Virus record (IMG/VR): IMGVR_UViG_3300028666_000022
Location: 124,001 to 188,000 of that record
DNA: 64,000 bases
Direction: 5' to 3' (one strand)
Part shown: one piece after another, positions 1 to 64,000 of the stretch
Layout: each line of letters begins with the position of its first letter
Numbering within the stretch: position 1 is the first letter of the stretch
Notes under the pieces: generated by a model
Databases searched by the model: none
The model's input: only the letters and a program-made list of their open reading frames with translations
What the model was told of the DNA's origin: nothing
Translations under genes and position numbers: made by a program

Positions 1-166
1 CATCATCAACAATACCGTTTTCATATTCCTTAAATAAATCATCTTTTACATTACTAGCATATTTACTAGCATATCCAAATTTAATTGAACCTTCACTAAG
101 ACTAATATTAGTCTTGATCGCATAATTGATGATTTCAATTGCTTTATCTATTCTTTCACTTGTCAT
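1..166 (-). CDS. Hypothetical protein, runs off the left edge (MTSERIDKAIEIINYAIK...)
   Basis: Read manually: ATG at 166, open to position 1; follows the promoter at 205-235. Confidence 0.75.
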   Translation of the reverse strand, partial: MTSERIDKAIEIINYAIKTNISLSEGSIKFGYASKYASNVKDDLFKEYENGIVDD

Positions 167-204
167 AAATATTGTTTTTAATTAATGTTATTAAATATTT
201 TCAA

Positions 205-235
205 CAAACTTATTATAAATTATAATTAGTTGCAA
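205..235 (-). promoter_or_regulatory. Bacteroidota-type sigma70 promoter (TTG-N20-TAAGTTTG)
   Basis: Plus-strand CAAACTTA at 205-212 and CAA at 233-235, 20-nt spacer; matches the Bacteroidota -33 TTG / -7 TAnnTTTG consensus. Confidence 0.7.
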
Positions 236-262
236 GGGTTTTAAAAAATATATTGAATTTTT

Positions 263-571
263 CTAAATAAAAACATTACCATTTTCTTTCAAAAACTTAA
301 TACTTTCTTCAATTTTTTTACATTCTTCTTTAAAACTAGCCTCATTTTCAAGGCTTAAGTTAAACCATTCACCTTCTTTTCTAAGATGAGTATATCTCCG
401 ATGTAATGTTCTTTCTACTTTATCTGCAAAATCACATTCATATACCTCAATAAATTTTAATTCTGATGAATTTCCGGTCTGAAGTTGTTTCAGCCTTTTT
501 TTAGGATTAGTAGAAACACCAATTTTATAGTAACCATCTTCTTGGGATTGAATCAAATAAACGAATTTCAT
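263..571 (-). CDS. GIY-YIG nuclease, T5orf172/MUG113-like
   Basis: FVYLI...YKIG.S.NP.KRLKQLQTGN...GEWF motifs. Confidence 0.85.
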   Translation of the reverse strand: MKFVYLIQSQEDGYYKIGVSTNPKKRLKQLQTGNSSELKFIEVYECDFADKVERTLHRRYTHLRKEGEWFNLSLENEASFKEECKKIEESIKFLKENGNVFI

Positions 572-948
572 TTCTTTTTAATCCAAATTTTACCATAAAA
601 TAATTGAAATGTTAGGGTAAAACATAGAAATAAGATTAATGGATCAATATATAGATTATATATTGGTTTATAAAATATAGCACCGAGACAAAGACATACT
701 ATCATCATAGTTTTGCTGAAATGCCATAAATTAGTTAACCAACAAAAAATAGTAGATGATCCTAAGAATTTTTCACCTTGTTTATAATCACCATTTTTCC
801 ACATATTTTGCCAAGAAAATGGATTAATACATTTAATTATTTTGGGGTTTTTAATTTTACTAAAAACAGAAACATTCCATCTGGAATTAATAATATCCAT
901 AATAGAATTAAAAAATCCCGCTAAAACAAATAGTATTGCTGTTATCAT
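568..948 (-). CDS. Membrane protein
   Basis: Several hydrophobic segments; ATGA overlaps with both neighbours. Confidence 0.7.
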   Translation of the reverse strand: MITAILFVLAGFFNSIMDIINSRWNVSVFSKIKNPKIIKCINPFSWQNMWKNGDYKQGEKFLGSSTIFCWLTNLWHFSKTMMIVCLCLGAIFYKPIYNLYIDPLILFLCFTLTFQLFYGKIWIKKK

Positions 949-1178
949 TTCTTTTTAAATTTATTGATTAAGAATTTTGTTGGTATAATTATCCAAGCAT
1001 ATATAAGACTTACTAAACCAAACATTATTAAATAAGCAAGAAAGGGTGTTGATAACCAGAAGAATAAATCATTATCTGTTACTGCACATATTAAAAATAG
1101 TATAATACAAGCAAATAACGAAATAATTATTTTAAGTCCACCATCTTTTTCAAAAAGAAAATTAATTATATTTTTCAT
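945..1178 (-). CDS. Small two-TM membrane protein
   Basis: Two hydrophobic helices and a basic C-terminus. Confidence 0.65.
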   Translation of the reverse strand: MKNIINFLFEKDGGLKIIISLFACIILFLICAVTDNDLFFWLSTPFLAYLIMFGLVSLIYAWIIIPTKFLINKFKKK

Positions 1179-1186
1179 TTTATTTA

Positions 1187-1804
1187 TTATTTTAGAATTC
1201 CTAATATTTTTAAATATGCGTAACCTGTTGTGTAACTGTCACTTAAATCGTAGTTAATATCTTTAGGTTCTTTAGTATCTTTTTTATAAAACCATTCAAT
1301 TTGTGGTTCGAGTTTAGCAACTTTTTCCCAAATGTATCTTTTTTTGTCTTTTCTATATTTTTCAGGAAAACTAAGTGTTTCTATTTTCTCACCCTTTTTG
1401 TTATATGATGTTTTAACCAATTCAGTTAGAAAAAGTTTTCTTCCTTCATATATTCCAAGTTTATATGGAAATAAACCAAACACTTCATGAAGCACATATC
1501 TTGCCATTCCATTAAAACCAAGTAATAATGCAGTAGTATTAATGTTTACTGGAGTATTTTGTAATGGTGCTTCAACAACAATGTGAATTATTTCACCATT
1601 TAATTCATTTTCAATTCTATTTTTAAAATCAATACAATAGTTTTTAAATACATCGCATTTGTGAAGATCTCTGCAGTCCGTGGATATATTATCATCATTT
1701 TTTAAAGCCAGATGTTTAAGTTCAATAAGTTTACCTTTGTCATTCCATAAAGCACAACCTACATTAGTAGTAGAAATATCTAGTGACCAAATATATTTTT
1801 CCAT
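1187..1804 (-). CDS. RuvC-like Holliday junction resolvase
   Basis: RNase H-fold acidic motifs SLDISTTNVG, VVEAP, DLSDS. Confidence 0.75.
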   Translation of the reverse strand: MEKYIWSLDISTTNVGCALWNDKGKLIELKHLALKNDDNISTDCRDLHKCDVFKNYCIDFKNRIENELNGEIIHIVVEAPLQNTPVNINTTALLLGFNGMARYVLHEVFGLFPYKLGIYEGRKLFLTELVKTSYNKKGEKIETLSFPEKYRKDKKRYIWEKVAKLEPQIEWFYKKDTKEPKDINYDLSDSYTTGYAYLKILGILK

Positions 1805-1814
1805 AAATCAAATT

Positions 1815-2126
1815 TTAACATAAATCTTCAACATAATTTTTAATTTCTTCCATTGTTGCACCAGCTTCAATCATTTCTAAAATATCTGATTTAACTATAT
1901 CATAATATTCTTCACTTTTAGCTGAATCAATTTCAGAACAAATAGTTTCAATATTATAATTAGTGTAACTCATTCTACTATTGGTGGCGTGACAAAGTAC
2001 TGAACTATAATCACTCTCAAGTCTGTTGTAATCTTTTAATTTCCAAATTTGCCATTTAATGTACTCTAACCAATACCATTCTACTGGATGTGTTAAATCA
2101 AACCAAAATCTTTTTAATTTTTTCAT
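1815..2126 (-). CDS. Hypothetical protein
   Basis: ORF track; abuts its neighbours. Confidence 0.65.
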   Translation of the reverse strand: MKKLKRFWFDLTHPVEWYWLEYIKWQIWKLKDYNRLESDYSSVLCHATNSRMSYTNYNIETICSEIDSAKSEEYYDIVKSDILEMIEAGATMEEIKNYVEDLC

Positions 2127-2326
2127 TATTGTTTTTCTTTTACCTCATCAATTAATTTTTGAGTACCTTTGGGATCATATAAATATAGTTTTATTAGATC
2201 TTCGATGATGCCACCAATTTTTATGCTTTTACCTCTGCAAAGAGTTTTGAATTTATAATGTAATCCACCATCGATTATTATCGATTTAGATTTTGGCACA
2301 TTATTTTTTGTTGTAATATTTTCCAT
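2126..2326 (-). CDS. Ribbon-helix-helix-like DNA-binding protein
   Basis: KSIIID strand followed by two helices (LHYKFKTLC, IGGIIEDLIKLY). Confidence 0.65.
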   Translation of the reverse strand: MENITTKNNVPKSKSIIIDGGLHYKFKTLCRGKSIKIGGIIEDLIKLYLYDPKGTQKLIDEVKEKQ

Positions 2327-2376
2327 TTAATTTAAATTATTAATATATTAATTATTATGTTTTTATTCAATTTTAA

Positions 2377-2385
2377 TATAAATAC
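2377..2385 (-). promoter_or_regulatory. Putative late promoter GTATTTATA
   Basis: Recurrent intergenic motif, upstream of 2326. Confidence 0.55.
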
Positions 2386-2458
2386 TAAAAATTTATAAAA
2401 AAATATAAAATATTATGAAATAATCATAATTAATTAAATTAATCTCAAATATTTGTTT

Positions 2459-3202
2459 TTAAAAATCTAATGCAAAAACAATTGTTCTTGAAATTGTTGC
2501 ATCTTTAGAGATTGGATCGTTTAATTTAGCAATACCAATTAAATTTTTATTGGTATCATATAATCCTATTTCGGTGATAAAGACTTGAGATAAGTTATCC
2601 CATGTAGCATTTGTACTTGAATTAAATTGATTTAATGGTAAATTAATAGCAAGATCAGTAGTATATGCAATAGCTTCAATATCGGTAGAAACATTGCCAA
2701 AAAAATATTCTTCATCACCAAAACATAATTTATCATCATCAACACTTAATTTACTTGGATAATTTAAATAATTTAAGTTATAAGATGTCATTGAATCATA
2801 TTTATATAATGGTACGCCAAAAACAGATGATGTAATATTTGCTGGTGTTAAAGTAAATGTATTTCCTGTAGTATATCCGCTTACTTTATTTGTTACATCA
2901 AACATTTTCCAATTACTTGAAATTGGTTTAACGTCAGTAAGTTTACTATATGTTGAATTATTGATTAATTGAACTAAAATAAATATTTTATTTGCAGTAA
3001 ATCCAGTGCTACCATTTGGTGATAAGAATTTAAAATCATTTTTATTATCAAAATGAAGATTAACTTCTTTATTAACTATTGTATCAAGAAGAATTGAATT
3101 AATATAATTACAGTGTATTGCTTCACTATAACCACATCCATTAGTACTACCAGAATTAGGTACTAAAAGATAAGAAAAATATACTGTGAAACCGTTTGCC
3201 AT
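2459..3202 (-). CDS. Tail/baseplate structural protein (tail-collar-fibre-like C-terminal motif)
   Basis: Ends ITEIGLYDTNKNLIGIAKL...LDF; structural operon context. Confidence 0.6.
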   Translation of the reverse strand: MANGFTVYFSYLLVPNSGSTNGCGYSEAIHCNYINSILLDTIVNKEVNLHFDNKNDFKFLSPNGSTGFTANKIFILVQLINNSTYSKLTDVKPISSNWKMFDVTNKVSGYTTGNTFTLTPANITSSVFGVPLYKYDSMTSYNLNYLNYPSKLSVDDDKLCFGDEEYFFGNVSTDIEAIAYTTDLAINLPLNQFNSSTNATWDNLSQVFITEIGLYDTNKNLIGIAKLNDPISKDATISRTIVFALDF

Positions 3203-3215
3203 TAATAATTTTTAT

Positions 3216-3224
3216 TATAAATAG
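3216..3224 (-). promoter_or_regulatory. Putative late promoter variant CTATTTATA
   Basis: 13 nt upstream of the ATG at 3202. Confidence 0.45.
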
Positions 3225-4016
3225 TTAAAAATTCATTATTGAATTATTTCTATCGATATATGTTATACCATATTGATTTATTCCGCATGTTGTTAATGGA
3301 ACATTAGTGTCTAACCAATCTTCATTTGAATTTAAATTAATTTGAAAATCAGACATACTTGGATTTTTATCATAAGTATATTGAAAATATGTTTCAATAA
3401 ATCCAGGTTTTAATATTAATTGTCCCCCAATACTTGGTGATGGTCCAACAACATTTTCAACAATATTTGTATGAATTTCATCACTTAACGAATTGAATTT
3501 AAATGTAGTAATATTACAACTACAGCACGAAGAACAACATCCACATGAACAACAAGAACACGAGCAACAGCATGTACAACTACAACATCCACAAACATTA
3601 ATACTATTAATTGAATAATTAACAACTTTTTGAGAAGTTAATGGTGCATTATCTAATGTTTTAAGCCATAAATATAATGTTGAAATATTTTGATTTGGAT
3701 AACCACAATAGTGATTATTAATATTTGTTCCATTTACATTAAAAATAAGATTTTCGTCTTGAGTATTACCAATAACAATTGAACTTGTTGGTGTTTGTGT
3801 TGTTGTAGTAGTTGTAACCAATGGATCAACTGTTAATTCTTGTTGAAATGAACAACCATTTGAGTCTGTAATAATTAACGTATAAAAACCATTGGGTACA
3901 TCATCAAATTCATATGCACCAATAGCATCATGAACATTAACTGGAATTAAACTAGGTGTTAATTCTGCAGTAAAAGGTGCTACTCCACTAACTATCGTAT
4001 ATTTTATTGTTGACAT
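3225..4016 (-). CDS. Virion-associated protein: Ig/SprB-like N-domain, poly-Thr linker, internal poly-Cys tract
   Basis: SGVAPF...GFYTLIITDSNGC; VTTTTTTQTPT; 16 Cys in 26 aa at 3516-3593. Confidence 0.65.
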   Translation of the reverse strand: MSTIKYTIVSGVAPFTAELTPSLIPVNVHDAIGAYEFDDVPNGFYTLIITDSNGCSFQQELTVDPLVTTTTTTQTPTSSIVIGNTQDENLIFNVNGTNINNHYCGYPNQNISTLYLWLKTLDNAPLTSQKVVNYSINSINVCGCCSCTCCCSCSCCSCGCCSSCCSCNITTFKFNSLSDEIHTNIVENVVGPSPSIGGQLILKPGFIETYFQYTYDKNPSMSDFQINLNSNEDWLDTNVPLTTCGINQYGITYIDRNNSIMNF

Positions 4017-4041
4017 TTCATTTATATTTTATATAATATTT

Positions 4042-5271
4042 TTAACAACAACTGCCACATCCACAACAGCAACTATTGGAGGAAATAGTATTAAATTCAC
4101 TAACAGTAGTATTTGTTCCCAAAATAAAATTACCACCAATTTTACAAGCAATCGTAAACATACTAACAGTAGCACAATTTGTATAATTATAACCACAATT
4201 TGATAAATTACTATTTGCTATGGCATAAAATCTTAATGAATTAATATTTGTAGTATTAATATCAATATAATCATAATTGTGACATAAACAATTGCTAGTT
4301 GTTTGTGCTTGAAGAACCGTATTTATTGTGTTACAACAATTAGTATCACCAACAGTACAAACATATGAACAAGATGAGATTGATTGAGGTAAATTAACAA
4401 GACTACTTGATTGAGCACAGTCAACAAAACAAATTCTAAAACTTTGTCCAGAAGTTAAAGCAGGGGTTGTACTTATTGTTCCATATTTACAACCACATAC
4501 TAAAGGATTTGTAGTTAAATCAACGGGAACAAAATTTACGATAATTGGTGTTAATGTCGTTGTGGTAGTTGTTGTTGTAGGAACATTACTTTCATTTGTT
4601 TTTAATGTATTATTTAATATTGTTTCATTAAAACCAAACGGTATTGCACAAAATAATGTTAATACTGAACAACCACTTGTTGCAGTTGGTGTCGAACAAC
4701 ATGTACAGCAACTAGAAAATGAAGTAGATATGCTATAACGCAACAAATCTCCTTCACATAATGTAATCTGTGGTATTGTTTGAAAGTTATTATTTATATC
4801 ATATTTTACACTTATCCAATTATTGGTTCCATTTGCTTTACATGAAACACTAACATTACTATATAGTCCATTATTAGAATCACCCAAAGTACATGAATTA
4901 AAACATAAATTAACACATTCACCCATTGATAATGCTGGTGATATGTTTAAACAATCAGTAACACAGCAATTATTTGAACCAGCAGGTGAATTTGGTACAC
5001 CAGCTAAGTTAATTGTTTTTGTTGCTAATGTAGTTGTTCCTACTGTCACTGGTGTTGTAAATCCAGTACTAATTGAATTTCCAATATTATCTCTAACACT
5101 TAAACTATATGTAGTATTAGGAAATAATCCTCCAAATATATTACATGAACAACAAGTACTACCTGAATGCTCAATTATTTTTTGTTGCAAAACAGTATTA
5201 CAACCATTTAAACAAATTTGAGCAATGAATGGTTCAAAATTACCACCTATTTTAAATTTTAAATCACCCAT
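4042..5271 (-). CDS. Cys/Thr-rich virion-associated protein ending SCCCGCGSCC
   Basis: FN3-like N-terminus (LFPNTTYSLSVRD), PTTTTTTTTLTP linker, domain shared with 7506-9479. Confidence 0.65.
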   Translation of the reverse strand: MGDLKFKIGGNFEPFIAQICLNGCNTVLQQKIIEHSGSTCCSCNIFGGLFPNTTYSLSVRDNIGNSISTGFTTPVTVGTTTLATKTINLAGVPNSPAGSNNCCVTDCLNISPALSMGECVNLCFNSCTLGDSNNGLYSNVSVSCKANGTNNWISVKYDINNNFQTIPQITLCEGDLLRYSISTSFSSCCTCCSTPTATSGCSVLTLFCAIPFGFNETILNNTLKTNESNVPTTTTTTTTLTPIIVNFVPVDLTTNPLVCGCKYGTISTTPALTSGQSFRICFVDCAQSSSLVNLPQSISSCSYVCTVGDTNCCNTINTVLQAQTTSNCLCHNYDYIDINTTNINSLRFYAIANSNLSNCGYNYTNCATVSMFTIACKIGGNFILGTNTTVSEFNTISSNSCCCGCGSCC

Positions 5272-5273
5272 AA

Positions 5274-7451
5274 TTATACTATATTAATATTTTTGCTTAC
5301 AGTAAACATTATAATATTATTCAATCTTTCTCTAATTGAAACAACATAATTACCAGTACCATTAACATACAATTTTTTCGGTGCTCCAACAGTGCTAACC
5401 GTTTCCCAATTTAATGCTGAAGATGTTGATGGATGTATATTAAATTCTATCGTACCAACAATAGGATTAAAATTATTTGTAATAGTAAGTAAATAATTAC
5501 TTATTGTCACATATTTACCACCACTATCAGAATTTTGATTTAATGTAAATAAAGAATATAGTGGGTTACCAACAGCAACATAATCTCTTGAAAGCATAAA
5601 ATCAAATAAACCTCCAGTATCTCTAGTAACGATAGTATATGGTAAAGTAAACGTTAAGTCATTAAATATCGCTTCACCCAAATTAAATGATTGCCATTGA
5701 ATTGTAAAATCTGGAGCACCATAAGATTTAATTCCTATTGATGGTGTACCATATGTTATTCCAATATCACTTTGAAGTATTTTAATATTCGTTGGTCTAA
5801 TTTGAGTAATATTAAAATCTGGAATTAATCCACTTGGGGTAATTTGAGCATCATATAAATATAATGGACCGGTTGGGTTTGATATTGTAACACCACTTGT
5901 AACAACACAATTTGGTGATCCTAAATCATATAATTTTACTATATAATTACCAGTATTTAAATTATTAACTAATGTATTTCCAGTAATTGGTTGATAATAT
6001 AACCTATTAGTTCCACTAAGAACTTCAAGTATTAATTGTCCACTATTATTTTGTATATTATATATATTTATTTTACCATCAGTACCATTAATAATACTTG
6101 GTGAACTACCGCTAACATTATAAGTAACTAAACACCTGTTGCATCCAATTATGATATTATCATTAATTCCAACATTATAATTAGGTAGCGTCCATGATCT
6201 ATTTGATTTGTATGACATTGCAAATAATATTTCTTGATCTTCAATTACAAATATTTTTAAATCGTTAAAAATTTTACCAACAATATTACCCTGTAAATCA
6301 CCTAAATTATAATATGTGGTATTTAATGATCTTGTTACTCCAGTTAATGTTTTAACATCACCAATAGCTTTTAATGTTAAACCTAATTTTTTATTTGGTG
6401 ATTTATGCCACATTATAGTGGGAAGATTTAATGTAGGGGTATTTTTATATAATTCTTCTGCATATGTATTAGATGGTGAAGAATTTGTATAATGAATAAT
6501 TCCTAGTTTTTTTAAAACAGGAGCTTGGTTTTGAATGTATGAAACAAATCCACCATAAACATTACTTTTATATTCACCAAAATTTTTATTTGTTGTTTGA
6601 ACACCAATAATATTATCAGTATATACTATTGACATATTCCAAAAAGGAAATGTTATTGTAGGACATTGACTATTTTGAAGAAATGCAATAACTTCTTCAT
6701 TAATATAATCAGTAGAACTATTATTAAAAATTGATGTTCCAGTATAATTTATATAATTATAATAAACCAAAGCACCTGCAACAACATTACTTGAACCACC
6801 AATTAATTTACTAAAATCAGGTAAATTTCTATCTACTTGAATAATCAAATTATTATTACTTAATGTACCCGATGCAATATCTTGAATTTTATAAATTAAA
6901 TATGGTGTTGGATAATTAACATTAACACTATATCCTGTTGTATTAATACTATATGGATTTGTCCATTTAATTAATAATAGATCACCTATTTGCGGTTCAT
7001 TAACATTACCTTGATATGTTGGTGCTTTAAATAATTTTAGTAAAGTACCTCCACTCAGAGTATTTAATCTAATCATTACATCTGGTTGTTTAACATGATC
7101 ACTATCAGTAATAAATGTAGTTGTACCGCTATTTATTGAAAAAAATCCTATTGGTTGTACCGTATTTTGAATAATTGTTGGTGTTGATGGAACATTATTT
7201 ATTAAATTATATGAATCACCTGAATTATTTTTTGTAATAAACGATAAGATATTTGGATTTTTGTCTGCAGGTCTTAATATTAAAGAATTAAATGGATTAA
7301 AATTTGTTTCATTATTAAAATTATAATCAATTTCACTATCACCAATTGCAAAATATTTAAAATTTAAATTACCTTTAGATATTAATTCTCTACCCTTTGA
7401 AGTTAATTTTATATTTAAAACTATTGGATCTTTTTTATCAATAAATGCCAT
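5274..7451 (-). CDS. Tail/baseplate structural protein with appended Ig-like domains
   Basis: N-terminal LTSKGRELISKG..F.YFAIGDSE motif; beta-rich C-terminal half. Confidence 0.6.
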   Translation of the reverse strand: MAFIDKKDPIVLNIKLTSKGRELISKGNLNFKYFAIGDSEIDYNFNNETNFNPFNSLILRPADKNPNILSFITKNNSGDSYNLINNVPSTPTIIQNTVQPIGFFSINSGTTTFITDSDHVKQPDVMIRLNTLSGGTLLKLFKAPTYQGNVNEPQIGDLLLIKWTNPYSINTTGYSVNVNYPTPYLIYKIQDIASGTLSNNNLIIQVDRNLPDFSKLIGGSSNVVAGALVYYNYINYTGTSIFNNSSTDYINEEVIAFLQNSQCPTITFPFWNMSIVYTDNIIGVQTTNKNFGEYKSNVYGGFVSYIQNQAPVLKKLGIIHYTNSSPSNTYAEELYKNTPTLNLPTIMWHKSPNKKLGLTLKAIGDVKTLTGVTRSLNTTYYNLGDLQGNIVGKIFNDLKIFVIEDQEILFAMSYKSNRSWTLPNYNVGINDNIIIGCNRCLVTYNVSGSSPSIINGTDGKINIYNIQNNSGQLILEVLSGTNRLYYQPITGNTLVNNLNTGNYIVKLYDLGSPNCVVTSGVTISNPTGPLYLYDAQITPSGLIPDFNITQIRPTNIKILQSDIGITYGTPSIGIKSYGAPDFTIQWQSFNLGEAIFNDLTFTLPYTIVTRDTGGLFDFMLSRDYVAVGNPLYSLFTLNQNSDSGGKYVTISNYLLTITNNFNPIVGTIEFNIHPSTSSALNWETVSTVGAPKKLYVNGTGNYVVSIRERLNNIIMFTVSKNINIV

Positions 7452-7467
7452 TTAATTAATATTTTAT

Positions 7468-7476
7468 TATAAATAC
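7468..7476 (-). promoter_or_regulatory. Putative late promoter GTATTTATA
   Basis: 16 nt upstream of the ATG at 7451. Confidence 0.6.
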
Positions 7477-7505
7477 AAAAAAATATTTTTTAATTATTCA
7501 TATAA

Positions 7506-9479
7506 TTAACAACAAGAACAACTACAAGAACAAGAGCAACTACAAGAACAAGAGCAACTACAAGAACAAGAGCAACTACAAGAACAAGAGCAACTACAAG
7601 AACAAGAGCAAGAATTACTTAAAGCATTATGCGTTGAATCGCAATGTTTATTTACATCTATACTTGGTATTATTCCAATGCTTGAATTAATTCCAATAAT
7701 ATCAATAATTGAACAAGCACATGATGTTCCATTATTTGCATTTAATTTATAACATAGAGTATCACCATTATTTATGTTAAACTGGATAATACCACTGTTT
7801 GGATTAATACTACTATCAACAAAACATTTGGTTAAATAAGTAGATCCTAATGATGGTTTACAACTAATTGTAACACAAGCAGTAGTATTATTACCACAAC
7901 AAGTACTACCACAACTAATTAAACAATATGAAAGACAAGTATTAATATATTCACCAATTGGTACTGGAATATTAGTGTTAATGTAACCATTAGTTAATGA
8001 AATTGATGCATTTTGATTACAAAAACTAAGTGTTATTGGCACTGCTGGATTTATATTAGAAGCACAATCACTTTTTAAGGAAACATTAAGTATTGGATTT
8101 ACACCAATTGACGATGTTAAATTAGTAATACATAATTTTTCACTAGAAGAATTACCGGGATTTGGAGAAACTAATGTTGACGTATAACATAAAGAATCAC
8201 CATTTCTTGCAATTATTGTTGCTGATTGTGGTTGTGACATTAAATTATTAACAGTAGAAACAGGAACAAATGCATTACAACCACAAACACTATTTGAATT
8301 ACATGTAAATATAATATTTGATGTGCCGCCAATGGTTGTAGTAACTGCAGATAAATTAATTGTAACACATTCTCCAACTGGAATTACGGGTGAAAAATTA
8401 AACACACCACCAATTGTACATGTTTTATTTGTAGACAAATATGTGTTTACTGTTCTATTTACTGATACATTTACATCTAATTGTGGCTTATTTGATATAA
8501 CATTTACCGAACATTTCGTTAAATTAATACTTGGGTTAGTTGTATTTAATCCATCAACTGAAGTAATACTAAAATTAGCGTTTGAATTTGACGCATAACT
8601 AACTGCATTAGTATTTACTGCATAACAAACAATATCACCATAACATAATGTAAGTGAACCGTTTCTCGGTGAAATTCCATTAGTATTTGTAATATTAACA
8701 AAATTAATAAAACAATTACAACCATTTGGTTTACAACTAAAACCAATTGAAGAACTACCATTACCAGTAACCAATGCATTAGCAACATAATTTATCTGAA
8801 TTTTTTGATCAGGAGCTAATACAGTTGGATTTATTTCAAAACAACCCGTTTCATAATTAGAAGTAGTATTAGTGACTGAAGTAATTTTCTTTATACTAAC
8901 CACTTTTGGTGTTAGAGTAACTGTAGTACTTGGTAATAAAATAAACATTGAAACTATTTTTGAATATTCGCACACAACATAATCTTTTTCAACTATATAA
9001 TCTCTAATCATTACATTATATATTTCATTTGGATCTAAATTTAAGAAAGTTGCACTATTTTGCCAAACAAAATTATTTGAATCACCCGTTGAGGGATAAA
9101 CCTTATATTGCATTATACCATTTGCACTACCAGCATTAGTTACTCTAACCCCACTAAGAAATTTATATATTAAAAAATTTGTATTTAATGTACAAAAATA
9201 ATTACTGCAATTAGGTTCACTATATGTTGAACCACTAATTAATATTTTCTTATGTATATCACTTTCAATATTAATGTGATTTAGAAAATCATTAATCCTA
9301 TTATTATATTCATTTATTGATATTGATTGTAATTGTTCTGTTGTTAATGTCGAATAAGTATTGGAATTAAATGTAAATGAATTTAATAAATTACATTGAA
9401 CAGTATTACCAGTATATGTTCCAAGTCCACAACTAATAACACAACTCATATTTAAATTATATTTTCTGGCAGTTCCCAT
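7506..9479 (-). CDS. Cys-rich virion-associated protein with three repeated beta-domains and a (Ser-Cys)17-Cys tail
   Basis: Repeats of P...G/D....I...C...GD..CY; C-terminal SC tract. Confidence 0.7.
   Translation of the reverse strand: MGTARKYNLNMSCVISCGLGTYTGNTVQCNLLNSFTFNSNTYSTLTTEQLQSISINEYNNRINDFLNHINIESDIHKKILISGSTYSEPNCSNYFCTLNTNFLIYKFLSGVRVTNAGSANGIMQYKVYPSTGDSNNFVWQNSATFLNLDPNEIYNVMIRDYIVEKDYVVCEYSKIVSMFILLPSTTVTLTPKVVSIKKITSVTNTTSNYETGCFEINPTVLAPDQKIQINYVANALVTGNGSSSIGFSCKPNGCNCFINFVNITNTNGISPRNGSLTLCYGDIVCYAVNTNAVSYASNSNANFSITSVDGLNTTNPSINLTKCSVNVISNKPQLDVNVSVNRTVNTYLSTNKTCTIGGVFNFSPVIPVGECVTINLSAVTTTIGGTSNIIFTCNSNSVCGCNAFVPVSTVNNLMSQPQSATIIARNGDSLCYTSTLVSPNPGNSSSEKLCITNLTSSIGVNPILNVSLKSDCASNINPAVPITLSFCNQNASISLTNGYINTNIPVPIGEYINTCLSYCLISCGSTCCGNNTTACVTISCKPSLGSTYLTKCFVDSSINPNSGIIQFNINNGDTLCYKLNANNGTSCACSIIDIIGINSSIGIIPSIDVNKHCDSTHNALSNSCSCSCSCSCSCSCSCSCSCSCSCSCSCSCSCSCC
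7521..7610. repeat. Perfect 18-bp tandem repeat x5 (ACTACAAGAACAAGAGCA) encoding CSCSCS
   Basis: Five exact copies read directly, with a partial copy at 7509-7520. Confidence 0.95.
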
Positions 9480-9481
9480 TT

Positions 9482-10399
9482 TTAAAAAATTATATTTTGA
9501 AAATTATTTTCAGTTTCTTTAATTTCTTTCACATAATTATATGAACAATATTCTTTACTACATTTCAATTCTTTATTAAATGGTGATATTTGATGCTGTG
9601 TTTTTAGAAAATAATACCCATTATTTATAACTGCACCTGCATTATGATAAATATTTGTATTTTCCCATTTTTTTATCACGTCTGTTGCCCAACAAAAATC
9701 AAGTTTTTTCATAATTTTTGTTTTATGACCAAAATACCAAGCATTCCATAAAACAGCCCACATATCTGCAGTCCATGCTTGAATTGGATGTTCTGGATTA
9801 TATTTGTGTGATGAATTAACCATAAATACATATAAGTTTTCTGAATCTTTTTCAACTTTTCTCCAAAAATCAGCATTTATGTTTTTCATTAAATATTGTG
9901 CACCACCTGCATTTTCATCATTTTCCTCAACAAGATTTGAATTAATTCCAACAATTTCACACATTTTATGAAATAATTCTTCACTTTTACTTTTAATATA
10001 TTGACTACTAATATATGATCTAGTATCACTTAAATACCATGTATTACTTTTTTCTAAATCTGCAAATTTCATTTTTTTAGTAAAAATTACATCTGGATCA
10101 ATATAAAAAAATATTTCATTTTCTGCATTTGGATATTTTTCAAAAAATTTAGCCAAAATGTGTGGTCTTAATGTTGATGAATATTGTGGATTAATTCTCT
10201 CATCATTAAAAATATAAAAACTACATTTACTATTAGTTTTTGTCATTATATTTGTCAACACACTACTTTTTTGTATTGAATTTTTACCTATAACATAAAT
10301 AACATCTTCATCTAGTCCAAGTTTTTTAAAATTGTTTATTTGGACAAGCATTTGCCATAAAAAATAATTACTGTCAGGTAATGCAATTAAAAATTTCAT
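9482..10399 (-). CDS. GT-A glycosyltransferase resembling peptidyl-Ser galactosyltransferase / Hyp arabinosyltransferase (GT96/GT95-like)
   Basis: NYFLWQ N-terminal motif, DPD (DxD), WTADMWA, IYHN; motif order resembles plant SERGT1/HPAT as recalled. Confidence 0.6.
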   Translation of the reverse strand: MKFLIALPDSNYFLWQMLVQINNFKKLGLDEDVIYVIGKNSIQKSSVLTNIMTKTNSKCSFYIFNDERINPQYSSTLRPHILAKFFEKYPNAENEIFFYIDPDVIFTKKMKFADLEKSNTWYLSDTRSYISSQYIKSKSEELFHKMCEIVGINSNLVEENDENAGGAQYLMKNINADFWRKVEKDSENLYVFMVNSSHKYNPEHPIQAWTADMWAVLWNAWYFGHKTKIMKKLDFCWATDVIKKWENTNIYHNAGAVINNGYYFLKTQHQISPFNKELKCSKEYCSYNYVKEIKETENNFQNIIF

Positions 10400-10402
10400 A
10401 TG

Positions 10403-13400
10403 TTATGGTGTTGATATTGTTGTGGTTATTATTGGTGGAACAATTATTGATATTTCACCATTTGGTGTAACATCTGAAACTGTTGGTGTTAATTGTGTTA
10501 ATGAACTAACTATTCCACTTGGTGAACCAATTAATTTTAATGCTTTGTTTTCTATAGTAATTTGAATACTATCTCCATTTGTCATTGAAATTATTGTATT
10601 ATTTACAATATTTAAAATATTTGCAGTAGTTTCTGAATTATTCATACTATAAATAACTACACTATTCTTTTTTATTGTAATAAACGAATCTGATTCATTT
10701 CCAGTACCACCAGTAATATATAATTTACTAATAAAATTCAAGCTAATATCTACATTATATCCCGGTAATATTGCTGGTGATACAACTAAATCATATGTAC
10801 TTTGACCATAATATCCTGTTTGTATATTTGTTGATATTGCTTGTTGTGCTGTTTCTGATTCAATAAATGTTAATATTGCACTAAATGGAAATGCTGTAGT
10901 TGTTGTAGTGTTTGTTGGATATGAAATAGTAATGCCACTAACAATAAAATTTTTACATAAATTTTTAACACAAACAAAATCATTTGTCCATTCAACTTCT
11001 TGTGATAATGGTCTTTTCAAGAAAACACTACCATCATTTCCCATATAATTTAATTGAGAATCAAAACTATATTTTACTCCACTACCTAATGTATTTGTGT
11101 TAATAAATCCCATATTAACACCTCTTTTATATGTGAATTTTTGTTTAGTAAAAACAGTATTTCTAACTAATAAACCACTTTTTCTTAATATTATCGTAGA
11201 AGAAAGTAATTCATCAACAAACTTCTGAAAAAATGCATTATATTTATTTAAAAATGGATATAAATTTTCAAAAGTATAACCATTAGAATGTAATGGATTA
11301 TTAACAGGTAGTTTACTTCTTTTTAAATAATCACTATAAACTTTTAATAATGTTGGATACCAACCTCCTTTAGAATCTGTAACAACTTTTCTGTTTCGAG
11401 CATTAATTAATTTTCTTTGTATTAATTCAATAAATTCAAGAAAAGATAATTTACTTATATCACCAACACCAAAATCATTACCTATTATTGGATTAAAGAA
11501 ATCATTACCACCTATAAGATAATAAACACTAATAACACTATTGAATCTCAATCCTCGTGGCAAATATATTTCATATGGATTATTTAAATTAAGACTATAA
11601 TCTGTTTGAGGTTCTAATGCAATACCATCAATTAATATTTTTACTTCTGAAGCATTTTTTACTTTATAATTTAACTTATAAACAAATTTATTTGCTGAAT
11701 TATTAAAATAAATTTTACTACTATTAAAACTATCAATTCTTAAAACCTCACTTCTTGCAGCAATACTTGTATTACCAGTGACAGTAATATATGCTACTTG
11801 TACGTAAGGATCTTCAGATAAATATGCAATAACATCAGAATTTTGAATTATTAATTCACTACTATTATTTGGATTAACAATATAGTCAGCAATAAATTGA
11901 TTTGTTCCTTTAGTTAAGGCAACACCATTTATTGTTAATTGAACATCTCCATTTGGTAAAGCGGGTAATGGAACAATCGTACCATTAAGATTTGGTTTTA
12001 CTCTAGTTGCAACATATTTTACTGTAACACCTGAAATTGCTGGTGTTAACCCATTATTATATAAATAAGTAGCTTCAACAACATCTCTATTACCATTAGC
12101 ATTTACTGCAGTTCCATTTATTTTAAACGTACTACCAGTAATACCATAATCACTCTCAAAATTAGTTATTCCTGTTGCTCCTGTTCTTGGGGTATTTAAT
12201 AAAATTCCATTAAATCTAACTTCAATATCACCGTCTGGAGTAAATGGAAGCGTAAATTTATTTGCACTAGTATTATATCCTAACGATAGGTTAACATAAG
12301 TATATGGAAGAGTATAACCACTTGAATTTGCTGGAAAATCAATGTCTTTAATATATGAGAACACATCATATTCAATTCCTCTGGCTAAATCTAATGATAC
12401 CTCAGTTTCTTTTGTATTTAAAACTAATCTACTATCTCCTTGATAATATTGCTGTGTTGAATAATAACTTCTAGTTGTTGCTCCTGTTTGAATCCAAGAT
12501 TTTTTATTATCAACAGTTTGCATTAAATTAAATCCAGCCAAACGAAAAGCATCCATATATGCTTGTCCACTATCAGTATCACCAGAAACTTGGAAAAAAT
12601 AATTACTTGTTTCTAATGGTGCAACAGGATAACCATCAGTATCATACGGTAATGAATTCGAAGGAAAATCTGCTTGTGTTAATGTTACTTCTCTAGGATC
12701 TATTTTTCCTTCAACAGTATAAACATATTCATTAATACTAATAAATGGTTCTGGAATACCAATCAACATAAATATTGATTTAATTGCTTCTCTTGTTCCT
12801 TTTGATTTCCAAAAATAATTGGTATTCATTAATATTCTTCGCCATAATTCAATGTTCACCTCTGCAGGAAGTAAATCAGTATGTAAATTTCTTTCAAGAT
12901 TATCAATTGTAAAAAAACTATCAACTAATTCAGCTTCATTCACTAATGAAAAATAATCCCAACCAAACGTCCTAGCTAAATTACTTACTAATTGATCTGG
13001 AATATTATTAACTTTATCATAAGTAATAGTATTAATATATACCAACGAATCAATAAATTCTCGCATTAAATCAAACTCTCTACCATAAATTCTTAAAAGT
13101 TTGGTCATTTTACCATCTTCTGTAAGATCATACGTCTTTAATGATAAGGGAGTTAAAAATCTTGCAATTAAATCAGTTTTTATACTATCATACTTTGAAC
13201 CAATGGTTAATGCAGTATCTAAAAATTTTTGATATGGTGAAGCACTAATATCTATATTATATCCATCAGTCGTTGTCCATAATACTGTTGCATTTGCGTA
13301 AACTATATTTCCATCGTCTAACAGAGTAGGTTCACTCATTTTAAATTGAAAACCTTGAATATCTACTCTTTCTGAAACAATATACTGTTCATATTTTTCT

Positions 13401-14149
13401 AAATTTGCCCTAAATTCTTCGAAAATAAAATTATTGGGTTTCATGTGATAATCAAAATATCCAGTAGTTGTATTACCAGTATTAAATGGGAATGGATTAC
13501 CTGAAGTTTTTATGGTAATATGATTTACTCCTGAAGTATCACCTGTAAACCCAACTACATTATATGAATTATTTGCATCGTATTTTGACCATATTACATA
13601 TTTTTCAAGAGATAAATTAATGTTTTTAATCTCTTGATTATTAGGAACACTTACATTACCTTGATTAAATATTAATCCAAATTTATTTTTAATAAATTCA
13701 GAAGGAACATCAAATGTTGATATATCTGTAAGTGGATCATAAACAAAATTATAAAAACTAATATTACCACCTCTATTTACCTTTGAACTAATATATAAAC
13801 TTCCGGGATATGCTAATATTATATTCTGTATCGAAACTCTTAAAAGTTCATAAGCCGAACCAAATCTAACAAAAGTATTTAAATCAGACTTATCGAGATT
13901 TAAAACAACATTGGTTGAAAAATCATGAAGCATTGAAGACTGACTAGAATTAACTCCTAGAGTGTCTAATGTTACTGGCCTAACGAAGGAAGAAAGCGAA
14001 TTTGAGTAGTCGACATTTTTTTTTCCATCAAAGTTTGAGGTGATACTAAAACTTCCTAAAGTAAAGATAGTCTCAGAAGTAGTATTGTTGAAATTTTCAC
14101 CATTTAAGTTCTGGTCAAGATTATTATTAATTACCTTTACTTTTGCCAC
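10403..14149 (-). CDS. Large baseplate wedge/tail structural protein (P2 gpI-like segment), GTG start
   Basis: LARTFGW...WKSKGTREAI motif; repeated V..NG..L....DY Ig-like units; C-terminal Thr linker plus beta-domain. Confidence 0.65.
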   Translation of the reverse strand: MAKVKVINNNLDQNLNGENFNNTTSETIFTLGSFSITSNFDGKKNVDYSNSLSSFVRPVTLDTLGVNSSQSSMLHDFSTNVVLNLDKSDLNTFVRFGSAYELLRVSIQNIILAYPGSLYISSKVNRGGNISFYNFVYDPLTDISTFDVPSEFIKNKFGLIFNQGNVSVPNNQEIKNINLSLEKYVIWSKYDANNSYNVVGFTGDTSGVNHITIKTSGNPFPFNTGNTTTGYFDYHMKPNNFIFEEFRANLEKYEQYIVSERVDIQGFQFKMSEPTLLDDGNIVYANATVLWTTTDGYNIDISASPYQKFLDTALTIGSKYDSIKTDLIARFLTPLSLKTYDLTEDGKMTKLLRIYGREFDLMREFIDSLVYINTITYDKVNNIPDQLVSNLARTFGWDYFSLVNEAELVDSFFTIDNLERNLHTDLLPAEVNIELWRRILMNTNYFWKSKGTREAIKSIFMLIGIPEPFISINEYVYTVEGKIDPREVTLTQADFPSNSLPYDTDGYPVAPLETSNYFFQVSGDTDSGQAYMDAFRLAGFNLMQTVDNKKSWIQTGATTRSYYSTQQYYQGDSRLVLNTKETEVSLDLARGIEYDVFSYIKDIDFPANSSGYTLPYTYVNLSLGYNTSANKFTLPFTPDGDIEVRFNGILLNTPRTGATGITNFESDYGITGSTFKINGTAVNANGNRDVVEATYLYNNGLTPAISGVTVKYVATRVKPNLNGTIVPLPALPNGDVQLTINGVALTKGTNQFIADYIVNPNNSSELIIQNSDVIAYLSEDPYVQVAYITVTGNTSIAARSEVLRIDSFNSSKIYFNNSANKFVYKLNYKVKNASEVKILIDGIALEPQTDYSLNLNNPYEIYLPRGLRFNSVISVYYLIGGNDFFNPIIGNDFGVGDISKLSFLEFIELIQRKLINARNRKVVTDSKGGWYPTLLKVYSDYLKRSKLPVNNPLHSNGYTFENLYPFLNKYNAFFQKFVDELLSSTIILRKSGLLVRNTVFTKQKFTYKRGVNMGFINTNTLGSGVKYSFDSQLNYMGNDGSVFLKRPLSQEVEWTNDFVCVKNLCKNFIVSGITISYPTNTTTTTAFPFSAILTFIESETAQQAISTNIQTGYYGQSTYDLVVSPAILPGYNVDISLNFISKLYITGGTGNESDSFITIKKNSVVIYSMNNSETTANILNIVNNTIISMTNGDSIQITIENKALKLIGSPSGIVSSLTQLTPTVSDVTPNGEISIIVPPIITTTISTP

Positions 14150-14164
14150 AAATTTTGATTTTTA

Positions 14165-14173
14165 TATAAATAC
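14165..14173 (-). promoter_or_regulatory. Putative late promoter GTATTTATA
   Basis: 15 nt upstream of the GTG at 14149. Confidence 0.6.
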
Positions 14174-14180
14174 AACAAAA

Positions 14181-14215
14181 AATAAAACCCAAAAGATTAT
14201 GATTTTTCTTTTGGG
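14181..14215 (-). terminator. Intrinsic terminator
   Basis: Stem CCCAAAAGA (14188-14196) / TCTTTTGGG (14207-14215), followed by a T-rich run on the minus strand. Confidence 0.6.
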
Positions 14216-14244
14216 CTTAAAATGTTGTAAGTTATAATATATTT

Positions 14245-15141
14245 TTAAAAATTAGTTATGGTGTTAAAATCCTCGCTTGTATCAATATTAGATCGATTTG
14301 ATTTCACTTCAAAGAGAGGTACTCCACCAATACTATCCTTAATTTCGTATAAATCTGCTTGTTGCACGATGGAATGATTCTTATCATACCAGCTAACGAT
14401 TCCTTTAGTAACATCTTTAATTTGATCACCCCCTACAATTGTCATAATACTTTCTAAATTAACATCTGTTAGTTCAACTTCAATAGAAAGTGGAGTAAAA
14501 AATGTATTCGATATGATAATCGTTTGTCCCGGATTACCAATAAAAGGTGTTATATTTGGTTTTGTATTACTAGCCGATGAAGGAGTTAATTCTAAAAACA
14601 TTAAAGAACCTGAATCATCATAAGTATACCTAATTGAGCGTTGCGAACTAGAACCTTGGTTACTAGAGATCGGTGTTACTTTATTATTTGAAGTGACATA
14701 TCTGATAACGTTACGCATTTTAGTACCATCAATATTAATATATTCGATACGGTATCCTTGAAGACCATTATTTGAGCGTAATGCAGATGGTAAAGAATTA
14801 ACGTCTACAACTATGCCCTTCATATTTGGAAGTGAACTAAGCACCGAGCAATCGTTAACCACACAATAAAAAAACTTAGGTTTAATATAAATTGTATAAA
14901 AACCAATTTGATTAAAAACAGTAGCAGGTAACTTAAGAGTATAAAGGCCCTCTAAAATATTTTCATTACCGCTAATTTGTTCAGTAGGTGGTAAATAATT
15001 ATATGATAATACCTCACCTGCGTTTAAAGGAAGAATAGTATTATTAAGTGTTTCTCTATTGGGAGTATAACTATAATAGATGCTAATATCGTTAATGCTA
15101 ACATCCGAAGGTCTGTTTACTCCTATTGTGCCGATTGACAT
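14245..15141 (-). CDS. Probable baseplate-region structural protein
   Basis: Position in the baseplate operon; beta-rich composition. Confidence 0.55.
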   Translation of the reverse strand: MSIGTIGVNRPSDVSINDISIYYSYTPNRETLNNTILPLNAGEVLSYNYLPPTEQISGNENILEGLYTLKLPATVFNQIGFYTIYIKPKFFYCVVNDCSVLSSLPNMKGIVVDVNSLPSALRSNNGLQGYRIEYINIDGTKMRNVIRYVTSNNKVTPISSNQGSSSQRSIRYTYDDSGSLMFLELTPSSASNTKPNITPFIGNPGQTIIISNTFFTPLSIEVELTDVNLESIMTIVGGDQIKDVTKGIVSWYDKNHSIVQQADLYEIKDSIGGVPLFEVKSNRSNIDTSEDFNTITNF

Positions 15142-16124
15142 AATACTAATTTTAATAATTCTTCTTTAGTTATTGAACATTTGGTTCTTTTTGTCATATT
15201 ATCTTTCCAAGGTATGAATTCTAAATTATTTATTGAACCAATCATTTGAGGATCTATTTTATTGAAAAAACCTTCTGAAATTGAATATTTATGATCTAAA
15301 TTATATGCTCCAGCTTTACCAGAAACCCCTCTTTTTTCATAATTTTCTAATGTTTGTATTGGTTGTTTATTTGTTATTTTTATAACCACTTTTCTATACT
15401 TCTCATATTCTGATATTGTTTTTAAATATTCTTTATATGTTGTAACACCCCAACGTTTAATTAAACCAACTGAAACACCCTCACTTCTATTACGCATTAA
15501 TTTATTTTCAACTAAAAATTTTCTTATCACACCACTACCTAAAGATAATATTTTTTCAATTGTTTCAACACTTTCATATTCATTAACATATAGATTTATT
15601 ATATCTTCCTTTTGTTTTTCATTTAAACTCACCATTTTACCATCACTATTCCCTTTTCTTAAAATATTTAAACTTCTTAATAAATTTTTTATTGGTGTAT
15701 TACTACAATTAAAATAATCACCAATTTTACGAGTATTTAAATTTTCAATCAAATACATGTTTTTTATTTTTAAAATATCTTCTTCAGAAAACATAATTTT
15801 AAGATCATCTCTATTTTTAATAAAAACATTATTTTTTATCAAAATTTTAGTTATGAATTTTTTAGAATGATGTGATATAGTTTCAATTTGTGTAACACTA
15901 TTTCCTTTTTGATATAATAAAATAATTTCATTAATTTCGTTATCACTATATTCATCTAATTGTTTTCTTTTATCTCTATTTTCTATCCAAACATTATTCT
16001 CAATTAAAATTTTCTTAATGTTTTTTTTATCCATCTTCATCTTATTTCTAATTACAAATACTGACATTCCAGAATTATATAATAAAATAATTTCTGAAAT
16101 TATTGATTCACCATAGTCTTTCAT
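15123..16124 (-). CDS. Free-standing HNH-like homing endonuclease with repeated HTH units
   Basis: Four II.LY..G.S...I HTH-like repeats; C-terminal LDHKYS...NNLEFIPWKDN..K. Confidence 0.7.
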   Translation of the reverse strand: MKDYGESIISEIILLYNSGMSVFVIRNKMKMDKKNIKKILIENNVWIENRDKRKQLDEYSDNEINEIILLYQKGNSVTQIETISHHSKKFITKILIKNNVFIKNRDDLKIMFSEEDILKIKNMYLIENLNTRKIGDYFNCSNTPIKNLLRSLNILRKGNSDGKMVSLNEKQKEDIINLYVNEYESVETIEKILSLGSGVIRKFLVENKLMRNRSEGVSVGLIKRWGVTTYKEYLKTISEYEKYRKVVIKITNKQPIQTLENYEKRGVSGKAGAYNLDHKYSISEGFFNKIDPQMIGSINNLEFIPWKDNMTKRTKCSITKEELLKLVLCQSAQ

Positions 16125-16150
16125 TTTTCAATTTATTAATAATAATTATT

Positions 16151-16840
16151 TTACGTATTTTTTACAATATTAAAGAATTTACCTGCAGCATAGGTTTCAA
16201 TATCAACCAAACTTTTCATATATTCGAGTTTATAATTTTTATCAAATGCCGATAATTCTTGTCTAGTTATAAATACATCATTAATGATTTTTGGATTACT
16301 AATGATATTATCTTTATTAGGATCTTTAAATATTGGAGCATTAATAAAATCAGGACTATTAGTGCCTTGTGGAGTATAACTAAAACAAGTACAATTATTT
16401 ACACCACAAGAATTAAATTTATCAATATATTTGATACCACCAATATAATAAACAACACATTGTGAAACACTTGAATTCTGATAATCAACACCATCATTAA
16501 CTATTGATGAACCACAAGAACAATCACAACTAGTTCCACTATTACTAATACGAGCAATATATTGATTATTAAAATCAGATGTTATAGTATATTTACGTAA
16601 TTCACTTAATCTACTTGTAGAAGTTCCAGTCACTGTTGGCAATAAAGTCCAAACAGTATTATTAGTAGTTATACCTGTGTAAGCATCAAAAAAACCAATG
16701 TCTTGTGATTCAGAAGTTAATAGAATATTAATATGGTAAATAGCTTTCAAATCAGGTATTATTGTTCTACAATTACCTGTACATGTAGAAGTAATACCTG
16801 TTGTAACTATTTGTTTTATCTTTTTTTTAATTAATTCCAT
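16151..16840 (-). CDS. Probable structural protein with a Cys insert (TSCDCSCGSS)
   Basis: Baseplate operon context. Confidence 0.55.
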   Translation of the reverse strand: MELIKKKIKQIVTTGITSTCTGNCRTIIPDLKAIYHINILLTSESQDIGFFDAYTGITTNNTVWTLLPTVTGTSTSRLSELRKYTITSDFNNQYIARISNSGTSCDCSCGSSIVNDGVDYQNSSVSQCVVYYIGGIKYIDKFNSCGVNNCTCFSYTPQGTNSPDFINAPIFKDPNKDNIISNPKIINDVFITRQELSAFDKNYKLEYMKSLVDIETYAAGKFFNIVKNT

Positions 16841-16870
16841 TAAAAAGTATATAATTTAAAAAACATTTTA

Positions 16871-18718
16871 TTAACTAACACTTTTACGCAACAAAATCTT
16901 AATATCTTTCGAAGGTTCCTTGATTTCAAACATACTATCCTCTGTTGCATAAATTGTATTATTAATTATGTTAATCTCACCAGTACTTGAATTTAGTATT
17001 TGTTGAGAAATAACATTATTTGAATACGTACCACCAACCTTATTAAAAACTTTGATATTAATAACATTAATTACTCCATTTACAGCATTTATTTCACTTT
17101 GAAGTTGTGCTAAGAATATATTGGTGTCCATTTCATATTTATTTATATCAAAATAATTAGTAACAACAGTAATAATACTATTTGCTATCTGATTATCTGA
17201 TATGTTTTGAACATAAACATCAATTTCAAAACCTAAATTAATTATTTTACCGTCTTTAATTTCAATAAAATCATTCATCATTCTATATCCGCTCAGATAT
17301 TCAGTAATATTATTTTTTAATAATGTATTACTAGTATTTGATAATTTACCATCTGCCCCAATACCTAATATACTTATAACTACTTTATTGTTTAACTTAA
17401 ATGCATTTGCTCTAAATGGTGAACCAAACTTACCCGGCATTTTATAAACCTGAAGCAAATAATCAGTTAATGTTACTGCCCTTCCTTGACTACTAAAATT
17501 ATAACTAATTAGGTTTCTAATCTGTTCTATACTCAAACCATCATTTCCGCCAATTGCTGGGATCGGATTAACTGCACGGAGACTTTTTTGGACAGCCGTA
17601 TTCAAATCCTGTCTCGATCCATTGACCCGTAGATTAGCATTTCCTATTTGAGTAAGAATATTAGCTCCAATATTAGAATTACTTCCACCACCAGTTCTAT
17701 ATCTTACAAATAATGTATAATTAGGTTTTAGTTTTTCTCCTAAAGCAGTGTTATTTAAAAAATTATCGAGAAATGCTCTATTTGTTACTCCTTCTTTAAT
17801 GAATCCATTTTTAAATGCATTAACATCAGAATCACCAGAACCAAAAGTTAAAACACAAAATCCATTATCAGTATATTCTTTAATAAATTTTTTAGTTATG
17901 TCCATCCATATAGCAGCTTTAGTACCACCTGAAGTAACTGAACTATTTAGGTTTTCAACAAATATCCTCTGTTGTGCTAAATAATCTACTTCATAATAAA
18001 TATTATTTGCTGTATAAAAATCTGAAACTGAAGGGTTACTTGAAAAATTTGTACCTTCTAATAGTATTACATTTTCTATTTCAATAACATCTGGATCTGG
18101 TAATGTTATTGAAAAAAATGGAACAACATCATTAGTGCTTATTACTCTTTTATATATATTTGTGCTACCATTTATAACAATTTCTCTTTTAGTAATAGTA
18201 TAACTTACAACAATACCATTTGAATCTAAATTTGGTATAATAGAACGATTTGGATCACCTAAATTACTAACTGGAGATGAAAAGTCTATTGTTTCTGTAG
18301 TTTCAAAAATTTTACCACCTCCGATTGCTTGAAAACCCGGTGGAATTTGAGGAAAATAACTAGGATCTGGACGATCTCCAAGAACCGGAACGCTTACGGA
18401 TATGTCTAATAATGTTACAGACGGCCTACGTGCTGGTATATTAAACCCCAAATTTTTAGCTATATTTCTTAAACTACTGATTTGCTGACTGTTAGCAAGT
18501 TGAGTTTCATTAAAAACTCGATCTGTATTTATTGATAAATTATTGGTAACACCAGCATTTAAATCAATTAATAAGGTTCCAATTGAAGAATCGCTAAAAT
18601 CCCCCAAAACTTCTGGATATGAGGTCTTTATATAATTAATTAAATCAGTTTTTATGTCCGAAAACGTTAACGAATTATAACGAACTATATTTGTAATATT
18701 TGTATTATTATTTGCCAT
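16871..18718 (-). CDS. Baseplate wedge subunit (T4 gp6 / baseplate J-like)
   Basis: F.DIKTDLINYIK...DFSDSSIG..LIDL; YRTGGG..SN; GG.D..SIEQIR; RAVTLTDY. Confidence 0.85.
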   Translation of the reverse strand: MANNNTNITNIVRYNSLTFSDIKTDLINYIKTSYPEVLGDFSDSSIGTLLIDLNAGVTNNLSINTDRVFNETQLANSQQISSLRNIAKNLGFNIPARRPSVTLLDISVSVPVLGDRPDPSYFPQIPPGFQAIGGGKIFETTETIDFSSPVSNLGDPNRSIIPNLDSNGIVVSYTITKREIVINGSTNIYKRVISTNDVVPFFSITLPDPDVIEIENVILLEGTNFSSNPSVSDFYTANNIYYEVDYLAQQRIFVENLNSSVTSGGTKAAIWMDITKKFIKEYTDNGFCVLTFGSGDSDVNAFKNGFIKEGVTNRAFLDNFLNNTALGEKLKPNYTLFVRYRTGGGSNSNIGANILTQIGNANLRVNGSRQDLNTAVQKSLRAVNPIPAIGGNDGLSIEQIRNLISYNFSSQGRAVTLTDYLLQVYKMPGKFGSPFRANAFKLNNKVVISILGIGADGKLSNTSNTLLKNNITEYLSGYRMMNDFIEIKDGKIINLGFEIDVYVQNISDNQIANSIITVVTNYFDINKYEMDTNIFLAQLQSEINAVNGVINVINIKVFNKVGGTYSNNVISQQILNSSTGEINIINNTIYATEDSMFEIKEPSKDIKILLRKSVS

Positions 18719-18723
18719 TTTAT

Positions 18724-20424
18724 TTAGTTTAGTTTAATTTGTTCATCTAAAATCTTTTCAATATTATCATAATCAAAATAGGGTATTCTAATTAATTTAA
18801 TGTTATTATCTCTAGCAAATTTATTTTTTATTTCATCATTGATTTGTCTTTGTTTAAATCCCTTTTCTCCACCAAAATGTTCAACTATTTCATAATGTTG
18901 TTTGCCATCAAATTCGATTAATATATTTTGTTCAGGTAAATAAAAATCAAATAATAATAAATTTATATTTTTACACCCTTCAAACATTTTTTCTTTCTCA
19001 TATAATATATTATTTTTTTCTAAAAATTTTCTAATTTTTCTTTCACCCTTACTTTCAGTACATTTTTTACAACCAGATTTACCGTTTATGTGCGTATGAG
19101 GTGTTTGTTCAAATTCTCCATGTATTGGACAGATAATTTTTATTTTAGTGCTATGATTAACATAAATTACTTTAGAATAATCATATTTAAAATCATGTAC
19201 AATATTTGCTTTTTCTATAAATTCTTCTGTTGTTAATATATTTGATGTCGCACTTTTTTCAATACCACATTTTATACAACCACTCGAAAAAACATGTCTA
19301 CTGGGTGGTTGCATAAACTCACCATGTATTGGACAAACTATTTTAACTTTGGTGTTACCATCCACATATTCAACCAAACTATAATCATATTTAAAATTAT
19401 GGAGAATATTAGCTTTCTCAATAAAATAATCTTTATCCAAATATTGATTACCACATTTAGGACACCCCGATTTTTGAGATATGTGAACTGTTGGTGTTTG
19501 TTTAAAAATACCATGTCCCTGTTTATTACACATTATCTCAACATTAATTTGACTACCAATATATTTTACTTTAGAATAATCATATTTATCACCATGTATA
19601 ATTTTGGCTCTCTCAATAAACTCTTTAGTTGTTATATATTTATCACTACATTTTGGACAATTATGTTTATAGTGAGAAGCAGGTGTTTGTTCAAAAACAT
19701 CATGTTCAGGACAAATTATTTTTACTTTTGTATCACAATTCACATATTCAACCAAACTATAATTATATTTATTATTGTGAATTTCATTTGCTTTTTTTAT
19801 AAATTCTTTTGTTGTTAATTTTGTTTCAGTACATTTTGGACAATTATTACTATGATAGATATGATTATTGGGGGTTTGTAAAAATTCTCCATGTTCTCTA
19901 CAAATAATCTTAACTTTAGTACCGCCATTTACATAATCAACTAAATTATAATCGTATTCATCACCATGTATTTTTTTCGCATCAACAATAAACTGTTCTT
20001 TTGATTTAACAAATTTTAAACGACAAACTTCTGTACCGCACTGAGGGCAGTTATGATTACTAAGATGGTTCATTGGAGTTTGCATAAACTCTCCATGAAT
20101 CGAACATACAATCTTAAGTTTAGTCCTACAATTAACATATTTACTTAAACTATAATCATATTTATCACCATGAATTTTTTGCGCTTTTTCAATAAAATTT
20201 TCAGTAGTTAATGTATTTTTTAATTTCATTGCTTCACGACCACATTCATAACAACCACATTCTGAATGTGTTTGTGGTGTTTGTAAAAATTCTCCATGTA
20301 TTGGGCAAATTATTAAAACCTTAGTTACATAATCAACATATTTCACCTTAGAATAATCATACTTATTACCATGAAAATTTCTTGCTTTTTCAATAAACTC
20401 TTCAGTTGTTAAAAATTTACCCAT
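18724..20424 (-). CDS. Homing-type endonuclease: 7 zinc-binding repeats plus C-terminal Vsr/PD-(D/E)XK domain
   Basis: 7 x EFI.KA..IH..KYDYS...Y....KV.IICP.HG.F.QTP..H....C..C; SKGE...FDFYLP..NILIEFDG.QH. Confidence 0.85.
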   Translation of the reverse strand: MGKFLTTEEFIEKARNFHGNKYDYSKVKYVDYVTKVLIICPIHGEFLQTPQTHSECGCYECGREAMKLKNTLTTENFIEKAQKIHGDKYDYSLSKYVNCRTKLKIVCSIHGEFMQTPMNHLSNHNCPQCGTEVCRLKFVKSKEQFIVDAKKIHGDEYDYNLVDYVNGGTKVKIICREHGEFLQTPNNHIYHSNNCPKCTETKLTTKEFIKKANEIHNNKYNYSLVEYVNCDTKVKIICPEHDVFEQTPASHYKHNCPKCSDKYITTKEFIERAKIIHGDKYDYSKVKYIGSQINVEIMCNKQGHGIFKQTPTVHISQKSGCPKCGNQYLDKDYFIEKANILHNFKYDYSLVEYVDGNTKVKIVCPIHGEFMQPPSRHVFSSGCIKCGIEKSATSNILTTEEFIEKANIVHDFKYDYSKVIYVNHSTKIKIICPIHGEFEQTPHTHINGKSGCKKCTESKGERKIRKFLEKNNILYEKEKMFEGCKNINLLLFDFYLPEQNILIEFDGKQHYEIVEHFGGEKGFKQRQINDEIKNKFARDNNIKLIRIPYFDYDNIEKILDEQIKLN

Positions 20425-20458
20425 TTTTATTTATTTTTAGATAATATTATTTTTCAGT

Positions 20459-20857
20459 TTAAAAACTTAAATCCAGACTTCCATTTTCAAAGAAATTATC
20501 TTGACTATATTGAAATAGTATATTTACATTTATTTGTGTTTCTGGAATAGGATTACCATTATCATCAATATTCCAATTAAATGTTACTTTAGTAATTTTT
20601 AATGCTGGTATATAAAGAGACACAGTATTTTTTATTTCTTCTTCAATATCACTAGCAGAATTTTGATCGTTCATTTCAAACACATATTTCAAAAGACCCG
20701 TTCCAAATTGCGGCATCATATATCTTTCTCCACGCTGCGTTAATAATAATAGTAATAAATCAGAGGTTAGTGCATCTTTACTAACTTGATTGGTTGAAAA
20801 ATATGTGTTAGTATCAGGACTATCAGTTAAAGGAAACTTTATATTATATGAAATCAT
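20459..20857 (-). CDS. Baseplate gp25/gpW-like protein
   Basis: LLLLLTQRGER.MMPQFGT.L..YVFE motif. Confidence 0.85.
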   Translation of the reverse strand: MISYNIKFPLTDSPDTNTYFSTNQVSKDALTSDLLLLLLTQRGERYMMPQFGTGLLKYVFEMNDQNSASDIEEEIKNTVSLYIPALKITKVTFNWNIDDNGNPIPETQINVNILFQYSQDNFFENGSLDLSF

Positions 20858-20870
20858 TATTAATATTTTT

Positions 20871-20879
20871 TATAAATAC
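20871..20879 (-). promoter_or_regulatory. Putative late promoter GTATTTATA at the head of the baseplate operon
   Basis: 13 nt upstream of the gp25-like ATG, directly after a terminator. Confidence 0.65.
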
Positions 20880-20880
20880 T

Positions 20881-20916
20881 AAAAATAAAAAAAGTCCCGA
20901 AACTAATCGAGACTTT
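20881..20916 (-). terminator. Intrinsic terminator closing the small-ORF block
   Basis: Minus strand AAAGTCTCGA-loop-TCGGGACTTT followed by a T-run. Confidence 0.75.
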
Positions 20917-20955
20917 AAAAAATAATAGAATATGAAAAAAGTAAAACAAAATCTC

Positions 20956-21180
20956 CTATATTTCAGCCCACAATTGAACATTATTCAAATCACCACCAGT
21001 TCTAAATTCTCCCCATTTTTCGTCAAATTCACCCGAATCACACATTTCTTCATTCATATTATCTTCATGAAATTCATTATATTTATCATTTGGTATTACG
21101 TACCAATGACAATCTTCATCTTGAACTGCTTTTACTTTCTGTAATGTCGTGCTCACATTATCTATTTTTAAATTATCCAT
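20956..21180 (-). CDS. Hypothetical acidic protein
   Basis: ORF track; QDEDCHWYVIP motif. Confidence 0.65.
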   Translation of the reverse strand: MDNLKIDNVSTTLQKVKAVQDEDCHWYVIPNDKYNEFHEDNMNEEMCDSGEFDEKWGEFRTGGDLNNVQLWAEI

Positions 21181-21467
21181 TCACCATCAACTCTAACCAC
21201 TTTACTTCTTTCAAGAGGAAAAACTTCATCAGTATCTCCATCAACTAAATTTTGAATCCAATGAATTCTACCAATTAATTTTTCTTCTGTTACCTTTTTT
21301 CTATTTACTCTTTTGGTTTGAGTTTCTAGTTTTTCGGTAAACCATTGTTTATCATCAGAAATAAGTAAATATTCTTTAGTTAATTCAAGTATTTCATTTT
21401 CCAATGTTTTAATACTTTCTTTTTTAACTTCAATTTTCGATTTAATTAATTCTCTTTCTGTTTTCAT
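21168..21467 (-). CDS. Hypothetical protein (start revised to MKTERE)
   Basis: The upstream GTG extension overlaps a separate lipoprotein ORF. Confidence 0.65.
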   Translation of the reverse strand: MKTERELIKSKIEVKKESIKTLENEILELTKEYLLISDDKQWFTEKLETQTKRVNRKKVTEEKLIGRIHWIQNLVDGDTDEVFPLERSKVVRVDGEWII

Positions 21468-21468
21468 A

Positions 21469-21603
21469 TTATTTAATTTTTTCGGGATAACTAAACGGAT
21501 AATTAATCGGTATATTAGATTTTTGAGGTACTGTGGTACGACAAGAACAACACACAAATATTATTGCTATTAATACAACTAAAACATATTTAATATTTAA
21601 CAT
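21469..21603 (-). CDS. Small predicted lipoprotein, 44 aa (absent from ORF track)
   Basis: MLNIKYVLVVLIAIIFVCCS-CRTTVPQKSNIPINYPFSYPEKIK: basic residue, hydrophobic core, lipobox-like Cys. Confidence 0.6.
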   Translation of the reverse strand: MLNIKYVLVVLIAIIFVCCSCRTTVPQKSNIPINYPFSYPEKIK

Positions 21604-21850
21604 CTTTATTTTTAAATATCTCACTTAATTCTATATCAAAACATTCGCAAATATTCTGCATTTCAAAAACAAAATATCCTTCTTTCATTATGCAATCTAA
21701 TCCATCATCATCAAATATAGATGAACCAAGTAATTTATTCCATTCATCAATATGTTGTATTTCGACATACATAAACACTTCACTATCATAATACCAATGA
21801 TATTCAATATCATTTTCTTTTACAAACTTATATAAATCAATTGCTTTCAT
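21590..21850 (-). CDS. Hypothetical protein
   Basis: ORF track. Confidence 0.7.
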   Translation of the reverse strand: MKAIDLYKFVKENDIEYHWYYDSEVFMYVEIQHIDEWNKLLGSSIFDDDGLDCIMKEGYFVFEMQNICECFDIELSEIFKNKDVKY

Positions 21851-21862
21851 AATATTATTATT

Positions 21863-22081
21863 TTATTCAAAAAAAGTAAAACCATCAGGATCTATTCCCA
21901 AATATTTGCACATAAAAATACTTGATGTACTACCACCTTTATTTGTGTGTGACAATAAATATTCTTTAACCAATACCCAATTTAAACTAGATTTTCGCCT
22001 ATTTTTAGGCATATTTTGTTCAATATTTCTCATCACACCAAGTAAAAATTTTGGTTCATTAGCATCAATTATTTGTTCCAT
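21863..22081 (-). CDS. Hypothetical protein
   Basis: ORF track; NWVLV...GSTSS..C..LGIDPD. Confidence 0.7.
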   Translation of the reverse strand: MEQIIDANEPKFLLGVMRNIEQNMPKNRRKSSLNWVLVKEYLLSHTNKGGSTSSIFMCKYLGIDPDGFTFFE

Positions 22082-22220
22082 TTTCTTTATTTAAACTTAA
22101 TAACATCTTTGTTAAATTTTCGTTTTGTTCTCTAAGTAATTTATTTTCTGCTCTTAATTCAGCCAAATCAACTGCAGCTTGAATAATTCTTTCAAGTATA
22201 TTTTCTTCTTGTTTTGTCAT
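22065..22220 (-). CDS. Small coiled-coil protein, 51 aa (absent from track)
   Basis: MTKQEENILERIIQAAVDLAELRAENKLLREQNENL..., fills an intergenic gap. Confidence 0.6.
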   Translation of the reverse strand: MTKQEENILERIIQAAVDLAELRAENKLLREQNENLTKMLLSLNKENGTNN

Positions 22221-22221
22221 T

Positions 22222-22404
22222 TCATTTTGAATTTAAAAACAATAGCATTTGCCAAATATTAATGTTATCATACTCCCGATAATTTCTTTCTTTATCAGTA
22301 AAATATTTCACTGAACAAACAGCACCATCAATATGATAATAATCAATATAAACATTTTCATTACTACCATTTCCCTTTAAATATTTTTCCAACAACTCTT
22401 CCAT
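22222..22404 (-). CDS. Hypothetical protein
   Basis: ORF track. Confidence 0.65.
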   Translation of the reverse strand: MEELLEKYLKGNGSNENVYIDYYHIDGAVCSVKYFTDKERNYREYDNINIWQMLLFLNSK

Positions 22405-22422
22405 AACATTAAATCATTTTAA

Positions 22423-22740
22423 TTATTTTTTATTTATTAACATTTTCTTTATTAAAACCCAATCACATTTTTCGGTAAAATACGATTTTTCTTCATCAAT
22501 TGCAGATATTAAGCCCCCGCCAGAATATTTTAATCCATGAATATTAGGATAAATTTTTGATTTAAACCTTTTATATTCATATATTAAAACATATGATTCT
22601 AAGAAAATTTTATATTCATTATTAATATTTATTGGAAACCAAGCAAATTTTCTAATTTCTTTTTTATCTCCAATATTAATTAATGTTTGTTTTTTAATTA
22701 ACATTGGTTTATATGATTGTTTATTTATTTTCCAAATCAT
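22423..22740 (-). CDS. Hypothetical protein
   Basis: ORF track; RKFAWFPI motif. Confidence 0.6.
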   Translation of the reverse strand: MIWKINKQSYKPMLIKKQTLINIGDKKEIRKFAWFPININNEYKIFLESYVLIYEYKRFKSKIYPNIHGLKYSGGGLISAIDEEKSYFTEKCDWVLIKKMLINKK

Positions 22741-22755
22741 TTTAAAAACATTAAA

Positions 22756-23079
22756 TTATTTTAATTCATCTTCTATTATTTCATTTATCATTATAAGTTC
22801 TTCGTTAGATTGCAACATATTGTGTAAATATGAATCTAAATCATAATCAACAGAACAATCTAATTCAGATAATATACTTTCAGCATATCCTAAATTTTTT
22901 TCAAATCTTTTATGTCTTTCAATAACATAAGGTTCATTATCCACAATATAATCGTTTAATAATTCACGAGCATCTTCACATCTTGAACCTTCACACATAA
23001 ATGTAGAAGTATGATGTTTACATCCTAAAATATTTATTTCGCATAAATCGCACATTAAATTTTCAGTATAATTATTCAT
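22756..23079 (-). CDS. Hypothetical protein with Cys-rich N-terminus
   Basis: CDLC...C...CEGSRC. Confidence 0.65.
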   Translation of the reverse strand: MNNYTENLMCDLCEINILGCKHHTSTFMCEGSRCEDARELLNDYIVDNEPYVIERHKRFEKNLGYAESILSELDCSVDYDLDSYLHNMLQSNEELIMINEIIEDELK

Positions 23080-23085
23080 AGTATT

Positions 23086-23328
23086 TTATTTACGTATATG
23101 TAATTCACACATTCCATGTTGTTGTTCGAAAATCATTCCTTTATTATTATCACTACAAATATGTTCCACAATACAAACATACATTCCAGTACTTTCAGAA
23201 ACCTTACCTTTATTAATACTATTCCAAGGATGTTTGAATAACTCTATTTGATTTTTACAATTACAACAACAATCACCATCATGCCAAGCTTTGGCATCAA
23301 AGCATTTAACATATTTTTCAGATTTCAT
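23086..23328 (-). CDS. Small Cys-rich hypothetical protein
   Basis: CCCNC...C...HGMCELH. Confidence 0.65.
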   Translation of the reverse strand: MKSEKYVKCFDAKAWHDGDCCCNCKNQIELFKHPWNSINKGKVSESTGMYVCIVEHICSDNNKGMIFEQQHGMCELHIRK

Positions 23329-23329
23329 A

Positions 23330-23521
23330 TTATCTCATTGTTTTATAAATATTCATACTACCTATAACAATACAAACTATATTTGCAACTAAATAAATAA
23401 TTGTAGATACACTAACATAATAATGCGTTATTTTATCAATATTTATAGCTAATCCTATTGATCCTATAAATAATAAAATTAATCCCCAAATAAAAATTCT
23501 TGTTTCTTTATTCATAATCAT
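23330..23521 (-). CDS. Small two-TM membrane protein
   Basis: Two hydrophobic helices. Confidence 0.6.
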   Translation of the reverse strand: MIMNKETRIFIWGLILLFIGSIGLAINIDKITHYYVSVSTIIYLVANIVCIVIGSMNIYKTMR

Positions 23522-23738
23522 CTAATTTTAGAATACCCTCAATACTAGAATTATCTAATCTATCACCATTACTCTCAAGTTCTAATACAACAATTCTTTT
23601 TACTGATAAATCACATTTAATTCTATTAACTCCTATAGCAATTACATAACCACTTTCGGAATAATTTTTAATTTTAGTTTTACACAAATAATATTCACTA
23701 TCAACTAAAGTTATGTCTTCAATTTTTTTTAATTTCAT
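23508..23738 (-). CDS. Hypothetical protein
   Basis: ORF track. Confidence 0.6.
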   Translation of the reverse strand: MKLKKIEDITLVDSEYYLCKTKIKNYSESGYVIAIGVNRIKCDLSVKRIVVLELESNGDRLDNSSIEGILKLDDYE

Positions 23739-23740
23739 AA

Positions 23741-23887
23741 TTAATTTGTTTTATGTGGACATTTAATTGGATTATCAGAATATTCCATACAACAACGCGC
23801 TCCAAATCCTTTTAATGATCTTTTTACTTGTTTACATCTACACCAAGCACCAGAATCATTAAATTTACAATTAATTTTTAATAACAT
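23741..23887 (-). CDS. Small Cys-rich protein, 48 aa (absent from track)
   Basis: MLLKINCKFNDSGAWCRCKQVKRSLKGFGARCCMEYSDNPIKCPHKTN. Confidence 0.55.
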   Translation of the reverse strand: MLLKINCKFNDSGAWCRCKQVKRSLKGFGARCCMEYSDNPIKCPHKTN

Positions 23888-23894
23888 AATTGAT

Positions 23895-24053
23895 TTAAAT
23901 TAAATTTTCAACAAATATAATCATCTCATCTAAAATTCTATTAGAACCTTCCATATATGGAGTAATTTCAACACTATTTAAATTACAATAATCATCATTT
24001 AATATTTTCTTACGTTTAAGTTCAAATAAAATATTTTCAACATTATTTTCCAT
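23895..24053 (-). CDS. Hypothetical protein, 52 aa (absent from track)
   Basis: MENNVENILFELKRKK..., fills an intergenic gap. Confidence 0.5.
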   Translation of the reverse strand: MENNVENILFELKRKKILNDDYCNLNSVEITPYMEGSNRILDEMIIFVENLI

Positions 24054-24085
24054 ATAAATTATTTTAAGATTTAATAATAAAAGAA

Positions 24086-24141
24086 TTCTAGCTCAATAAT
24101 TAAGAATAATGATCTACATTTCTAATTATATTGAGCTAGAA
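24086..24141. terminator. Long hairpin downstream of 24150-24617 (terminator or processing site)
   Basis: 13-bp perfect stem TTCTAGCTCAATA / TATTGAGCTAGAA, extendable with a bulge. Confidence 0.5.
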
Positions 24142-24149
24142 CCACAGAT

Positions 24150-24617
24150 TTAATCAACATTAAAACTTTTCTTTTTACTTTTTTTATCTTTAGTTTGAGC
24201 TTTTGAAACATCCTCATTTTGTTTCTTTAAATCAAACAAAGATTTAATACTTTCATGAAGGCTAATAATCGGGGCATGACCATATTTTTCTAATACACCT
24301 CTATATGTACTAAAGTTTGGTTTTTCCACTGAAACCACATCAGTATCTGAAACTGTTACTCCGGCAAGACATTCATTTATTGCCATTTTTTGCTGTTCTA
24401 CTGTTAGTTGTTCTAGGATTTCTTCATTAAAAACAACAACTATGTTGAAATTACATAGTGTTTCAACCATTTCATTCAACTTAACTATCTTATATAGTTG
24501 TTTTTGTTTATTACAAGATAGAACTTCAAATTCAATCCATTGTGGAATCGATGTACTGTTCCTTACTTCTTCAAAAGTTTTTACTACATCTTCACTTGCT
24601 TTTTCAAACTTACTCAT
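24150..24617 (-). CDS. Phage metallopeptidase-like protein, probably inactive
   Basis: EQLT.EQQ.MAINECL.GV...KPNF..Y.GVLEKYG; the HELxH-equivalent lacks His residues. Confidence 0.5.
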   Translation of the reverse strand: MSKFEKASEDVVKTFEEVRNSTSIPQWIEFEVLSCNKQKQLYKIVKLNEMVETLCNFNIVVVFNEEILEQLTVEQQKMAINECLAGVTVSDTDVVSVEKPNFSTYRGVLEKYGHAPIISLHESIKSLFDLKKQNEDVSKAQTKDKKSKKKSFNVD

Positions 24618-24647
24618 TTTATTTTATTTTAAATTGTTAATACTAAA

Positions 24648-24794
24648 CTATTTTTTATTATATACTAAATTCCACTCATAATACATATCAGAAAACCATT
24701 CTTCTAGTGTAGAATTACATTTAGCTATTTGTTGCAACGATGTTAAGTAATATTTTTTACTTCTTTCGTTAATAATATATTCAGAAAATGTCAT
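24648..24794 (-). CDS. Hypothetical protein, 48 aa (absent from track)
   Basis: MTFSEYIINERSKKYY..., fills an intergenic gap. Confidence 0.5.
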   Translation of the reverse strand: MTFSEYIINERSKKYYLTSLQQIAKCNSTLEEWFSDMYYEWNLVYNKK

Positions 24795-24799
24795 AATAA

Positions 24800-25072
24800 T
24801 TAGCCTTCAATTTCCTCAATGTCTATTGCCATCCAATGTTTTTTCATTTCATCTGTTAGTTCTTCACAAAAACAAATGTTTAGTTCATCTAATTTTATTG
24901 GGTTATTTGTTGGTAAGTAAACATCATTTAGAGTTACACTAGGTTCTCCAAAATCATTAATATTTGTTTCCATTCGAGCCAGAAACTTTTCTTTTGCTTC
25001 TTCTGGCGAATTTGCTTCAACGTCAACAAACATCATTCCAATGAATTGTGCTAATACTTCGTATTTTTTCAT
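24800..25072 (-). CDS. Hypothetical protein
   Basis: MKKYEV...VEANSPEEAKEK, a common small phage motif. Confidence 0.7.
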   Translation of the reverse strand: MKKYEVLAQFIGMMFVDVEANSPEEAKEKFLARMETNINDFGEPSVTLNDVYLPTNNPIKLDELNICFCEELTDEMKKHWMAIDIEEIEG

Positions 25073-25098
25073 AAATTTTATTTTTAGTTAGGGAACAT

Positions 25099-25335
25099 TT
25101 AAAAAGTCCACCGTATTGTTAAATACTTCTTTTCTGTTGTATACCAAATTAAAACAATCGGAATTATTGGAATCCAAACAATTATTGGAAGTAATATAAT
25201 CATTCCAGTAATACTATAACTATCTTTCATTTTACAATAAGTGATTTCATGTTTAAACCAATTTTTGTAAGTCATCCAGCAAACATATTCTTGAACAATT
25301 GCTATAATTAATATTACAATTTCTAATGTTGTCAT
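25099..25335 (-). CDS. Small membrane protein
   Basis: Two hydrophobic segments. Confidence 0.6.
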   Translation of the reverse strand: MTTLEIVILIIAIVQEYVCWMTYKNWFKHEITYCKMKDSYSITGMIILLPIIVWIPIIPIVLIWYTTEKKYLTIRWTF

Positions 25336-25346
25336 AATTTTTAATT

Positions 25347-25634
25347 TTAAATTTGAACATTATATATGCCATAATTTAATGAATAATCACCATTACTATT
25401 ATTAGTAGTATGTGTTATCCAAGGTTGTTGCCAATATGGAGGTGAATTAGTATATGGTTTATAAGGTTCAATAACAATTGGATTTGTCCAATTTATTATA
25501 GTTTGTGTTTCGAGTTTAAATTCTTTCCATAAACCATCAGGTAATAATATTTCTATTGCTTCAAAAAATTCTTTAAGATTTACTGATTCTTCAACCTTAA
25601 TTAATTTTGCTGTTGTATCTAGCTGGATTTTCAT
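25347..25634 (-). CDS. Hypothetical protein
   Basis: ORF track; Pro/Tyr/Trp-rich tail. Confidence 0.7.
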   Translation of the reverse strand: MKIQLDTTAKLIKVEESVNLKEFFEAIEILLPDGLWKEFKLETQTIINWTNPIVIEPYKPYTNSPPYWQQPWITHTTNNSNGDYSLNYGIYNVQI

Positions 25635-25876
25635 AAATTTATTAATTTAATGTTATTATCTTTATAAAACATTTCATTAAATTCTCTCAATAATTCCATT
25701 TCTAAATCATCTCTTTCTTTTAATGATTTGATTGCTAATTCAAAACGTTCTGGTGTTAGTTCATCTAAAGATGAAATATAAAACCTTTGTGTAGGTATAG
25801 TAAACACACTATAACCATTATTACATCTATCGATGGTGATACCATTTACAATATATTTTAAGATTTCTTCTTTCAT
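25631..25876 (-). CDS. Hypothetical protein
   Basis: ORF track; ATGA overlap. Confidence 0.7.
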   Translation of the reverse strand: MKEEILKYIVNGITIDRCNNGYSVFTIPTQRFYISSLDELTPERFELAIKSLKERDDLEMELLREFNEMFYKDNNIKLINL

Positions 25877-25889
25877 AATTTATTTAGTT

Positions 25890-26114
25890 TTATGTGCTTC
25901 TTCCAATTAATAAATAATTCATATTACCAGTTTTATTTGGTTCAATAGTACCGCCATATGAATCCAAATCACTATCTTTTGGTAATTTAAATTTACCCTT
26001 TTTAATATTACTAAATCTTAAATATTCTAATCCATATTCATAACCATTAACCAAAACAATAGCATCTTGATCTTCTTTTTCAAGTCGTTTAATTAATTCT
26101 TTAATTGTATTCAT
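25890..26114 (-). CDS. Hypothetical protein (start revised to MNTIKELI)
   Basis: T.KELI..L...D.DA.VLV.GYE.G motif; the longer track start overlaps a promoter. Confidence 0.65.
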   Translation of the reverse strand: MNTIKELIKRLEKEDQDAIVLVNGYEYGLEYLRFSNIKKGKFKLPKDSDLDSYGGTIEPNKTGNMNYLLIGRST

Positions 26115-26139
26115 AATAAAAATTAGATTTATTTCACCA

Positions 26140-26170
26140 CAAACATACAAATTATTTTAATCTCTTACAA
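26140..26170 (-). promoter_or_regulatory. Bacteroidota-type promoter (TTG-N20-TATGTTTG)
   Basis: CAAACATA at 26140-26147 and CAA at 26168-26170. Confidence 0.6.
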
Positions 26171-26606
26171 CATATTTTGATTTTATTTCTTCAATTTTTA
26201 AAAATAAATCTCCAAATGCTTGATTTTCTGATTTTAATTCATTTCCAAATTTATTTTCTAATTCTTGAACAAAAGAATACATATCTTCAATGCTGAGTTT
26301 AACCATATCTTCGATTTCAATTAAAGTGGCTAATTGTTTGTTGGCAATATTAACACTATCTTTTTGTCGTATTACTTCCATCTTTTGTTCGTATTCAGAT
26401 TGTAATTCAGAAGCTTCTTTTTCTAATTCAACGTTTTCTGGTTGAATTTTAGGAAAATTTACTTTACCATCATTATATTTATTTTTTATTTTTTCATCAA
26501 CTAACTTGTTGATTTCATTAATCTCTTCTATTTTCTTAGCCGCGTCAGAATTAAATTCACCTGTTTCAACAGCATTCTTTAAACTATTTAAAAAATCTAA
26601 AGCCAT
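26157..26606 (-). CDS. Hypothetical coiled-coil protein
   Basis: ORF track. Confidence 0.7.
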   Translation of the reverse strand: MALDFLNSLKNAVETGEFNSDAAKKIEEINEINKLVDEKIKNKYNDGKVNFPKIQPENVELEKEASELQSEYEQKMEVIRQKDSVNIANKQLATLIEIEDMVKLSIEDMYSFVQELENKFGNELKSENQAFGDLFLKIEEIKSKYVVRD

Positions 26607-26618
26607 AAATTTTTCTTG

Positions 26619-27107
26619 TTAAATATTATTATTTTTTAATTTTATATCAGTACCATATACACTACCACACACATAGCCAAAAACAAATTCTTGTAAATTA
26701 AATATTTTTGATTTATTAATTATATTAATGAGTTTTATTCTATATTCTTCTGATTGAAGACTAAGTGTATCTGCAATATCTAAATCCCCACCATCTAACA
26801 TTGTTAGCATTAGAAAATCCCAATTAATTTCATTTTTCATTTTCTTATATTTACCAAAATGAACATGATACCATTTTTTAGGAAAACTATCATTAGCTTT
26901 TTTTATAGAATTTAAATTACAATAATCTCTTATTGTACTTTCTAAATAACTTTCTTTCCAAGGTCTTCCAATTGATATGTAGAAACATAAAAATTGTATT
27001 TCTAAATAATTAGCACCTCTTGCTTTCCAAAAATAAGAAAACCATTTAGTTCTAAATTTTATTTTAAACCAAAACACCCAAGGATAATCATTTTGTCTTT
27101 TTTTCAT
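26619..27107 (-). CDS. Hypothetical protein
   Basis: ORF track; preceded by a promoter. Confidence 0.6.
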   Translation of the reverse strand: MKKRQNDYPWVFWFKIKFRTKWFSYFWKARGANYLEIQFLCFYISIGRPWKESYLESTIRDYCNLNSIKKANDSFPKKWYHVHFGKYKKMKNEINWDFLMLTMLDGGDLDIADTLSLQSEEYRIKLINIINKSKIFNLQEFVFGYVCGSVYGTDIKLKNNNI

Positions 27108-27123
27108 ATTTTTTATTTTAAAA

Positions 27124-27154
27124 CAAAAATAAGAAAAAATATTACAACTTGCAA
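27124..27154 (-). promoter_or_regulatory. Bacteroidota-type promoter (TTG-N20-TATTTTTG) heading the small-ORF block
   Basis: CAAAAATA at 27124-27131 and CAA at 27152-27154. Confidence 0.7.
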
Positions 27155-27206
27155 TACATTTCCTTATTTAAATTCTCTATATTTAATTATTTTTCTCCAG
27201 AACGAT

Positions 27207-28121
27207 CTAAATTGTCCCCATATTTTCCATCTCAATCCCATTGAATTTAATGACTTCATGAGTATTATTATAAACTATTCTCTTTGAATATTCATTGATT
27301 TTAAATCCAATCAATTCTCCATATTCATTTTTAACTGATACTTCAGATATATTTAAAATATCTTTGAATATATCAGAATCATCTGAAAGGTTTGTTGTTT
27401 TGAATTTTAATGGTATAAAAAATTCTAATTGTCTATATTCAAACCCTATTTTTTTAACATGAAGAAATTCGGTTAGTTGTTCAATTTTATTTACAACTTC
27501 TTCTTTTTCTCTAAAGATTTTAATTGGGAATTCAAATTGTTTTGATTTTTTAACCATATCTTGAACTTCATATTCAAAATCAACATCTTCTTTGTTTGTT
27601 TTTTCAACAACATCAAATACTTTGCCCAATCCTACTTCAATTGGTATGTTATTGAATATGTATAATAATTCATAATCATCATCCTTAGTTCGTCTCTCTT
27701 CTTTCTCTAATTCTAGTACCTCACTAATACATTTTCCGGCGTATCTATGACCCTCGTCAAAAAAACCATAGTGCTCATATCGCCTCCCATATTGATCTTT
27801 CATTCCATAACTAGTATGATATTTATCTGCAGCAACAGCCATTTTATGTGGTGATGCAGTTTTTATAAATTTCTCGCTCTTCTTTAAAATATCGTAATAT
27901 AATTCAGTATATTTATCATTTTTTTTGCCTGCATAGAATTCTTCTAATAACTGATTTCTATGTCGCATTCTCTGAATTCTTTTATCACCCTCTTTTAAAT
28001 CAAAAGGATTAGCCTTAAGTATCTCAACCTCAGTATTATATAAAGCAATTGAAATATTGATTAATATAGAGTGAATTTTTAAGTAAATCCAGAGAAATAT
28101 GTTTTGAAAGATTTTTTTCAT
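27207..28121 (-). CDS. Hypothetical protein
   Basis: 304-aa ORF. Confidence 0.75.
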   Translation of the reverse strand: MKKIFQNIFLWIYLKIHSILINISIALYNTEVEILKANPFDLKEGDKRIQRMRHRNQLLEEFYAGKKNDKYTELYYDILKKSEKFIKTASPHKMAVAADKYHTSYGMKDQYGRRYEHYGFFDEGHRYAGKCISEVLELEKEERRTKDDDYELLYIFNNIPIEVGLGKVFDVVEKTNKEDVDFEYEVQDMVKKSKQFEFPIKIFREKEEVVNKIEQLTEFLHVKKIGFEYRQLEFFIPLKFKTTNLSDDSDIFKDILNISEVSVKNEYGELIGFKINEYSKRIVYNNTHEVIKFNGIEMENMGTI

Positions 28122-29075
28122 TTATAAATTATTTGTTATTATTCTTTTATTTAATTTAACTGCATTATATAGTCTAATGTAACTATCTTCAGTTAAATTT
28201 CTAATACCAAAATTAGCTTTAAAATTATTATAATTAATTGTTTCTAATCTTTCTTCCATTTTTCGAAGAATCCAATCTGCTCTACGTTTTCTAAACCCAT
28301 TTAATTTATTTACTATATAATTATTATTTTTCTTAAAATAATTAGAAATATTTTTTATAAATTTATATCCAAAAATAGTATTAAATAATTTTTTTGTTTT
28401 ATTCCTAAAATAATTTTCGTGAAAAACTTTTCTTTTTTTACTAACAAAAATATCATTCTTGTTTTTTATTGTTTCAAGATATTTCACACCAATTTCTTTG
28501 AATTCATCATCAAAACCTTCATCTTCATCACGTTTGGTTGAAGCCAAATTAAAATATTTAGATATTTCTAAACTATGTTTATCAATTAAATGTTTATTCG
28601 GAATCTCAGACATGATTTTAGCACTGTTTCTTTTTCCTCTTAAAAAATTAATAGCCCATTTTTCGTCTTTAGTTAATTCCGGTGATTCAATATTAATTTT
28701 TATTTCTTTGTTATAACCATAGAAAAATTTAAGTATTTCAACAATTAAATTAAGAAAAACATGATTATTTGATTTTTTTAATTTCTGTTTTTTCTTAGAA
28801 TGAAATAAATTAAATACGTTATATTTCATTCGGATTTGTTCTACTTGCTCATCAAAATTACAAATAATATTATTTCTCCTATTCGATTGTAAATCACACA
28901 TTTTATCAACCAATAAACTTTCATAAATAATTTTAGAATATTTTATTACTAAATCATTAGAATTTTTTTCATTATAATTAACATAATTAATAATCGGTTT
29001 TAAATTATTTCTTAATTTAAAAAATTCATAATTATTCTTTTTGTAGAAGAATAACTTATTAAATAAGGTTTTCAT
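28122..29075 (-). CDS. Hypothetical basic, Lys/Asn-rich protein
   Basis: 317-aa ORF abutting the next gene. Confidence 0.6.
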   Translation of the reverse strand: MKTLFNKLFFYKKNNYEFFKLRNNLKPIINYVNYNEKNSNDLVIKYSKIIYESLLVDKMCDLQSNRRNNIICNFDEQVEQIRMKYNVFNLFHSKKKQKLKKSNNHVFLNLIVEILKFFYGYNKEIKINIESPELTKDEKWAINFLRGKRNSAKIMSEIPNKHLIDKHSLEISKYFNLASTKRDEDEGFDDEFKEIGVKYLETIKNKNDIFVSKKRKVFHENYFRNKTKKLFNTIFGYKFIKNISNYFKKNNNYIVNKLNGFRKRRADWILRKMEERLETINYNNFKANFGIRNLTEDSYIRLYNAVKLNKRIITNNL

Positions 29076-29100
29076 GTTTTTTTTTTTGATAATATTATTT

Positions 29101-30486
29101 TTAAACTTCCACTAATTTATTAACAACAACATTTTTATAAAACTCAGCACGTTTTTGTGTAACATTGGCTAAATTATGTGATTCTTTGAAATCTTCATAC
29201 AACTGTTCACCTAATTTTTTTCTAAGATCTGCATCTAAAATAAGTTTTTTGAGGTATTTAATCCAATACTTCTTAGGATTTTTTTCTTTTTCTGCAGGAA
29301 TCAGAATACAGTTTTCCATATGTCTACCATGAACCGAATATGGGATCATATTTGTGCAAACGATTGGTAATTTTCTTGTCCAAACTTCTGCTTGCTTTAA
29401 ATTCGATTTCATGGAGTTGAAGAAATTTTTATCGAGCGGAGCGATAACAATATCACACTCATCTAATATTGTTGCATAAATATTTGCTTTTTGTGTCCAA
29501 CGTCTACCATAATTACCCTCATTTTCATATTTTACACCTCTTTCAAAATTCATTAACCATTGTAAATAATCTTTATTTTTTATCATTCTATGGTTATCTG
29601 TTAATATTTTCTCATATTGAAAATAAACACTTTCTTCTGATCTAATGTCTCTTTGGCTAGTACTAAATACTTTACCTCTATATTTATCTTTCAATTCCAT
29701 TGATATTGGTAACATATCAACATTACCTCTAGTTTTATTGATTATTTTAACCAAATCTGGTGTCCATAATCCTTTTTTCTGAAGTTCAGCACCAAACTCT
29801 TGATTGAATGTTACTTCGGTTGTATTTCCATCACAATCCCACCCTCCAAGAATAAGTGAAAATTTATCTTTAATATCAGGATCATTTGATAATACATTCA
29901 TTACTCCTTCAAGTTGTTGTAAATCACCTAAATGTGAAGATCCACCTTGATAACAGATTCTTACTTTACCATCAGGATCTGGTTTCCAATTATTTTGGAA
30001 TTGTTTCATCCAAGTTGGATCTACTGCGTTAAAAAATACACCAACATTATCTTTTCCAGTTACTTTCCTAATTTCATCTGCAAAAGCATCTGTTGTTGTT
30101 GTAACATAATCAGCTATCTTAAGATTTTCAATAATATTTAAATGCATTTTATTTTCTACACTTAAAGAATAAAATGGATGATTCTTATGTAATAACCAAT
30201 AATCATCAATATCAACAATTAATACCACACCAGCTTTTCTTAATTCATTTGCTAATTGAACCATTTGTTTAGTATCTTGCAATATTTGACGATGATAATG
30301 TATAATATTAAATGATTTTAAATAATCCAATGTATTAGGATCGTTAAAATCTATTTGTTGATTAAATTCAACATAAAAATCATCTGAATGATCACGTTCT
30401 AATTGTATTGCGGGAGATTGTGAACGAAAATATGATACCCCAGCCCCGTCTAAAGTGTAGAATAATATTCTAATTTTTTCTTTCAT
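29101..30486 (-). CDS. GT-B glycosyltransferase (GT4-like phage type)
   Basis: GVSYFR..P; VDIDDYW; ADYVTTTT; GGSSH..D; DIVIAPL..N.FN.MKSNLK..E. Confidence 0.8.
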   Translation of the reverse strand: MKEKIRILFYTLDGAGVSYFRSQSPAIQLERDHSDDFYVEFNQQIDFNDPNTLDYLKSFNIIHYHRQILQDTKQMVQLANELRKAGVVLIVDIDDYWLLHKNHPFYSLSVENKMHLNIIENLKIADYVTTTTDAFADEIRKVTGKDNVGVFFNAVDPTWMKQFQNNWKPDPDGKVRICYQGGSSHLGDLQQLEGVMNVLSNDPDIKDKFSLILGGWDCDGNTTEVTFNQEFGAELQKKGLWTPDLVKIINKTRGNVDMLPISMELKDKYRGKVFSTSQRDIRSEESVYFQYEKILTDNHRMIKNKDYLQWLMNFERGVKYENEGNYGRRWTQKANIYATILDECDIVIAPLDKNFFNSMKSNLKQAEVWTRKLPIVCTNMIPYSVHGRHMENCILIPAEKEKNPKKYWIKYLKKLILDADLRKKLGEQLYEDFKESHNLANVTQKRAEFYKNVVVNKLVEV

Positions 30487-30520
30487 GTATTATAATATTT
30501 TATAAATTAATATAATTTAT

Positions 30521-30529
30521 TATAAATAC
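30521..30529 (-). promoter_or_regulatory. Putative late promoter GTATTTATA
   Basis: Upstream of the GT-B gene, just after a terminator. Confidence 0.55.
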
Positions 30530-30572
30530 AGCAATTTTTCAAAAAAACACTAAAAATTAAAAAAATTTTAAT

Positions 30573-30599
30573 AAAAAAGCCAACTATTTTTAGCTGGCT
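30573..30599 (-). terminator. Intrinsic terminator
   Basis: Minus strand AGCCAGCTA-AAAA-TAGTTGGCT followed by a T-run. Confidence 0.7.
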
Positions 30600-30627
30600 G
30601 TATAAGACATTGATTAATAATAATATT

Positions 30628-30774
30628 CTATCTATAATTTTCAGTTAAATTACCATTTTCATCATGAGTACCAAGCTCAATTAAGAATTTTCTAGCACTT
30701 TCTTTACTGGATAATACTTTTTTTAAATATTCATGTAATAAATTTATTTCAATATTTTCTTGTTCTTTTGTCAT
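30628..30774 (-). CDS. Hypothetical protein, 48 aa (absent from track)
   Basis: MTKEQENIE...SKESARKFLIELGTHDENGNLTENYR. Confidence 0.55.
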   Translation of the reverse strand: MTKEQENIEINLLHEYLKKVLSSKESARKFLIELGTHDENGNLTENYR

Positions 30775-30786
30775 AAAAATATATTT

Positions 30787-31131
30787 TTAATTCTCAATAT
30801 TTCTTTTTTTCTTTCCACCAGCAGATTTTCTTTCTGATTCTTCAGTTGTTTCATGTTCGGCAATTGGTTGAGGAATAACTGGTTTATTTGCATTCATTCT
30901 ATTATTAAGTTCAGTACTTGTTATTTCAACAACACTAACCAATTTTTTAACTCTTAGTTTATGAACTGAAAGAGGTAATGAAGATATTTTTAAATAAACA
31001 GTTTCACCGGGTTTAACCTTAATTGTTTTTTTATTCATTTCATCAACATAATCAATATTTAATATTGTATTATATTGTAAATCTCTTTTGTTGGCAAGAT
31101 TAGTTATGTTTGTTATTTTGTATGTGTTCAT
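30787..31131 (-). CDS. Hypothetical late protein
   Basis: ORF track; GTATTTATA at 31145-31153. Confidence 0.7.
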   Translation of the reverse strand: MNTYKITNITNLANKRDLQYNTILNIDYVDEMNKKTIKVKPGETVYLKISSLPLSVHKLRVKKLVSVVEITSTELNNRMNANKPVIPQPIAEHETTEESERKSAGGKKKRNIEN

Positions 31132-31144
31132 TTTTATAATTTAT

Positions 31145-31153
31145 TATAAATAC
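31145..31153 (-). promoter_or_regulatory. Putative late promoter GTATTTATA
   Basis: 13 nt upstream of the ATG at 31131. Confidence 0.6.
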
Positions 31154-31165
31154 GTTGAAAAATAA

Positions 31166-31999
31166 TTATTTTAAGCCCTGTATTAAACTATCACCATATT
31201 TAATTCCATCAAAACCATGACTTTGTGCTTTTTCAACAATTGCCTTATTCTTAAGGTTAAGCACAGGCACATTATATTTTTCACTAAGGCTTTCAAAATT
31301 AACATGAGGAAACCAAACTTTAGCTAATACTTCTGTTGGTATTTGACTATCTTTATAATGAAGACCTAAATCATCAGTATCTAAAAGATTATCAAAATTA
31401 ATTTCATATTTATCATAACCTTCCATTGGTTTTAACATAAAAAAATTACCTATTACTGAATTTTCTTTAATTGGTTCTTTTCTGTATCCTATTATTGTTT
31501 TTTCGTTATTGCTTGGTTTTTCTGTTTGTATTGAATCATTATCTTCTTCTAAAGATTTTAAAAATTCATTATAACTAACACCGGAATTAATATCATTATT
31601 TGCATTTAAAGCATCTTGTCCTTCAACTTCTTCTAATTTTTGTTGTTCCTCATATTCATGAATATCTTGAATTTTATTCAAAATCCTACAAGCATCATTA
31701 AAACTAAGATTAACTTTAATTGCCTTAAGCGGAACATTATCGTTAATAGCTTTTACTAACTTGTGATGACCATCAATTACTTCATCATCTTTTGTTAACC
31801 AAATAGGATTTATGTCATTAAATTCAGCATTACCCACATCATCAGAAAAAACAAATGGTTGAGATACTTTTATTTTTTCAAATTCTTCGGGTTCAATCTG
31901 AGTGTAATTATAACCAATATTTTCTTCATCTAGTTTACTTGTCAATAAACCAATAGGTGCATTAAGTTGTGGTAAATAATGTGGTGATGCTTTACTCAT
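31166..31999 (-). CDS. ParB/sulfiredoxin-like domain protein with a second C-terminal domain
   Basis: PIWLTKDDEVIDGHHK; C-terminal HGFDGIKY. Confidence 0.65.
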   Translation of the reverse strand: MSKASPHYLPQLNAPIGLLTSKLDEENIGYNYTQIEPEEFEKIKVSQPFVFSDDVGNAEFNDINPIWLTKDDEVIDGHHKLVKAINDNVPLKAIKVNLSFNDACRILNKIQDIHEYEEQQKLEEVEGQDALNANNDINSGVSYNEFLKSLEEDNDSIQTEKPSNNEKTIIGYRKEPIKENSVIGNFFMLKPMEGYDKYEINFDNLLDTDDLGLHYKDSQIPTEVLAKVWFPHVNFESLSEKYNVPVLNLKNKAIVEKAQSHGFDGIKYGDSLIQGLK

Positions 32000-32012
32000 T
32001 TATTGTGTTTTA

Positions 32013-32021
32013 TATAAATAC
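32013..32021 (-). promoter_or_regulatory. Putative late promoter GTATTTATA
   Basis: 13 nt upstream of the ATG at 31999. Confidence 0.6.
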
Positions 32022-32042
32022 AAAGATAGTATTTTAAAATTT

Positions 32043-32079
32043 AAAAAACTTGCTTTAGGTTAAAATTCTAAAGCAAGTT
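32043..32079 (-). terminator. Intrinsic terminator
   Basis: 12-bp perfect stem AACTTGCTTTAG / CTAAAGCAAGTT plus a T-run on the minus strand. Confidence 0.8.
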
Positions 32080-32092
32080 CTAATTATTATTT

Positions 32093-34144
32093 TTAATATT
32101 TAAATATTAAAGGTACTTGAATATCATTAATACTTGTATTACCAACCATCCAACCTAAATTTGGATTATTAAAAAATACTGATTGTAATGAATTATATGT
32201 TACCGGTAAATTTAATGTTTGTCTGGTCCAATTTTGACCACCATCATTAGTGTTCAATATGATAAAATTATTAGTATTATCATAACCAACAGCCCAACCA
32301 TTATGTTTATCAGTAAAATTAACTGATGATAAGTATCCATCTAATGAAATCAAATTCTGTATCCAATTATTACCACCATCTACTGTTTTAAAAATAAGAA
32401 TATTTCCATTATCATTAGTACCAACAATCCAACCAATGTTTTCATTAATAAAACTACATGATTGTAAATTGCCATCAATTAATGGTAAGGTTTGTTGAAT
32501 CCAATTATTACCACCATCTACTGTTTTTATTACAACTATTTTACTATCAGAAAAACCAACAGCCCATCCAATATTAGAATTTATAAATTGTAATGAATAT
32601 AATGTATTTCCAGTAACTGGTATTGTTTGTTCAATCCAATTTTGACCACCATCAGTTGTTTTCAACATAATGTTACTACCATTATTTTTATTTCCTACTG
32701 TCCAACCAACATTTCCATCGATAAACTGTATTGAAAATAATAAACCTGTTGTTGTTGGTGTTGTTTGTTCTATCCAATTTTGACCACCATCAGTTGTTTT
32801 TAATATTATACAATTAATATTTGCAACATTACTATAACCAACAGCCCATCCAACATTAGAATCAAGAAAAAATAATGATGTTAATATAATTGGATTAATT
32901 GGTGAATTTTGACGATTCCAACTTTCTCCACCATCTATTGTTTTTAATATTGTTGCATTGTTATTATAATCTGAACCAACTGTCCAACCAATATTATTAT
33001 TAATAAATTTAATACAATTTAATACTCCACTTATTTTTGGCTGAGAAGGTAATAACCAATTATTTCCTCCATTAATTGTATTCATTAATAATGTTTCATT
33101 TGTTGTTAAATTTTCACCACCAATCCAAACATTATTATTGTTTACTGGAAACACTTGTTTTAAATTAGAAGTAGTTATCGGTGAAGTTTCTTGTATCCAA
33201 TTTTGACCACCATTTGTTGTTTTCAATATTAAACCACCATTACCAACAATCCATCCATTATTAATATCAATAAATTTTATTGAATTTAAAATACCAATAC
33301 TTATCGGTGAAGTTTCTTGTATCCAATTTTGACCACCATTTGTTGTTTTTAAAATTATTGCATTATTACTGTTATTTTCTCCAACAGCCCAACCATTATT
33401 TAAATCAATAAAATAAATTGAGTTTAATGTACCACCACTAACTAGTAATGTTTGTTTTATCCAATTTTGACCACCATCTGTTGTTTTTAATATTAATTCA
33501 TTATTACTTTTATCTTTACCAACTGCCCAACCTACTGTAGAACTAATAAATCGTACTGAATTTAATGTACCAACAGTTGATGGTATTGTTTGTTGTTGCC
33601 AACTTATTCCACTATCGGTGCTATTATAAATAATTCCGTTTCCAAGATTATCAACCCCAACACTCCAGCCATTATCACCATCAATGAAATAAACCGAATT
33701 TAATGTTGTGTTAGTTAGTGATTGTGACACTGAATTCCAACCACTAACACTTCCATCATTAGTATATAATATAATTGCTTCATTATTTATGTTTTTTCCA
33801 ACAGCCCAACCATTATTAATATCAATAAATTGTATTGAATTTAATGTAGCTGCAATAGAAATTGATGATAATGTATGTATCCAATTTTGTCCACCATCTA
33901 TTGTTTTCATTAATATTATGAAACCTGATGAATCATTACCAACTAACCAACCATTATTTTCATCAATAAAATTGATTGAATTAATTATTCCATTTATTGT
34001 TGGTAGATTTTTTTGAACCCAATTCTTTTTCAACAATTCGTTTTCTGTTTTTGTTGTATTTTTAGTTGTAATGATGTTTTTTGTTACTACACCATTTTCT
34101 GTAATAACAATATTTTTTGTTATTGTCGTGCTTTTTTCTATCAT
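32093..34144 (-). CDS. YCF48/BNR (Asp-box) repeat beta-propeller protein, about 14 blades
   Basis: Repeated LNSI.F.D.N.GW.VG....ILKTTDGGQNW. Confidence 0.85.
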   Translation of the reverse strand: MIEKSTTITKNIVITENGVVTKNIITTKNTTKTENELLKKNWVQKNLPTINGIINSINFIDENNGWLVGNDSSGFIILMKTIDGGQNWIHTLSSISIAATLNSIQFIDINNGWAVGKNINNEAIILYTNDGSVSGWNSVSQSLTNTTLNSVYFIDGDNGWSVGVDNLGNGIIYNSTDSGISWQQQTIPSTVGTLNSVRFISSTVGWAVGKDKSNNELILKTTDGGQNWIKQTLLVSGGTLNSIYFIDLNNGWAVGENNSNNAIILKTTNGGQNWIQETSPISIGILNSIKFIDINNGWIVGNGGLILKTTNGGQNWIQETSPITTSNLKQVFPVNNNNVWIGGENLTTNETLLMNTINGGNNWLLPSQPKISGVLNCIKFINNNIGWTVGSDYNNNATILKTIDGGESWNRQNSPINPIILTSLFFLDSNVGWAVGYSNVANINCIILKTTDGGQNWIEQTTPTTTGLLFSIQFIDGNVGWTVGNKNNGSNIMLKTTDGGQNWIEQTIPVTGNTLYSLQFINSNIGWAVGFSDSKIVVIKTVDGGNNWIQQTLPLIDGNLQSCSFINENIGWIVGTNDNGNILIFKTVDGGNNWIQNLISLDGYLSSVNFTDKHNGWAVGYDNTNNFIILNTNDGGQNWTRQTLNLPVTYNSLQSVFFNNPNLGWMVGNTSINDIQVPLIFKY

Positions 34145-34174
34145 TTTTTATTTTTTATTAAATTAAAATTATTT

Positions 34175-34693
34175 TTAAATATTTTTAGGTGTAATTCCCA
34201 TTTCATAGGGTGATTTTCCATTTTTAAATAAAAAGTTTAAGTAATACCATTGTTTAGGTGTTAATTTTTTATTCTTAATTGCAGCATTATATATTGTTTT
34301 AAAGAAATTATCATTAGTATATTTTGAATTTACATTATTCCATAGTTGTTTAATATAGTTTAAACTAACTTGTTTATCACCAACATCTACCATCTCTTTA
34401 TTAAGATCTTCTGTTAAAACAGCCATATCAGTTAATGTCATCAATAAATCTTTTTTTAATTTTTCATCGTGTGAAAAATCTTCATAATTATTTTGAAGAA
34501 ATTCAAGCACAGATGCTTTTGATGGATCTTGATAACTAACATTACCGTTTTGATTATTCCATTCATTATATTTTTTAATAAAAAAATCAATATTAACAAT
34601 TTTGTTATTAACTAAATATTTGCCATCAGCAATCTCACGATATTCTTCATTAAGAAAATTCTCGATTTCTTCAATAATTATTCTCTTAAGCAT
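34175..34693 (-). CDS. Probable head-associated protein with an IIEEIENFLNE leader
   Basis: Leader motif identical to an internal junction of the upstream polyprotein. Confidence 0.6.
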   Translation of the reverse strand: MLKRIIIEEIENFLNEEYREIADGKYLVNNKIVNIDFFIKKYNEWNNQNGNVSYQDPSKASVLEFLQNNYEDFSHDEKLKKDLLMTLTDMAVLTEDLNKEMVDVGDKQVSLNYIKQLWNNVNSKYTNDNFFKTIYNAAIKNKKLTPKQWYYLNFLFKNGKSPYEMGITPKNI

Positions 34694-37600
34694 AAAATGT
34701 TTTATTTTTTATTTGACTTACTTCAAGATCGTCAATAATATTTTTATTATTCATATATAATTCTTCTATTTTTAATGGTGTATTTTTAAATAATCGTATT
34801 TCTTTTTCATCTTCACCTATATTAATATCCATGTTTAATGCTACTGTATTTTCCCAATCAATATTTTCTTCTTTTATTGAAGATTTAATTAAAACCCTAT
34901 TATTTCCACTTTGTCCCCAATGTGCTTCTGCTGCATTTTCTTCCCAAGACCAATAAATACCTAAATGTTTTCCTTCTTTCATTAAATGAATAACCCAACC
35001 ATTTTCAACAGTCATCATCCTCCAAATATCAATTCTATTATCTGGTTTTATTTTACTTCTTATATTTCGAACAACATCATAATACCTATCACTTAATTCA
35101 TTCATCAACCAATCTTGAAATTCTTTACTATTTTCATCTATTTCATCATTCCATTCAATATTATTTTCATATTTAAATCTATTGACAAATGGTTCATAAT
35201 TATTGTTCTGTTTTAAAATTTTAAGATATTCTGGAGTAATAACATCATTAGTATTTAATGAATGAACTGATTTTTCATTAAGAAAATTCTCGATTTCATT
35301 AACTATAGTTTCATTTAATTTACTTTCCTCTTTACCATAATATGTTATTTTATCATTAATGAATTCAATATTCGGATTTTTAATCTTTGCTTTATCTAAA
35401 AATTTTTGATAAAAGGGTGCAGCTTCATCTCTGGTTGGAAGTTTATTCCATGATTGTAAATTTAAGGATTTATCATATGTATTTCTACGTGAATCTGGTA
35501 TCATCGTTTCGTTCGATTCACCCAATAAAAACTTGTTTGTTTTCCCATACCTTTGTACAGTAACAAATTCAGTAGGTAAGGAACTATACCAATCTAAAGG
35601 AATTCTTTTTAGTATACCAATTTTATATAAACCATTAATTAAATTATCGTGCACTACCGAATTTTTTTCTTCAACAAATAAATTTCCTTCTCTATCAATT
35701 AATCCCCTTACACTAGGAGCAATATTATTTAATGATTTTGGATTTTTAATTATATTAATGTCTTTTTTATAATCTGTATCTATTTTAATTATCTCTTCTT
35801 GATTTTCTTTATTCATTTCTTTATTATATTTATTATTAAATTCACCATTAGTGTTTTGTATATTAAATTCTTTTTCAGCATAAGTATCACCTACACCTTC
35901 ATCTTCTATTTGTTTTTCATATTCAGGAAAATCCTCTTCTTTTAATGATTTAATGTTAAAATTTTTAACATCACCCTGATTACAAGCAATGCTAGTATTA
36001 CCTAATCCACCAAGCCTACATTTCTTCTTAACATCAACACTGCTACTACCAGCCATTGAGGATAATACTCTTTCGTTTACATTATATTCATGACCATTAT
36101 TTGAAATAATATTATCATTGCCACTTGGTACATTATTATCAGTAAGAACAGAAGTATCATTTTGATCATACAATGGAAAATCATCCCTTCCAATTCCATC
36201 ATCAGTTGAGAATTTTGAAGTACCATCTTCGTCAATATTTGAATTTTTTATTTTATTATAAAAATTTATTAAATCATTTTCTCTTAAAACAGGAATTTTA
36301 TTAAATCTTAAATTTTTATATGCTTGTAATTTATGATTCCCATCAATATGATTATTATTTCTTAATATAATAAATGGTCTTTTACCATTTTTAATAACAT
36401 CTTCCCATGCAAGAATTACTTCATTATTCAATTTTTGATTTTCTTTATATTTTTCAATGTTTTTAATATCTTCAATTTTAACTAATGGTTCTGCTGCTTT
36501 TCTCATTTCATATCTAACATCAAAATCAGTAATTATATTTTTTAAAAATTCTTGAACATTTTTTGAATTAAATACTTGTTCCCTTAATTTATTTAAATTA
36601 TCATTATTTATTTCTTTTGTTTCATCAATTTCAACTTCTTCTGGTTGCTTATTTGATTTAGCATAATAATTACCAAATCCAACATCAAAAAATCCTATAC
36701 TTCCATCTTTTTTATAACCAAGATTTTCTGGATTCAAATAATCCATACTTTCAACACCATGTTTTTTTGCTTCTTCAGCAATTTTTAATAAACCATTAAA
36801 ATATTCAGCATCTTCAGGATTTTTAGATAAATATTTATTAATTTTATCTTTATTTACATTATTACCATATCCATCAATATAAAAATCAATAACATCACTT
36901 AGTTTAACACCTAATATTTTTTCAAATGCAAAATTTAACTTATTTCTAATTTTAATAAAATAATCACCATTAGTTTTTAATTTTTCTAAAATAATCACAT
37001 ATAATTCATCTGCATTTGATTTAGATTTAATTGAAAATACGTTATATGGTTCAGCTATATATTTCAATTGTTTACCAATAAGACCTAAATTTTCAACAGC
37101 TTCACTTTTATCTGAAGTCACTTTTAATATTTTATCATTACCAATATCATAAGCAGCACCAAAATTACCACTACCAATAAATTTAGGTTGATTTAATTTA
37201 TATATTTCAGCTACTTTATTAGCTATTGTATCAGCATTTTCTCTACTAACACTCTCATCCAATAATTCTTCACCTTCAGGTAACATGATATTATTTTGTT
37301 GAGGAATTTGAATATCATTAGCTCTATATCCACCAATATCAAAATAAGTAAGAACACCATTTTTATAACCTAAATTTTCAACATTGCTATAATCATTTGA
37401 TTTAATTGCTAATTCATCTAATTCTTTTTTTATTTCAAATAAATCTTGAATAAATTTATATGCTTTTTCTCTATCTGCTTGTACTATATTTGCTTCGGGT
37501 TTATTTGTTAATATTTGTTTACTTGATTCAATAAATTCATCATATTTCTTTTTCTTTAGTAAAATCATTAAACCAACAAAATCATCGTTTTCTGAAGCAG

Positions 37601-38957
37601 ATAATTCATTTATTATTTTAATATATTTTTTAAACTCATCTATGGGCTTATTAATAATATTATCTTCAATAAGTGCATAAACAGCTAAATTTTTTTCACT
37701 ATCAATTAGTTTATATATTGAATATATATCAACTAATGATTTTGGTTTAGCTCTTTGTATTTTTAATCCTGCATCCACTTCACTAACATCAGTAGTTAAT
37801 TTCAATATTTTATTACCATTTATTGAATATGCAAATCCATAACTACCACCTCCAAGATATTGTGGTTGTCCTAAATTCATTTTTTCAGAAAACATAGTGG
37901 CAATATTATTTGCATATTCATTATCTAATCTCATTGGTTCAACAACAGGAGTATCTTCTTCATTTAGTTCAACCATTTCTTTTTCTAATGGTTCTCTATC
38001 GTAGAATTTACCTCTAATTAAATAATCTTGTAACTCTAATAAATTATTATAAAATTTCTTTTTATTATCAACATGATTTAATACTTCATTAATATTATTT
38101 ACACAATCATGAAAATTATCCAATAAATAAGGAGCACTTGGTAATACTCTGGTTGGATATTTATCTCTATTTAACACAAATGAAATGAAATCTTCATTAA
38201 TAACACCATTACCATCAGAAACACTATATGGCATTAATCCCCACATATTATGTCTAACTTCACCAGTATTACCTATATCTGAAAGAATATCATCATTACC
38301 ATCTTGAAAATTATAAAGTTCATAAATTTTCTGTGATTGTTTTTTCTGTGGATTATAATAGGTGTCATAAACCTCATCACTAAGACCATAATCAGTTAAA
38401 ACAATTGTAGGTTGACCATCATGAAGCACTTCGCCATATGAACTTGGCCTTCCAAAATCTCCAACTTCAGCAGAATGATTATCAATAAAATTAGTTAAAT
38501 CTTGTACAAATTCATTGTTCGCTAATTCTTCTTCAATTTCACTATCTTGTCCAAAAATCTTCCTACCACCATTCATTTGAGATTTATAATTTCTGAGATA
38601 ATAAAATAAATCATTTAAACTTCTAATACCAGTTAATTCTTTAATTCTTCTTTCAGTAACTTTTTTTGCTTTCTCAGCAATTAACCAAGTATCATCGTCT
38701 GCAAATTCAAATATTTTAGTTAAAATAAAATCATTATTACCATTAGCATTCACACTAGCTTCTTCAGCATTTTGTGCAACACCCTTAGTATTTTTAGCTA
38801 ATTTAAAAACTTTAGTTCCATCAATATCATAAACAATTCTACCTGAACCACTACCGATTCTAGTTAAGTTTTGATTCGCATAATCAATTTTACCTTTAAA
38901 GGATTTTATATTAAGAAATTCTTTTAGAAAATTTTGTAAAAAATCGTTGTAAGACAT
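34686..38957 (-). CDS. Polyvalent protein: three protein-kinase-like domains, a ParB-like domain and an ADP-ribosyltransferase-like domain
   Basis: GxGxxG + K.(F/L)K + D(Y/I/V)G three times; IDGNHK; IWR...YWSW...EKE (R-S-E). Confidence 0.75.
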   Translation of the reverse strand: MSYNDFLQNFLKEFLNIKSFKGKIDYANQNLTRIGSGSGRIVYDIDGTKVFKLAKNTKGVAQNAEEASVNANGNNDFILTKIFEFADDDTWLIAEKAKKVTERRIKELTGIRSLNDLFYYLRNYKSQMNGGRKIFGQDSEIEEELANNEFVQDLTNFIDNHSAEVGDFGRPSSYGEVLHDGQPTIVLTDYGLSDEVYDTYYNPQKKQSQKIYELYNFQDGNDDILSDIGNTGEVRHNMWGLMPYSVSDGNGVINEDFISFVLNRDKYPTRVLPSAPYLLDNFHDCVNNINEVLNHVDNKKKFYNNLLELQDYLIRGKFYDREPLEKEMVELNEEDTPVVEPMRLDNEYANNIATMFSEKMNLGQPQYLGGGSYGFAYSINGNKILKLTTDVSEVDAGLKIQRAKPKSLVDIYSIYKLIDSEKNLAVYALIEDNIINKPIDEFKKYIKIINELSASENDDFVGLMILLKKKKYDEFIESSKQILTNKPEANIVQADREKAYKFIQDLFEIKKELDELAIKSNDYSNVENLGYKNGVLTYFDIGGYRANDIQIPQQNNIMLPEGEELLDESVSRENADTIANKVAEIYKLNQPKFIGSGNFGAAYDIGNDKILKVTSDKSEAVENLGLIGKQLKYIAEPYNVFSIKSKSNADELYVIILEKLKTNGDYFIKIRNKLNFAFEKILGVKLSDVIDFYIDGYGNNVNKDKINKYLSKNPEDAEYFNGLLKIAEEAKKHGVESMDYLNPENLGYKKDGSIGFFDVGFGNYYAKSNKQPEEVEIDETKEINNDNLNKLREQVFNSKNVQEFLKNIITDFDVRYEMRKAAEPLVKIEDIKNIEKYKENQKLNNEVILAWEDVIKNGKRPFIILRNNNHIDGNHKLQAYKNLRFNKIPVLRENDLINFYNKIKNSNIDEDGTSKFSTDDGIGRDDFPLYDQNDTSVLTDNNVPSGNDNIISNNGHEYNVNERVLSSMAGSSSVDVKKKCRLGGLGNTSIACNQGDVKNFNIKSLKEEDFPEYEKQIEDEGVGDTYAEKEFNIQNTNGEFNNKYNKEMNKENQEEIIKIDTDYKKDINIIKNPKSLNNIAPSVRGLIDREGNLFVEEKNSVVHDNLINGLYKIGILKRIPLDWYSSLPTEFVTVQRYGKTNKFLLGESNETMIPDSRRNTYDKSLNLQSWNKLPTRDEAAPFYQKFLDKAKIKNPNIEFINDKITYYGKEESKLNETIVNEIENFLNEKSVHSLNTNDVITPEYLKILKQNNNYEPFVNRFKYENNIEWNDEIDENSKEFQDWLMNELSDRYYDVVRNIRSKIKPDNRIDIWRMMTVENGWVIHLMKEGKHLGIYWSWEENAAEAHWGQSGNNRVLIKSSIKEENIDWENTVALNMDINIGEDEKEIRLFKNTPLKIEELYMNNKNIIDDLEVSQIKNKTFYA

Positions 38958-38995
38958 TAGAAATAATATTTAATTATATGAATTAATTATTTTAA

Positions 38996-39004
38996 TATAA
39001 ATAC
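38996..39004 (-). promoter_or_regulatory. Putative late promoter GTATTTATA
   Basis: Upstream of the polyvalent protein. Confidence 0.55.
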
Positions 39005-39061
39005 AAAAAAATTTGTTTAAAATTATTTTAATTAGAATAGTATTATAATGAAAAAGACACC

Positions 39062-39757
39062 CTAAGATGCCTTTTTATTTTTTGCTTGAATTTCTCTTAT
39101 CGTTTCATATACCAGAGTTTTTACCATCTCTTTATTCTCATGAAGTACTTCTTTTATTCTCTCAACAGCATACATTTCTATTATTGTACTTTTAATTGCT
39201 TCTTCTATAACTGGTCCAAAATTTTCTGATAAATATGTATTAACAATTTTCTTCACATTCTCAACTAAATATCCTTCATTAATTTGAGATGTTTGTTCTT
39301 GTAAATTCTGTTTATTATTTTGAGTTGTACCGGGTTTAATGTGACTTTCTATTGAATCTGCAAGTGTTTGTTTTTTTCTTTTTTCAAATTCAGCATATAG
39401 TAACTCATCTCTTTCTGGAGACATATCAATATTACTTTCATGTAAATTAGGTTGTTTATTAATAACAGGTTGTGTTTTACGTGATTGAACCACTTCTGTT
39501 TCTGAAACATTATGTTGAAATTTTTCACCATTCTTTGCTGCTGTCTTATTTTCAACCAATTTAATTAAATTAGATGCTGGTGTTGATTTACCTGTATGTA
39601 ATGAAGTTAATAATCCATTTAAAAATTCATCTCTTGGTTTACCATTACTCACAGTAACACTTTCACCTAATTTAGATGAAACCAAATTTTTACTATTTTT
39701 ACGAGTATCAATTTCAGTTTTTAACTTATTTAAATCAACCGATTTTAACGATGCCAT
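39062..39757 (-). CDS. Hypothetical late protein, possibly head-associated
   Basis: LGES, LHES, LQEQ, INEG and LVEN sites; late motif upstream. Confidence 0.6.
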   Translation of the reverse strand: MASLKSVDLNKLKTEIDTRKNSKNLVSSKLGESVTVSNGKPRDEFLNGLLTSLHTGKSTPASNLIKLVENKTAAKNGEKFQHNVSETEVVQSRKTQPVINKQPNLHESNIDMSPERDELLYAEFEKRKKQTLADSIESHIKPGTTQNNKQNLQEQTSQINEGYLVENVKKIVNTYLSENFGPVIEEAIKSTIIEMYAVERIKEVLHENKEMVKTLVYETIREIQAKNKKAS

Positions 39758-39787
39758 AACTATAATTTATAAATTTTTATTATTTTT

Positions 39788-39796
39788 TATAAATAC
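39788..39796 (-). promoter_or_regulatory. Putative late promoter GTATTTATA
   Basis: Upstream of 39757. Confidence 0.55.
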
Positions 39797-39800
39797 TATA

Positions 39801-40685
39801 TTATTTGAAAAAAGTACCTTTATTTGGATTTTTTTGATTAGTTTCTTTTATTGCACTATTTTCCATTTTTTTAAAAAAACTAGTATCAACCTTTTGATTA
39901 GGCTTAATATACTTTATATATAAATCTTTTAAATTACCTACTATTGATTCTGGTGGTAACTTAGTTTTAATATTCTCATCTTTTAATACTAAATCACCAT
40001 TTTCATCTGTAACAACCAATAGTTTTTCTGGAGATTTCTTTTTAATTCCTTTAGCAATTGCCCATAAATGTTCAATCTCGTCAGCAGTAGCTTCTCTTTG
40101 TTTTTTACCTGCATTTGAAAAATATCTGAACTTTTCTTTTTGTCCAGCAAATGCCGATGTTGGTTCAGGTAATTTTTGTTTAATTACATCAGGCTTTTCT
40201 ATTGAATCAATACCAGTTGCTTGTGTTTGTGGTTTACCTGTACTAATCTGAACTGCAGCAACAATATCTCTCATTTGAGAATCATTTGGATTATAACCTT
40301 CTGGCATTTTTGATTCATCAGTACTAAAATACTTACCAGTAGGAAGAAATGATGTTATTTTATCAACTCTAAATAATCTCCATCCATGTTTTGTCCTACC
40401 TTTAGGATCACTATATTTTTTATTACTATCTGAAGCACCAGCCTCTTGCCACGCTCTTAATAATAAATAATCACCACCTTCTTTGGTCGTTTTTCCTAAC
40501 GTGTAACCACGAATTGTCCTGTATCCTTTTTTTAGTGTATTATCTCCGGCGTAGTATATATAAACAATTTTATGTTTATTAATTGCATCAACAACAGTAT
40601 TTTCATCAACCCCTTCTTTTAAAAGTTGACGAAAATGATTCACATTATCAAAAAATTGTTTAACTTCGTTAAGCATTATATTCAT
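39801..40685 (-). CDS. WYL-domain protein
   Basis: AINKHKIVYIYY...R.I..Y.LG...LLRAWQ...GWRLFRVDKI. Confidence 0.8.
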   Translation of the reverse strand: MNIMLNEVKQFFDNVNHFRQLLKEGVDENTVVDAINKHKIVYIYYAGDNTLKKGYRTIRGYTLGKTTKEGGDYLLLRAWQEAGASDSNKKYSDPKGRTKHGWRLFRVDKITSFLPTGKYFSTDESKMPEGYNPNDSQMRDIVAAVQISTGKPQTQATGIDSIEKPDVIKQKLPEPTSAFAGQKEKFRYFSNAGKKQREATADEIEHLWAIAKGIKKKSPEKLLVVTDENGDLVLKDENIKTKLPPESIVGNLKDLYIKYIKPNQKVDTSFFKKMENSAIKETNQKNPNKGTFFK

Positions 40686-42546
40686 ATATTAAACTACCAC
40701 AATCATAAATATTTAAACAATGTTTTTTATGCTCATCATTATAATATTTAATTCTTTTACCAACACTAAAATACCACATATGTGGTTCTGTTACTTTAAC
40801 CAATTTAAAATTATTTAAAGAAATATTTTTTTCTGAATAATATCTTCTATCAAAAGAAATAATTATTTTTGTTTGTGAATATTTTTTAATTAAAAAATCA
40901 ATTAAATTATTTTCTACATCTAAAATTAAATTATTTAATTTATTACAAAAATTAATAATATTTAAACCATTATTAAATTCATTAATAGACATAACATAAA
41001 CCAATTCATTATTATAATATAAACCTAATTGAATATTACTTTTATTATATTCATTAATACTATTTTCAATAATAAAATTTTTAGCAACATTTTCATCTAG
41101 TTCAATAATTTTACAATCACTAAAATTTATTGTATGATTATAGCGATTTAATTTAGATTTTATTATCGATTTAACCACTTCTTTTTTATGTAACCATTCA
41201 TCTTCAAAAACATGCAATAATTGAATTTCTTGTTTTTCACATTCGATGGTTTTATTTAAATGATATTTAATATCTTTAAATTTAGTTGAATGCCAAAATA
41301 AACCATTGTATTCGATTGCTAATTTATTATCTGGAATAAGAACATCTAATTCTAATTTATTTAATATTAAAATATCGTTTTCAAGAATACTAATATTATT
41401 TTCAACTAAAAATTCTTTTATTTCTTTTTCTGAAATAGATGATGAATCATTAACTGAGTAACATTGAGTACAAATTTTATTGTTTGTATTATGAATTCTA
41501 TCGTAAAAAAGATCTTTATCAATTTCAAACTGAGAATGTTTGCTACAATAATTATCAATGATTATTGTATTATCGGTTAATTTTATATTTGAAATGTCTA
41601 AATTAATTAATTTAGCAATATCTTTTTTATACTTTTCTTGTTTTGTGTTTTTTATTTTTTTGTTAATCTCTTTATTTTGTGATGGATTTTCACAGCCATA
41701 TCTTTCTAAATTTGTTTTCTTTGATTTATTTTTTATTTCTTTATTTTGTTGTGGATTTTCAAATCCAAATTTAATTATGTTTGTTTGCTTAGTTTTTTCT
41801 TTTATTTCTTCATTTTGCGTGGGAGATTTAACACCATATCGTTCTATGTTTGTACCATCCTTTTTTTTCTTACTTTCATTACTTTGTGTAGAATATTCAA
41901 CTCCATATTTTTTTAAACATGTTTGTTTTGATTTTTCTTTTATTTCTTCATTTTGTAATCCATATTCAGTACCATATTTTTTTAGATTCGTTTGTTTAAC
42001 TTGCTCTTTATTTGAATCAAGCATTAGATTACATTTAACACCAAAATTATCTATGTTTTTCTGTTCAATTTTTTCTCTAATTTCACTATTTTGACTAGGA
42101 TATTCAACACCATATTTTTCGATACATGTTTCTCTTGACTTTTTATTTACCTTTTCGTTTAGTAAACTACATTCAGTTCCATATTTTTCTAAACTAGTTT
42201 TTACTGTTTTTTTTCTAATTTCCTTATTTTGTTGTGGATTTTCACAGCCATATTTTATTATGCATGTTTTTTTTCTTTTTTCTTTGGTTGATTTAGAATT
42301 ATATCTACATTTTTTTGAACAAGTTTGTTTATAACCAGCAGAAAAACCTAAGAATTTAACAATATTAATTTCACAACAATTACATTTTGGTGGTAAATCA
42401 ATATTGTTAATATAATTATATAACATTTGACTCCAATCAATATTTTTAAAATTTTTATTAAACTCTATAATTTCACGATATTTCTCATTTGAGAATTTTT
42501 TAATGAAAATTCTTTTACCATAAAATTTATCAATTTCATTTAACAT
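40669..42546 (-). CDS. Homing-type endonuclease: KYG repeats plus Vsr/Hef-like nuclease domain
   Basis: About 9 x K.T..(K)YG.E...Q..EI..K; ELD..IP..KLAIEYNG..WHS...HVFEDEW. Confidence 0.8.
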   Translation of the reverse strand: MLNEIDKFYGKRIFIKKFSNEKYREIIEFNKNFKNIDWSQMLYNYINNIDLPPKCNCCEINIVKFLGFSAGYKQTCSKKCRYNSKSTKEKRKKTCIIKYGCENPQQNKEIRKKTVKTSLEKYGTECSLLNEKVNKKSRETCIEKYGVEYPSQNSEIREKIEQKNIDNFGVKCNLMLDSNKEQVKQTNLKKYGTEYGLQNEEIKEKSKQTCLKKYGVEYSTQSNESKKKKDGTNIERYGVKSPTQNEEIKEKTKQTNIIKFGFENPQQNKEIKNKSKKTNLERYGCENPSQNKEINKKIKNTKQEKYKKDIAKLINLDISNIKLTDNTIIIDNYCSKHSQFEIDKDLFYDRIHNTNNKICTQCYSVNDSSSISEKEIKEFLVENNISILENDILILNKLELDVLIPDNKLAIEYNGLFWHSTKFKDIKYHLNKTIECEKQEIQLLHVFEDEWLHKKEVVKSIIKSKLNRYNHTINFSDCKIIELDENVAKNFIIENSINEYNKSNIQLGLYYNNELVYVMSINEFNNGLNIINFCNKLNNLILDVENNLIDFLIKKYSQTKIIISFDRRYYSEKNISLNNFKLVKVTEPHMWYFSVGKRIKYYNDEHKKHCLNIYDCGSLIYEYNA

Positions 42547-42575
42547 AATATTTACATTATTTAATACAATTATTT

Positions 42576-42815
42576 TTAAGCCGTACCCTGATTATATTCT
42601 TTATTATAGCTAAATTTGTTTTTAGCTAATAAAGTTTTACGTGCTTTTATGTCATCTAAACTTCCAGTATCCCCGTTATTAGTGTCTTTCCCGTAGTTAT
42701 CACCATCTGATTTTACATCTTTAGACCCCGGATTGTATTCATTATTATATGAATATCTATTTTTAGCAAGTTCCTGTTGTCTAAATGGTAAGTTAATTTC
42801 TTCTAATTTGCTCAT
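42576..42815 (-). CDS. Small late protein with a duplicated LAKN.(Y/F)SYN.EYN motif
   Basis: ORF track; late motif upstream. Confidence 0.7.
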   Translation of the reverse strand: MSKLEEINLPFRQQELAKNRYSYNNEYNPGSKDVKSDGDNYGKDTNNGDTGSLDDIKARKTLLAKNKFSYNKEYNQGTA

Positions 42816-42849
42816 TATTTTTTATTTTATTTACTTCAAATTATTTTAT

Positions 42850-42858
42850 TATAAATAC
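42850..42858 (-). promoter_or_regulatory. Putative late promoter GTATTTATA
   Basis: Upstream of 42815. Confidence 0.55.
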
Positions 42859-42876
42859 AAAAAATATTAATAATTA

Positions 42877-43668
42877 CTAATACTCTTTGAAAACTAAATT
42901 AATATAATCTATCAAATTCGGAACAGTATCAAGATATTCCATTTCTGATACTGAGAACCACCCGTAACTGTCATGTTCTTCATTTAATATAATATCTGTT
43001 GGTTCACCTTCATATCTACAAGCGAATATATGTTCAACGCTTCCGGGATTCCTTTGAATAATCACTTTTTCAACAAATTTATTAATTTCTAAGCCAGTTT
43101 CTTCTTTGATTTCTCTTTCACATGCTTCTTCAGGTTCTTCATTTTTTTCAATAGTACCACCAGCTAAAGCCCATTGGTTACTTCCCCACAAATCTTTAAC
43201 ATCTGCTCTTTTTAATAATAAAATTTTGTTATCGTCATTAACAATTACAGCAATTGCATGTTTTTTTAAACTATCATAATCATTAATATCGTATTTTTTA
43301 TCTTCGTTTAATTCTGGTGCTTGAAATGCTTTATTTCCTAAATTAACATCGACATTTATATCTTGTTTAACTTCTTTTGATGTCTTCACTGCATTTCTAT
43401 CTGATCCTAATGTTTGTTCAATAAATGCTTTCATTAAATTACCACCAGCAAGAGCATATTGTATTTTATCATCTGTTTGTGGATTAAAATAATCGAAGAA
43501 ATTCTTTAACCTTTTCATTGCTTGATATGATATTTGACCATTTTTAAGCATGAATTTGGCTCTTTTTGTACCTTCACTATTAGAGTGTGATATTAGTACT
43601 CCATTAATATATTTTAATATATCTGAGGGTATTTGATACTGTTTATCATATAATTCTTGATTTGCCAT
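42877..43668 (-). CDS. NUDIX hydrolase fused to an N-terminal domain
   Basis: Nudix box GGTIEKNEEPEEACEREIKEETGL; LNE at the domain junction. Confidence 0.9.
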   Translation of the reverse strand: MANQELYDKQYQIPSDILKYINGVLISHSNSEGTKRAKFMLKNGQISYQAMKRLKNFFDYFNPQTDDKIQYALAGGNLMKAFIEQTLGSDRNAVKTSKEVKQDINVDVNLGNKAFQAPELNEDKKYDINDYDSLKKHAIAVIVNDDNKILLLKRADVKDLWGSNQWALAGGTIEKNEEPEEACEREIKEETGLEINKFVEKVIIQRNPGSVEHIFACRYEGEPTDIILNEEHDSYGWFSVSEMEYLDTVPNLIDYINLVFKEY

Positions 43669-43670
43669 GA

Positions 43671-44294
43671 TTATTTTCTCTCCAACAAATTAATTAACTT
43701 ATCAATATCTTTTTTTTCTAATTTATTAATTAAACCAGCAATTTTCTCAATTTTTTTACTTTTAATGCCACCATCTTCACTCTTTTTACTCATTTCATCT
43801 TCGCTTTTTTTCTGAATAACTTTATCTTCAGCAACCTTACCTTCATCAATTGTTTTAGGTTCTTCAAATGCTTTTTCAATGTGAGGTGCAATTGTTTTAA
43901 TTATTTTCTTTGCCCATTCAATATCATTTTTTTCACATTCATCTGAATGTTTATCATTTTCTGAAGCTAATCTATAATCACTTTTTAACTTATTTGGATT
44001 TTTATAATAGTATTTCAAAGTCTCTAAATGCTTCTCGTGCATAAGTTCAGATAAATCATTTAGTAAGTCTGATTTATTTATATCTTCTTTACCCTCATAA
44101 AATCCCATTCCTGAAAACCCCATTCTACCTAAGAAATCAAACCGATAGGGCTGTGTACCTATTTTTTGATTATAATCTGTTGTATTTGATGCTTGAGTTT
44201 CTAAATTTGCTCCACTAGTGGGAACATCATTTTTTCCAATTAATTCACCATTAGAATCAATAATTTCATCTAATTCTTTTTTCTTATAAATCAT
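43671..44294 (-). CDS. Hypothetical late protein
   Basis: ORF track; ELDE and IDEG sites; late motif upstream. Confidence 0.7.
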   Translation of the reverse strand: MIYKKKELDEIIDSNGELIGKNDVPTSGANLETQASNTTDYNQKIGTQPYRFDFLGRMGFSGMGFYEGKEDINKSDLLNDLSELMHEKHLETLKYYYKNPNKLKSDYRLASENDKHSDECEKNDIEWAKKIIKTIAPHIEKAFEEPKTIDEGKVAEDKVIQKKSEDEMSKKSEDGGIKSKKIEKIAGLINKLEKKDIDKLINLLERK

Positions 44295-44309
44295 AATAAC
44301 ATATTTTTA

Positions 44310-44318
44310 TATAAATAC
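44310..44318 (-). promoter_or_regulatory. Putative late promoter GTATTTATA
   Basis: 15 nt upstream of the ATG at 44294. Confidence 0.6.
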
Positions 44319-44348
44319 TAAAAAATATGAGATGATTAAAAATATGAT

Positions 44349-44525
44349 TTAAATAATCTTTTTTTGATTACATTTAGCTTCAGGATTTTTATTACCACCA
44401 CCATATTTACAATCATCACAAGAAATAGTTGTATTATAACCACAATCGTGATCATGCTCCAAACCAAATCCCCACTGAATGAATCCTTTACAATTACCTT
44501 TAATATTATTATAATTCTTCTTCAT
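44349..44525 (-). CDS. Small Cys-rich protein, 58 aa (absent from track)
   Basis: MKKNYNNIKGNCKG...DCGYNTTISCDDCKYGGGNKNPEAKC. Confidence 0.55.
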   Translation of the reverse strand: MKKNYNNIKGNCKGFIQWGFGLEHDHDCGYNTTISCDDCKYGGGNKNPEAKCNQKKII

Positions 44526-44970
44526 TTATTTTTGATTTAAGTTCGTTACCAGTAATTGATTTATATAAATTTTGAAATTCGTGAACATAAAAATGTTTCA
44601 TTAAATCCTTATTCCAAATACAAATAATATCACTTGGTATTGTATTGGGTTTTTCCGACTCTCTCAAATAAAGATAATCTCCTGAAAAAACTAAACATAA
44701 CTTACCCTTTTCAAATCTTGATATATCATAAGTAAATTCATGAAAACCATCTTTTTTAACACCAAATAAATTATGCCATTCTTCTGTTAATTCTATTGGT
44801 TCAACAACATCTAAACTTAGTGTGCATTCACCTAAATTATACCAATCACTTTCGTTCCACTGAAAATTATCATTAAAATTAGATAATTTACCATCATCAT
44901 TTCTATAACTCCATATAGAAACATTATGGTGAAACCAATTACCAATTTTTATTTCATTAACATCTATCAT
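44509..44970 (-). CDS. Conserved-type phage hypothetical protein
   Basis: IKIGNW...EPIELTEEW...YVHEFQNLY..ITG.EL, a pattern I associate with Bacteroidota phages. Confidence 0.65.
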   Translation of the reverse strand: MIDVNEIKIGNWFHHNVSIWSYRNDDGKLSNFNDNFQWNESDWYNLGECTLSLDVVEPIELTEEWHNLFGVKKDGFHEFTYDISRFEKGKLCLVFSGDYLYLRESEKPNTIPSDIICIWNKDLMKHFYVHEFQNLYKSITGNELKSKINEEEL

Positions 44971-44996
44971 AATATTATTTATTTAAAATTTATTAT

Positions 44997-47900
44997 TTAC
45001 ATACTATCTTCATCAACCTCTTCTTGTTCTGTCTCTATTTGAGCATCATAATTTTTAACATATTCATCAAATGCAGCACTAGCAGTATCAACTTCCATAA
45101 ACAGTCTTTCCATTGTAACATCAGAAGGAAGCTTAAAATCAATTTTAAATTGTTCAAAATATTTATCACGTTTTTCAACCATTGATTTTAATTCTTTATC
45201 CTTTTCTGTTTCTACTGCCAAAGTAATTTCAAGATTTTTAATCTTTTCTTCTTGTTCAGCTCTTTTTCTATCGAGTTCTAATTCAATCTCGCTTTTAGGT
45301 ACGTCAATATTTTCTCTAATGATTTCCATGAAAACACCATTATATCTTCCTAAATTATATTGACTACCATCTTTAATTAAAACTAAATCATTAGTACAAT
45401 ATTTTTCATTAATTGATTTAATTCTAGGCTTATTACTTTTTGACATTAAATCATTTAAATATTTTAAAGCACCTTCATATATTTCAAAATATACTTTACT
45501 CTCTTCATGCATTTTAAATCCATTCCAAACTAATCTTGGATCATAACCAGTTTTATTCCAAAAATCAACTTCTTTTTCTTCTAAATGCATTGATTCTTCA
45601 ATTGTATCACTATCAAAATTTTTAAGTTCTAATTGATCATTACTATACATATTTCGAGTTAATTCTTCGACCACTCTTTTATTTCCAAATTCATCCTTAG
45701 TTTTCTTCTTCACTATTTTTGATAGCATATTTTTCTGGATTTCTTCATCAAATCCAAGTAATATTGGTTCAACTCTTTTATTAAATGCATCCAAATATTT
45801 AACAACATTATAGTCTCCAATCATATTAGGATTTTCAAGTAAATCATTAGCACTAATTAATGTAGATGCAAATCTTTCAAGTCCAGTATTTTTATCTTTT
45901 ATTCTACTTGAACTACCATGTGATTTTAAATAACCAGTATTAACGTGATAAACAACACTATCTAATTCTGGTTCTTGTGGCATGTAATTAGCAACTAGTT
46001 TTGTCTTTTCCTCAACACTAAGTTTTTCTTCTGATTTACTAAATGTTAATTCTGATTTATGTTTTTCAAACAATTCGCAAGCAATTGCATTTCTTTTTTC
46101 AAGTAATAATTCCATATATGCTTGCATACCTTTATCTCTACCATTCTTATCTTTACCTCTTTTCTTATAAACCGCTAAAGTACTTTTTATTCTATTTTTA
46201 GTTGCAATTTTCTTCAATGGTATACGTTTATAAAAAATATCTTCAGCATAATCATAATAATATTGAACAAATTCAGCACCCTTACCATGAAGAATTAAAT
46301 TCAAGCCCTTATCAATAAATTCCTCCACATATTCAGGCATTACTTTTGATTTAATTGTATTGCCAGTGAGTTTAATTTTTTCTTTCATTTCACCAGTTTT
46401 TTTATCCTTAACTAAAGATAATGTAGCATAATTAATTCTTGAAAGATTTAAACAGGAAATATATTCTCCATCATTGTCAACACTCATGAAATTGCCTTTC
46501 ATCTCTTCATTATTATATTTTTCAATTAAAGCACTAATTCCAATCTTATCTTTATAATGCCACATGTTTTCAATTAAATCTTCTGTAGTTTCAATGATTT
46601 GACCAAAATCAGTAATTCTAATATTTGTTTTATTTGGTATTTGAAAATTTATACCATCAGTAACTGCTAATAGAGCAACACAATTATATTTACTGAACCA
46701 TGAAATTGCATGTCTTAATTCTAAACGACCTGAACAAGTTATTCGAGCAGCACAAACATTGTCTGACCAGTTAAATGATTTATTACTACCTAATGCACCA
46801 AATAATGAGTTATTAAGAATTTTTATTGGTAATTGTTTAACCTTAAATAATAATCTATCTATTTCAGTTATTTGTTTATTAATATGATCATTATCTTCTG
46901 CAGTTATATTATCATTCAATAATTTCTCATGTATATTTGGATCAATTTCTTTTAATAATGCAATTTCCTCTTGATTTAATTTATCGTTAATTGCAAGTTT
47001 CTTATATATATTACGTGTTGTTGTAAGATACAATAACATTTTTTCAATAACACCAGTAATATCAAACATCGGAAATATACCCCAAGTTAATTGAAGCATT
47101 GGATAAAGTGAAGCATAGTCAATTTTCACAATTCTAGTGCTATAACCAACTTTATAACATCTAGCTAAACCACCTGAAAATTGTTCACTTATGTCTGGAT
47201 GTGGAATAGCTAAATCATTTTCATAACTCCATGCAGTTAAAAGTAAATTCCAAATTGCTGCAGTACCCATAGTACAAACCCTTTGAAATGTAGTTGGTAC
47301 TATTTTAGCTAACATGAATGCTGATTGATTATATAATTCATCAACTTGTTCAGTTTCCCAAAGGTCATCAAGTAAATATTGTTTTACTAATCTTTTACCT
47401 CCAATAAATTTAGACATTTTACTCAGTAAGGCATTTTCTTTAAACCAAGTAATGAAATTTGGATTTTCGTCTAAATATTTTTTCCTTAAAATACTATATT
47501 GTTCCTCAGTTATTTTAGTTTTATTTGTTTGAAGAGCATATAATTTTTTACTTACTTCTTGGTAATCATCTGGAACTATAATGTATTCATTTTTATCGTT
47601 AATAACAAATATTTTATTTTCATTATAATATCTACCAATTGCACCATCTTCACCGGGAATATATGTTCTATTAGGTTTAGCTATTTTTTCATGTTTAGCT
47701 ATATATTTTAATTTATTTTCCTTAATATCACTATTAATTGCTGCAGTTTTCTTTACAGCATGTAATATATCAATAACTGAAAATCCCCACATTTCTGTAG
47801 CAGTAAATTTATCGGCCATATTACCATATTTAACACTTACATTTGGTCTTCTCTTTAAATCTACTCCTTCTTTAAGTGTTGTTGGAACTTGTGATAAATC

Positions 47901-48704
47901 AACATTTAATAATTTTGCTCGACCTAATATGAATTCAAAGTCAAAATCTTCTGAATTATACCCTGAAATGATTGCTGGTCTAATATAATTAATTAATTTA
48001 AAAAAATTCTGAATTAATTTACCCTCTGATTCATCATCATTTGATTTTTCTACTTCAAGTATTGTCTCAAAACCTCTATTATCTCTAACTCCAATTGCAA
48101 AAACTCTTGACATTTGATACCTCAAACCAGTTGTTTCAATATCAAACGTTAATTTATGTATGTTTTTATATTCTTCAAATCCCTTAAATAATCTCGATTG
48201 TGTTGAAATAAAAAATTGCTCAGTTGTCCTTGGAGAATAAAACATTTCTCTATATAAGTAAATTGGATCTCCCTTCTTATCTTTTATTTCATTACCAAAA
48301 TCATCCCTTTCTTTTTCGTATGGAAAGATTTTACCATCTTTTAAAAAATTCATTATGGCATTATAGGACTTACTACTAGTCAATTTGAAACAATAACCAT
48401 TTTTCAACCTCTTATGTCCACCAGTTTTTAATGGTGTAATCGTTATACCATATTGAATTAATTTATTTTCGTATATTTCGGGATTTTTTGCATATAATTT
48501 TAAATTAAATAATGATAAATCCTTCATATACATAAAAGGAGTATATTTAATTTTTTCAATTCTCTTTTCTTTATTTGGTTCATGTATAACACAACTAGCC
48601 ATATTTGTATCTGGATCTGTTTCTACATTTACAAGATATTTTAAATCTTCATTATAACCATCAAGGAAAGATTTAATTTCAGATAATGTATTAAGTTTAT
48701 TCAT
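44997..48704 (-). CDS. polB: Family B DNA polymerase with 3'-5' exonuclease
   Basis: ExoI FDIETTG, ExoII YNSEDFD, ExoIII YLLDD; motif A DYASLYP, motif B KILNNSLFG, motif C VTDG. Confidence 0.95.
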   Translation of the reverse strand: MNKLNTLSEIKSFLDGYNEDLKYLVNVETDPDTNMASCVIHEPNKEKRIEKIKYTPFMYMKDLSLFNLKLYAKNPEIYENKLIQYGITITPLKTGGHKRLKNGYCFKLTSSKSYNAIMNFLKDGKIFPYEKERDDFGNEIKDKKGDPIYLYREMFYSPRTTEQFFISTQSRLFKGFEEYKNIHKLTFDIETTGLRYQMSRVFAIGVRDNRGFETILEVEKSNDDESEGKLIQNFFKLINYIRPAIISGYNSEDFDFEFILGRAKLLNVDLSQVPTTLKEGVDLKRRPNVSVKYGNMADKFTATEMWGFSVIDILHAVKKTAAINSDIKENKLKYIAKHEKIAKPNRTYIPGEDGAIGRYYNENKIFVINDKNEYIIVPDDYQEVSKKLYALQTNKTKITEEQYSILRKKYLDENPNFITWFKENALLSKMSKFIGGKRLVKQYLLDDLWETEQVDELYNQSAFMLAKIVPTTFQRVCTMGTAAIWNLLLTAWSYENDLAIPHPDISEQFSGGLARCYKVGYSTRIVKIDYASLYPMLQLTWGIFPMFDITGVIEKMLLYLTTTRNIYKKLAINDKLNQEEIALLKEIDPNIHEKLLNDNITAEDNDHINKQITEIDRLLFKVKQLPIKILNNSLFGALGSNKSFNWSDNVCAARITCSGRLELRHAISWFSKYNCVALLAVTDGINFQIPNKTNIRITDFGQIIETTEDLIENMWHYKDKIGISALIEKYNNEEMKGNFMSVDNDGEYISCLNLSRINYATLSLVKDKKTGEMKEKIKLTGNTIKSKVMPEYVEEFIDKGLNLILHGKGAEFVQYYYDYAEDIFYKRIPLKKIATKNRIKSTLAVYKKRGKDKNGRDKGMQAYMELLLEKRNAIACELFEKHKSELTFSKSEEKLSVEEKTKLVANYMPQEPELDSVVYHVNTGYLKSHGSSSRIKDKNTGLERFASTLISANDLLENPNMIGDYNVVKYLDAFNKRVEPILLGFDEEIQKNMLSKIVKKKTKDEFGNKRVVEELTRNMYSNDQLELKNFDSDTIEESMHLEEKEVDFWNKTGYDPRLVWNGFKMHEESKVYFEIYEGALKYLNDLMSKSNKPRIKSINEKYCTNDLVLIKDGSQYNLGRYNGVFMEIIRENIDVPKSEIELELDRKRAEQEEKIKNLEITLAVETEKDKELKSMVEKRDKYFEQFKIDFKLPSDVTMERLFMEVDTASAAFDEYVKNYDAQIETEQEEVDEDSM

Positions 48705-48750
48705 GTTTATATTTTTAAGTTAAAAAATTTTGTTAATATTAAATCGATAC

Positions 48751-49476
48751 TTATTTTAAATTTTCATTTTTCATGTAAGGAAGTCCAAGTAATTCTGTTG
48801 TAGAAATAAAATTATTAAACCATTTTGAGAACATAAAAGGTAGTATCCTATGATCATTAAACCCATACAAACCACAACTAAAGAAATCATGAACTTCAAT
48901 AATTACAGTACAATTAGTATTTGTTATTGCAACGTCTAATGTAAATGCAATTGGTTGTGATTCATACATGTTAATCATTGATTTTATTATATTCACGTTA
49001 GGAAAAATATCGAATTCACCTGAATAGTTCTGTAAACCAACTAATTTACCTTCATAAACAAAACATCTCCATTCGCTTTGAATATCAATTAAATCAGATA
49101 TTTGATAATTTCCTTCTGGTGCTGATTTACATATTTTAGTAAATGATTTTATTCTATCATTCGATTTTACAAACTTTTCTCCAACAATATCTTTTTCTGT
49201 CCCATTAATTACATTTCTTCCAGTCCATTTAAAATCCATTAATTCTAATGGTACATTCTTAGGTTTTGGAATTAAATCATAATGATCATTCAAATATTTA
49301 CTAACAAATTCAACACTTCCAATTGGAATACAATTAGGGATAGTTGCTTCATTCGTAAATAAAACTTCAAATGACTTATCATTCCTCAACCAATTTTGAT
49401 ATTCAATGCTTTCAAGCAAAGCAAAACTAAAATCATGTTTTACTTTACCATTTATTGTTTGAATCAAAAATTTCAT
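48751..49476 (-). CDS. ATP-grasp protein, R2K/DUF4343-like (start revised to MKFLIQ)
   Basis: PIGSVEFV; FVKS; SEWRCFV; TLDV...IIEV.DFFSCGLYG. Confidence 0.75.
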   Translation of the reverse strand: MKFLIQTINGKVKHDFSFALLESIEYQNWLRNDKSFEVLFTNEATIPNCIPIGSVEFVSKYLNDHYDLIPKPKNVPLELMDFKWTGRNVINGTEKDIVGEKFVKSNDRIKSFTKICKSAPEGNYQISDLIDIQSEWRCFVYEGKLVGLQNYSGEFDIFPNVNIIKSMINMYESQPIAFTLDVAITNTNCTVIIEVHDFFSCGLYGFNDHRILPFMFSKWFNNFISTTELLGLPYMKNENLK

Positions 49477-49484
49477 AAAGGTAA

Positions 49485-49886
49485 TTAAAATATAATTATT
49501 AATGTGATTAAAATAAATAATAATACTAATATTACTATTGTTTGTATAAACAAATAAAATATAAACCAATTAAGATAATATCTTGGCTTATTTAAAGAAA
49601 TAAAATTAAATAATCTTTTCCACCAACTATTTGAATCATCTGAATGTGAATACACTTCTTTTCGATCAGTAGTTAAATAACTTGGAGTCAATGGTTTATT
49701 AAAACACATTAAATTTAACCATATTCTACCTAAAAATAAAACTCTTAATCTTTCTTTAAACGATAATCTCCAACAAGAAATAACTTCACCATTAGGACTA
49801 TCTAATTTTAATGCTGGTAATGGCTGATATTCTGGTTGATCTTTTGCAAAAACAACATTCTGATGTTTAAATTCAACTGGTTTCAT
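49485..49886 (-). CDS. Conserved-type phage hypothetical protein
   Basis: FAKDQPEYQPLPA...SCWRLS..ER...LF.GRIWL. Confidence 0.7.
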   Translation of the reverse strand: MKPVEFKHQNVVFAKDQPEYQPLPALKLDSPNGEVISCWRLSFKERLRVLFLGRIWLNLMCFNKPLTPSYLTTDRKEVYSHSDDSNSWWKRLFNFISLNKPRYYLNWFIFYLFIQTIVILVLLFILITLIIIF

Positions 49887-49896
49887 AAATAATTAT

Positions 49897-50253
49897 TTAA
49901 ATAAATTTATATTTTAAAGTCTTTGTTTTTTCGTTAAAAGTATACACAATATCACCAACTACACATTCATTATTTTTTAAAATAAGCATGGGATTCTCTA
50001 TTGCGATGCCTAAAAACCAAAGACATGTTAAAATATTATTTCCAACTATTTTATAACTATCTTTAGTTTTTTTTATTTCATAATCCAAATATATTAAATC
50101 TCCCTTATTTTTCATGTATGATTCTAATAAAAGAATCAAAACACCATTTAATTCTTTCTTAAACTCTTCTGTTGAAATATCAGTCTCATACATTAATGAA
50201 TTTATCAATACATCTTGTATTGGATTTTCATCCCATTCGTAACTATATGCCAT
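49897..50253 (-). CDS. Hypothetical protein
   Basis: ORF track. Confidence 0.7.
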   Translation of the reverse strand: MAYSYEWDENPIQDVLINSLMYETDISTEEFKKELNGVLILLLESYMKNKGDLIYLDYEIKKTKDSYKIVGNNILTCLWFLGIAIENPMLILKNNECVVGDIVYTFNEKTKTLKYKFI

Positions 50254-50254
50254 T

Positions 50255-51268
50255 TTATTTAGTATTAGTTAAAATATATTCGTTTATTTCATTACATAAT
50301 AATTCAATATTTTTATCTACATCTTTTAAAAATTCTCTCTCATTAATATAAATCATTTTACATCCAAAGTTTTCAACTAAAAATTTTTGTTTTTTTAAAT
50401 CTTTTTCAATATTCTTTTTACTATAATGTCTAGGTTCATTCCATTCAATACATATATTATATTTTTCTATATATCCATCTATCCAATATCTTACAAATTT
50501 CTTTTCTCCACCATTTAAACCATGTTGAATTTGTAAATTTAATTTTTCTGAAAGCATATCTAAATAAATTATTGAATTAACATTATATGATGGGACATAT
50601 TTCACATAAATTTCACCATATTTTTTAATCGTTGTTTGTTGTGCTTTTTCTCTAATCTCTTTATTTTGCATAGGATTTTCAGTTCCATATTTTTCTAAAT
50701 TTGTTTGTTTAACCTTTTCTTTACATTCATCAGTTTGACTATAGTTTTCAGTTCCATATTTATTTATGGAATTTATTTTTATGTTTTCTTTAAACTCATT
50801 AGTTTTTGAATAATGATCAACACCATATTTTTCCAAATTTTTATTTTTTGTTTTTTCTCTAATTTCCTTATTTGAAATATGATATTCACAACCATACTTA
50901 TTTAAATCTGTTTGTTTTGTCTTTTCTCTAATTTCTTTATTTTGCATAGGATATTCATTACCATATTTATTTAAATTTGTTTTTTTATATTTATTTACAG
51001 AACATTTATCTGAACAACCATAAAATAATTTACCATTTTTTGTATTTTTATTATAAACTTTATATGTTAAAAATTTTTCCTTACTACAAATATCACATTT
51101 AACATGTACTAATACATGACTTCCCATTTTTAGATCAGTAACTTTAACTAAAAAAATATCATACATTTTTGTAAAAACATATCCTTTATCAATAAAATAT
51201 TTTTTATTACCTGAAACCCATTTCATTTCTACAAATTCATCTGAAATCACACTAATTAAATTAAACAC
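50255..51268 (-). CDS. Homing-type endonuclease: Zn ribbon, KYG repeats, PD-(D/E)XK domain
   Basis: KCDIC...GCSDKC; KYG repeats; YWIDGY...ICIEWNE..H. Confidence 0.75.
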   Translation of the reverse strand: MFNLISVISDEFVEMKWVSGNKKYFIDKGYVFTKMYDIFLVKVTDLKMGSHVLVHVKCDICSKEKFLTYKVYNKNTKNGKLFYGCSDKCSVNKYKKTNLNKYGNEYPMQNKEIREKTKQTDLNKYGCEYHISNKEIREKTKNKNLEKYGVDHYSKTNEFKENIKINSINKYGTENYSQTDECKEKVKQTNLEKYGTENPMQNKEIREKAQQTTIKKYGEIYVKYVPSYNVNSIIYLDMLSEKLNLQIQHGLNGGEKKFVRYWIDGYIEKYNICIEWNEPRHYSKKNIEKDLKKQKFLVENFGCKMIYINEREFLKDVDKNIELLCNEINEYILTNTK

Positions 51269-51274
51269 ATAATA

Positions 51275-51439
51275 TTATTTTTTTATTTCTAATTTATCTT
51301 CCATATCTTTTTCCATAAAAAATCTTAATCTTTTAGATAAATTATGTCCATTATCATCACAAAATTTTTTGTAATTTTTTAATAATACAACAGACATTTT
51401 AATTGTAAGACTTTCAATAAATATTTTTTCTTTTTTCAT
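51275..51439 (-). CDS. Ribbon-helix-helix protein, 54 aa (absent from track)
   Basis: MKKEKIFIESLTIKMSVVLLKNYKKFCDDNGHNLSKRLRFFMEKDMEDKLEIKK; GTATTTAT at 51460-51467 upstream. Confidence 0.7.
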   Translation of the reverse strand: MKKEKIFIESLTIKMSVVLLKNYKKFCDDNGHNLSKRLRFFMEKDMEDKLEIKK

Positions 51440-51468
51440 ATTATTATTTATTATTATAGATAAATACT

Positions 51469-53271
51469 TTAATTTTTAGTTTTCTTATGTTTTTGCATTA
51501 TTATTTTAATTAAATCATTAATAATACTTTCATTAATATTTGATTCATATTTCTCACCATCAATTACTTGTGAGATTTCTTGACGTTTTTGCTCACATAA
51601 ATTTATTACATATTCATCAATAGTATTTTTAAAAATAAAAAGATATGCATTAACAGCATTTTTTTGCCCAATTCTCAACAACCTGTCAATTATTTGATCC
51701 AATATTGTCGGAGTCCAAGGTATTGTTAATATACCAATCTTTGATGCTTCAGTAAGTGTTAGACCTTCTTTTGTAACTTGTTCAGATCCTAAAAAAATTT
51801 TTATTTTTCCGTTTTCATCTTGAAAATCTTTAACTATTTCAGCTCTTTCAACATCACTAACGTCACCAGTGTGTAATGCTGATACTTGTGGATATTGTTT
51901 ATTTAATTCAATTAAACTTTTTTTATAAAAATCAACAGCAACAAATTTTTCTCCACACTCTAAAATTGAATCAATTAATTCTTTAACATTATTTACTTTT
52001 AAATGTGATGTATATTCTCTTAATTTTCCCATTATAGATAATGGGTTATTTATGTTTTTATTGAAAAATTCATTAGCAATACCTTCCTCAATTTTTTCAT
52101 AAACATCATACTCAGATGGTGACATTTCAAGTATAATTTTTTGATATGTTTTTTCTGGAAGATCTTTTAATATTTCATTTTTTTTCTTACGATATATGAA
52201 TGGAGATATTTTATGAAATAATTCATCAAATTTAGTCAAAGTAAAATCAGTTTCCCAACCATAACCATCTAAATTGTACTTAAGTCCACAGTAATATTCA
52301 TAAAAAAATTTCTTTGTTGGAAAATCTAACGGTGAAATTTGATTTAAAACAGTGTATAATTCCGCCGATTTCGAGGGACATGGTGTTCCAGACATAAACA
52401 CCTTACATACTTTTTCATTTCTAAATATATTTTTTTTAAAGATTTTTTTGAAGTTAGAAAAAGTGTGACTTTTATTATTTTTCAAGCGGTGGGACTCATC
52501 GCAGATTAAACAATCAATTTTTCCAATATCTAATTTATTAAATTTAAATAAAACTTTATTATGGTCAGACGAGTTAAAATATTCATAATTAACAATAATA
52601 TATCTACATTCCGATAGTGAATATTTATTTTTTTTACCAATAATATAAGCTTTTGAATATGAGAACTTTAGAATTTCATTATAAAAATTATATTTTAATG
52701 AATTAGGAACAATAACAAAAACCTTTTCAAATTTATTCATTTCAGCTAATGCAATAGAAATGAGACTTTTACCAACGCCCATGTCAAGTGCAAGTAAAGC
52801 ATTTTTTACTTCATTAAGAAACATCGTACTTATAATTTGGTGAGGGTAAAGTATAACCTCCGGTTTTAAATTTGCATGTACTCTTTTACTATATTGCTCA
52901 TAATTTTTTTCTAGTTCTTCTTTATATTTAACCCATTTTTCTTTATTCTGATTAAGAATGACAATAGCATTTCGTTTTTCTTCTTCAGAAGCTTCAATTT
53001 TTTTAATTTGGGAAACGAATATTTTACGACTATCGTCACTACCAAAGTCAAAATAAATTCTATTTGATCCTTTAAAAGATTTAATTAACGTAAGTAATGA
53101 AGAAGTATTTAATTCCCAAGCAAGAACTACATTATTCCATTTCCTAGTTTCTTCAGGTAAATTTTTTATTTTTTCAACCAACCCAACATTATATGGAAAT
53201 CTCACATAATAAGCTTGTCTTTTTGAAATTCTTTCACAATGGACAACAAATAATGATGATAAATTTTGCAT
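51469..53271 (-). CDS. SNF2-family (SF2) helicase/ATPase with a HARP-like N-terminus
   Basis: LDMGVGKS, DESH, SGTP, GLTLT.A, Q..DR..RIGQ. Confidence 0.9.
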   Translation of the reverse strand: MQNLSSLFVVHCERISKRQAYYVRFPYNVGLVEKIKNLPEETRKWNNVVLAWELNTSSLLTLIKSFKGSNRIYFDFGSDDSRKIFVSQIKKIEASEEEKRNAIVILNQNKEKWVKYKEELEKNYEQYSKRVHANLKPEVILYPHQIISTMFLNEVKNALLALDMGVGKSLISIALAEMNKFEKVFVIVPNSLKYNFYNEILKFSYSKAYIIGKKNKYSLSECRYIIVNYEYFNSSDHNKVLFKFNKLDIGKIDCLICDESHRLKNNKSHTFSNFKKIFKKNIFRNEKVCKVFMSGTPCPSKSAELYTVLNQISPLDFPTKKFFYEYYCGLKYNLDGYGWETDFTLTKFDELFHKISPFIYRKKKNEILKDLPEKTYQKIILEMSPSEYDVYEKIEEGIANEFFNKNINNPLSIMGKLREYTSHLKVNNVKELIDSILECGEKFVAVDFYKKSLIELNKQYPQVSALHTGDVSDVERAEIVKDFQDENGKIKIFLGSEQVTKEGLTLTEASKIGILTIPWTPTILDQIIDRLLRIGQKNAVNAYLFIFKNTIDEYVINLCEQKRQEISQVIDGEKYESNINESIINDLIKIIMQKHKKTKN

Positions 53272-53299
53272 TAAAATTATTTTAATCTCATTTATATTG

Positions 53300-53330
53300 C
53301 AAATATATTTTATATAAATGAGATTAGCAA
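53300..53330 (-). promoter_or_regulatory. Bacteroidota-type promoter (TTG-N20-TATATTTG) overlapping a 15-bp inverted repeat
   Basis: CAAATATA at 53300-53307, CAA at 53328-53330; IR arms 53283-53297 and 53312-53326. Confidence 0.7.
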
Positions 53331-53358
53331 TAAAAAATAAAAATAGTGGAAAAGTTTT

Positions 53359-53754
53359 TTAAATCACGCTTGTTTTTGTAATACTATCAGAAATAATTAT
53401 ATTGATAGTATCGTCAATTGGAAGAGTTAATTTAAGGTTACAAGAATCATTATTTAAAAAATCAATTTTAAATTCACCTTGAAATCTACCTGTTTTACGA
53501 GTTTGATGTAATTTAAATTTATAGACAAGAGTATATGAAAATTCGATTAGGTTTTGTGGTCTTAATTTTTCTATTTTTAATTCTGCTGGTACATTTGCAA
53601 TTCTAAATAAACCACTATCTGCATCAATCATTGAGAACGTAACTGCAACATCATCAAACATATTAGCAGTGATATTATATTGTTCTAATATTTTCTGAAT
53701 AAGAGGATATTGTAGTTCAGGAAAATTACTATCTTTTTTTATAAAAAAATTCAT
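53359..53754 (-). CDS. BppU N-terminal-like baseplate/fibre adaptor protein
   Basis: FFIKK....P.L...VTFSM...Y.F....T...G.F.GEF.I.F. Confidence 0.55.
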   Translation of the reverse strand: MNFFIKKDSNFPELQYPLIQKILEQYNITANMFDDVAVTFSMIDADSGLFRIANVPAELKIEKLRPQNLIEFSYTLVYKFKLHQTRKTGRFQGEFKIDFLNNDSCNLKLTLPIDDTINIIISDSITKTSVI

Positions 53755-53768
53755 TTAAACTAGTTTAA

Positions 53769-53777
53769 TATAAATAC
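53769..53777 (-). promoter_or_regulatory. Putative late promoter GTATTTATA
   Basis: 14 nt upstream of the ATG at 53754. Confidence 0.6.
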
Positions 53778-53881
53778 TAAAAAAATATTATGAAAATAAT
53801 CATACCTTCAATAATTACATATAGTATAATTAATATTATAAACAATGTTTTAATTTTTATTTTTTCGAATAACATTAGATT

Positions 53882-54100
53882 TTATTTATAAGTATATACA
53901 AACCTATTATCAAAAACAAAAGTAAATGATTGATCACCATTAGGAAAACCAACTTTCCAAATTGTACCAACTTTTAATATTTGTTTAATTTTTCATACTG
54001 CTGCACTTGGATCTTTAAAACTAATTGTTGTACCAACATATATTTCACTATCTGAAACTTCATCCGCCATAATAAGTGGTTCATTATTACTATCTCCCAT
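53882..54100 (-). pseudogene. 72-codon gene interrupted by one in-frame TGA at a likely Trp position (pseudogene or readthrough)
   Basis: MGDSNNEPLIMADEVSDSEIYVGTTISFKDPSAAV*KIKQILKVGTIWKVGFPNGDQSFTFVFDNRFVYTYK; TGA at 53993-53995; TATTTATA at 54114-54121. Confidence 0.6.
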
Positions 54101-54132
54101 AACTAAATCTTTTTATAAATATTATTATTTTA

Positions 54133-55023
54133 TTATAATTCAGTAGAACAAAAAACACCAGTATTTGTAATAGTCATTCTCCATCTACAACCATTTGGTG
54201 ATTTTAATATTACACCACTACCCAAATTATTAATTTCAACATCACTACACCAAGAAATTAATTTTGGAACTATAATAGTATCCGTATAAGTATTTCCTGT
54301 TACAACTATGTTATTTCCTCCAATAATCCCCGAATTTGTATTACCAGAATAAAGAACATTATTATTTCCACCAATAACCAGAGCATTGTTTGATGATACA
54401 ACATTACCATAACCAAGAGCAAATGAAAAATCAGATTCTGCTTCACCATTATTTGCAGCCATTGAATATTGGCCTAATGCAATACCACCTGTCATTGCAA
54501 CTGAACAATTACCTCCTGCATATCCAGCACTCATTGCAACAGAATAATCACCATTAGTAACACCACCAGCCATTGCTACTGAATTATTACCACAAGAATA
54601 AGAATTATAACCAATTGCAACTGAATTATTACCGCAAGCTTGACCACATGATGTTGCAACTGAATAACAACCAAACGTACAACCTCCAGCCATTCCAACT
54701 GAATTACATGAACAAGCAAAACCAGTTGCCATTCCAACTGAATTATCACATATTGCTTGACCAGAAGCCATCGCTACTGAATAATTACCATTAACATTAC
54801 CTCCAGCCATTGCAACTGAATTACAACCAGCAGCAGTACTACCAATATTAAATTTTAAATTATCATTATTTGAGTAATATACTAAACCCGTATTACCTGT
54901 TAATGTACCATTATTATTAAATATAATTTCAGTATCAGTAGATTTAATATTTGTTTTACCTGTTATTACAACAGATTCAATACCGTCATTATCTTTTAAA
55001 GATATATTTTGAATTATTATCAT
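54133..55023 (-). CDS. Fibre/adhesin protein with YadA-head-like repeats
   Basis: NSVAM.GG...G repeats; C-terminal GVILKSPNGCRW. Confidence 0.75.
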   Translation of the reverse strand: MIIIQNISLKDNDGIESVVITGKTNIKSTDTEIIFNNNGTLTGNTGLVYYSNNDNLKFNIGSTAAGCNSVAMAGGNVNGNYSVAMASGQAICDNSVGMATGFACSCNSVGMAGGCTFGCYSVATSCGQACGNNSVAIGYNSYSCGNNSVAMAGGVTNGDYSVAMSAGYAGGNCSVAMTGGIALGQYSMAANNGEAESDFSFALGYGNVVSSNNALVIGGNNNVLYSGNTNSGIIGGNNIVVTGNTYTDTIIVPKLISWCSDVEINNLGSGVILKSPNGCRWRMTITNTGVFCSTEL

Positions 55024-55062
55024 TTGTTTAATTTTAATTATATTGTTTTCTTGTGAATAATA

Positions 55063-57150
55063 TTATATTAATGTCGTACTTAACACTCCAATATCACTTA
55101 CGGTTATCTTATACCTACATCCACTTGTTGATCTTAATATTACACCACATAAATTTGTTGTCACCTCAATATTTTTATTCCAAACAATTAAATTAGGAAC
55201 TGCAACAGTATTACAATATGCATTAATTGACATAGTATAACCACTTCCACCAATAATTACTGAATTTATATTACCTGAACAAAGTAAATTATCGTGCCCC
55301 CCAATAATAACACCATTAATTGATTTAGTAACATTTCCAATTCCAACACTAAACGAACAATCACCACATGTAGTACTACCATTTATTGCAACAGAGCCAA
55401 CACCACATGCAATACCACATGTCATTGCCACTGAATTAGTACCAATTGCAGTACTATTTAAAGTAATACCCATTGAATTTTGACCACAAGCATTACCACC
55501 AGCCATTGCAACAGAATTTTGACCAAACGTATTACCACCAGCCATTGCAACAGAATTAGTACCACATGCTAACCCTCCAGCCATTGCTACTGAAGACATT
55601 GCGTGTGTTTCACCATTAACCATTGCAACAGATTGCATATACATTGCTTGACCACCAACCATTGCAACAGAATAATCACCACAAGCAACACCACCAGCCA
55701 TTGCTATTGAGTTACACGCATAAGTTAAACTATTAACACCAATTGCAATTGAACCATCACCAGAAACAGTAATACCACCTCCCATTGCAATTGAATTTTG
55801 ACTACATGCAATTGAATTACTACCTAAAGCAAACGTATTACTACCCATAGTAATACCACCAATAATAGCAACTGAAGTATTACCCGATGTAATACTACCA
55901 TAACCCATAGCAAATGAATTAATATCACAAGTAGTCCCACCAATCATTGCTACAGAATTAAAAGAATTTGCTATACTAACACCCATAGCAACTGAATATT
56001 GACCGTAAGCACAACTTAAACCCATAGCTACTGAATTATCACCAAAAGCTTGACCACCATTCATTGCTACAGAACTAATACCACACGCTATCGAAAAACT
56101 AGTATTATTAATATCAAAACCAACAGCAAATGAATTAATTCCATATGCTTGGCCACTACCCATTGCTATTGAACCTTGACCCTGTGCACAACTACCAGAA
56201 TTTACTTGTAAAGCATCGATACTTTTACAATATTTTAAATTAGTATTACCAGTCAATGTTCCACTATTATTAAATATAATCTCAGTATTACTCGAACAAA
56301 TGCTAGTACCTCCTGAACTACCTGAAGTTAATTCTATTTTTTTTGTTAATGGATTACGACATAATACATTACCACTACCTGCTTCAACATTCCAAATTGC
56401 TAAATTAGGAACAATAACAGTATTTAAATATGTGTTTCCGGTAGCATTAATATTATTACCACCAATAATACCTGAAGTAGTATTACCAGATGAAATAACA
56501 TTATTACAACCACCAATAATTACACTATTTTTTGAACGAACAATATTATTAAATCCAATTGCAATTGAATTACAATTACATGTCATACCATTAATCATAG
56601 CAACAGAACAAATACCACAAGCAGTACCACCAATCATTGCTAATGAATTACAACAACAAGTAGTTGCGTTACCCATCGCAATTGAACATACACCATAAGT
56701 GAGACTATCTATTGCAGCAAACGAATAAATGCCATACGATCCAGCACTACCAATCATTGCAACTGAATTACATCCATTTGATGAAGCACCTGCAATACCC
56801 ACCGAATGTTGGGCAAAAGCGCAACTTCCTAAACCTATTTGTAACCCATCAATACTTGAACAATATAATAAATTTGTATTACCCGTAATTACATTATTTT
56901 TATTAAAAATTATTTCATTATTTGTTGAACAAATACTACTACCCCCTGAACTATTTTGTAAAGTAATGTTACCATTAGAATCTGATGTAGCTATTTTACC
57001 TGAACCATGATTAGGTAAGATTGATAATGTTCCACCACTCATTATTTTTAATTGTCCAATAATTAAAGTGCATCCAGATAAATTTAAAACATCAGTTGAA
57101 CACTGTCCAAATTTATTATTATTTAAATATAATTTAGTATTTACACTCAT
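55063..57150 (-). CDS. Fibre/adhesin protein with two YadA-head-like repeat modules, Cys-rich
   Basis: Two EIIFN...TGNT-(SVAM)n-IIGG.NN modules; C-terminal GVILRSTSGCRY. Confidence 0.75.
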   Translation of the reverse strand: MSVNTKLYLNNNKFGQCSTDVLNLSGCTLIIGQLKIMSGGTLSILPNHGSGKIATSDSNGNITLQNSSGGSSICSTNNEIIFNKNNVITGNTNLLYCSSIDGLQIGLGSCAFAQHSVGIAGASSNGCNSVAMIGSAGSYGIYSFAAIDSLTYGVCSIAMGNATTCCCNSLAMIGGTACGICSVAMINGMTCNCNSIAIGFNNIVRSKNSVIIGGCNNVISSGNTTSGIIGGNNINATGNTYLNTVIVPNLAIWNVEAGSGNVLCRNPLTKKIELTSGSSGGTSICSSNTEIIFNNSGTLTGNTNLKYCKSIDALQVNSGSCAQGQGSIAMGSGQAYGINSFAVGFDINNTSFSIACGISSVAMNGGQAFGDNSVAMGLSCAYGQYSVAMGVSIANSFNSVAMIGGTTCDINSFAMGYGSITSGNTSVAIIGGITMGSNTFALGSNSIACSQNSIAMGGGITVSGDGSIAIGVNSLTYACNSIAMAGGVACGDYSVAMVGGQAMYMQSVAMVNGETHAMSSVAMAGGLACGTNSVAMAGGNTFGQNSVAMAGGNACGQNSMGITLNSTAIGTNSVAMTCGIACGVGSVAINGSTTCGDCSFSVGIGNVTKSINGVIIGGHDNLLCSGNINSVIIGGSGYTMSINAYCNTVAVPNLIVWNKNIEVTTNLCGVILRSTSGCRYKITVSDIGVLSTTLI

Positions 57151-57219
57151 AAAACATTTGTTTTAAATATTACTTTTATAATTTTTTATAAAAAACTCAT
57201 TACTAAGTAATTATTTTAA

Positions 57220-57228
57220 TATAAATAC
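57220..57228 (-). promoter_or_regulatory. Putative late promoter GTATTTATA
   Basis: Upstream of 57150. Confidence 0.5.
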
Positions 57229-57323
57229 TAAAAAAATCGTAGTTGATCAATTATTATAAAAATAAAACCACTTAAAATTAATTAACTGGTTCTACAAAAA
57301 ATAAATATATGACGAAAAGAAAA

Positions 57324-58232
57324 TTATTTTTGCCTATTTACTGCATCTATTATTTCATCTATGTTAAAAAGATTAACTGTGTCATAGGGAAATTGCTGTA
57401 TTTGTCCACTTATATCATCTGTTAAATATGTATATTTATCAAAATTATTTATAATATTTGCATTTGGTAATATATTAATATTTTCGGGGTAGCCAAAAAC
57501 TGATGGTGAATTACCAATCCAACATACTGTACTTTGTAAACCTAAACCAGCAGCCACGTGCATGGCGAAAGAATCAATAAATAACCTTTTTGTACTCAAT
57601 CCAAATACTCCATATAATTCTCTTAGTGGTAAATTTAATAATTCAGTACCTTGTAATGCTGGTTGTTCTGGAGTTCGTATATGTAAAATGCGATATGTTT
57701 TACTAAAATAATTTACTAATTGTTGAGCTATTTCTATTGGCATATCTCTATACCAAGATTTTTTAGAATATTGCGAACCATTACCAGCACCTCCGTTACT
57801 TTGTAGTAATAAAATAGGTCTTCCATCTGGTTTTATTTTGTCTTTTGCTATTTCTAATTCACGTGGATTAATATAAATATCTGGTTTATATCCATCATAT
57901 TTAACATTAAATAATTTACACCATGTTTCAGTAAGATGTTCTTTTCTTAGAATATGATTAGTTTCATTATATGGATCATGTTTCATTATTATGGTATCTT
58001 CTTTCAAAAAATCTTTCATATATCTACCTTCACCATGTAAATAAAAACGAAATACATTAGGATTATAAAAAAACGGAGCATCCCAGCTACAAATCACTAC
58101 AACATGATAATCTAAATATTGTTTTTTTATTGCTCTAATAACGGCTGTGGACATGCAATTCTTACCCTGACCACCAGCTACTTCTAGTATTATATACTTA
58201 TTTGAATCTTTTATTCTGTTATCAACTATCAT
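57324..58232 (-). CDS. GT9-like (heptosyltransferase-fold) glycosyltransferase
   Basis: GG.GK...STAVIRAIKKQY; LLQSNGG; IDSFAMHVAAGL. Confidence 0.75.
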   Translation of the reverse strand: MIVDNRIKDSNKYIILEVAGGQGKNCMSTAVIRAIKKQYLDYHVVVICSWDAPFFYNPNVFRFYLHGEGRYMKDFLKEDTIIMKHDPYNETNHILRKEHLTETWCKLFNVKYDGYKPDIYINPRELEIAKDKIKPDGRPILLLQSNGGAGNGSQYSKKSWYRDMPIEIAQQLVNYFSKTYRILHIRTPEQPALQGTELLNLPLRELYGVFGLSTKRLFIDSFAMHVAAGLGLQSTVCWIGNSPSVFGYPENINILPNANIINNFDKYTYLTDDISGQIQQFPYDTVNLFNIDEIIDAVNRQK

Positions 58233-58237
58233 AAAAT

Positions 58238-59194
58238 TTAATTTTTAATATTATTATTTACATCATCTTTATATTTCCAAATATAACCTCCTGCAGTTTT
58301 TGCTCTACTTCTTAAACAATTAGATATTAAACCGCAAGATAAGTTATTGATTCTTTCTGCTTCAGCAATAGATAAATATTCACCTAAATAAACATTATTT
58401 ATCGTATATTTACATATTGCTCTTATATAATATTTTTCTTCATGTTCATATTTTTCAATATTTTCGGGTATTTCATTCTTATAATACCAATAAAAATTAC
58501 CTGCTTGTTTTCTTTTTTTGTTTAAACATTTATTTATATTTGGTTGAGGAATATCTATTATTTTAGATGCCTCCTCTTGACTTTTAAATTCTCTAATAAA
58601 TTCACCATTTAATGAATATTGAACTATCGGTATATTACTTTTACGTGTTTCCTTAAATTTAAATGAATTTGCTTTTTCTTTAGAAAAGAAAAAATACATA
58701 TTTTTGTATGAATTTCTTCGTTTTTGATCTATTACTCTTGATATTGCAGGTATATTAGTATCATAAAAATCAGCAACTTCTGTAATTGATGTAAATTCTT
58801 TTAAATATTCACCAGTTTCTGAATATTGAAAAACTCTTTTTTTTGAGGAATTTCTACAACCTCCATCACCTCCATTAGTCAAATTAGTTAAGTTAACACC
58901 TTGATCTTTATATTTTTTAATGTAGAAAATTTCTAATAATTCATGTTCATATTTATTATTTTCTTTGTTAAAAACATAATTACACTCATCAATAATTTTC
59001 ATTTCAGGCTTTAATCCAGAAACAAGTATTTTATTTATAATATTATTTTTATGTGGATTTTTTTCTCTTTTTTTACCATATACATTAATATGTTGATTAT
59101 ACCTTCTTTTTAAATTTTCAGTAAAACCCACATAAAAAACCTCATTATTTCTAGGATCGACTAAAGTATAAATATAAACTTTCTTATCTGACAT
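58238..59194 (-). CDS. GIY-YIG homing endonuclease with three NUMOD1-like repeats
   Basis: YIYTL.DPR...FYVG; LTNLTNGGDG; (Q/K)Y...G..I.EF.S..EA repeats. Confidence 0.85.
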   Translation of the reverse strand: MSDKKVYIYTLVDPRNNEVFYVGFTENLKRRYNQHINVYGKKREKNPHKNNIINKILVSGLKPEMKIIDECNYVFNKENNKYEHELLEIFYIKKYKDQGVNLTNLTNGGDGGCRNSSKKRVFQYSETGEYLKEFTSITEVADFYDTNIPAISRVIDQKRRNSYKNMYFFFSKEKANSFKFKETRKSNIPIVQYSLNGEFIREFKSQEEASKIIDIPQPNINKCLNKKRKQAGNFYWYYKNEIPENIEKYEHEEKYYIRAICKYTINNVYLGEYLSIAEAERINNLSCGLISNCLRSRAKTAGGYIWKYKDDVNNNIKN

Positions 59195-59214
59195 TATAAT
59201 TTTTTATATTTTTT

Positions 59215-59223
59215 TATAAATAC
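59215..59223 (-). promoter_or_regulatory. Putative late promoter GTATTTATA
   Basis: 20 nt upstream of the ATG at 59194. Confidence 0.55.
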
Positions 59224-59306
59224 TATAAAAAACGACAAAATCACAATAAATATGAAAAAAATTTAAAATATTTTCATTAAAAAGATAAGGATAGAGTATT
59301 TAAATT

Positions 59307-59822
59307 TTAATTAACTACACCTAAATTTACCCAAGAGCTAATACTAGTACTATAAGTAAATTCAAGTTCACCATAGTTGGTATTAATTAAGGCACAAGAA
59401 GATCCATCAATGCAAACATTACCGCAGATTTTAATATTATTAACTAAAGCACAACCAGAAACATCTTTAATTCTATATGCCTGACCATTAGCTGGTGTAC
59501 TAGGAAGAGTAATTGTACGAGAAGCTGAAGGAGAATTTACAAGAACAATATATTGTTTAGGTGTTAAAGTAACATTGGTGGTTACAGCACTAATATTATA
59601 AGCAACACCCTTAACAACTAAAGCACCATCAGTAATATCTGAACCATACCAAAATTCAACATTGTTAATATTTACAGTAAGACCAACATATCTCAATGAT
59701 TGAGGTATTGAAGTATTAACAGCAGTAATACCAGTATATGGTTGGTTTGAAGAATTTAAATATTTACTATCAATTGGGTTTCCAACATTTATTTTCAAGT
59801 TATCATTTAAGGTAATTGACAT
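59307..59822 (-). CDS. Short fibre-like structural protein (paralog of 60924-62393)
   Basis: Shared N-terminal LNDNL.IN.G.P.DSKYLN and C-terminal LPS.P..GQ...D.SGCALV.NI. Confidence 0.7.
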   Translation of the reverse strand: MSITLNDNLKINVGNPIDSKYLNSSNQPYTGITAVNTSIPQSLRYVGLTVNINNVEFWYGSDITDGALVVKGVAYNISAVTTNVTLTPKQYIVLVNSPSASRTITLPSTPANGQAYRIKDVSGCALVNNIKICGNVCIDGSSCALINTNYGELEFTYSTSISSWVNLGVVN

Positions 59823-59898
59823 GATATATTATGTATTATAGATATTATCTTATTTTTAATATTATTTAATTACTATTATTTTATAAATTTTCATATTT

Positions 59899-60900
59899 TT
59901 AACTTAATGCCATTGCTGAAATCGATGCAGTTTGTTTATTTGAAATATAAACTTTATAACTACAACCACACCAACATGCAGTAGTAGCACTAATTGTATC
60001 TGGTGCAGGAAATAAATTACAAGCAGGACTTACACCACCACCAATAGTACCATTATTTAGTGCATTAACACACCAACAAACTTTTGTTGTAGTTGTTGCT
60101 GGAACTGCAAACCATAGATAATCATTACTTCCACTATTAAAATTAATACTAATAGAACTAGAACTACTAGCCAATACTTTAGTTCCACCAATAACCATAG
60201 CACATGTAGCAGTAGGTCTATTTGCACCAGCAGCACCCGGACAAGTACAAACACCATAATAATATGGTAATAAACCAGTTACAGTATAAGTACTCGAACC
60301 AAATTGAGTATTACAACTATTTTTAGCACTACCACACCAAATTTGATTATCACCACAAAAACTAAATCCTCTAGTAGTTATTGTTGCAGATTCTGGTGAT
60401 GTTACTGGACAATTTGTAGCTAATATAGAACTAGTTGTAACATCAACAATACATAAAGTATTTGCAGCTACATTACTTGTATTAGTAAATCCAAATGTAA
60501 ATGATTTTGAACCACTAATAATTGTACCAACTTCTATTGGTGTACTAACATTAGTACTAAAGCTACTAAATGCAGGTAATAAATACGGTACTAATATTTC
60601 TTTAAGTAATTCATTAGTACTTTTACCAGTTAAAACAGTACCAGCGGTAATTCCACCAACAGTTGCTGTAGCGGGTGAACTTAAATTATATATTGTTTGA
60701 CCAGTTACAGTAACAATTTTACTATCAACATATTGTTTATCAATTATTTGAGTATTTCCCGTGAATGTTGGATGTACTGCATATTTTAAAATTCCTGTTG
60801 ACGCAATTATAGTATTTCCAGACAAATTTACTGTTTGACCAGTACTTTGATATACTTTATCATTATTAATATTTATCTTAGTGTTAAATGTGATTGCCAT
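59899..60900 (-). CDS. Fibre-like structural protein (paralog of 62422-64000)
   Basis: Shared YNL.SPAT.TVGGIT.GT.LTGK and DY.WFAVP...LNNG.IGG. Confidence 0.7.
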   Translation of the reverse strand: MAITFNTKININNDKVYQSTGQTVNLSGNTIIASTGILKYAVHPTFTGNTQIIDKQYVDSKIVTVTGQTIYNLSSPATATVGGITAGTVLTGKSTNELLKEILVPYLLPAFSSFSTNVSTPIEVGTIISGSKSFTFGFTNTSNVAANTLCIVDVTTSSILATNCPVTSPESATITTRGFSFCGDNQIWCGSAKNSCNTQFGSSTYTVTGLLPYYYGVCTCPGAAGANRPTATCAMVIGGTKVLASSSSSISINFNSGSNDYLWFAVPATTTTKVCWCVNALNNGTIGGGVSPACNLFPAPDTISATTACWCGCSYKVYISNKQTASISAMALS

Positions 60901-60923
60901 AATATTAAATTTATTATTTTTAC

Positions 60924-62393
60924 TTAATTAATAAATGCTATTGCACTCCAAAAATTACCATTATTTATAACTGAAATTGATCCATAATTAGTATTGATCG
61001 GAAAACATGTATTACCATTAATACATTTCCCATTTCCATTAATAATTATATTATGCACTAATGCACAACCACTAATATCAGAAACACTAATTTTTTGACC
61101 AAGTTTAGGTACTGAAGGTAAATAAATTGTTGACCCACTTTGAGCACCAATATAATTATTATTTGTTGATGCAGTATATGAAATAGATCCAATTAAACAT
61201 ACATCAACAACATTTGATTTAGTTTTACTATATCCTGTTACATAATTTACGTCTACAAGTGAATATGTACTAAAATTTGTACTGTAATCATTACCATATT
61301 TTAAATTATATTTTGATACACCACCATCAAAAATAGTATTTCCTGTTAATATTCCACCTAAACTAATATTTTTTCCTGTTTTATTTAAACCATTTGTAGC
61401 ACCTGTTATATATTTTAATTCAATAGTACCAATTCTAGTATTAGTATTACCAGTATATGTTGTAAATGATGTTTTATCTAATTTTGTACCTAATACTGTA
61501 TTTAATGTACCACCACTAATATTTACATTTAATTGTGTGCCATTCCAAGTTAATGAATTACCTGCAATAGTGCCATTCACAGATACTGTATGTGTTCCAT
61601 TTAATAATGTTACTGTAATACCTGTCCCACTAATTATATTAGGAATTTTATTAAATAATACAAAATTTAATGAACTAACTCCAATAGTTATTGGATCTGG
61701 TGTTGTTAATACCCATGCAGTATTACCATTAGTATTTCCAGTAAATATCCACATATAACTACCTGATAAAACACCACTAATAAAATCGCTTGCACGATTC
61801 CATGTACTCGCTGATGCTATATATACACCATTATTTACACTACTTATTTGATCTTTAACTAAAACTCTATCACCATTAATTACAGTAATTCCATCAATAG
61901 TAATTAAACCAGTTAACGCTATATTTCCTGTTGTTGCTACTCTAACTTCCATTTTCGGTTTTAATCCAATAGCAATTGTATCAACATATTCTTTATCAAC
62001 TAAAGATCGATTAACATAATTTCCAGATAAATCATTTGTATATTGAATTCCCTTAAAATTTGTATCTCCACTAATACTAAATGTTTTATTATTGACATTA
62101 ATTAATGTATTTTTTATTAATGTGCCACCCAATTGAATACTTGTTCCTGATATATTTATACCATTTGTTGCATTAACTAACGATTTACTAATTAAATTAA
62201 TATCTGCAACACCATTTTTATACCAATATTCTATACCACCAATATTTACGGTTAAACCAGTATATCTATATGATATTGGAACACCCAAATTTACTGCAGA
62301 TGTAGATATCCAAGGCGTAGTAACATTTAAATATTTACTGTCAACTGGTTTACCAGTATTAATCGCTAAATTATCATTAAGTATTATTGACAT
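60924..62393 (-). CDS. Tail fibre-like protein
   Basis: VRVATTGNI.LTGL.TIDG....GDRVLVKDQ....NGVY domain; DKEYVD motif. Confidence 0.75.
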   Translation of the reverse strand: MSIILNDNLAINTGKPVDSKYLNVTTPWISTSAVNLGVPISYRYTGLTVNIGGIEYWYKNGVADINLISKSLVNATNGINISGTSIQLGGTLIKNTLINVNNKTFSISGDTNFKGIQYTNDLSGNYVNRSLVDKEYVDTIAIGLKPKMEVRVATTGNIALTGLITIDGITVINGDRVLVKDQISSVNNGVYIASASTWNRASDFISGVLSGSYMWIFTGNTNGNTAWVLTTPDPITIGVSSLNFVLFNKIPNIISGTGITVTLLNGTHTVSVNGTIAGNSLTWNGTQLNVNISGGTLNTVLGTKLDKTSFTTYTGNTNTRIGTIELKYITGATNGLNKTGKNISLGGILTGNTIFDGGVSKYNLKYGNDYSTNFSTYSLVDVNYVTGYSKTKSNVVDVCLIGSISYTASTNNNYIGAQSGSTIYLPSVPKLGQKISVSDISGCALVHNIIINGNGKCINGNTCFPINTNYGSISVINNGNFWSAIAFIN

Positions 62394-62421
62394 CTCTTTA
62401 TTTTATTTTCATATTTTTATT

Positions 62422-64000
62422 TTAGCTTACACACATTGGTACACCACATGCTGTTCCAGTTGTAGTACAACTAACATATACCATATAATTACAACCAGTC
62501 CAACAACCTTGTGCTGATGTTACAGCAACAATACAATCCGTTGCAAATAAATTCCCAATACCACCAATACAACCATTATTTAAACTACTAACATACCAAC
62601 AAGTTTTAACTGACGTACCATTTGGAACTGCAAACCATATATAATCACTTGGTGAACTGTTAAATATTATTGGTAGTGTACCACTAGCTGAAGCAATACA
62701 TTTATTTCCTGCAGCAATATCAGAACTACCAAGTACCTGTGATGTACATTTTCCCCAATACCAAGGCAATATACCAGAAATTGATGATGAAGCAAAACTT
62801 GTTGTTCCAGAAGACAATGGAGAACAATAATTACTACCACCACTTCCTTTTGGTTGAATACCAGAATTATATGTTGTATCTACTGACCATGTTTGACTTC
62901 CACCAGAAACAACATAATTATTAGCTGTTTTAACTACGCTTGAACCACTACAAACATATAAACCCGCTACTTGAGAGCCAGTAAAACAATATTTATTTGC
63001 AGTTCCACTTCTAAATGGAGAAGTACTACAATATTGTGGACTAATAGATCCTCTATTAAAACATCCAGTAATATTTAAACTAGATATTGAACATCCGATT
63101 TCAAATGTACCTGAAGGAGATAATAAAATTGATGTACTTGGTGCAGTTAATGTACCAAATAATTCTGGTGCTAAAATATCTTGAAATAATTGAAATACTG
63201 TTTTTCCTGTTAATGCAGTACCAATAGTAATTCCACCAACAGTACATGTTGCTGGTGAATTTAGATTATATTTTGCATCATGAACTACAATAGTATTACC
63301 TACTTGGGATAATGCAGTACTACCACTACCCAATAATGAATTAAATCGTAAACAATTGTTTACTTTAGAATCAAATAAACCAATACCAGTTCCAATATTA
63401 ACAGCATTTGTCGTACCTGACGTAGTACCAGTGCTTGTTTGTGTTGCGCCAGAAATAAAAACAAAATTATCATCATAAGAAACACGTATAAGATCATTTG
63501 TTTTTGACATTATGGTTCTTAAATGAAGTTGTTGATTTGTTTTATTTACATAAACTGGTCCACCAATATTATATGTTGTTCCAGTAGTTAAACTACCACT
63601 AACATTTAAAACAACATTACCACCATTATTATATGCTCCTGTTGACCATGTAATACCACTATACATTGCACCAACAGCAGGAAACGCATTTAGAAATGTA
63701 CCAACAGTTTTTGTTATGTCACCATCAACCAAAATCCAACCAACTTGATTTGTTAATCCAGTATAAGTATTATATATCCATGATTTAACTGGAGTTGGTA
63801 TTGTTCTAACATAACCTCTTCTTAATGGTCCATTATAAATTGGAGAACCAATCCTAATTATACCATTAATATCTCTATAATAATAATTATAAACCGAATC
63901 ATATTCACCATTGTAAGCAGGATTAATAGTATTTGATATTATTAATTTTTGTATTCCAGTGCTTCCACTAAAATATCCAACATTTGTTGCACCAGTAACT
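62422..64000 (-). CDS. Fibre-like structural protein, 5' end beyond the window
   Basis: Frame stays open from 63732 to 64000 (...VTGATNVGYFSG...). Confidence 0.75.
   Translation of the reverse strand, partial: VTGATNVGYFSGSTGIQKLIISNTINPAYNGEYDSVYNYYYRDINGIIRIGSPIYNGPLRRGYVRTIPTPVKSWIYNTYTGLTNQVGWILVDGDITKTVGTFLNAFPAVGAMYSGITWSTGAYNNGGNVVLNVSGSLTTGTTYNIGGPVYVNKTNQQLHLRTIMSKTNDLIRVSYDDNFVFISGATQTSTGTTSGTTNAVNIGTGIGLFDSKVNNCLRFNSLLGSGSTALSQVGNTIVVHDAKYNLNSPATCTVGGITIGTALTGKTVFQLFQDILAPELFGTLTAPSTSILLSPSGTFEIGCSISSLNITGCFNRGSISPQYCSTSPFRSGTANKYCFTGSQVAGLYVCSGSSVVKTANNYVVSGGSQTWSVDTTYNSGIQPKGSGGSNYCSPLSSGTTSFASSSISGILPWYWGKCTSQVLGSSDIAAGNKCIASASGTLPIIFNSSPSDYIWFAVPNGTSVKTCWYVSSLNNGCIGGIGNLFATDCIVAVTSAQGCWTGCNYMVYVSCTTTGTACGVPMCVS

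What the first reader, a model, noticed from the sequence alone, without database searches (positions are those of the whole stretch)
54133..64000. Second glycosyltransferase (GT9-like) embedded in a Cys-enriched fibre/adhesin cluster
Seen: 57324-58232 has GT9-fold motifs and lies directly upstream of two YadA-head-like fibre genes rich in Ser and Cys (NSVAM.GG.ACG); the fibres upstream are also Cys-enriched (ACWCGCSY, CWTGCNY). Established: bacterial autotransporter heptosyltransferases (TibC/Aah) glycosylate Ser in beta-solenoid adhesins. Inference: each structural module carries its own protein glycosyltransferase. With the late-motif GT-B gene (29101-30486) this gives three GTs, possibly priming plus elongating enzymes.
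Basis: partly seen in the sequence, partly recalled or inferred. Interest (0 to 1): 0.7.

Follow-up and report, generated by a model that had tools for sequence, protein, structure and literature searches.

The report
Phage glycosyltransferase wired to Cys-rich tail fibres
A jumbo phage carries a very divergent heptosyltransferase-like (GT9-fold) sugar-transferring enzyme, switched on with the virion genes and sitting inside its tail-fibre gene cluster; relatives of this enzyme in many other phages also sit right after cysteine-rich fibre genes, so it probably decorates the fibres with sugar, though no experiment shows this yet.

Summary
57324-58232(-) encodes a 302-aa protein with no Pfam hit, but its model matches only GT9 structures strongly (Z 18.5-24.1; next family 11.4) and its family profile aligns with E. 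coli WaaC/F/Q/U (97% probability). The GT9 donor motif is kept. The catalytic Asp of WaaC/TibC is replaced by a near-invariant Lys in a GGxGK loop, and TibC's N-terminal barrel and iron finger are absent, so it is not a TibC/Aah-type enzyme.

The two downstream genes are YadA-head-repeat fibres with 4.4-5.0% Cys, against 1.5% genome-wide. The window is part of a 340-kb phage from rhizosphere metagenomes.

New evidence:
- The enzyme gene has a late promoter motif shared with sheath, portal, terminase and baseplate genes. A GIY-YIG homing endonuclease is inserted between promoter and gene.
- The family is virus-only and sits in the fibre cassette in 58 related loci.
- In 9 of 23 more distant enzyme lineages it directly follows a large gene, Cys-rich in 8. 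Those tested are tail fibre or spike proteins, often followed by a sulfotransferase.
- The phage encodes its own nucleotide-sugar pathways.

Fibre glycosylation is the best reading (about 0.5) but unproven. Donor and acceptor are unknown.

The parts
62422..64000 (-). 3' part (C-terminal 526 codons) of a 796-aa fibre-module gene whose start lies beyond the window end (window coordinate about 64812). The C-terminal 436 aa have 4.1% Cys and are a paralogue of the 333-aa gene.
   Evidence: Genome ORF call. 35% identity over 288 aa to 59899-60900. Cys count. Homologues stand upstream of the GT in nearly all related loci.
60924..62393 (-). 489-aa virion fibre or decoration-type protein. Cys-poor (0.8%).
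   Evidence: PHROG tail fibre and virion structural families, E down to 8e-28. PDB capsid decoration protein 9nx3, E 5e-6. N- and C-termini are 52-54% identical to the 171-aa gene.
59899..60900 (-). 333-aa Cys-rich (4.2%), Ser/Thr-rich (26%) fibre-module protein, paralogue of the 62422.. gene.
   Evidence: No Pfam or PHROG hit.
59307..59822 (-). 171-aa short paralogue of the 489-aa protein, sharing both termini.
   Evidence: Weak PHROG baseplate and tail fibre hits.
59215..59225 (-). Late promoter motif TAGTATTTATA, 21 nt upstream of the GIY-YIG start. It drives the GIY-YIG + GT pair.
   Evidence: 7 matches in the window against 0.38 expected, all on the coding strand. The same motif stands before the sheath, portal, TerL and baseplate wedge genes. 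In 13 relatives without GIY-YIG it lies 34-62 nt upstream of the GT.
58238..59194 (-). GIY-YIG / NUMOD homing endonuclease (318 aa), inserted between the GT and its promoter.
   Evidence: Pfam GIY-YIG, NUMOD1 and I-HmuI NUMOD-like. Present in 21 of 58 related loci.
57324..58232 (-). 302-aa divergent GT9-fold (GT-B) glycosyltransferase of a phage-only family. It has a GGxGK loop (G20, G21, G23, K24) and the donor motif D220-S221-x3-H225-x-A-A.
57220..57230 (-). Late promoter motif TAGTATTTATA, 70 nt upstream of the 695-aa fibre gene.
55063..57150 (-). 695-aa tail-fibre-type protein. It has a conserved N-terminal anchor of about 60-90 aa, then two modules of 13-14-residue YadA-head-like repeats. 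5.0% Cys.
   Evidence: Pfam YadA_head 7.8e-11. PDB 1p9h E 1.1e-3. The N-terminus is 50-64% identical to the gene after the GT in most relatives, while the rest varies. Repeat analysis.
54133..55023 (-). 296-aa single-module paralogue of the 695-aa fibre, with YadA-head-like repeats and a small C-terminal beta domain. 4.4% Cys.
   Evidence: Pfam YadA_head 3.6e-7. 38-43% identity to three parts of the 695-aa protein. AF2 gives a regular beta-solenoid for residues 80-210, pLDDT 85-92. Only 3 homologues in 5.8 billion proteins.
53769..53779 (-). Late promoter motif before the conserved 131-aa gene (53359-53754) that closes the cassette, ahead of the SNF2 helicase.
   Evidence: The 131-aa gene and SNF2 follow the fibre cassette in relatives.

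Best explanation
57324-58232 encodes a late-expressed, phage-specific glycosyltransferase with the GT9 (heptosyltransferase) fold. It belongs functionally to the tail-fibre cassette.

Most likely mechanism (inferred): in the cytoplasm of the infected cell it transfers a sugar from a nucleotide sugar onto the Gly/Ser/Thr/Cys-rich beta-roll fibre proteins encoded beside it. It would act as a fibre-maturation enzyme, in the gene position where fibre chaperones usually sit. In other phages the sugar would then be extended, methylated or sulfated by fused or adjacent enzymes.

Shown: the fold, the retained donor-binding motif, the late promoter, the virus-only distribution, and the recurrent adjacency to fibre or spike genes.

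Not determined: the acceptor (fibre protein), the residue modified (Ser/Thr or Cys) and the donor sugar.

The chemistry probably differs from WaaC/TibC, because the catalytic Asp is replaced by a conserved Lys.
For: Fold and donor site:
- GT9 structures score Z 18.5-24.1 against 11.4 for the next family.
- hhalign to E. coli GT9 enzymes gives 97.3% probability. D220/S221/H225/A227/A228 align with WaaC D261/T262/H266/A269/A270. These residues are conserved in 74-76 of 77 family members.
- One remote member passes the PF01075 cut-off.

Timing: the motif TAGTATTTATA precedes the GIY-YIG/GT pair, the 695-aa fibre, and the tail sheath, portal, TerL and baseplate wedge genes. It lies directly upstream of the GT in 13 relatives lacking GIY-YIG.

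Distribution: the nearest ESM-Atlas clusters are 96-100% viral. HMMER finds 948 clusters at 50% identity.

Synteny:
- Among the 58 related loci analysed, the GT sits inside or at the end of the fibre cassette wherever enough flanking sequence is held. It stays 61-77% identical while the fibres are reshuffled.
- Among 23 evaluable more distant GT lineages, 9 have a same-strand gene of at least 300 aa immediately upstream, with gaps of mostly 22-60 nt.
- 8 of those 9 genes have at least 3.5% Cys. Their median is 5.4%, against 0.9% for other large ORFs of the same loci (p 1.8e-18; per-lineage p 2.4e-5).
- These neighbours are tail spike, tail fibre, central fibre J or virion structural proteins by PHROG.
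- They fall into at least 3 BLAST-unrelated groups.

Glycan-building context:
- The family is fused with GT25 and FkbM methyltransferase domains, and with GT1 and GT2 domains.
- An adjacent PAPS sulfotransferase is found in 10 lineages, including fibre-GT-sulfotransferase operons in L131 and L204.
- The phage has its own nucleotide-sugar cluster.

Charge: the N-domain has median net charge 0 across the family, against +8 for WaaC and +5 for WaaF. This weakly argues against an anionic lipid A/Kdo acceptor.

Precedent: phage-encoded GTs glycosylate mycobacteriophage capsids and tail tubes (Freeman 2023, as cited in PMC10877033).
Against: - No direct evidence exists that any fibre is modified.
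- The complex prediction of the GT with the 695-aa fibre (residues 1-300) gave no answer.
- The GT is conserved while its neighbouring fibres are hypervariable, so a conserved acceptor feature has not been identified.
- The canonical catalytic Asp is missing.
- In 14 of 23 distant lineages no large gene lies directly upstream. Some members sit among other GTs, ribonucleotide reductase or sulfotransferase genes.
- Several fibre neighbours are not Cys-rich: HTVC111P gp52 has 1.5% and L067 has 1.1%.
- Gene adjacency in related phages is partly inherited rather than independent.
- Late expression beside receptor-binding genes also fits an enzyme that alters the host receptor.
Confidence: 0.5

Rival explanations
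1. The enzyme modifies a host envelope glycan (LPS core, capsule or a lipid-linked intermediate) late in infection. This would, for example, destroy or mask the receptor so that progeny are not trapped on debris and superinfection is blocked. It would be encoded next to the receptor-binding genes as T5 llp is next to its receptor-binding protein gene.
For: - The closest solved and Swiss-Prot structures are mostly LPS heptosyltransferases.
- JGI names several homologues ADP-heptose:LPS heptosyltransferase.
- Fusions with GT25, an LPS/LOS family, exist.
- Partner enzymes (sulfo-, methyl- and carbamoyl-transferases) are typical of surface-glycan tailoring.
- Every identified host of a family member is Gram-negative: Pelagibacter, Vibrio, Synechococcus.
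Against: - The family is virus-only and is not close to any cellular GT9.
- The catalytic Asp used by WaaC is replaced.
- The N-domain is not consistently basic, unlike WaaC and WaaF.
- The GT is conserved while the receptor-binding fibres, and hence the receptors, vary.
- Tight coupling directly behind fibre genes, often with gaps of 22-60 nt or overlaps, is the usual position of fibre maturation factors.
- It occurs in small lytic phages that carry few accessory genes.
Confidence: 0.22
2. The protein has lost catalysis and serves as a fibre assembly chaperone or adaptor with a GT9 fold. The GT9-fold proteins BimC (inactive heptosyltransferase) and the chloroplast NDH subunit PnsB1 are non-enzymatic in this way.
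For: - The canonical catalytic Asp is replaced by Lys in 74 of 77 members.
- BimC and PnsB1 are among the structural matches.
- The gene sits in the position typical of fibre chaperones.
Against: - The nucleotide-sugar-binding motif (D220, S221, H225) and R162/D163 are conserved in 71-76 of 77 members across 27-78% sequence identity.
- Repeated fusion to active-type GT25, GT2, GT1 and methyltransferase domains, and pairing with sulfotransferases, points to a sugar-building enzyme.
Confidence: 0.1
3. The acceptor is something else: phage DNA, another virion protein such as the capsid or its decoration protein, or a small molecule.
For: - The 489-aa neighbour resembles a capsid decoration protein.
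- In some relatives the GT lies at the border with the SNF2 helicase module.
- Known phage virion glycosylation targets the capsid and tail tube (PMC10877033).
Against: - A late promoter shared with morphogenesis genes is an unlikely time for DNA modification.
- There is no recurrent link to DNA-metabolism genes. The recurrent neighbour is a fibre or spike gene.
Confidence: 0.1

Closest known systems
LPS heptosyltransferases WaaC/WaaF and the Veillonella GT9 structure 3tov (CAZy GT9, Pfam PF01075)
   Same: They share the GT-B fold with the highest structural scores (Z 20-24). A profile-profile match covers 226 columns. The C-terminal D-[ST]-x3-H-x-A-A donor motif is conserved.
   Different: - There is no PF01075 hit and only 9-17% identity.
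- The catalytic Asp13 position is Lys24, in a GGxGK loop.
- The N-domain is not basic.
- The family is found only in viruses.
- The protein is shorter, 302 aa against 319-348.
Autotransporter heptosyltransferases TibC/Aah (BAHT family; PMC4358343)
   Same: The catalytic domain has the GT9 fold (Z 20.2). The gene lies next to genes for repetitive beta-solenoid adhesin-like proteins, which in the BAHT case are the substrates.
   Different: - It lacks the N-terminal beta-barrel of TibC residues 1-97; the alignment starts at TibC residue 95.
- It lacks the four-Cys iron finger. The phage protein has only 4 scattered Cys, at positions 26, 48, 105 and 237.
- It lacks the catalytic Asp110 equivalent.
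- Its neighbours are YadA-head-type 13-14-residue repeats, not AIDA-type 19-residue repeats.
Virus-encoded virion glycosylation: mycobacteriophage capsid and tail-tube glycosylation (Freeman 2023 via PMC10877033) and giant-virus autonomous glycosylation (PMC4691112)
   Same: The virus encodes its own GTs and, here, its own nucleotide-sugar enzymes. Multi-domain fusions of GT with GT or methyltransferase occur in the family.
   Different: It is a different GT family, and the proposed target is the tail fibres. Nothing has been demonstrated biochemically.
YadA head (left-handed parallel beta-roll) of trimeric autotransporter adhesins, Pfam PF05658, PDB 1p9h
   Same: The NSVA[IM]G-type repeats of 13-14 residues give Pfam hits above the cut-off and a sequence match to 1p9h.
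   Different: - There is no autotransporter anchor, stalk or signal peptide.
- The repeats are embedded in a phage fibre with a conserved N-terminal anchor.
- Cys is strongly enriched at repeat position -4 relative to the Ser of NSVAM.
- The monomer model gave no significant fold match.

Membership tests
CAZy GT9 / Pfam Glyco_transf_9 (PF01075) | GT-B fold closest to solved GT9 enzymes | tested here: met
   Z is 24.1 (3tov), 21.6 (WaaF) and 20.2 (WaaC, TibC). The next family scores 11.4. Foldseek E is 1e-12 to 1e-7.
CAZy GT9 / Pfam Glyco_transf_9 (PF01075) | Sequence match to the family model above its cut-off | tested here: not met
   There is no PF01075 hit for the protein or anywhere in the genome at E<=10. 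Homology shows only by profile-profile comparison (97.3%) and through a remote member, P0225, at 22.9 bits against a cut-off of 22.
CAZy GT9 / Pfam Glyco_transf_9 (PF01075) | C-terminal nucleotide-sugar motif (WaaC D261, T262, H266, A269, A270) | tested here: met
   D220, S221, H225, A227 and A228 align with it. D220, S221 and H225 are conserved in 73-76 of 77 members.
CAZy GT9 / Pfam Glyco_transf_9 (PF01075) | N-terminal catalytic Asp (WaaC D13, TibC D110) | tested here: not met
   It aligns with K24. Lys is present in 74 of 77 family members, and no conserved acidic residue lies in that loop.
CAZy GT9 / Pfam Glyco_transf_9 (PF01075) | ADP-heptose as donor | not testable with these tools
   No GmhA-type (SIS_2) or NTP_transferase gene was found in the phage. 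The host supply is unknown.
Bacterial autotransporter heptosyltransferases (TibC/Aah) | N-terminal beta-barrel domain (TibC 1-97; PMC4358343) | tested here: not met
   The structural alignment begins at TibC residue 95 and at model residue 10. The protein is 302 aa, while Swiss-Prot lists TibC at 406 aa.
Bacterial autotransporter heptosyltransferases (TibC/Aah) | Iron finger of four conserved Cys (TibC C339, C342, C358, C370) | tested here: not met
   The phage protein has 4 Cys, at positions 26, 48, 105 and 237 (read from the sequence). None is conserved across the family.
Bacterial autotransporter heptosyltransferases (TibC/Aah) | Beta-hairpin thumb and dodecamer assembly | not tested
   The oligomeric state was not modelled. 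No insertion of that size fits in a 302-aa chain, but this was not examined residue by residue.
Bacterial autotransporter heptosyltransferases (TibC/Aah) | Glycosylates the repetitive beta-helical protein encoded beside it | tested here: inconclusive
   Adjacency is met and recurrent. The complex prediction gave no answer. There is no biochemical evidence.
YadA_head repeat proteins (PF05658), for 55063-57150 and 54133-55023 | Repeat match above the Pfam cut-off and the repeat period | tested here: met
   Scores are 42.5 and 30.8 bits against a cut-off of 25. The period is 13-14 residues. 1p9h matches at E 1.1e-3.
YadA_head repeat proteins (PF05658), for 55063-57150 and 54133-55023 | Trimeric left-handed beta-roll | tested here: inconclusive
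   The monomer AF2 model shows a regular solenoid (pLDDT 85-92 for residues 80-210). No PDB match has E<=0.001. A trimer was not modelled.
Trimeric autotransporter adhesins (YadA family proper) | C-terminal membrane anchor and full-length YadA model | tested here: not met
   The NCBIfam YadA_autotrans model scores 14 bits against a cut-off of 750. There is no anchor domain hit. The context is a phage fibre cassette.
GIY-YIG homing endonuclease, for 58238-59194 | GIY-YIG catalytic domain with NUMOD DNA-binding modules, and sporadic presence | tested here: met
   Pfam GIY-YIG, NUMOD1 and I-HmuI NUMOD-like hit. It is present in 21 of 58 related loci, always between the promoter and the GT.

The most novel reading that the evidence does not exclude
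This would be a large, virus-only family of fibre-maturation glycosyltransferases, derived from the GT9 fold but with a re-tooled active site (GGxGK Lys in place of the catalytic Asp). The enzymes would glycosylate Cys/Ser-rich beta-roll tail fibres, possibly on the Cys ladder itself (S-glycosylation). The sugar would be further sulfated, methylated or extended in many phages. Glycan-coated tail fibres would then be a widespread, unrecognised feature of environmental phages.
Probability: 0.3. Interest if true: 0.8.

Novelty: new variant of a known kind. Interest (0 to 1): 0.6.

Why it matters
Tail fibres decide which hosts a phage can infect. A sugar coat on them, made by the phage's own enzymes, would alter receptor binding, stability and recognition by defences or grazers. 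It would also be invisible to sequence-based host-range prediction.

The full-text searches made here found no description of this family or of its link to fibres. The only phage virion glycosylation met in those searches concerns mycobacteriophage capsids and tail tubes (PMC10877033).

This work defines a testable enzyme-substrate pair: the GT with the 695-aa or 296-aa fibre. It gives a diagnostic motif, GGxGKN..ATAV, which found a family member in 118 of 119 matched loci. It also gives a family-wide genomic signature: fibre or spike gene, then GT, then often a sulfotransferase.

The Asp-to-Lys change raises a mechanistic question for GT-B enzymes.

Tried and rejected
- Pfam, NCBIfam and PHROG scans of the GT gave nothing.
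- A narrow family profile found no PDB sequence match.
- PF01075 found nothing in the genome.
- A paralogue search found no second copy of the GT. The 305-aa GT at 9482-10399 is unrelated.
- The complex prediction of the GT with fibre residues 1-300 returned 'no answer'. It is evidence neither for nor against.
- The fold search with the 296-aa fibre model gave only weak generic beta-helix matches.
An IUPAC pattern scan replaced them.
- No close DNA relative exists among cultured phages. The SNF2 helicase is at most 28% identical to any isolate, so the host stays unknown.
- An early look at four distant homologues suggested no link between the GT and Cys-rich neighbours. The larger survey reversed this.
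- Sequencing runs that hold the locus are DNA from rhizosphere metagenomes only, so expression could not be checked.
- Literature searches found no description of this family or of GT-fibre-sulfotransferase modules.
- Freeman 2023 could not be read directly.

Full report
**Setting.** The window is bases 124001-188000 of a 339,898-bp virus record with direct terminal repeats. GC content is 25%. All genes in the region lie on the minus strand. Identical DNA is held by rhizosphere metagenome runs. No cultured phage is close: megablast finds nothing, and the SNF2 helicase is at most 28% identical to any isolate. The host is therefore unknown.

**Gene order.** In transcription order the region reads as follows.
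- A 796-aa gene ends at 62422. It starts beyond the window end, so the '436-aa' ORF is a truncation.
- 60924-62393 encodes a 489-aa protein.
- 59899-60900 encodes a 333-aa protein.
- 59307-59822 encodes a 171-aa protein.
- 58238-59194 encodes a GIY-YIG/NUMOD endonuclease.
- 57324-58232 encodes the 302-aa glycosyltransferase (GT).
- 55063-57150 encodes a 695-aa protein.
- 54133-55023 encodes a 296-aa protein.
- A conserved 131-aa gene and an SNF2 helicase follow.

The fibre genes form paralogue pairs: 796/333, 489/171 and 695/296.

**The enzyme: fold.** No Pfam, NCBIfam or PHROG model hits the 302-aa protein, and PF01075 finds nothing in the genome. An AF2 model built on 32 homologues has pLDDT 82.7. 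Foldseek ranks GT9 structures first: 3tov, WaaF, TibC and WaaC, with E from 1e-12 to 1e-7. Swiss-Prot models give LPS heptosyltransferases first, then BimC, TibC and Aah. VIA-align gives Z 18.5-24.1 for all GT9-fold entries and 11.4 for the next family. A 77-sequence family profile aligns with E. coli WaaC/WaaF/WaaQ/WaaU at 97.3% probability, E 2e-11, over 226 columns.

**The enzyme: active site.** In that alignment the donor motif is kept. D220, S221, H225, A227 and A228 match WaaC D261, T262, H266, A269 and A270. WaaC G12-D13, however, aligns with G23-K24. Lys24 is present in 74 of 77 family members, inside a GGxGK loop. Other near-invariant residues are T29, H99 (62 of 77), W104, P117, W160, R162 and D163. 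WaaC D13 and TibC D110 are the proposed catalytic bases (PMC4358343). The protein also lacks TibC's N-terminal beta-barrel, since the alignment starts at TibC residue 95. It lacks the four-Cys iron finger too. It therefore has the GT9 fold and donor site but is not a canonical GT9 enzyme or a BAHT enzyme.

**The family.** The word-indexed search finds 430 homologues. The best 120 are 65-78% identical and sit on contigs of up to 363 kb. Exhaustive HMMER finds 948 clusters at 50% identity. The nearest ESM-Atlas clusters are 96-100% viral. Some carry PF01075, and some are GT9+GT1 or GT2+GT9 fusions. BFVD gives similar results. Other fusions carry GT25 or FkbM methyltransferase domains. A DNA pattern for GGxGKN[IV]xATAV retrieved 119 new IMG/VR loci, of which 118 hold a family member.

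**Expression.** The motif TAGTATTTATA, usually after a T-run, occurs 7 times in the window against 0.38 expected, always on the coding strand. It occurs 20 times in the genome, in 15 cases 4-70 nt upstream of a start codon. Genes behind it include the tail sheath, portal, large terminase and a baseplate wedge subunit. It also precedes the 695-aa fibre, the 131-aa gene and the GIY-YIG/GT pair. In 13 relatives without GIY-YIG the motif lies 34-62 nt before the GT. GIY-YIG is present in 21 of 58 loci, always between motif and GT. So the GT is a late gene, and the endonuclease is a mobile insertion.

**The fibres.** The 695-aa and 296-aa proteins pass the Pfam YadA_head cut-off. The 695-aa protein also matches the YadA head structure 1p9h. 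The repeats have period 13-14 with consensus G-[GS]-x-[AT]-C-G-x-N-S-V-A-M. Cys is most frequent at position -4 relative to the Ser (35% of repeats). The AF2 monomer of the 296-aa protein is a regular solenoid but has no significant PDB fold match.

Cys content is 5.0%, 4.4%, 4.2% and 4.1% in four of the six fibre proteins, against 1.5% genome-wide. The 489-aa protein has 0.8%. Only the N-terminal 60-90 residues of the 695-aa protein are conserved in the gene after the GT in relatives, at 50-64% identity. The bodies are replaced, as is usual for modular fibres. The 296-aa protein has just three homologues among 5.8 billion proteins.

**Synteny in the clade.** Among the 58 related viral loci analysed, the GT sits within or at the end of the fibre cassette wherever enough flanking sequence is held. 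Homologues of the 796/333 and 489/171 modules lie upstream. Downstream lie mostly Cys-rich proteins (3-7.7% Cys), followed by the 131-aa gene and SNF2. Fibres with 32-38 YadA-like repeats lie directly upstream of the GT in several loci (L009, L039, L060 and others).

**Synteny outside the clade.** In Pelagibacter phage HTVC111P the homologue (gp53) starts at the stop of gp52, a tail spike by PHROG at E 3.5e-114. The 103 complete GTs from the pattern scan form 26 clusters at 55% identity.
- In 9 of 23 evaluable clusters the gene directly upstream is on the same strand and at least 300 aa long.
- In 8 of those 9 it has at least 3.5% Cys.
- Upstream neighbours have median Cys 5.4% (n=39), against 0.9% for other ORFs of at least 300 aa in the same loci (n=241). 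Mann-Whitney p is 1.8e-18, and 2.4e-5 using one value per cluster.
- By PHROG, those neighbours with a hit (5 of 9 tested) are tail spike, tail fibre, central fibre J or virion structural proteins.
- By BLAST they fall into at least three unrelated groups.
- The largest group has 15-residue Gly-rich repeats with scattered Cys.
- In ten GT clusters the next gene is a PAPS sulfotransferase, including fibre-GT-sulfotransferase operons.

Counter-examples exist. Some members lie among other GTs or near ribonucleotide reductase. Some fibre neighbours are not Cys-rich.

**Glycan capacity of this phage.** Outside the window, at genome 206-226 kb, lies a cluster holding:
- GDP-mannose 4,6-dehydratase;
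- a DegT-like aminotransferase;
- short-chain dehydrogenases;
- a FabH-like enzyme;
- WcbI;
- a GT2;
- a trio of Polysacc_synt_2, an RmlD-like reductase and UDP-GlcNAc 2-epimerase.

Reading the trio as a UDP-L-FucNAc-type pathway is my inference. No GmhA-type or NTP-transferase gene was found.

Inside the window, 9482-10399 is a GT-A protein. Its structural neighbours carry HPAT (hydroxyproline O-arabinosyltransferase), PqqD+HPAT and O-FucT fusions. It stands directly upstream of a still more Cys-rich gene set with 7-9% Cys. 29101-30486 is a phage-type GT1/GT4-like enzyme.

**Interpretation.** The best-supported reading is a late, phage-specific glycosyltransferase that matures the fibres by glycosylating them. 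It uses a GT9-type donor site and a changed acceptor-side chemistry. I put this at about 0.5.

The rivals are modification of a host surface glycan (0.22), a non-catalytic chaperone with a GT fold (0.1), and another acceptor (0.1). The family's N-domain is not consistently basic, with median net charge 0 against +8 for WaaC and +5 for WaaF. This argues weakly against an inner-core LPS acceptor. The complex prediction gave no answer. Donor, acceptor residue and any role of the Cys remain open.

**Comparison and novelty.** It works like, but is not a member of, the TibC/Aah system. Its fold places it with GT9, but one defining residue and the family model are not met. The only phage virion glycosylation met in the literature searches concerns mycobacteriophage capsids and tail tubes (PMC10877033). 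Giant viruses glycosylate autonomously (PMC4691112). No paper in the library describes this family or its link to fibres. I rate it a new variant of a known kind.

Noticed in passing
window 3225-10399 (- strand): This is a second, more extreme Cys-rich gene set: 657, 409 and 263-aa proteins with 7-9% Cys. The 657-aa protein (7506-9479) ends in a run of about 17 Ser-Cys dipeptides. The set is directly preceded by a 305-aa GT-A protein (9482-10399) whose structural neighbours carry HPAT, PqqD+HPAT and O-FucT domains.
   Followed up: partly
genome G000:C1 206001-226000 (locus L078), outside the window: The phage encodes a nucleotide-sugar and glycan cluster: GDP-mannose 4,6-dehydratase, a DegT-like aminotransferase, SDRs, a FabH-like enzyme, WcbI, a GT2, an RmlD-like reductase, a Polysacc_synt_2 dehydratase and UDP-GlcNAc 2-epimerase. 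There are three GT2 genes in the genome.
   Followed up: partly
window 2377, 20871, 39788, 44310, 53769, 57220, 59215 (- strand): A conserved late promoter-like motif, TAGTATTTATA after a T-run, occurs 20 times in the genome. It stands before the sheath, portal, terminase, baseplate wedge and fibre genes. A variant, CTGTATTTATA, precedes the GT1/GT4-like gene at 30486.
   Followed up: yes
window 58238-59194: A GIY-YIG/NUMOD homing endonuclease is inserted between the GT and its late promoter. It is present in 21 of 58 related loci at exactly this spot, which suggests a homing site at the 5' end of the GT gene.
   Followed up: partly
loci L112, L131, L204 and others (IMG/VR contigs): In ten lineages of the GT family the adjacent gene of about 270 aa is a PAPS-type sulfotransferase (PF13469/PF00685). 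In L131 and L204 the order is Cys-rich fibre, GT, sulfotransferase, with overlapping or near-touching genes. This phage has no homologue of it.
   Followed up: partly
window 62422-64000: The ORF listed as 436 aa with a TTG start at 63732 is really the C-terminal part of a 796-aa ORF starting at window coordinate about 64812. The fibre cassette continues beyond the window with a further 324-aa Ser/Thr- and Cys-rich gene.
   Followed up: yes
window 32093-34144: A 683-aa protein has eight BNR/YCF48-like repeats (PSII_BNR, E 1e-54). It is a beta-propeller of the sialidase-like kind, lying between large structural-size genes.
   Followed up: no
genome G000:C1 311216-314704 (L081): The 1162-aa portal-like protein also matches an HNH endonuclease family in its middle (residues 482-679). 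This may be an inserted mobile element or an intein-like insertion.
   Followed up: no
L005 (Pelagibacter phage HTVC111P) 2225-8864: In this small pelagiphage a HlyC-type lysine acyltransferase precedes the tail genes and the GT homologue follows the tail spike. Two protein-modifying-type enzymes thus flank the host-recognition genes.
   Followed up: no
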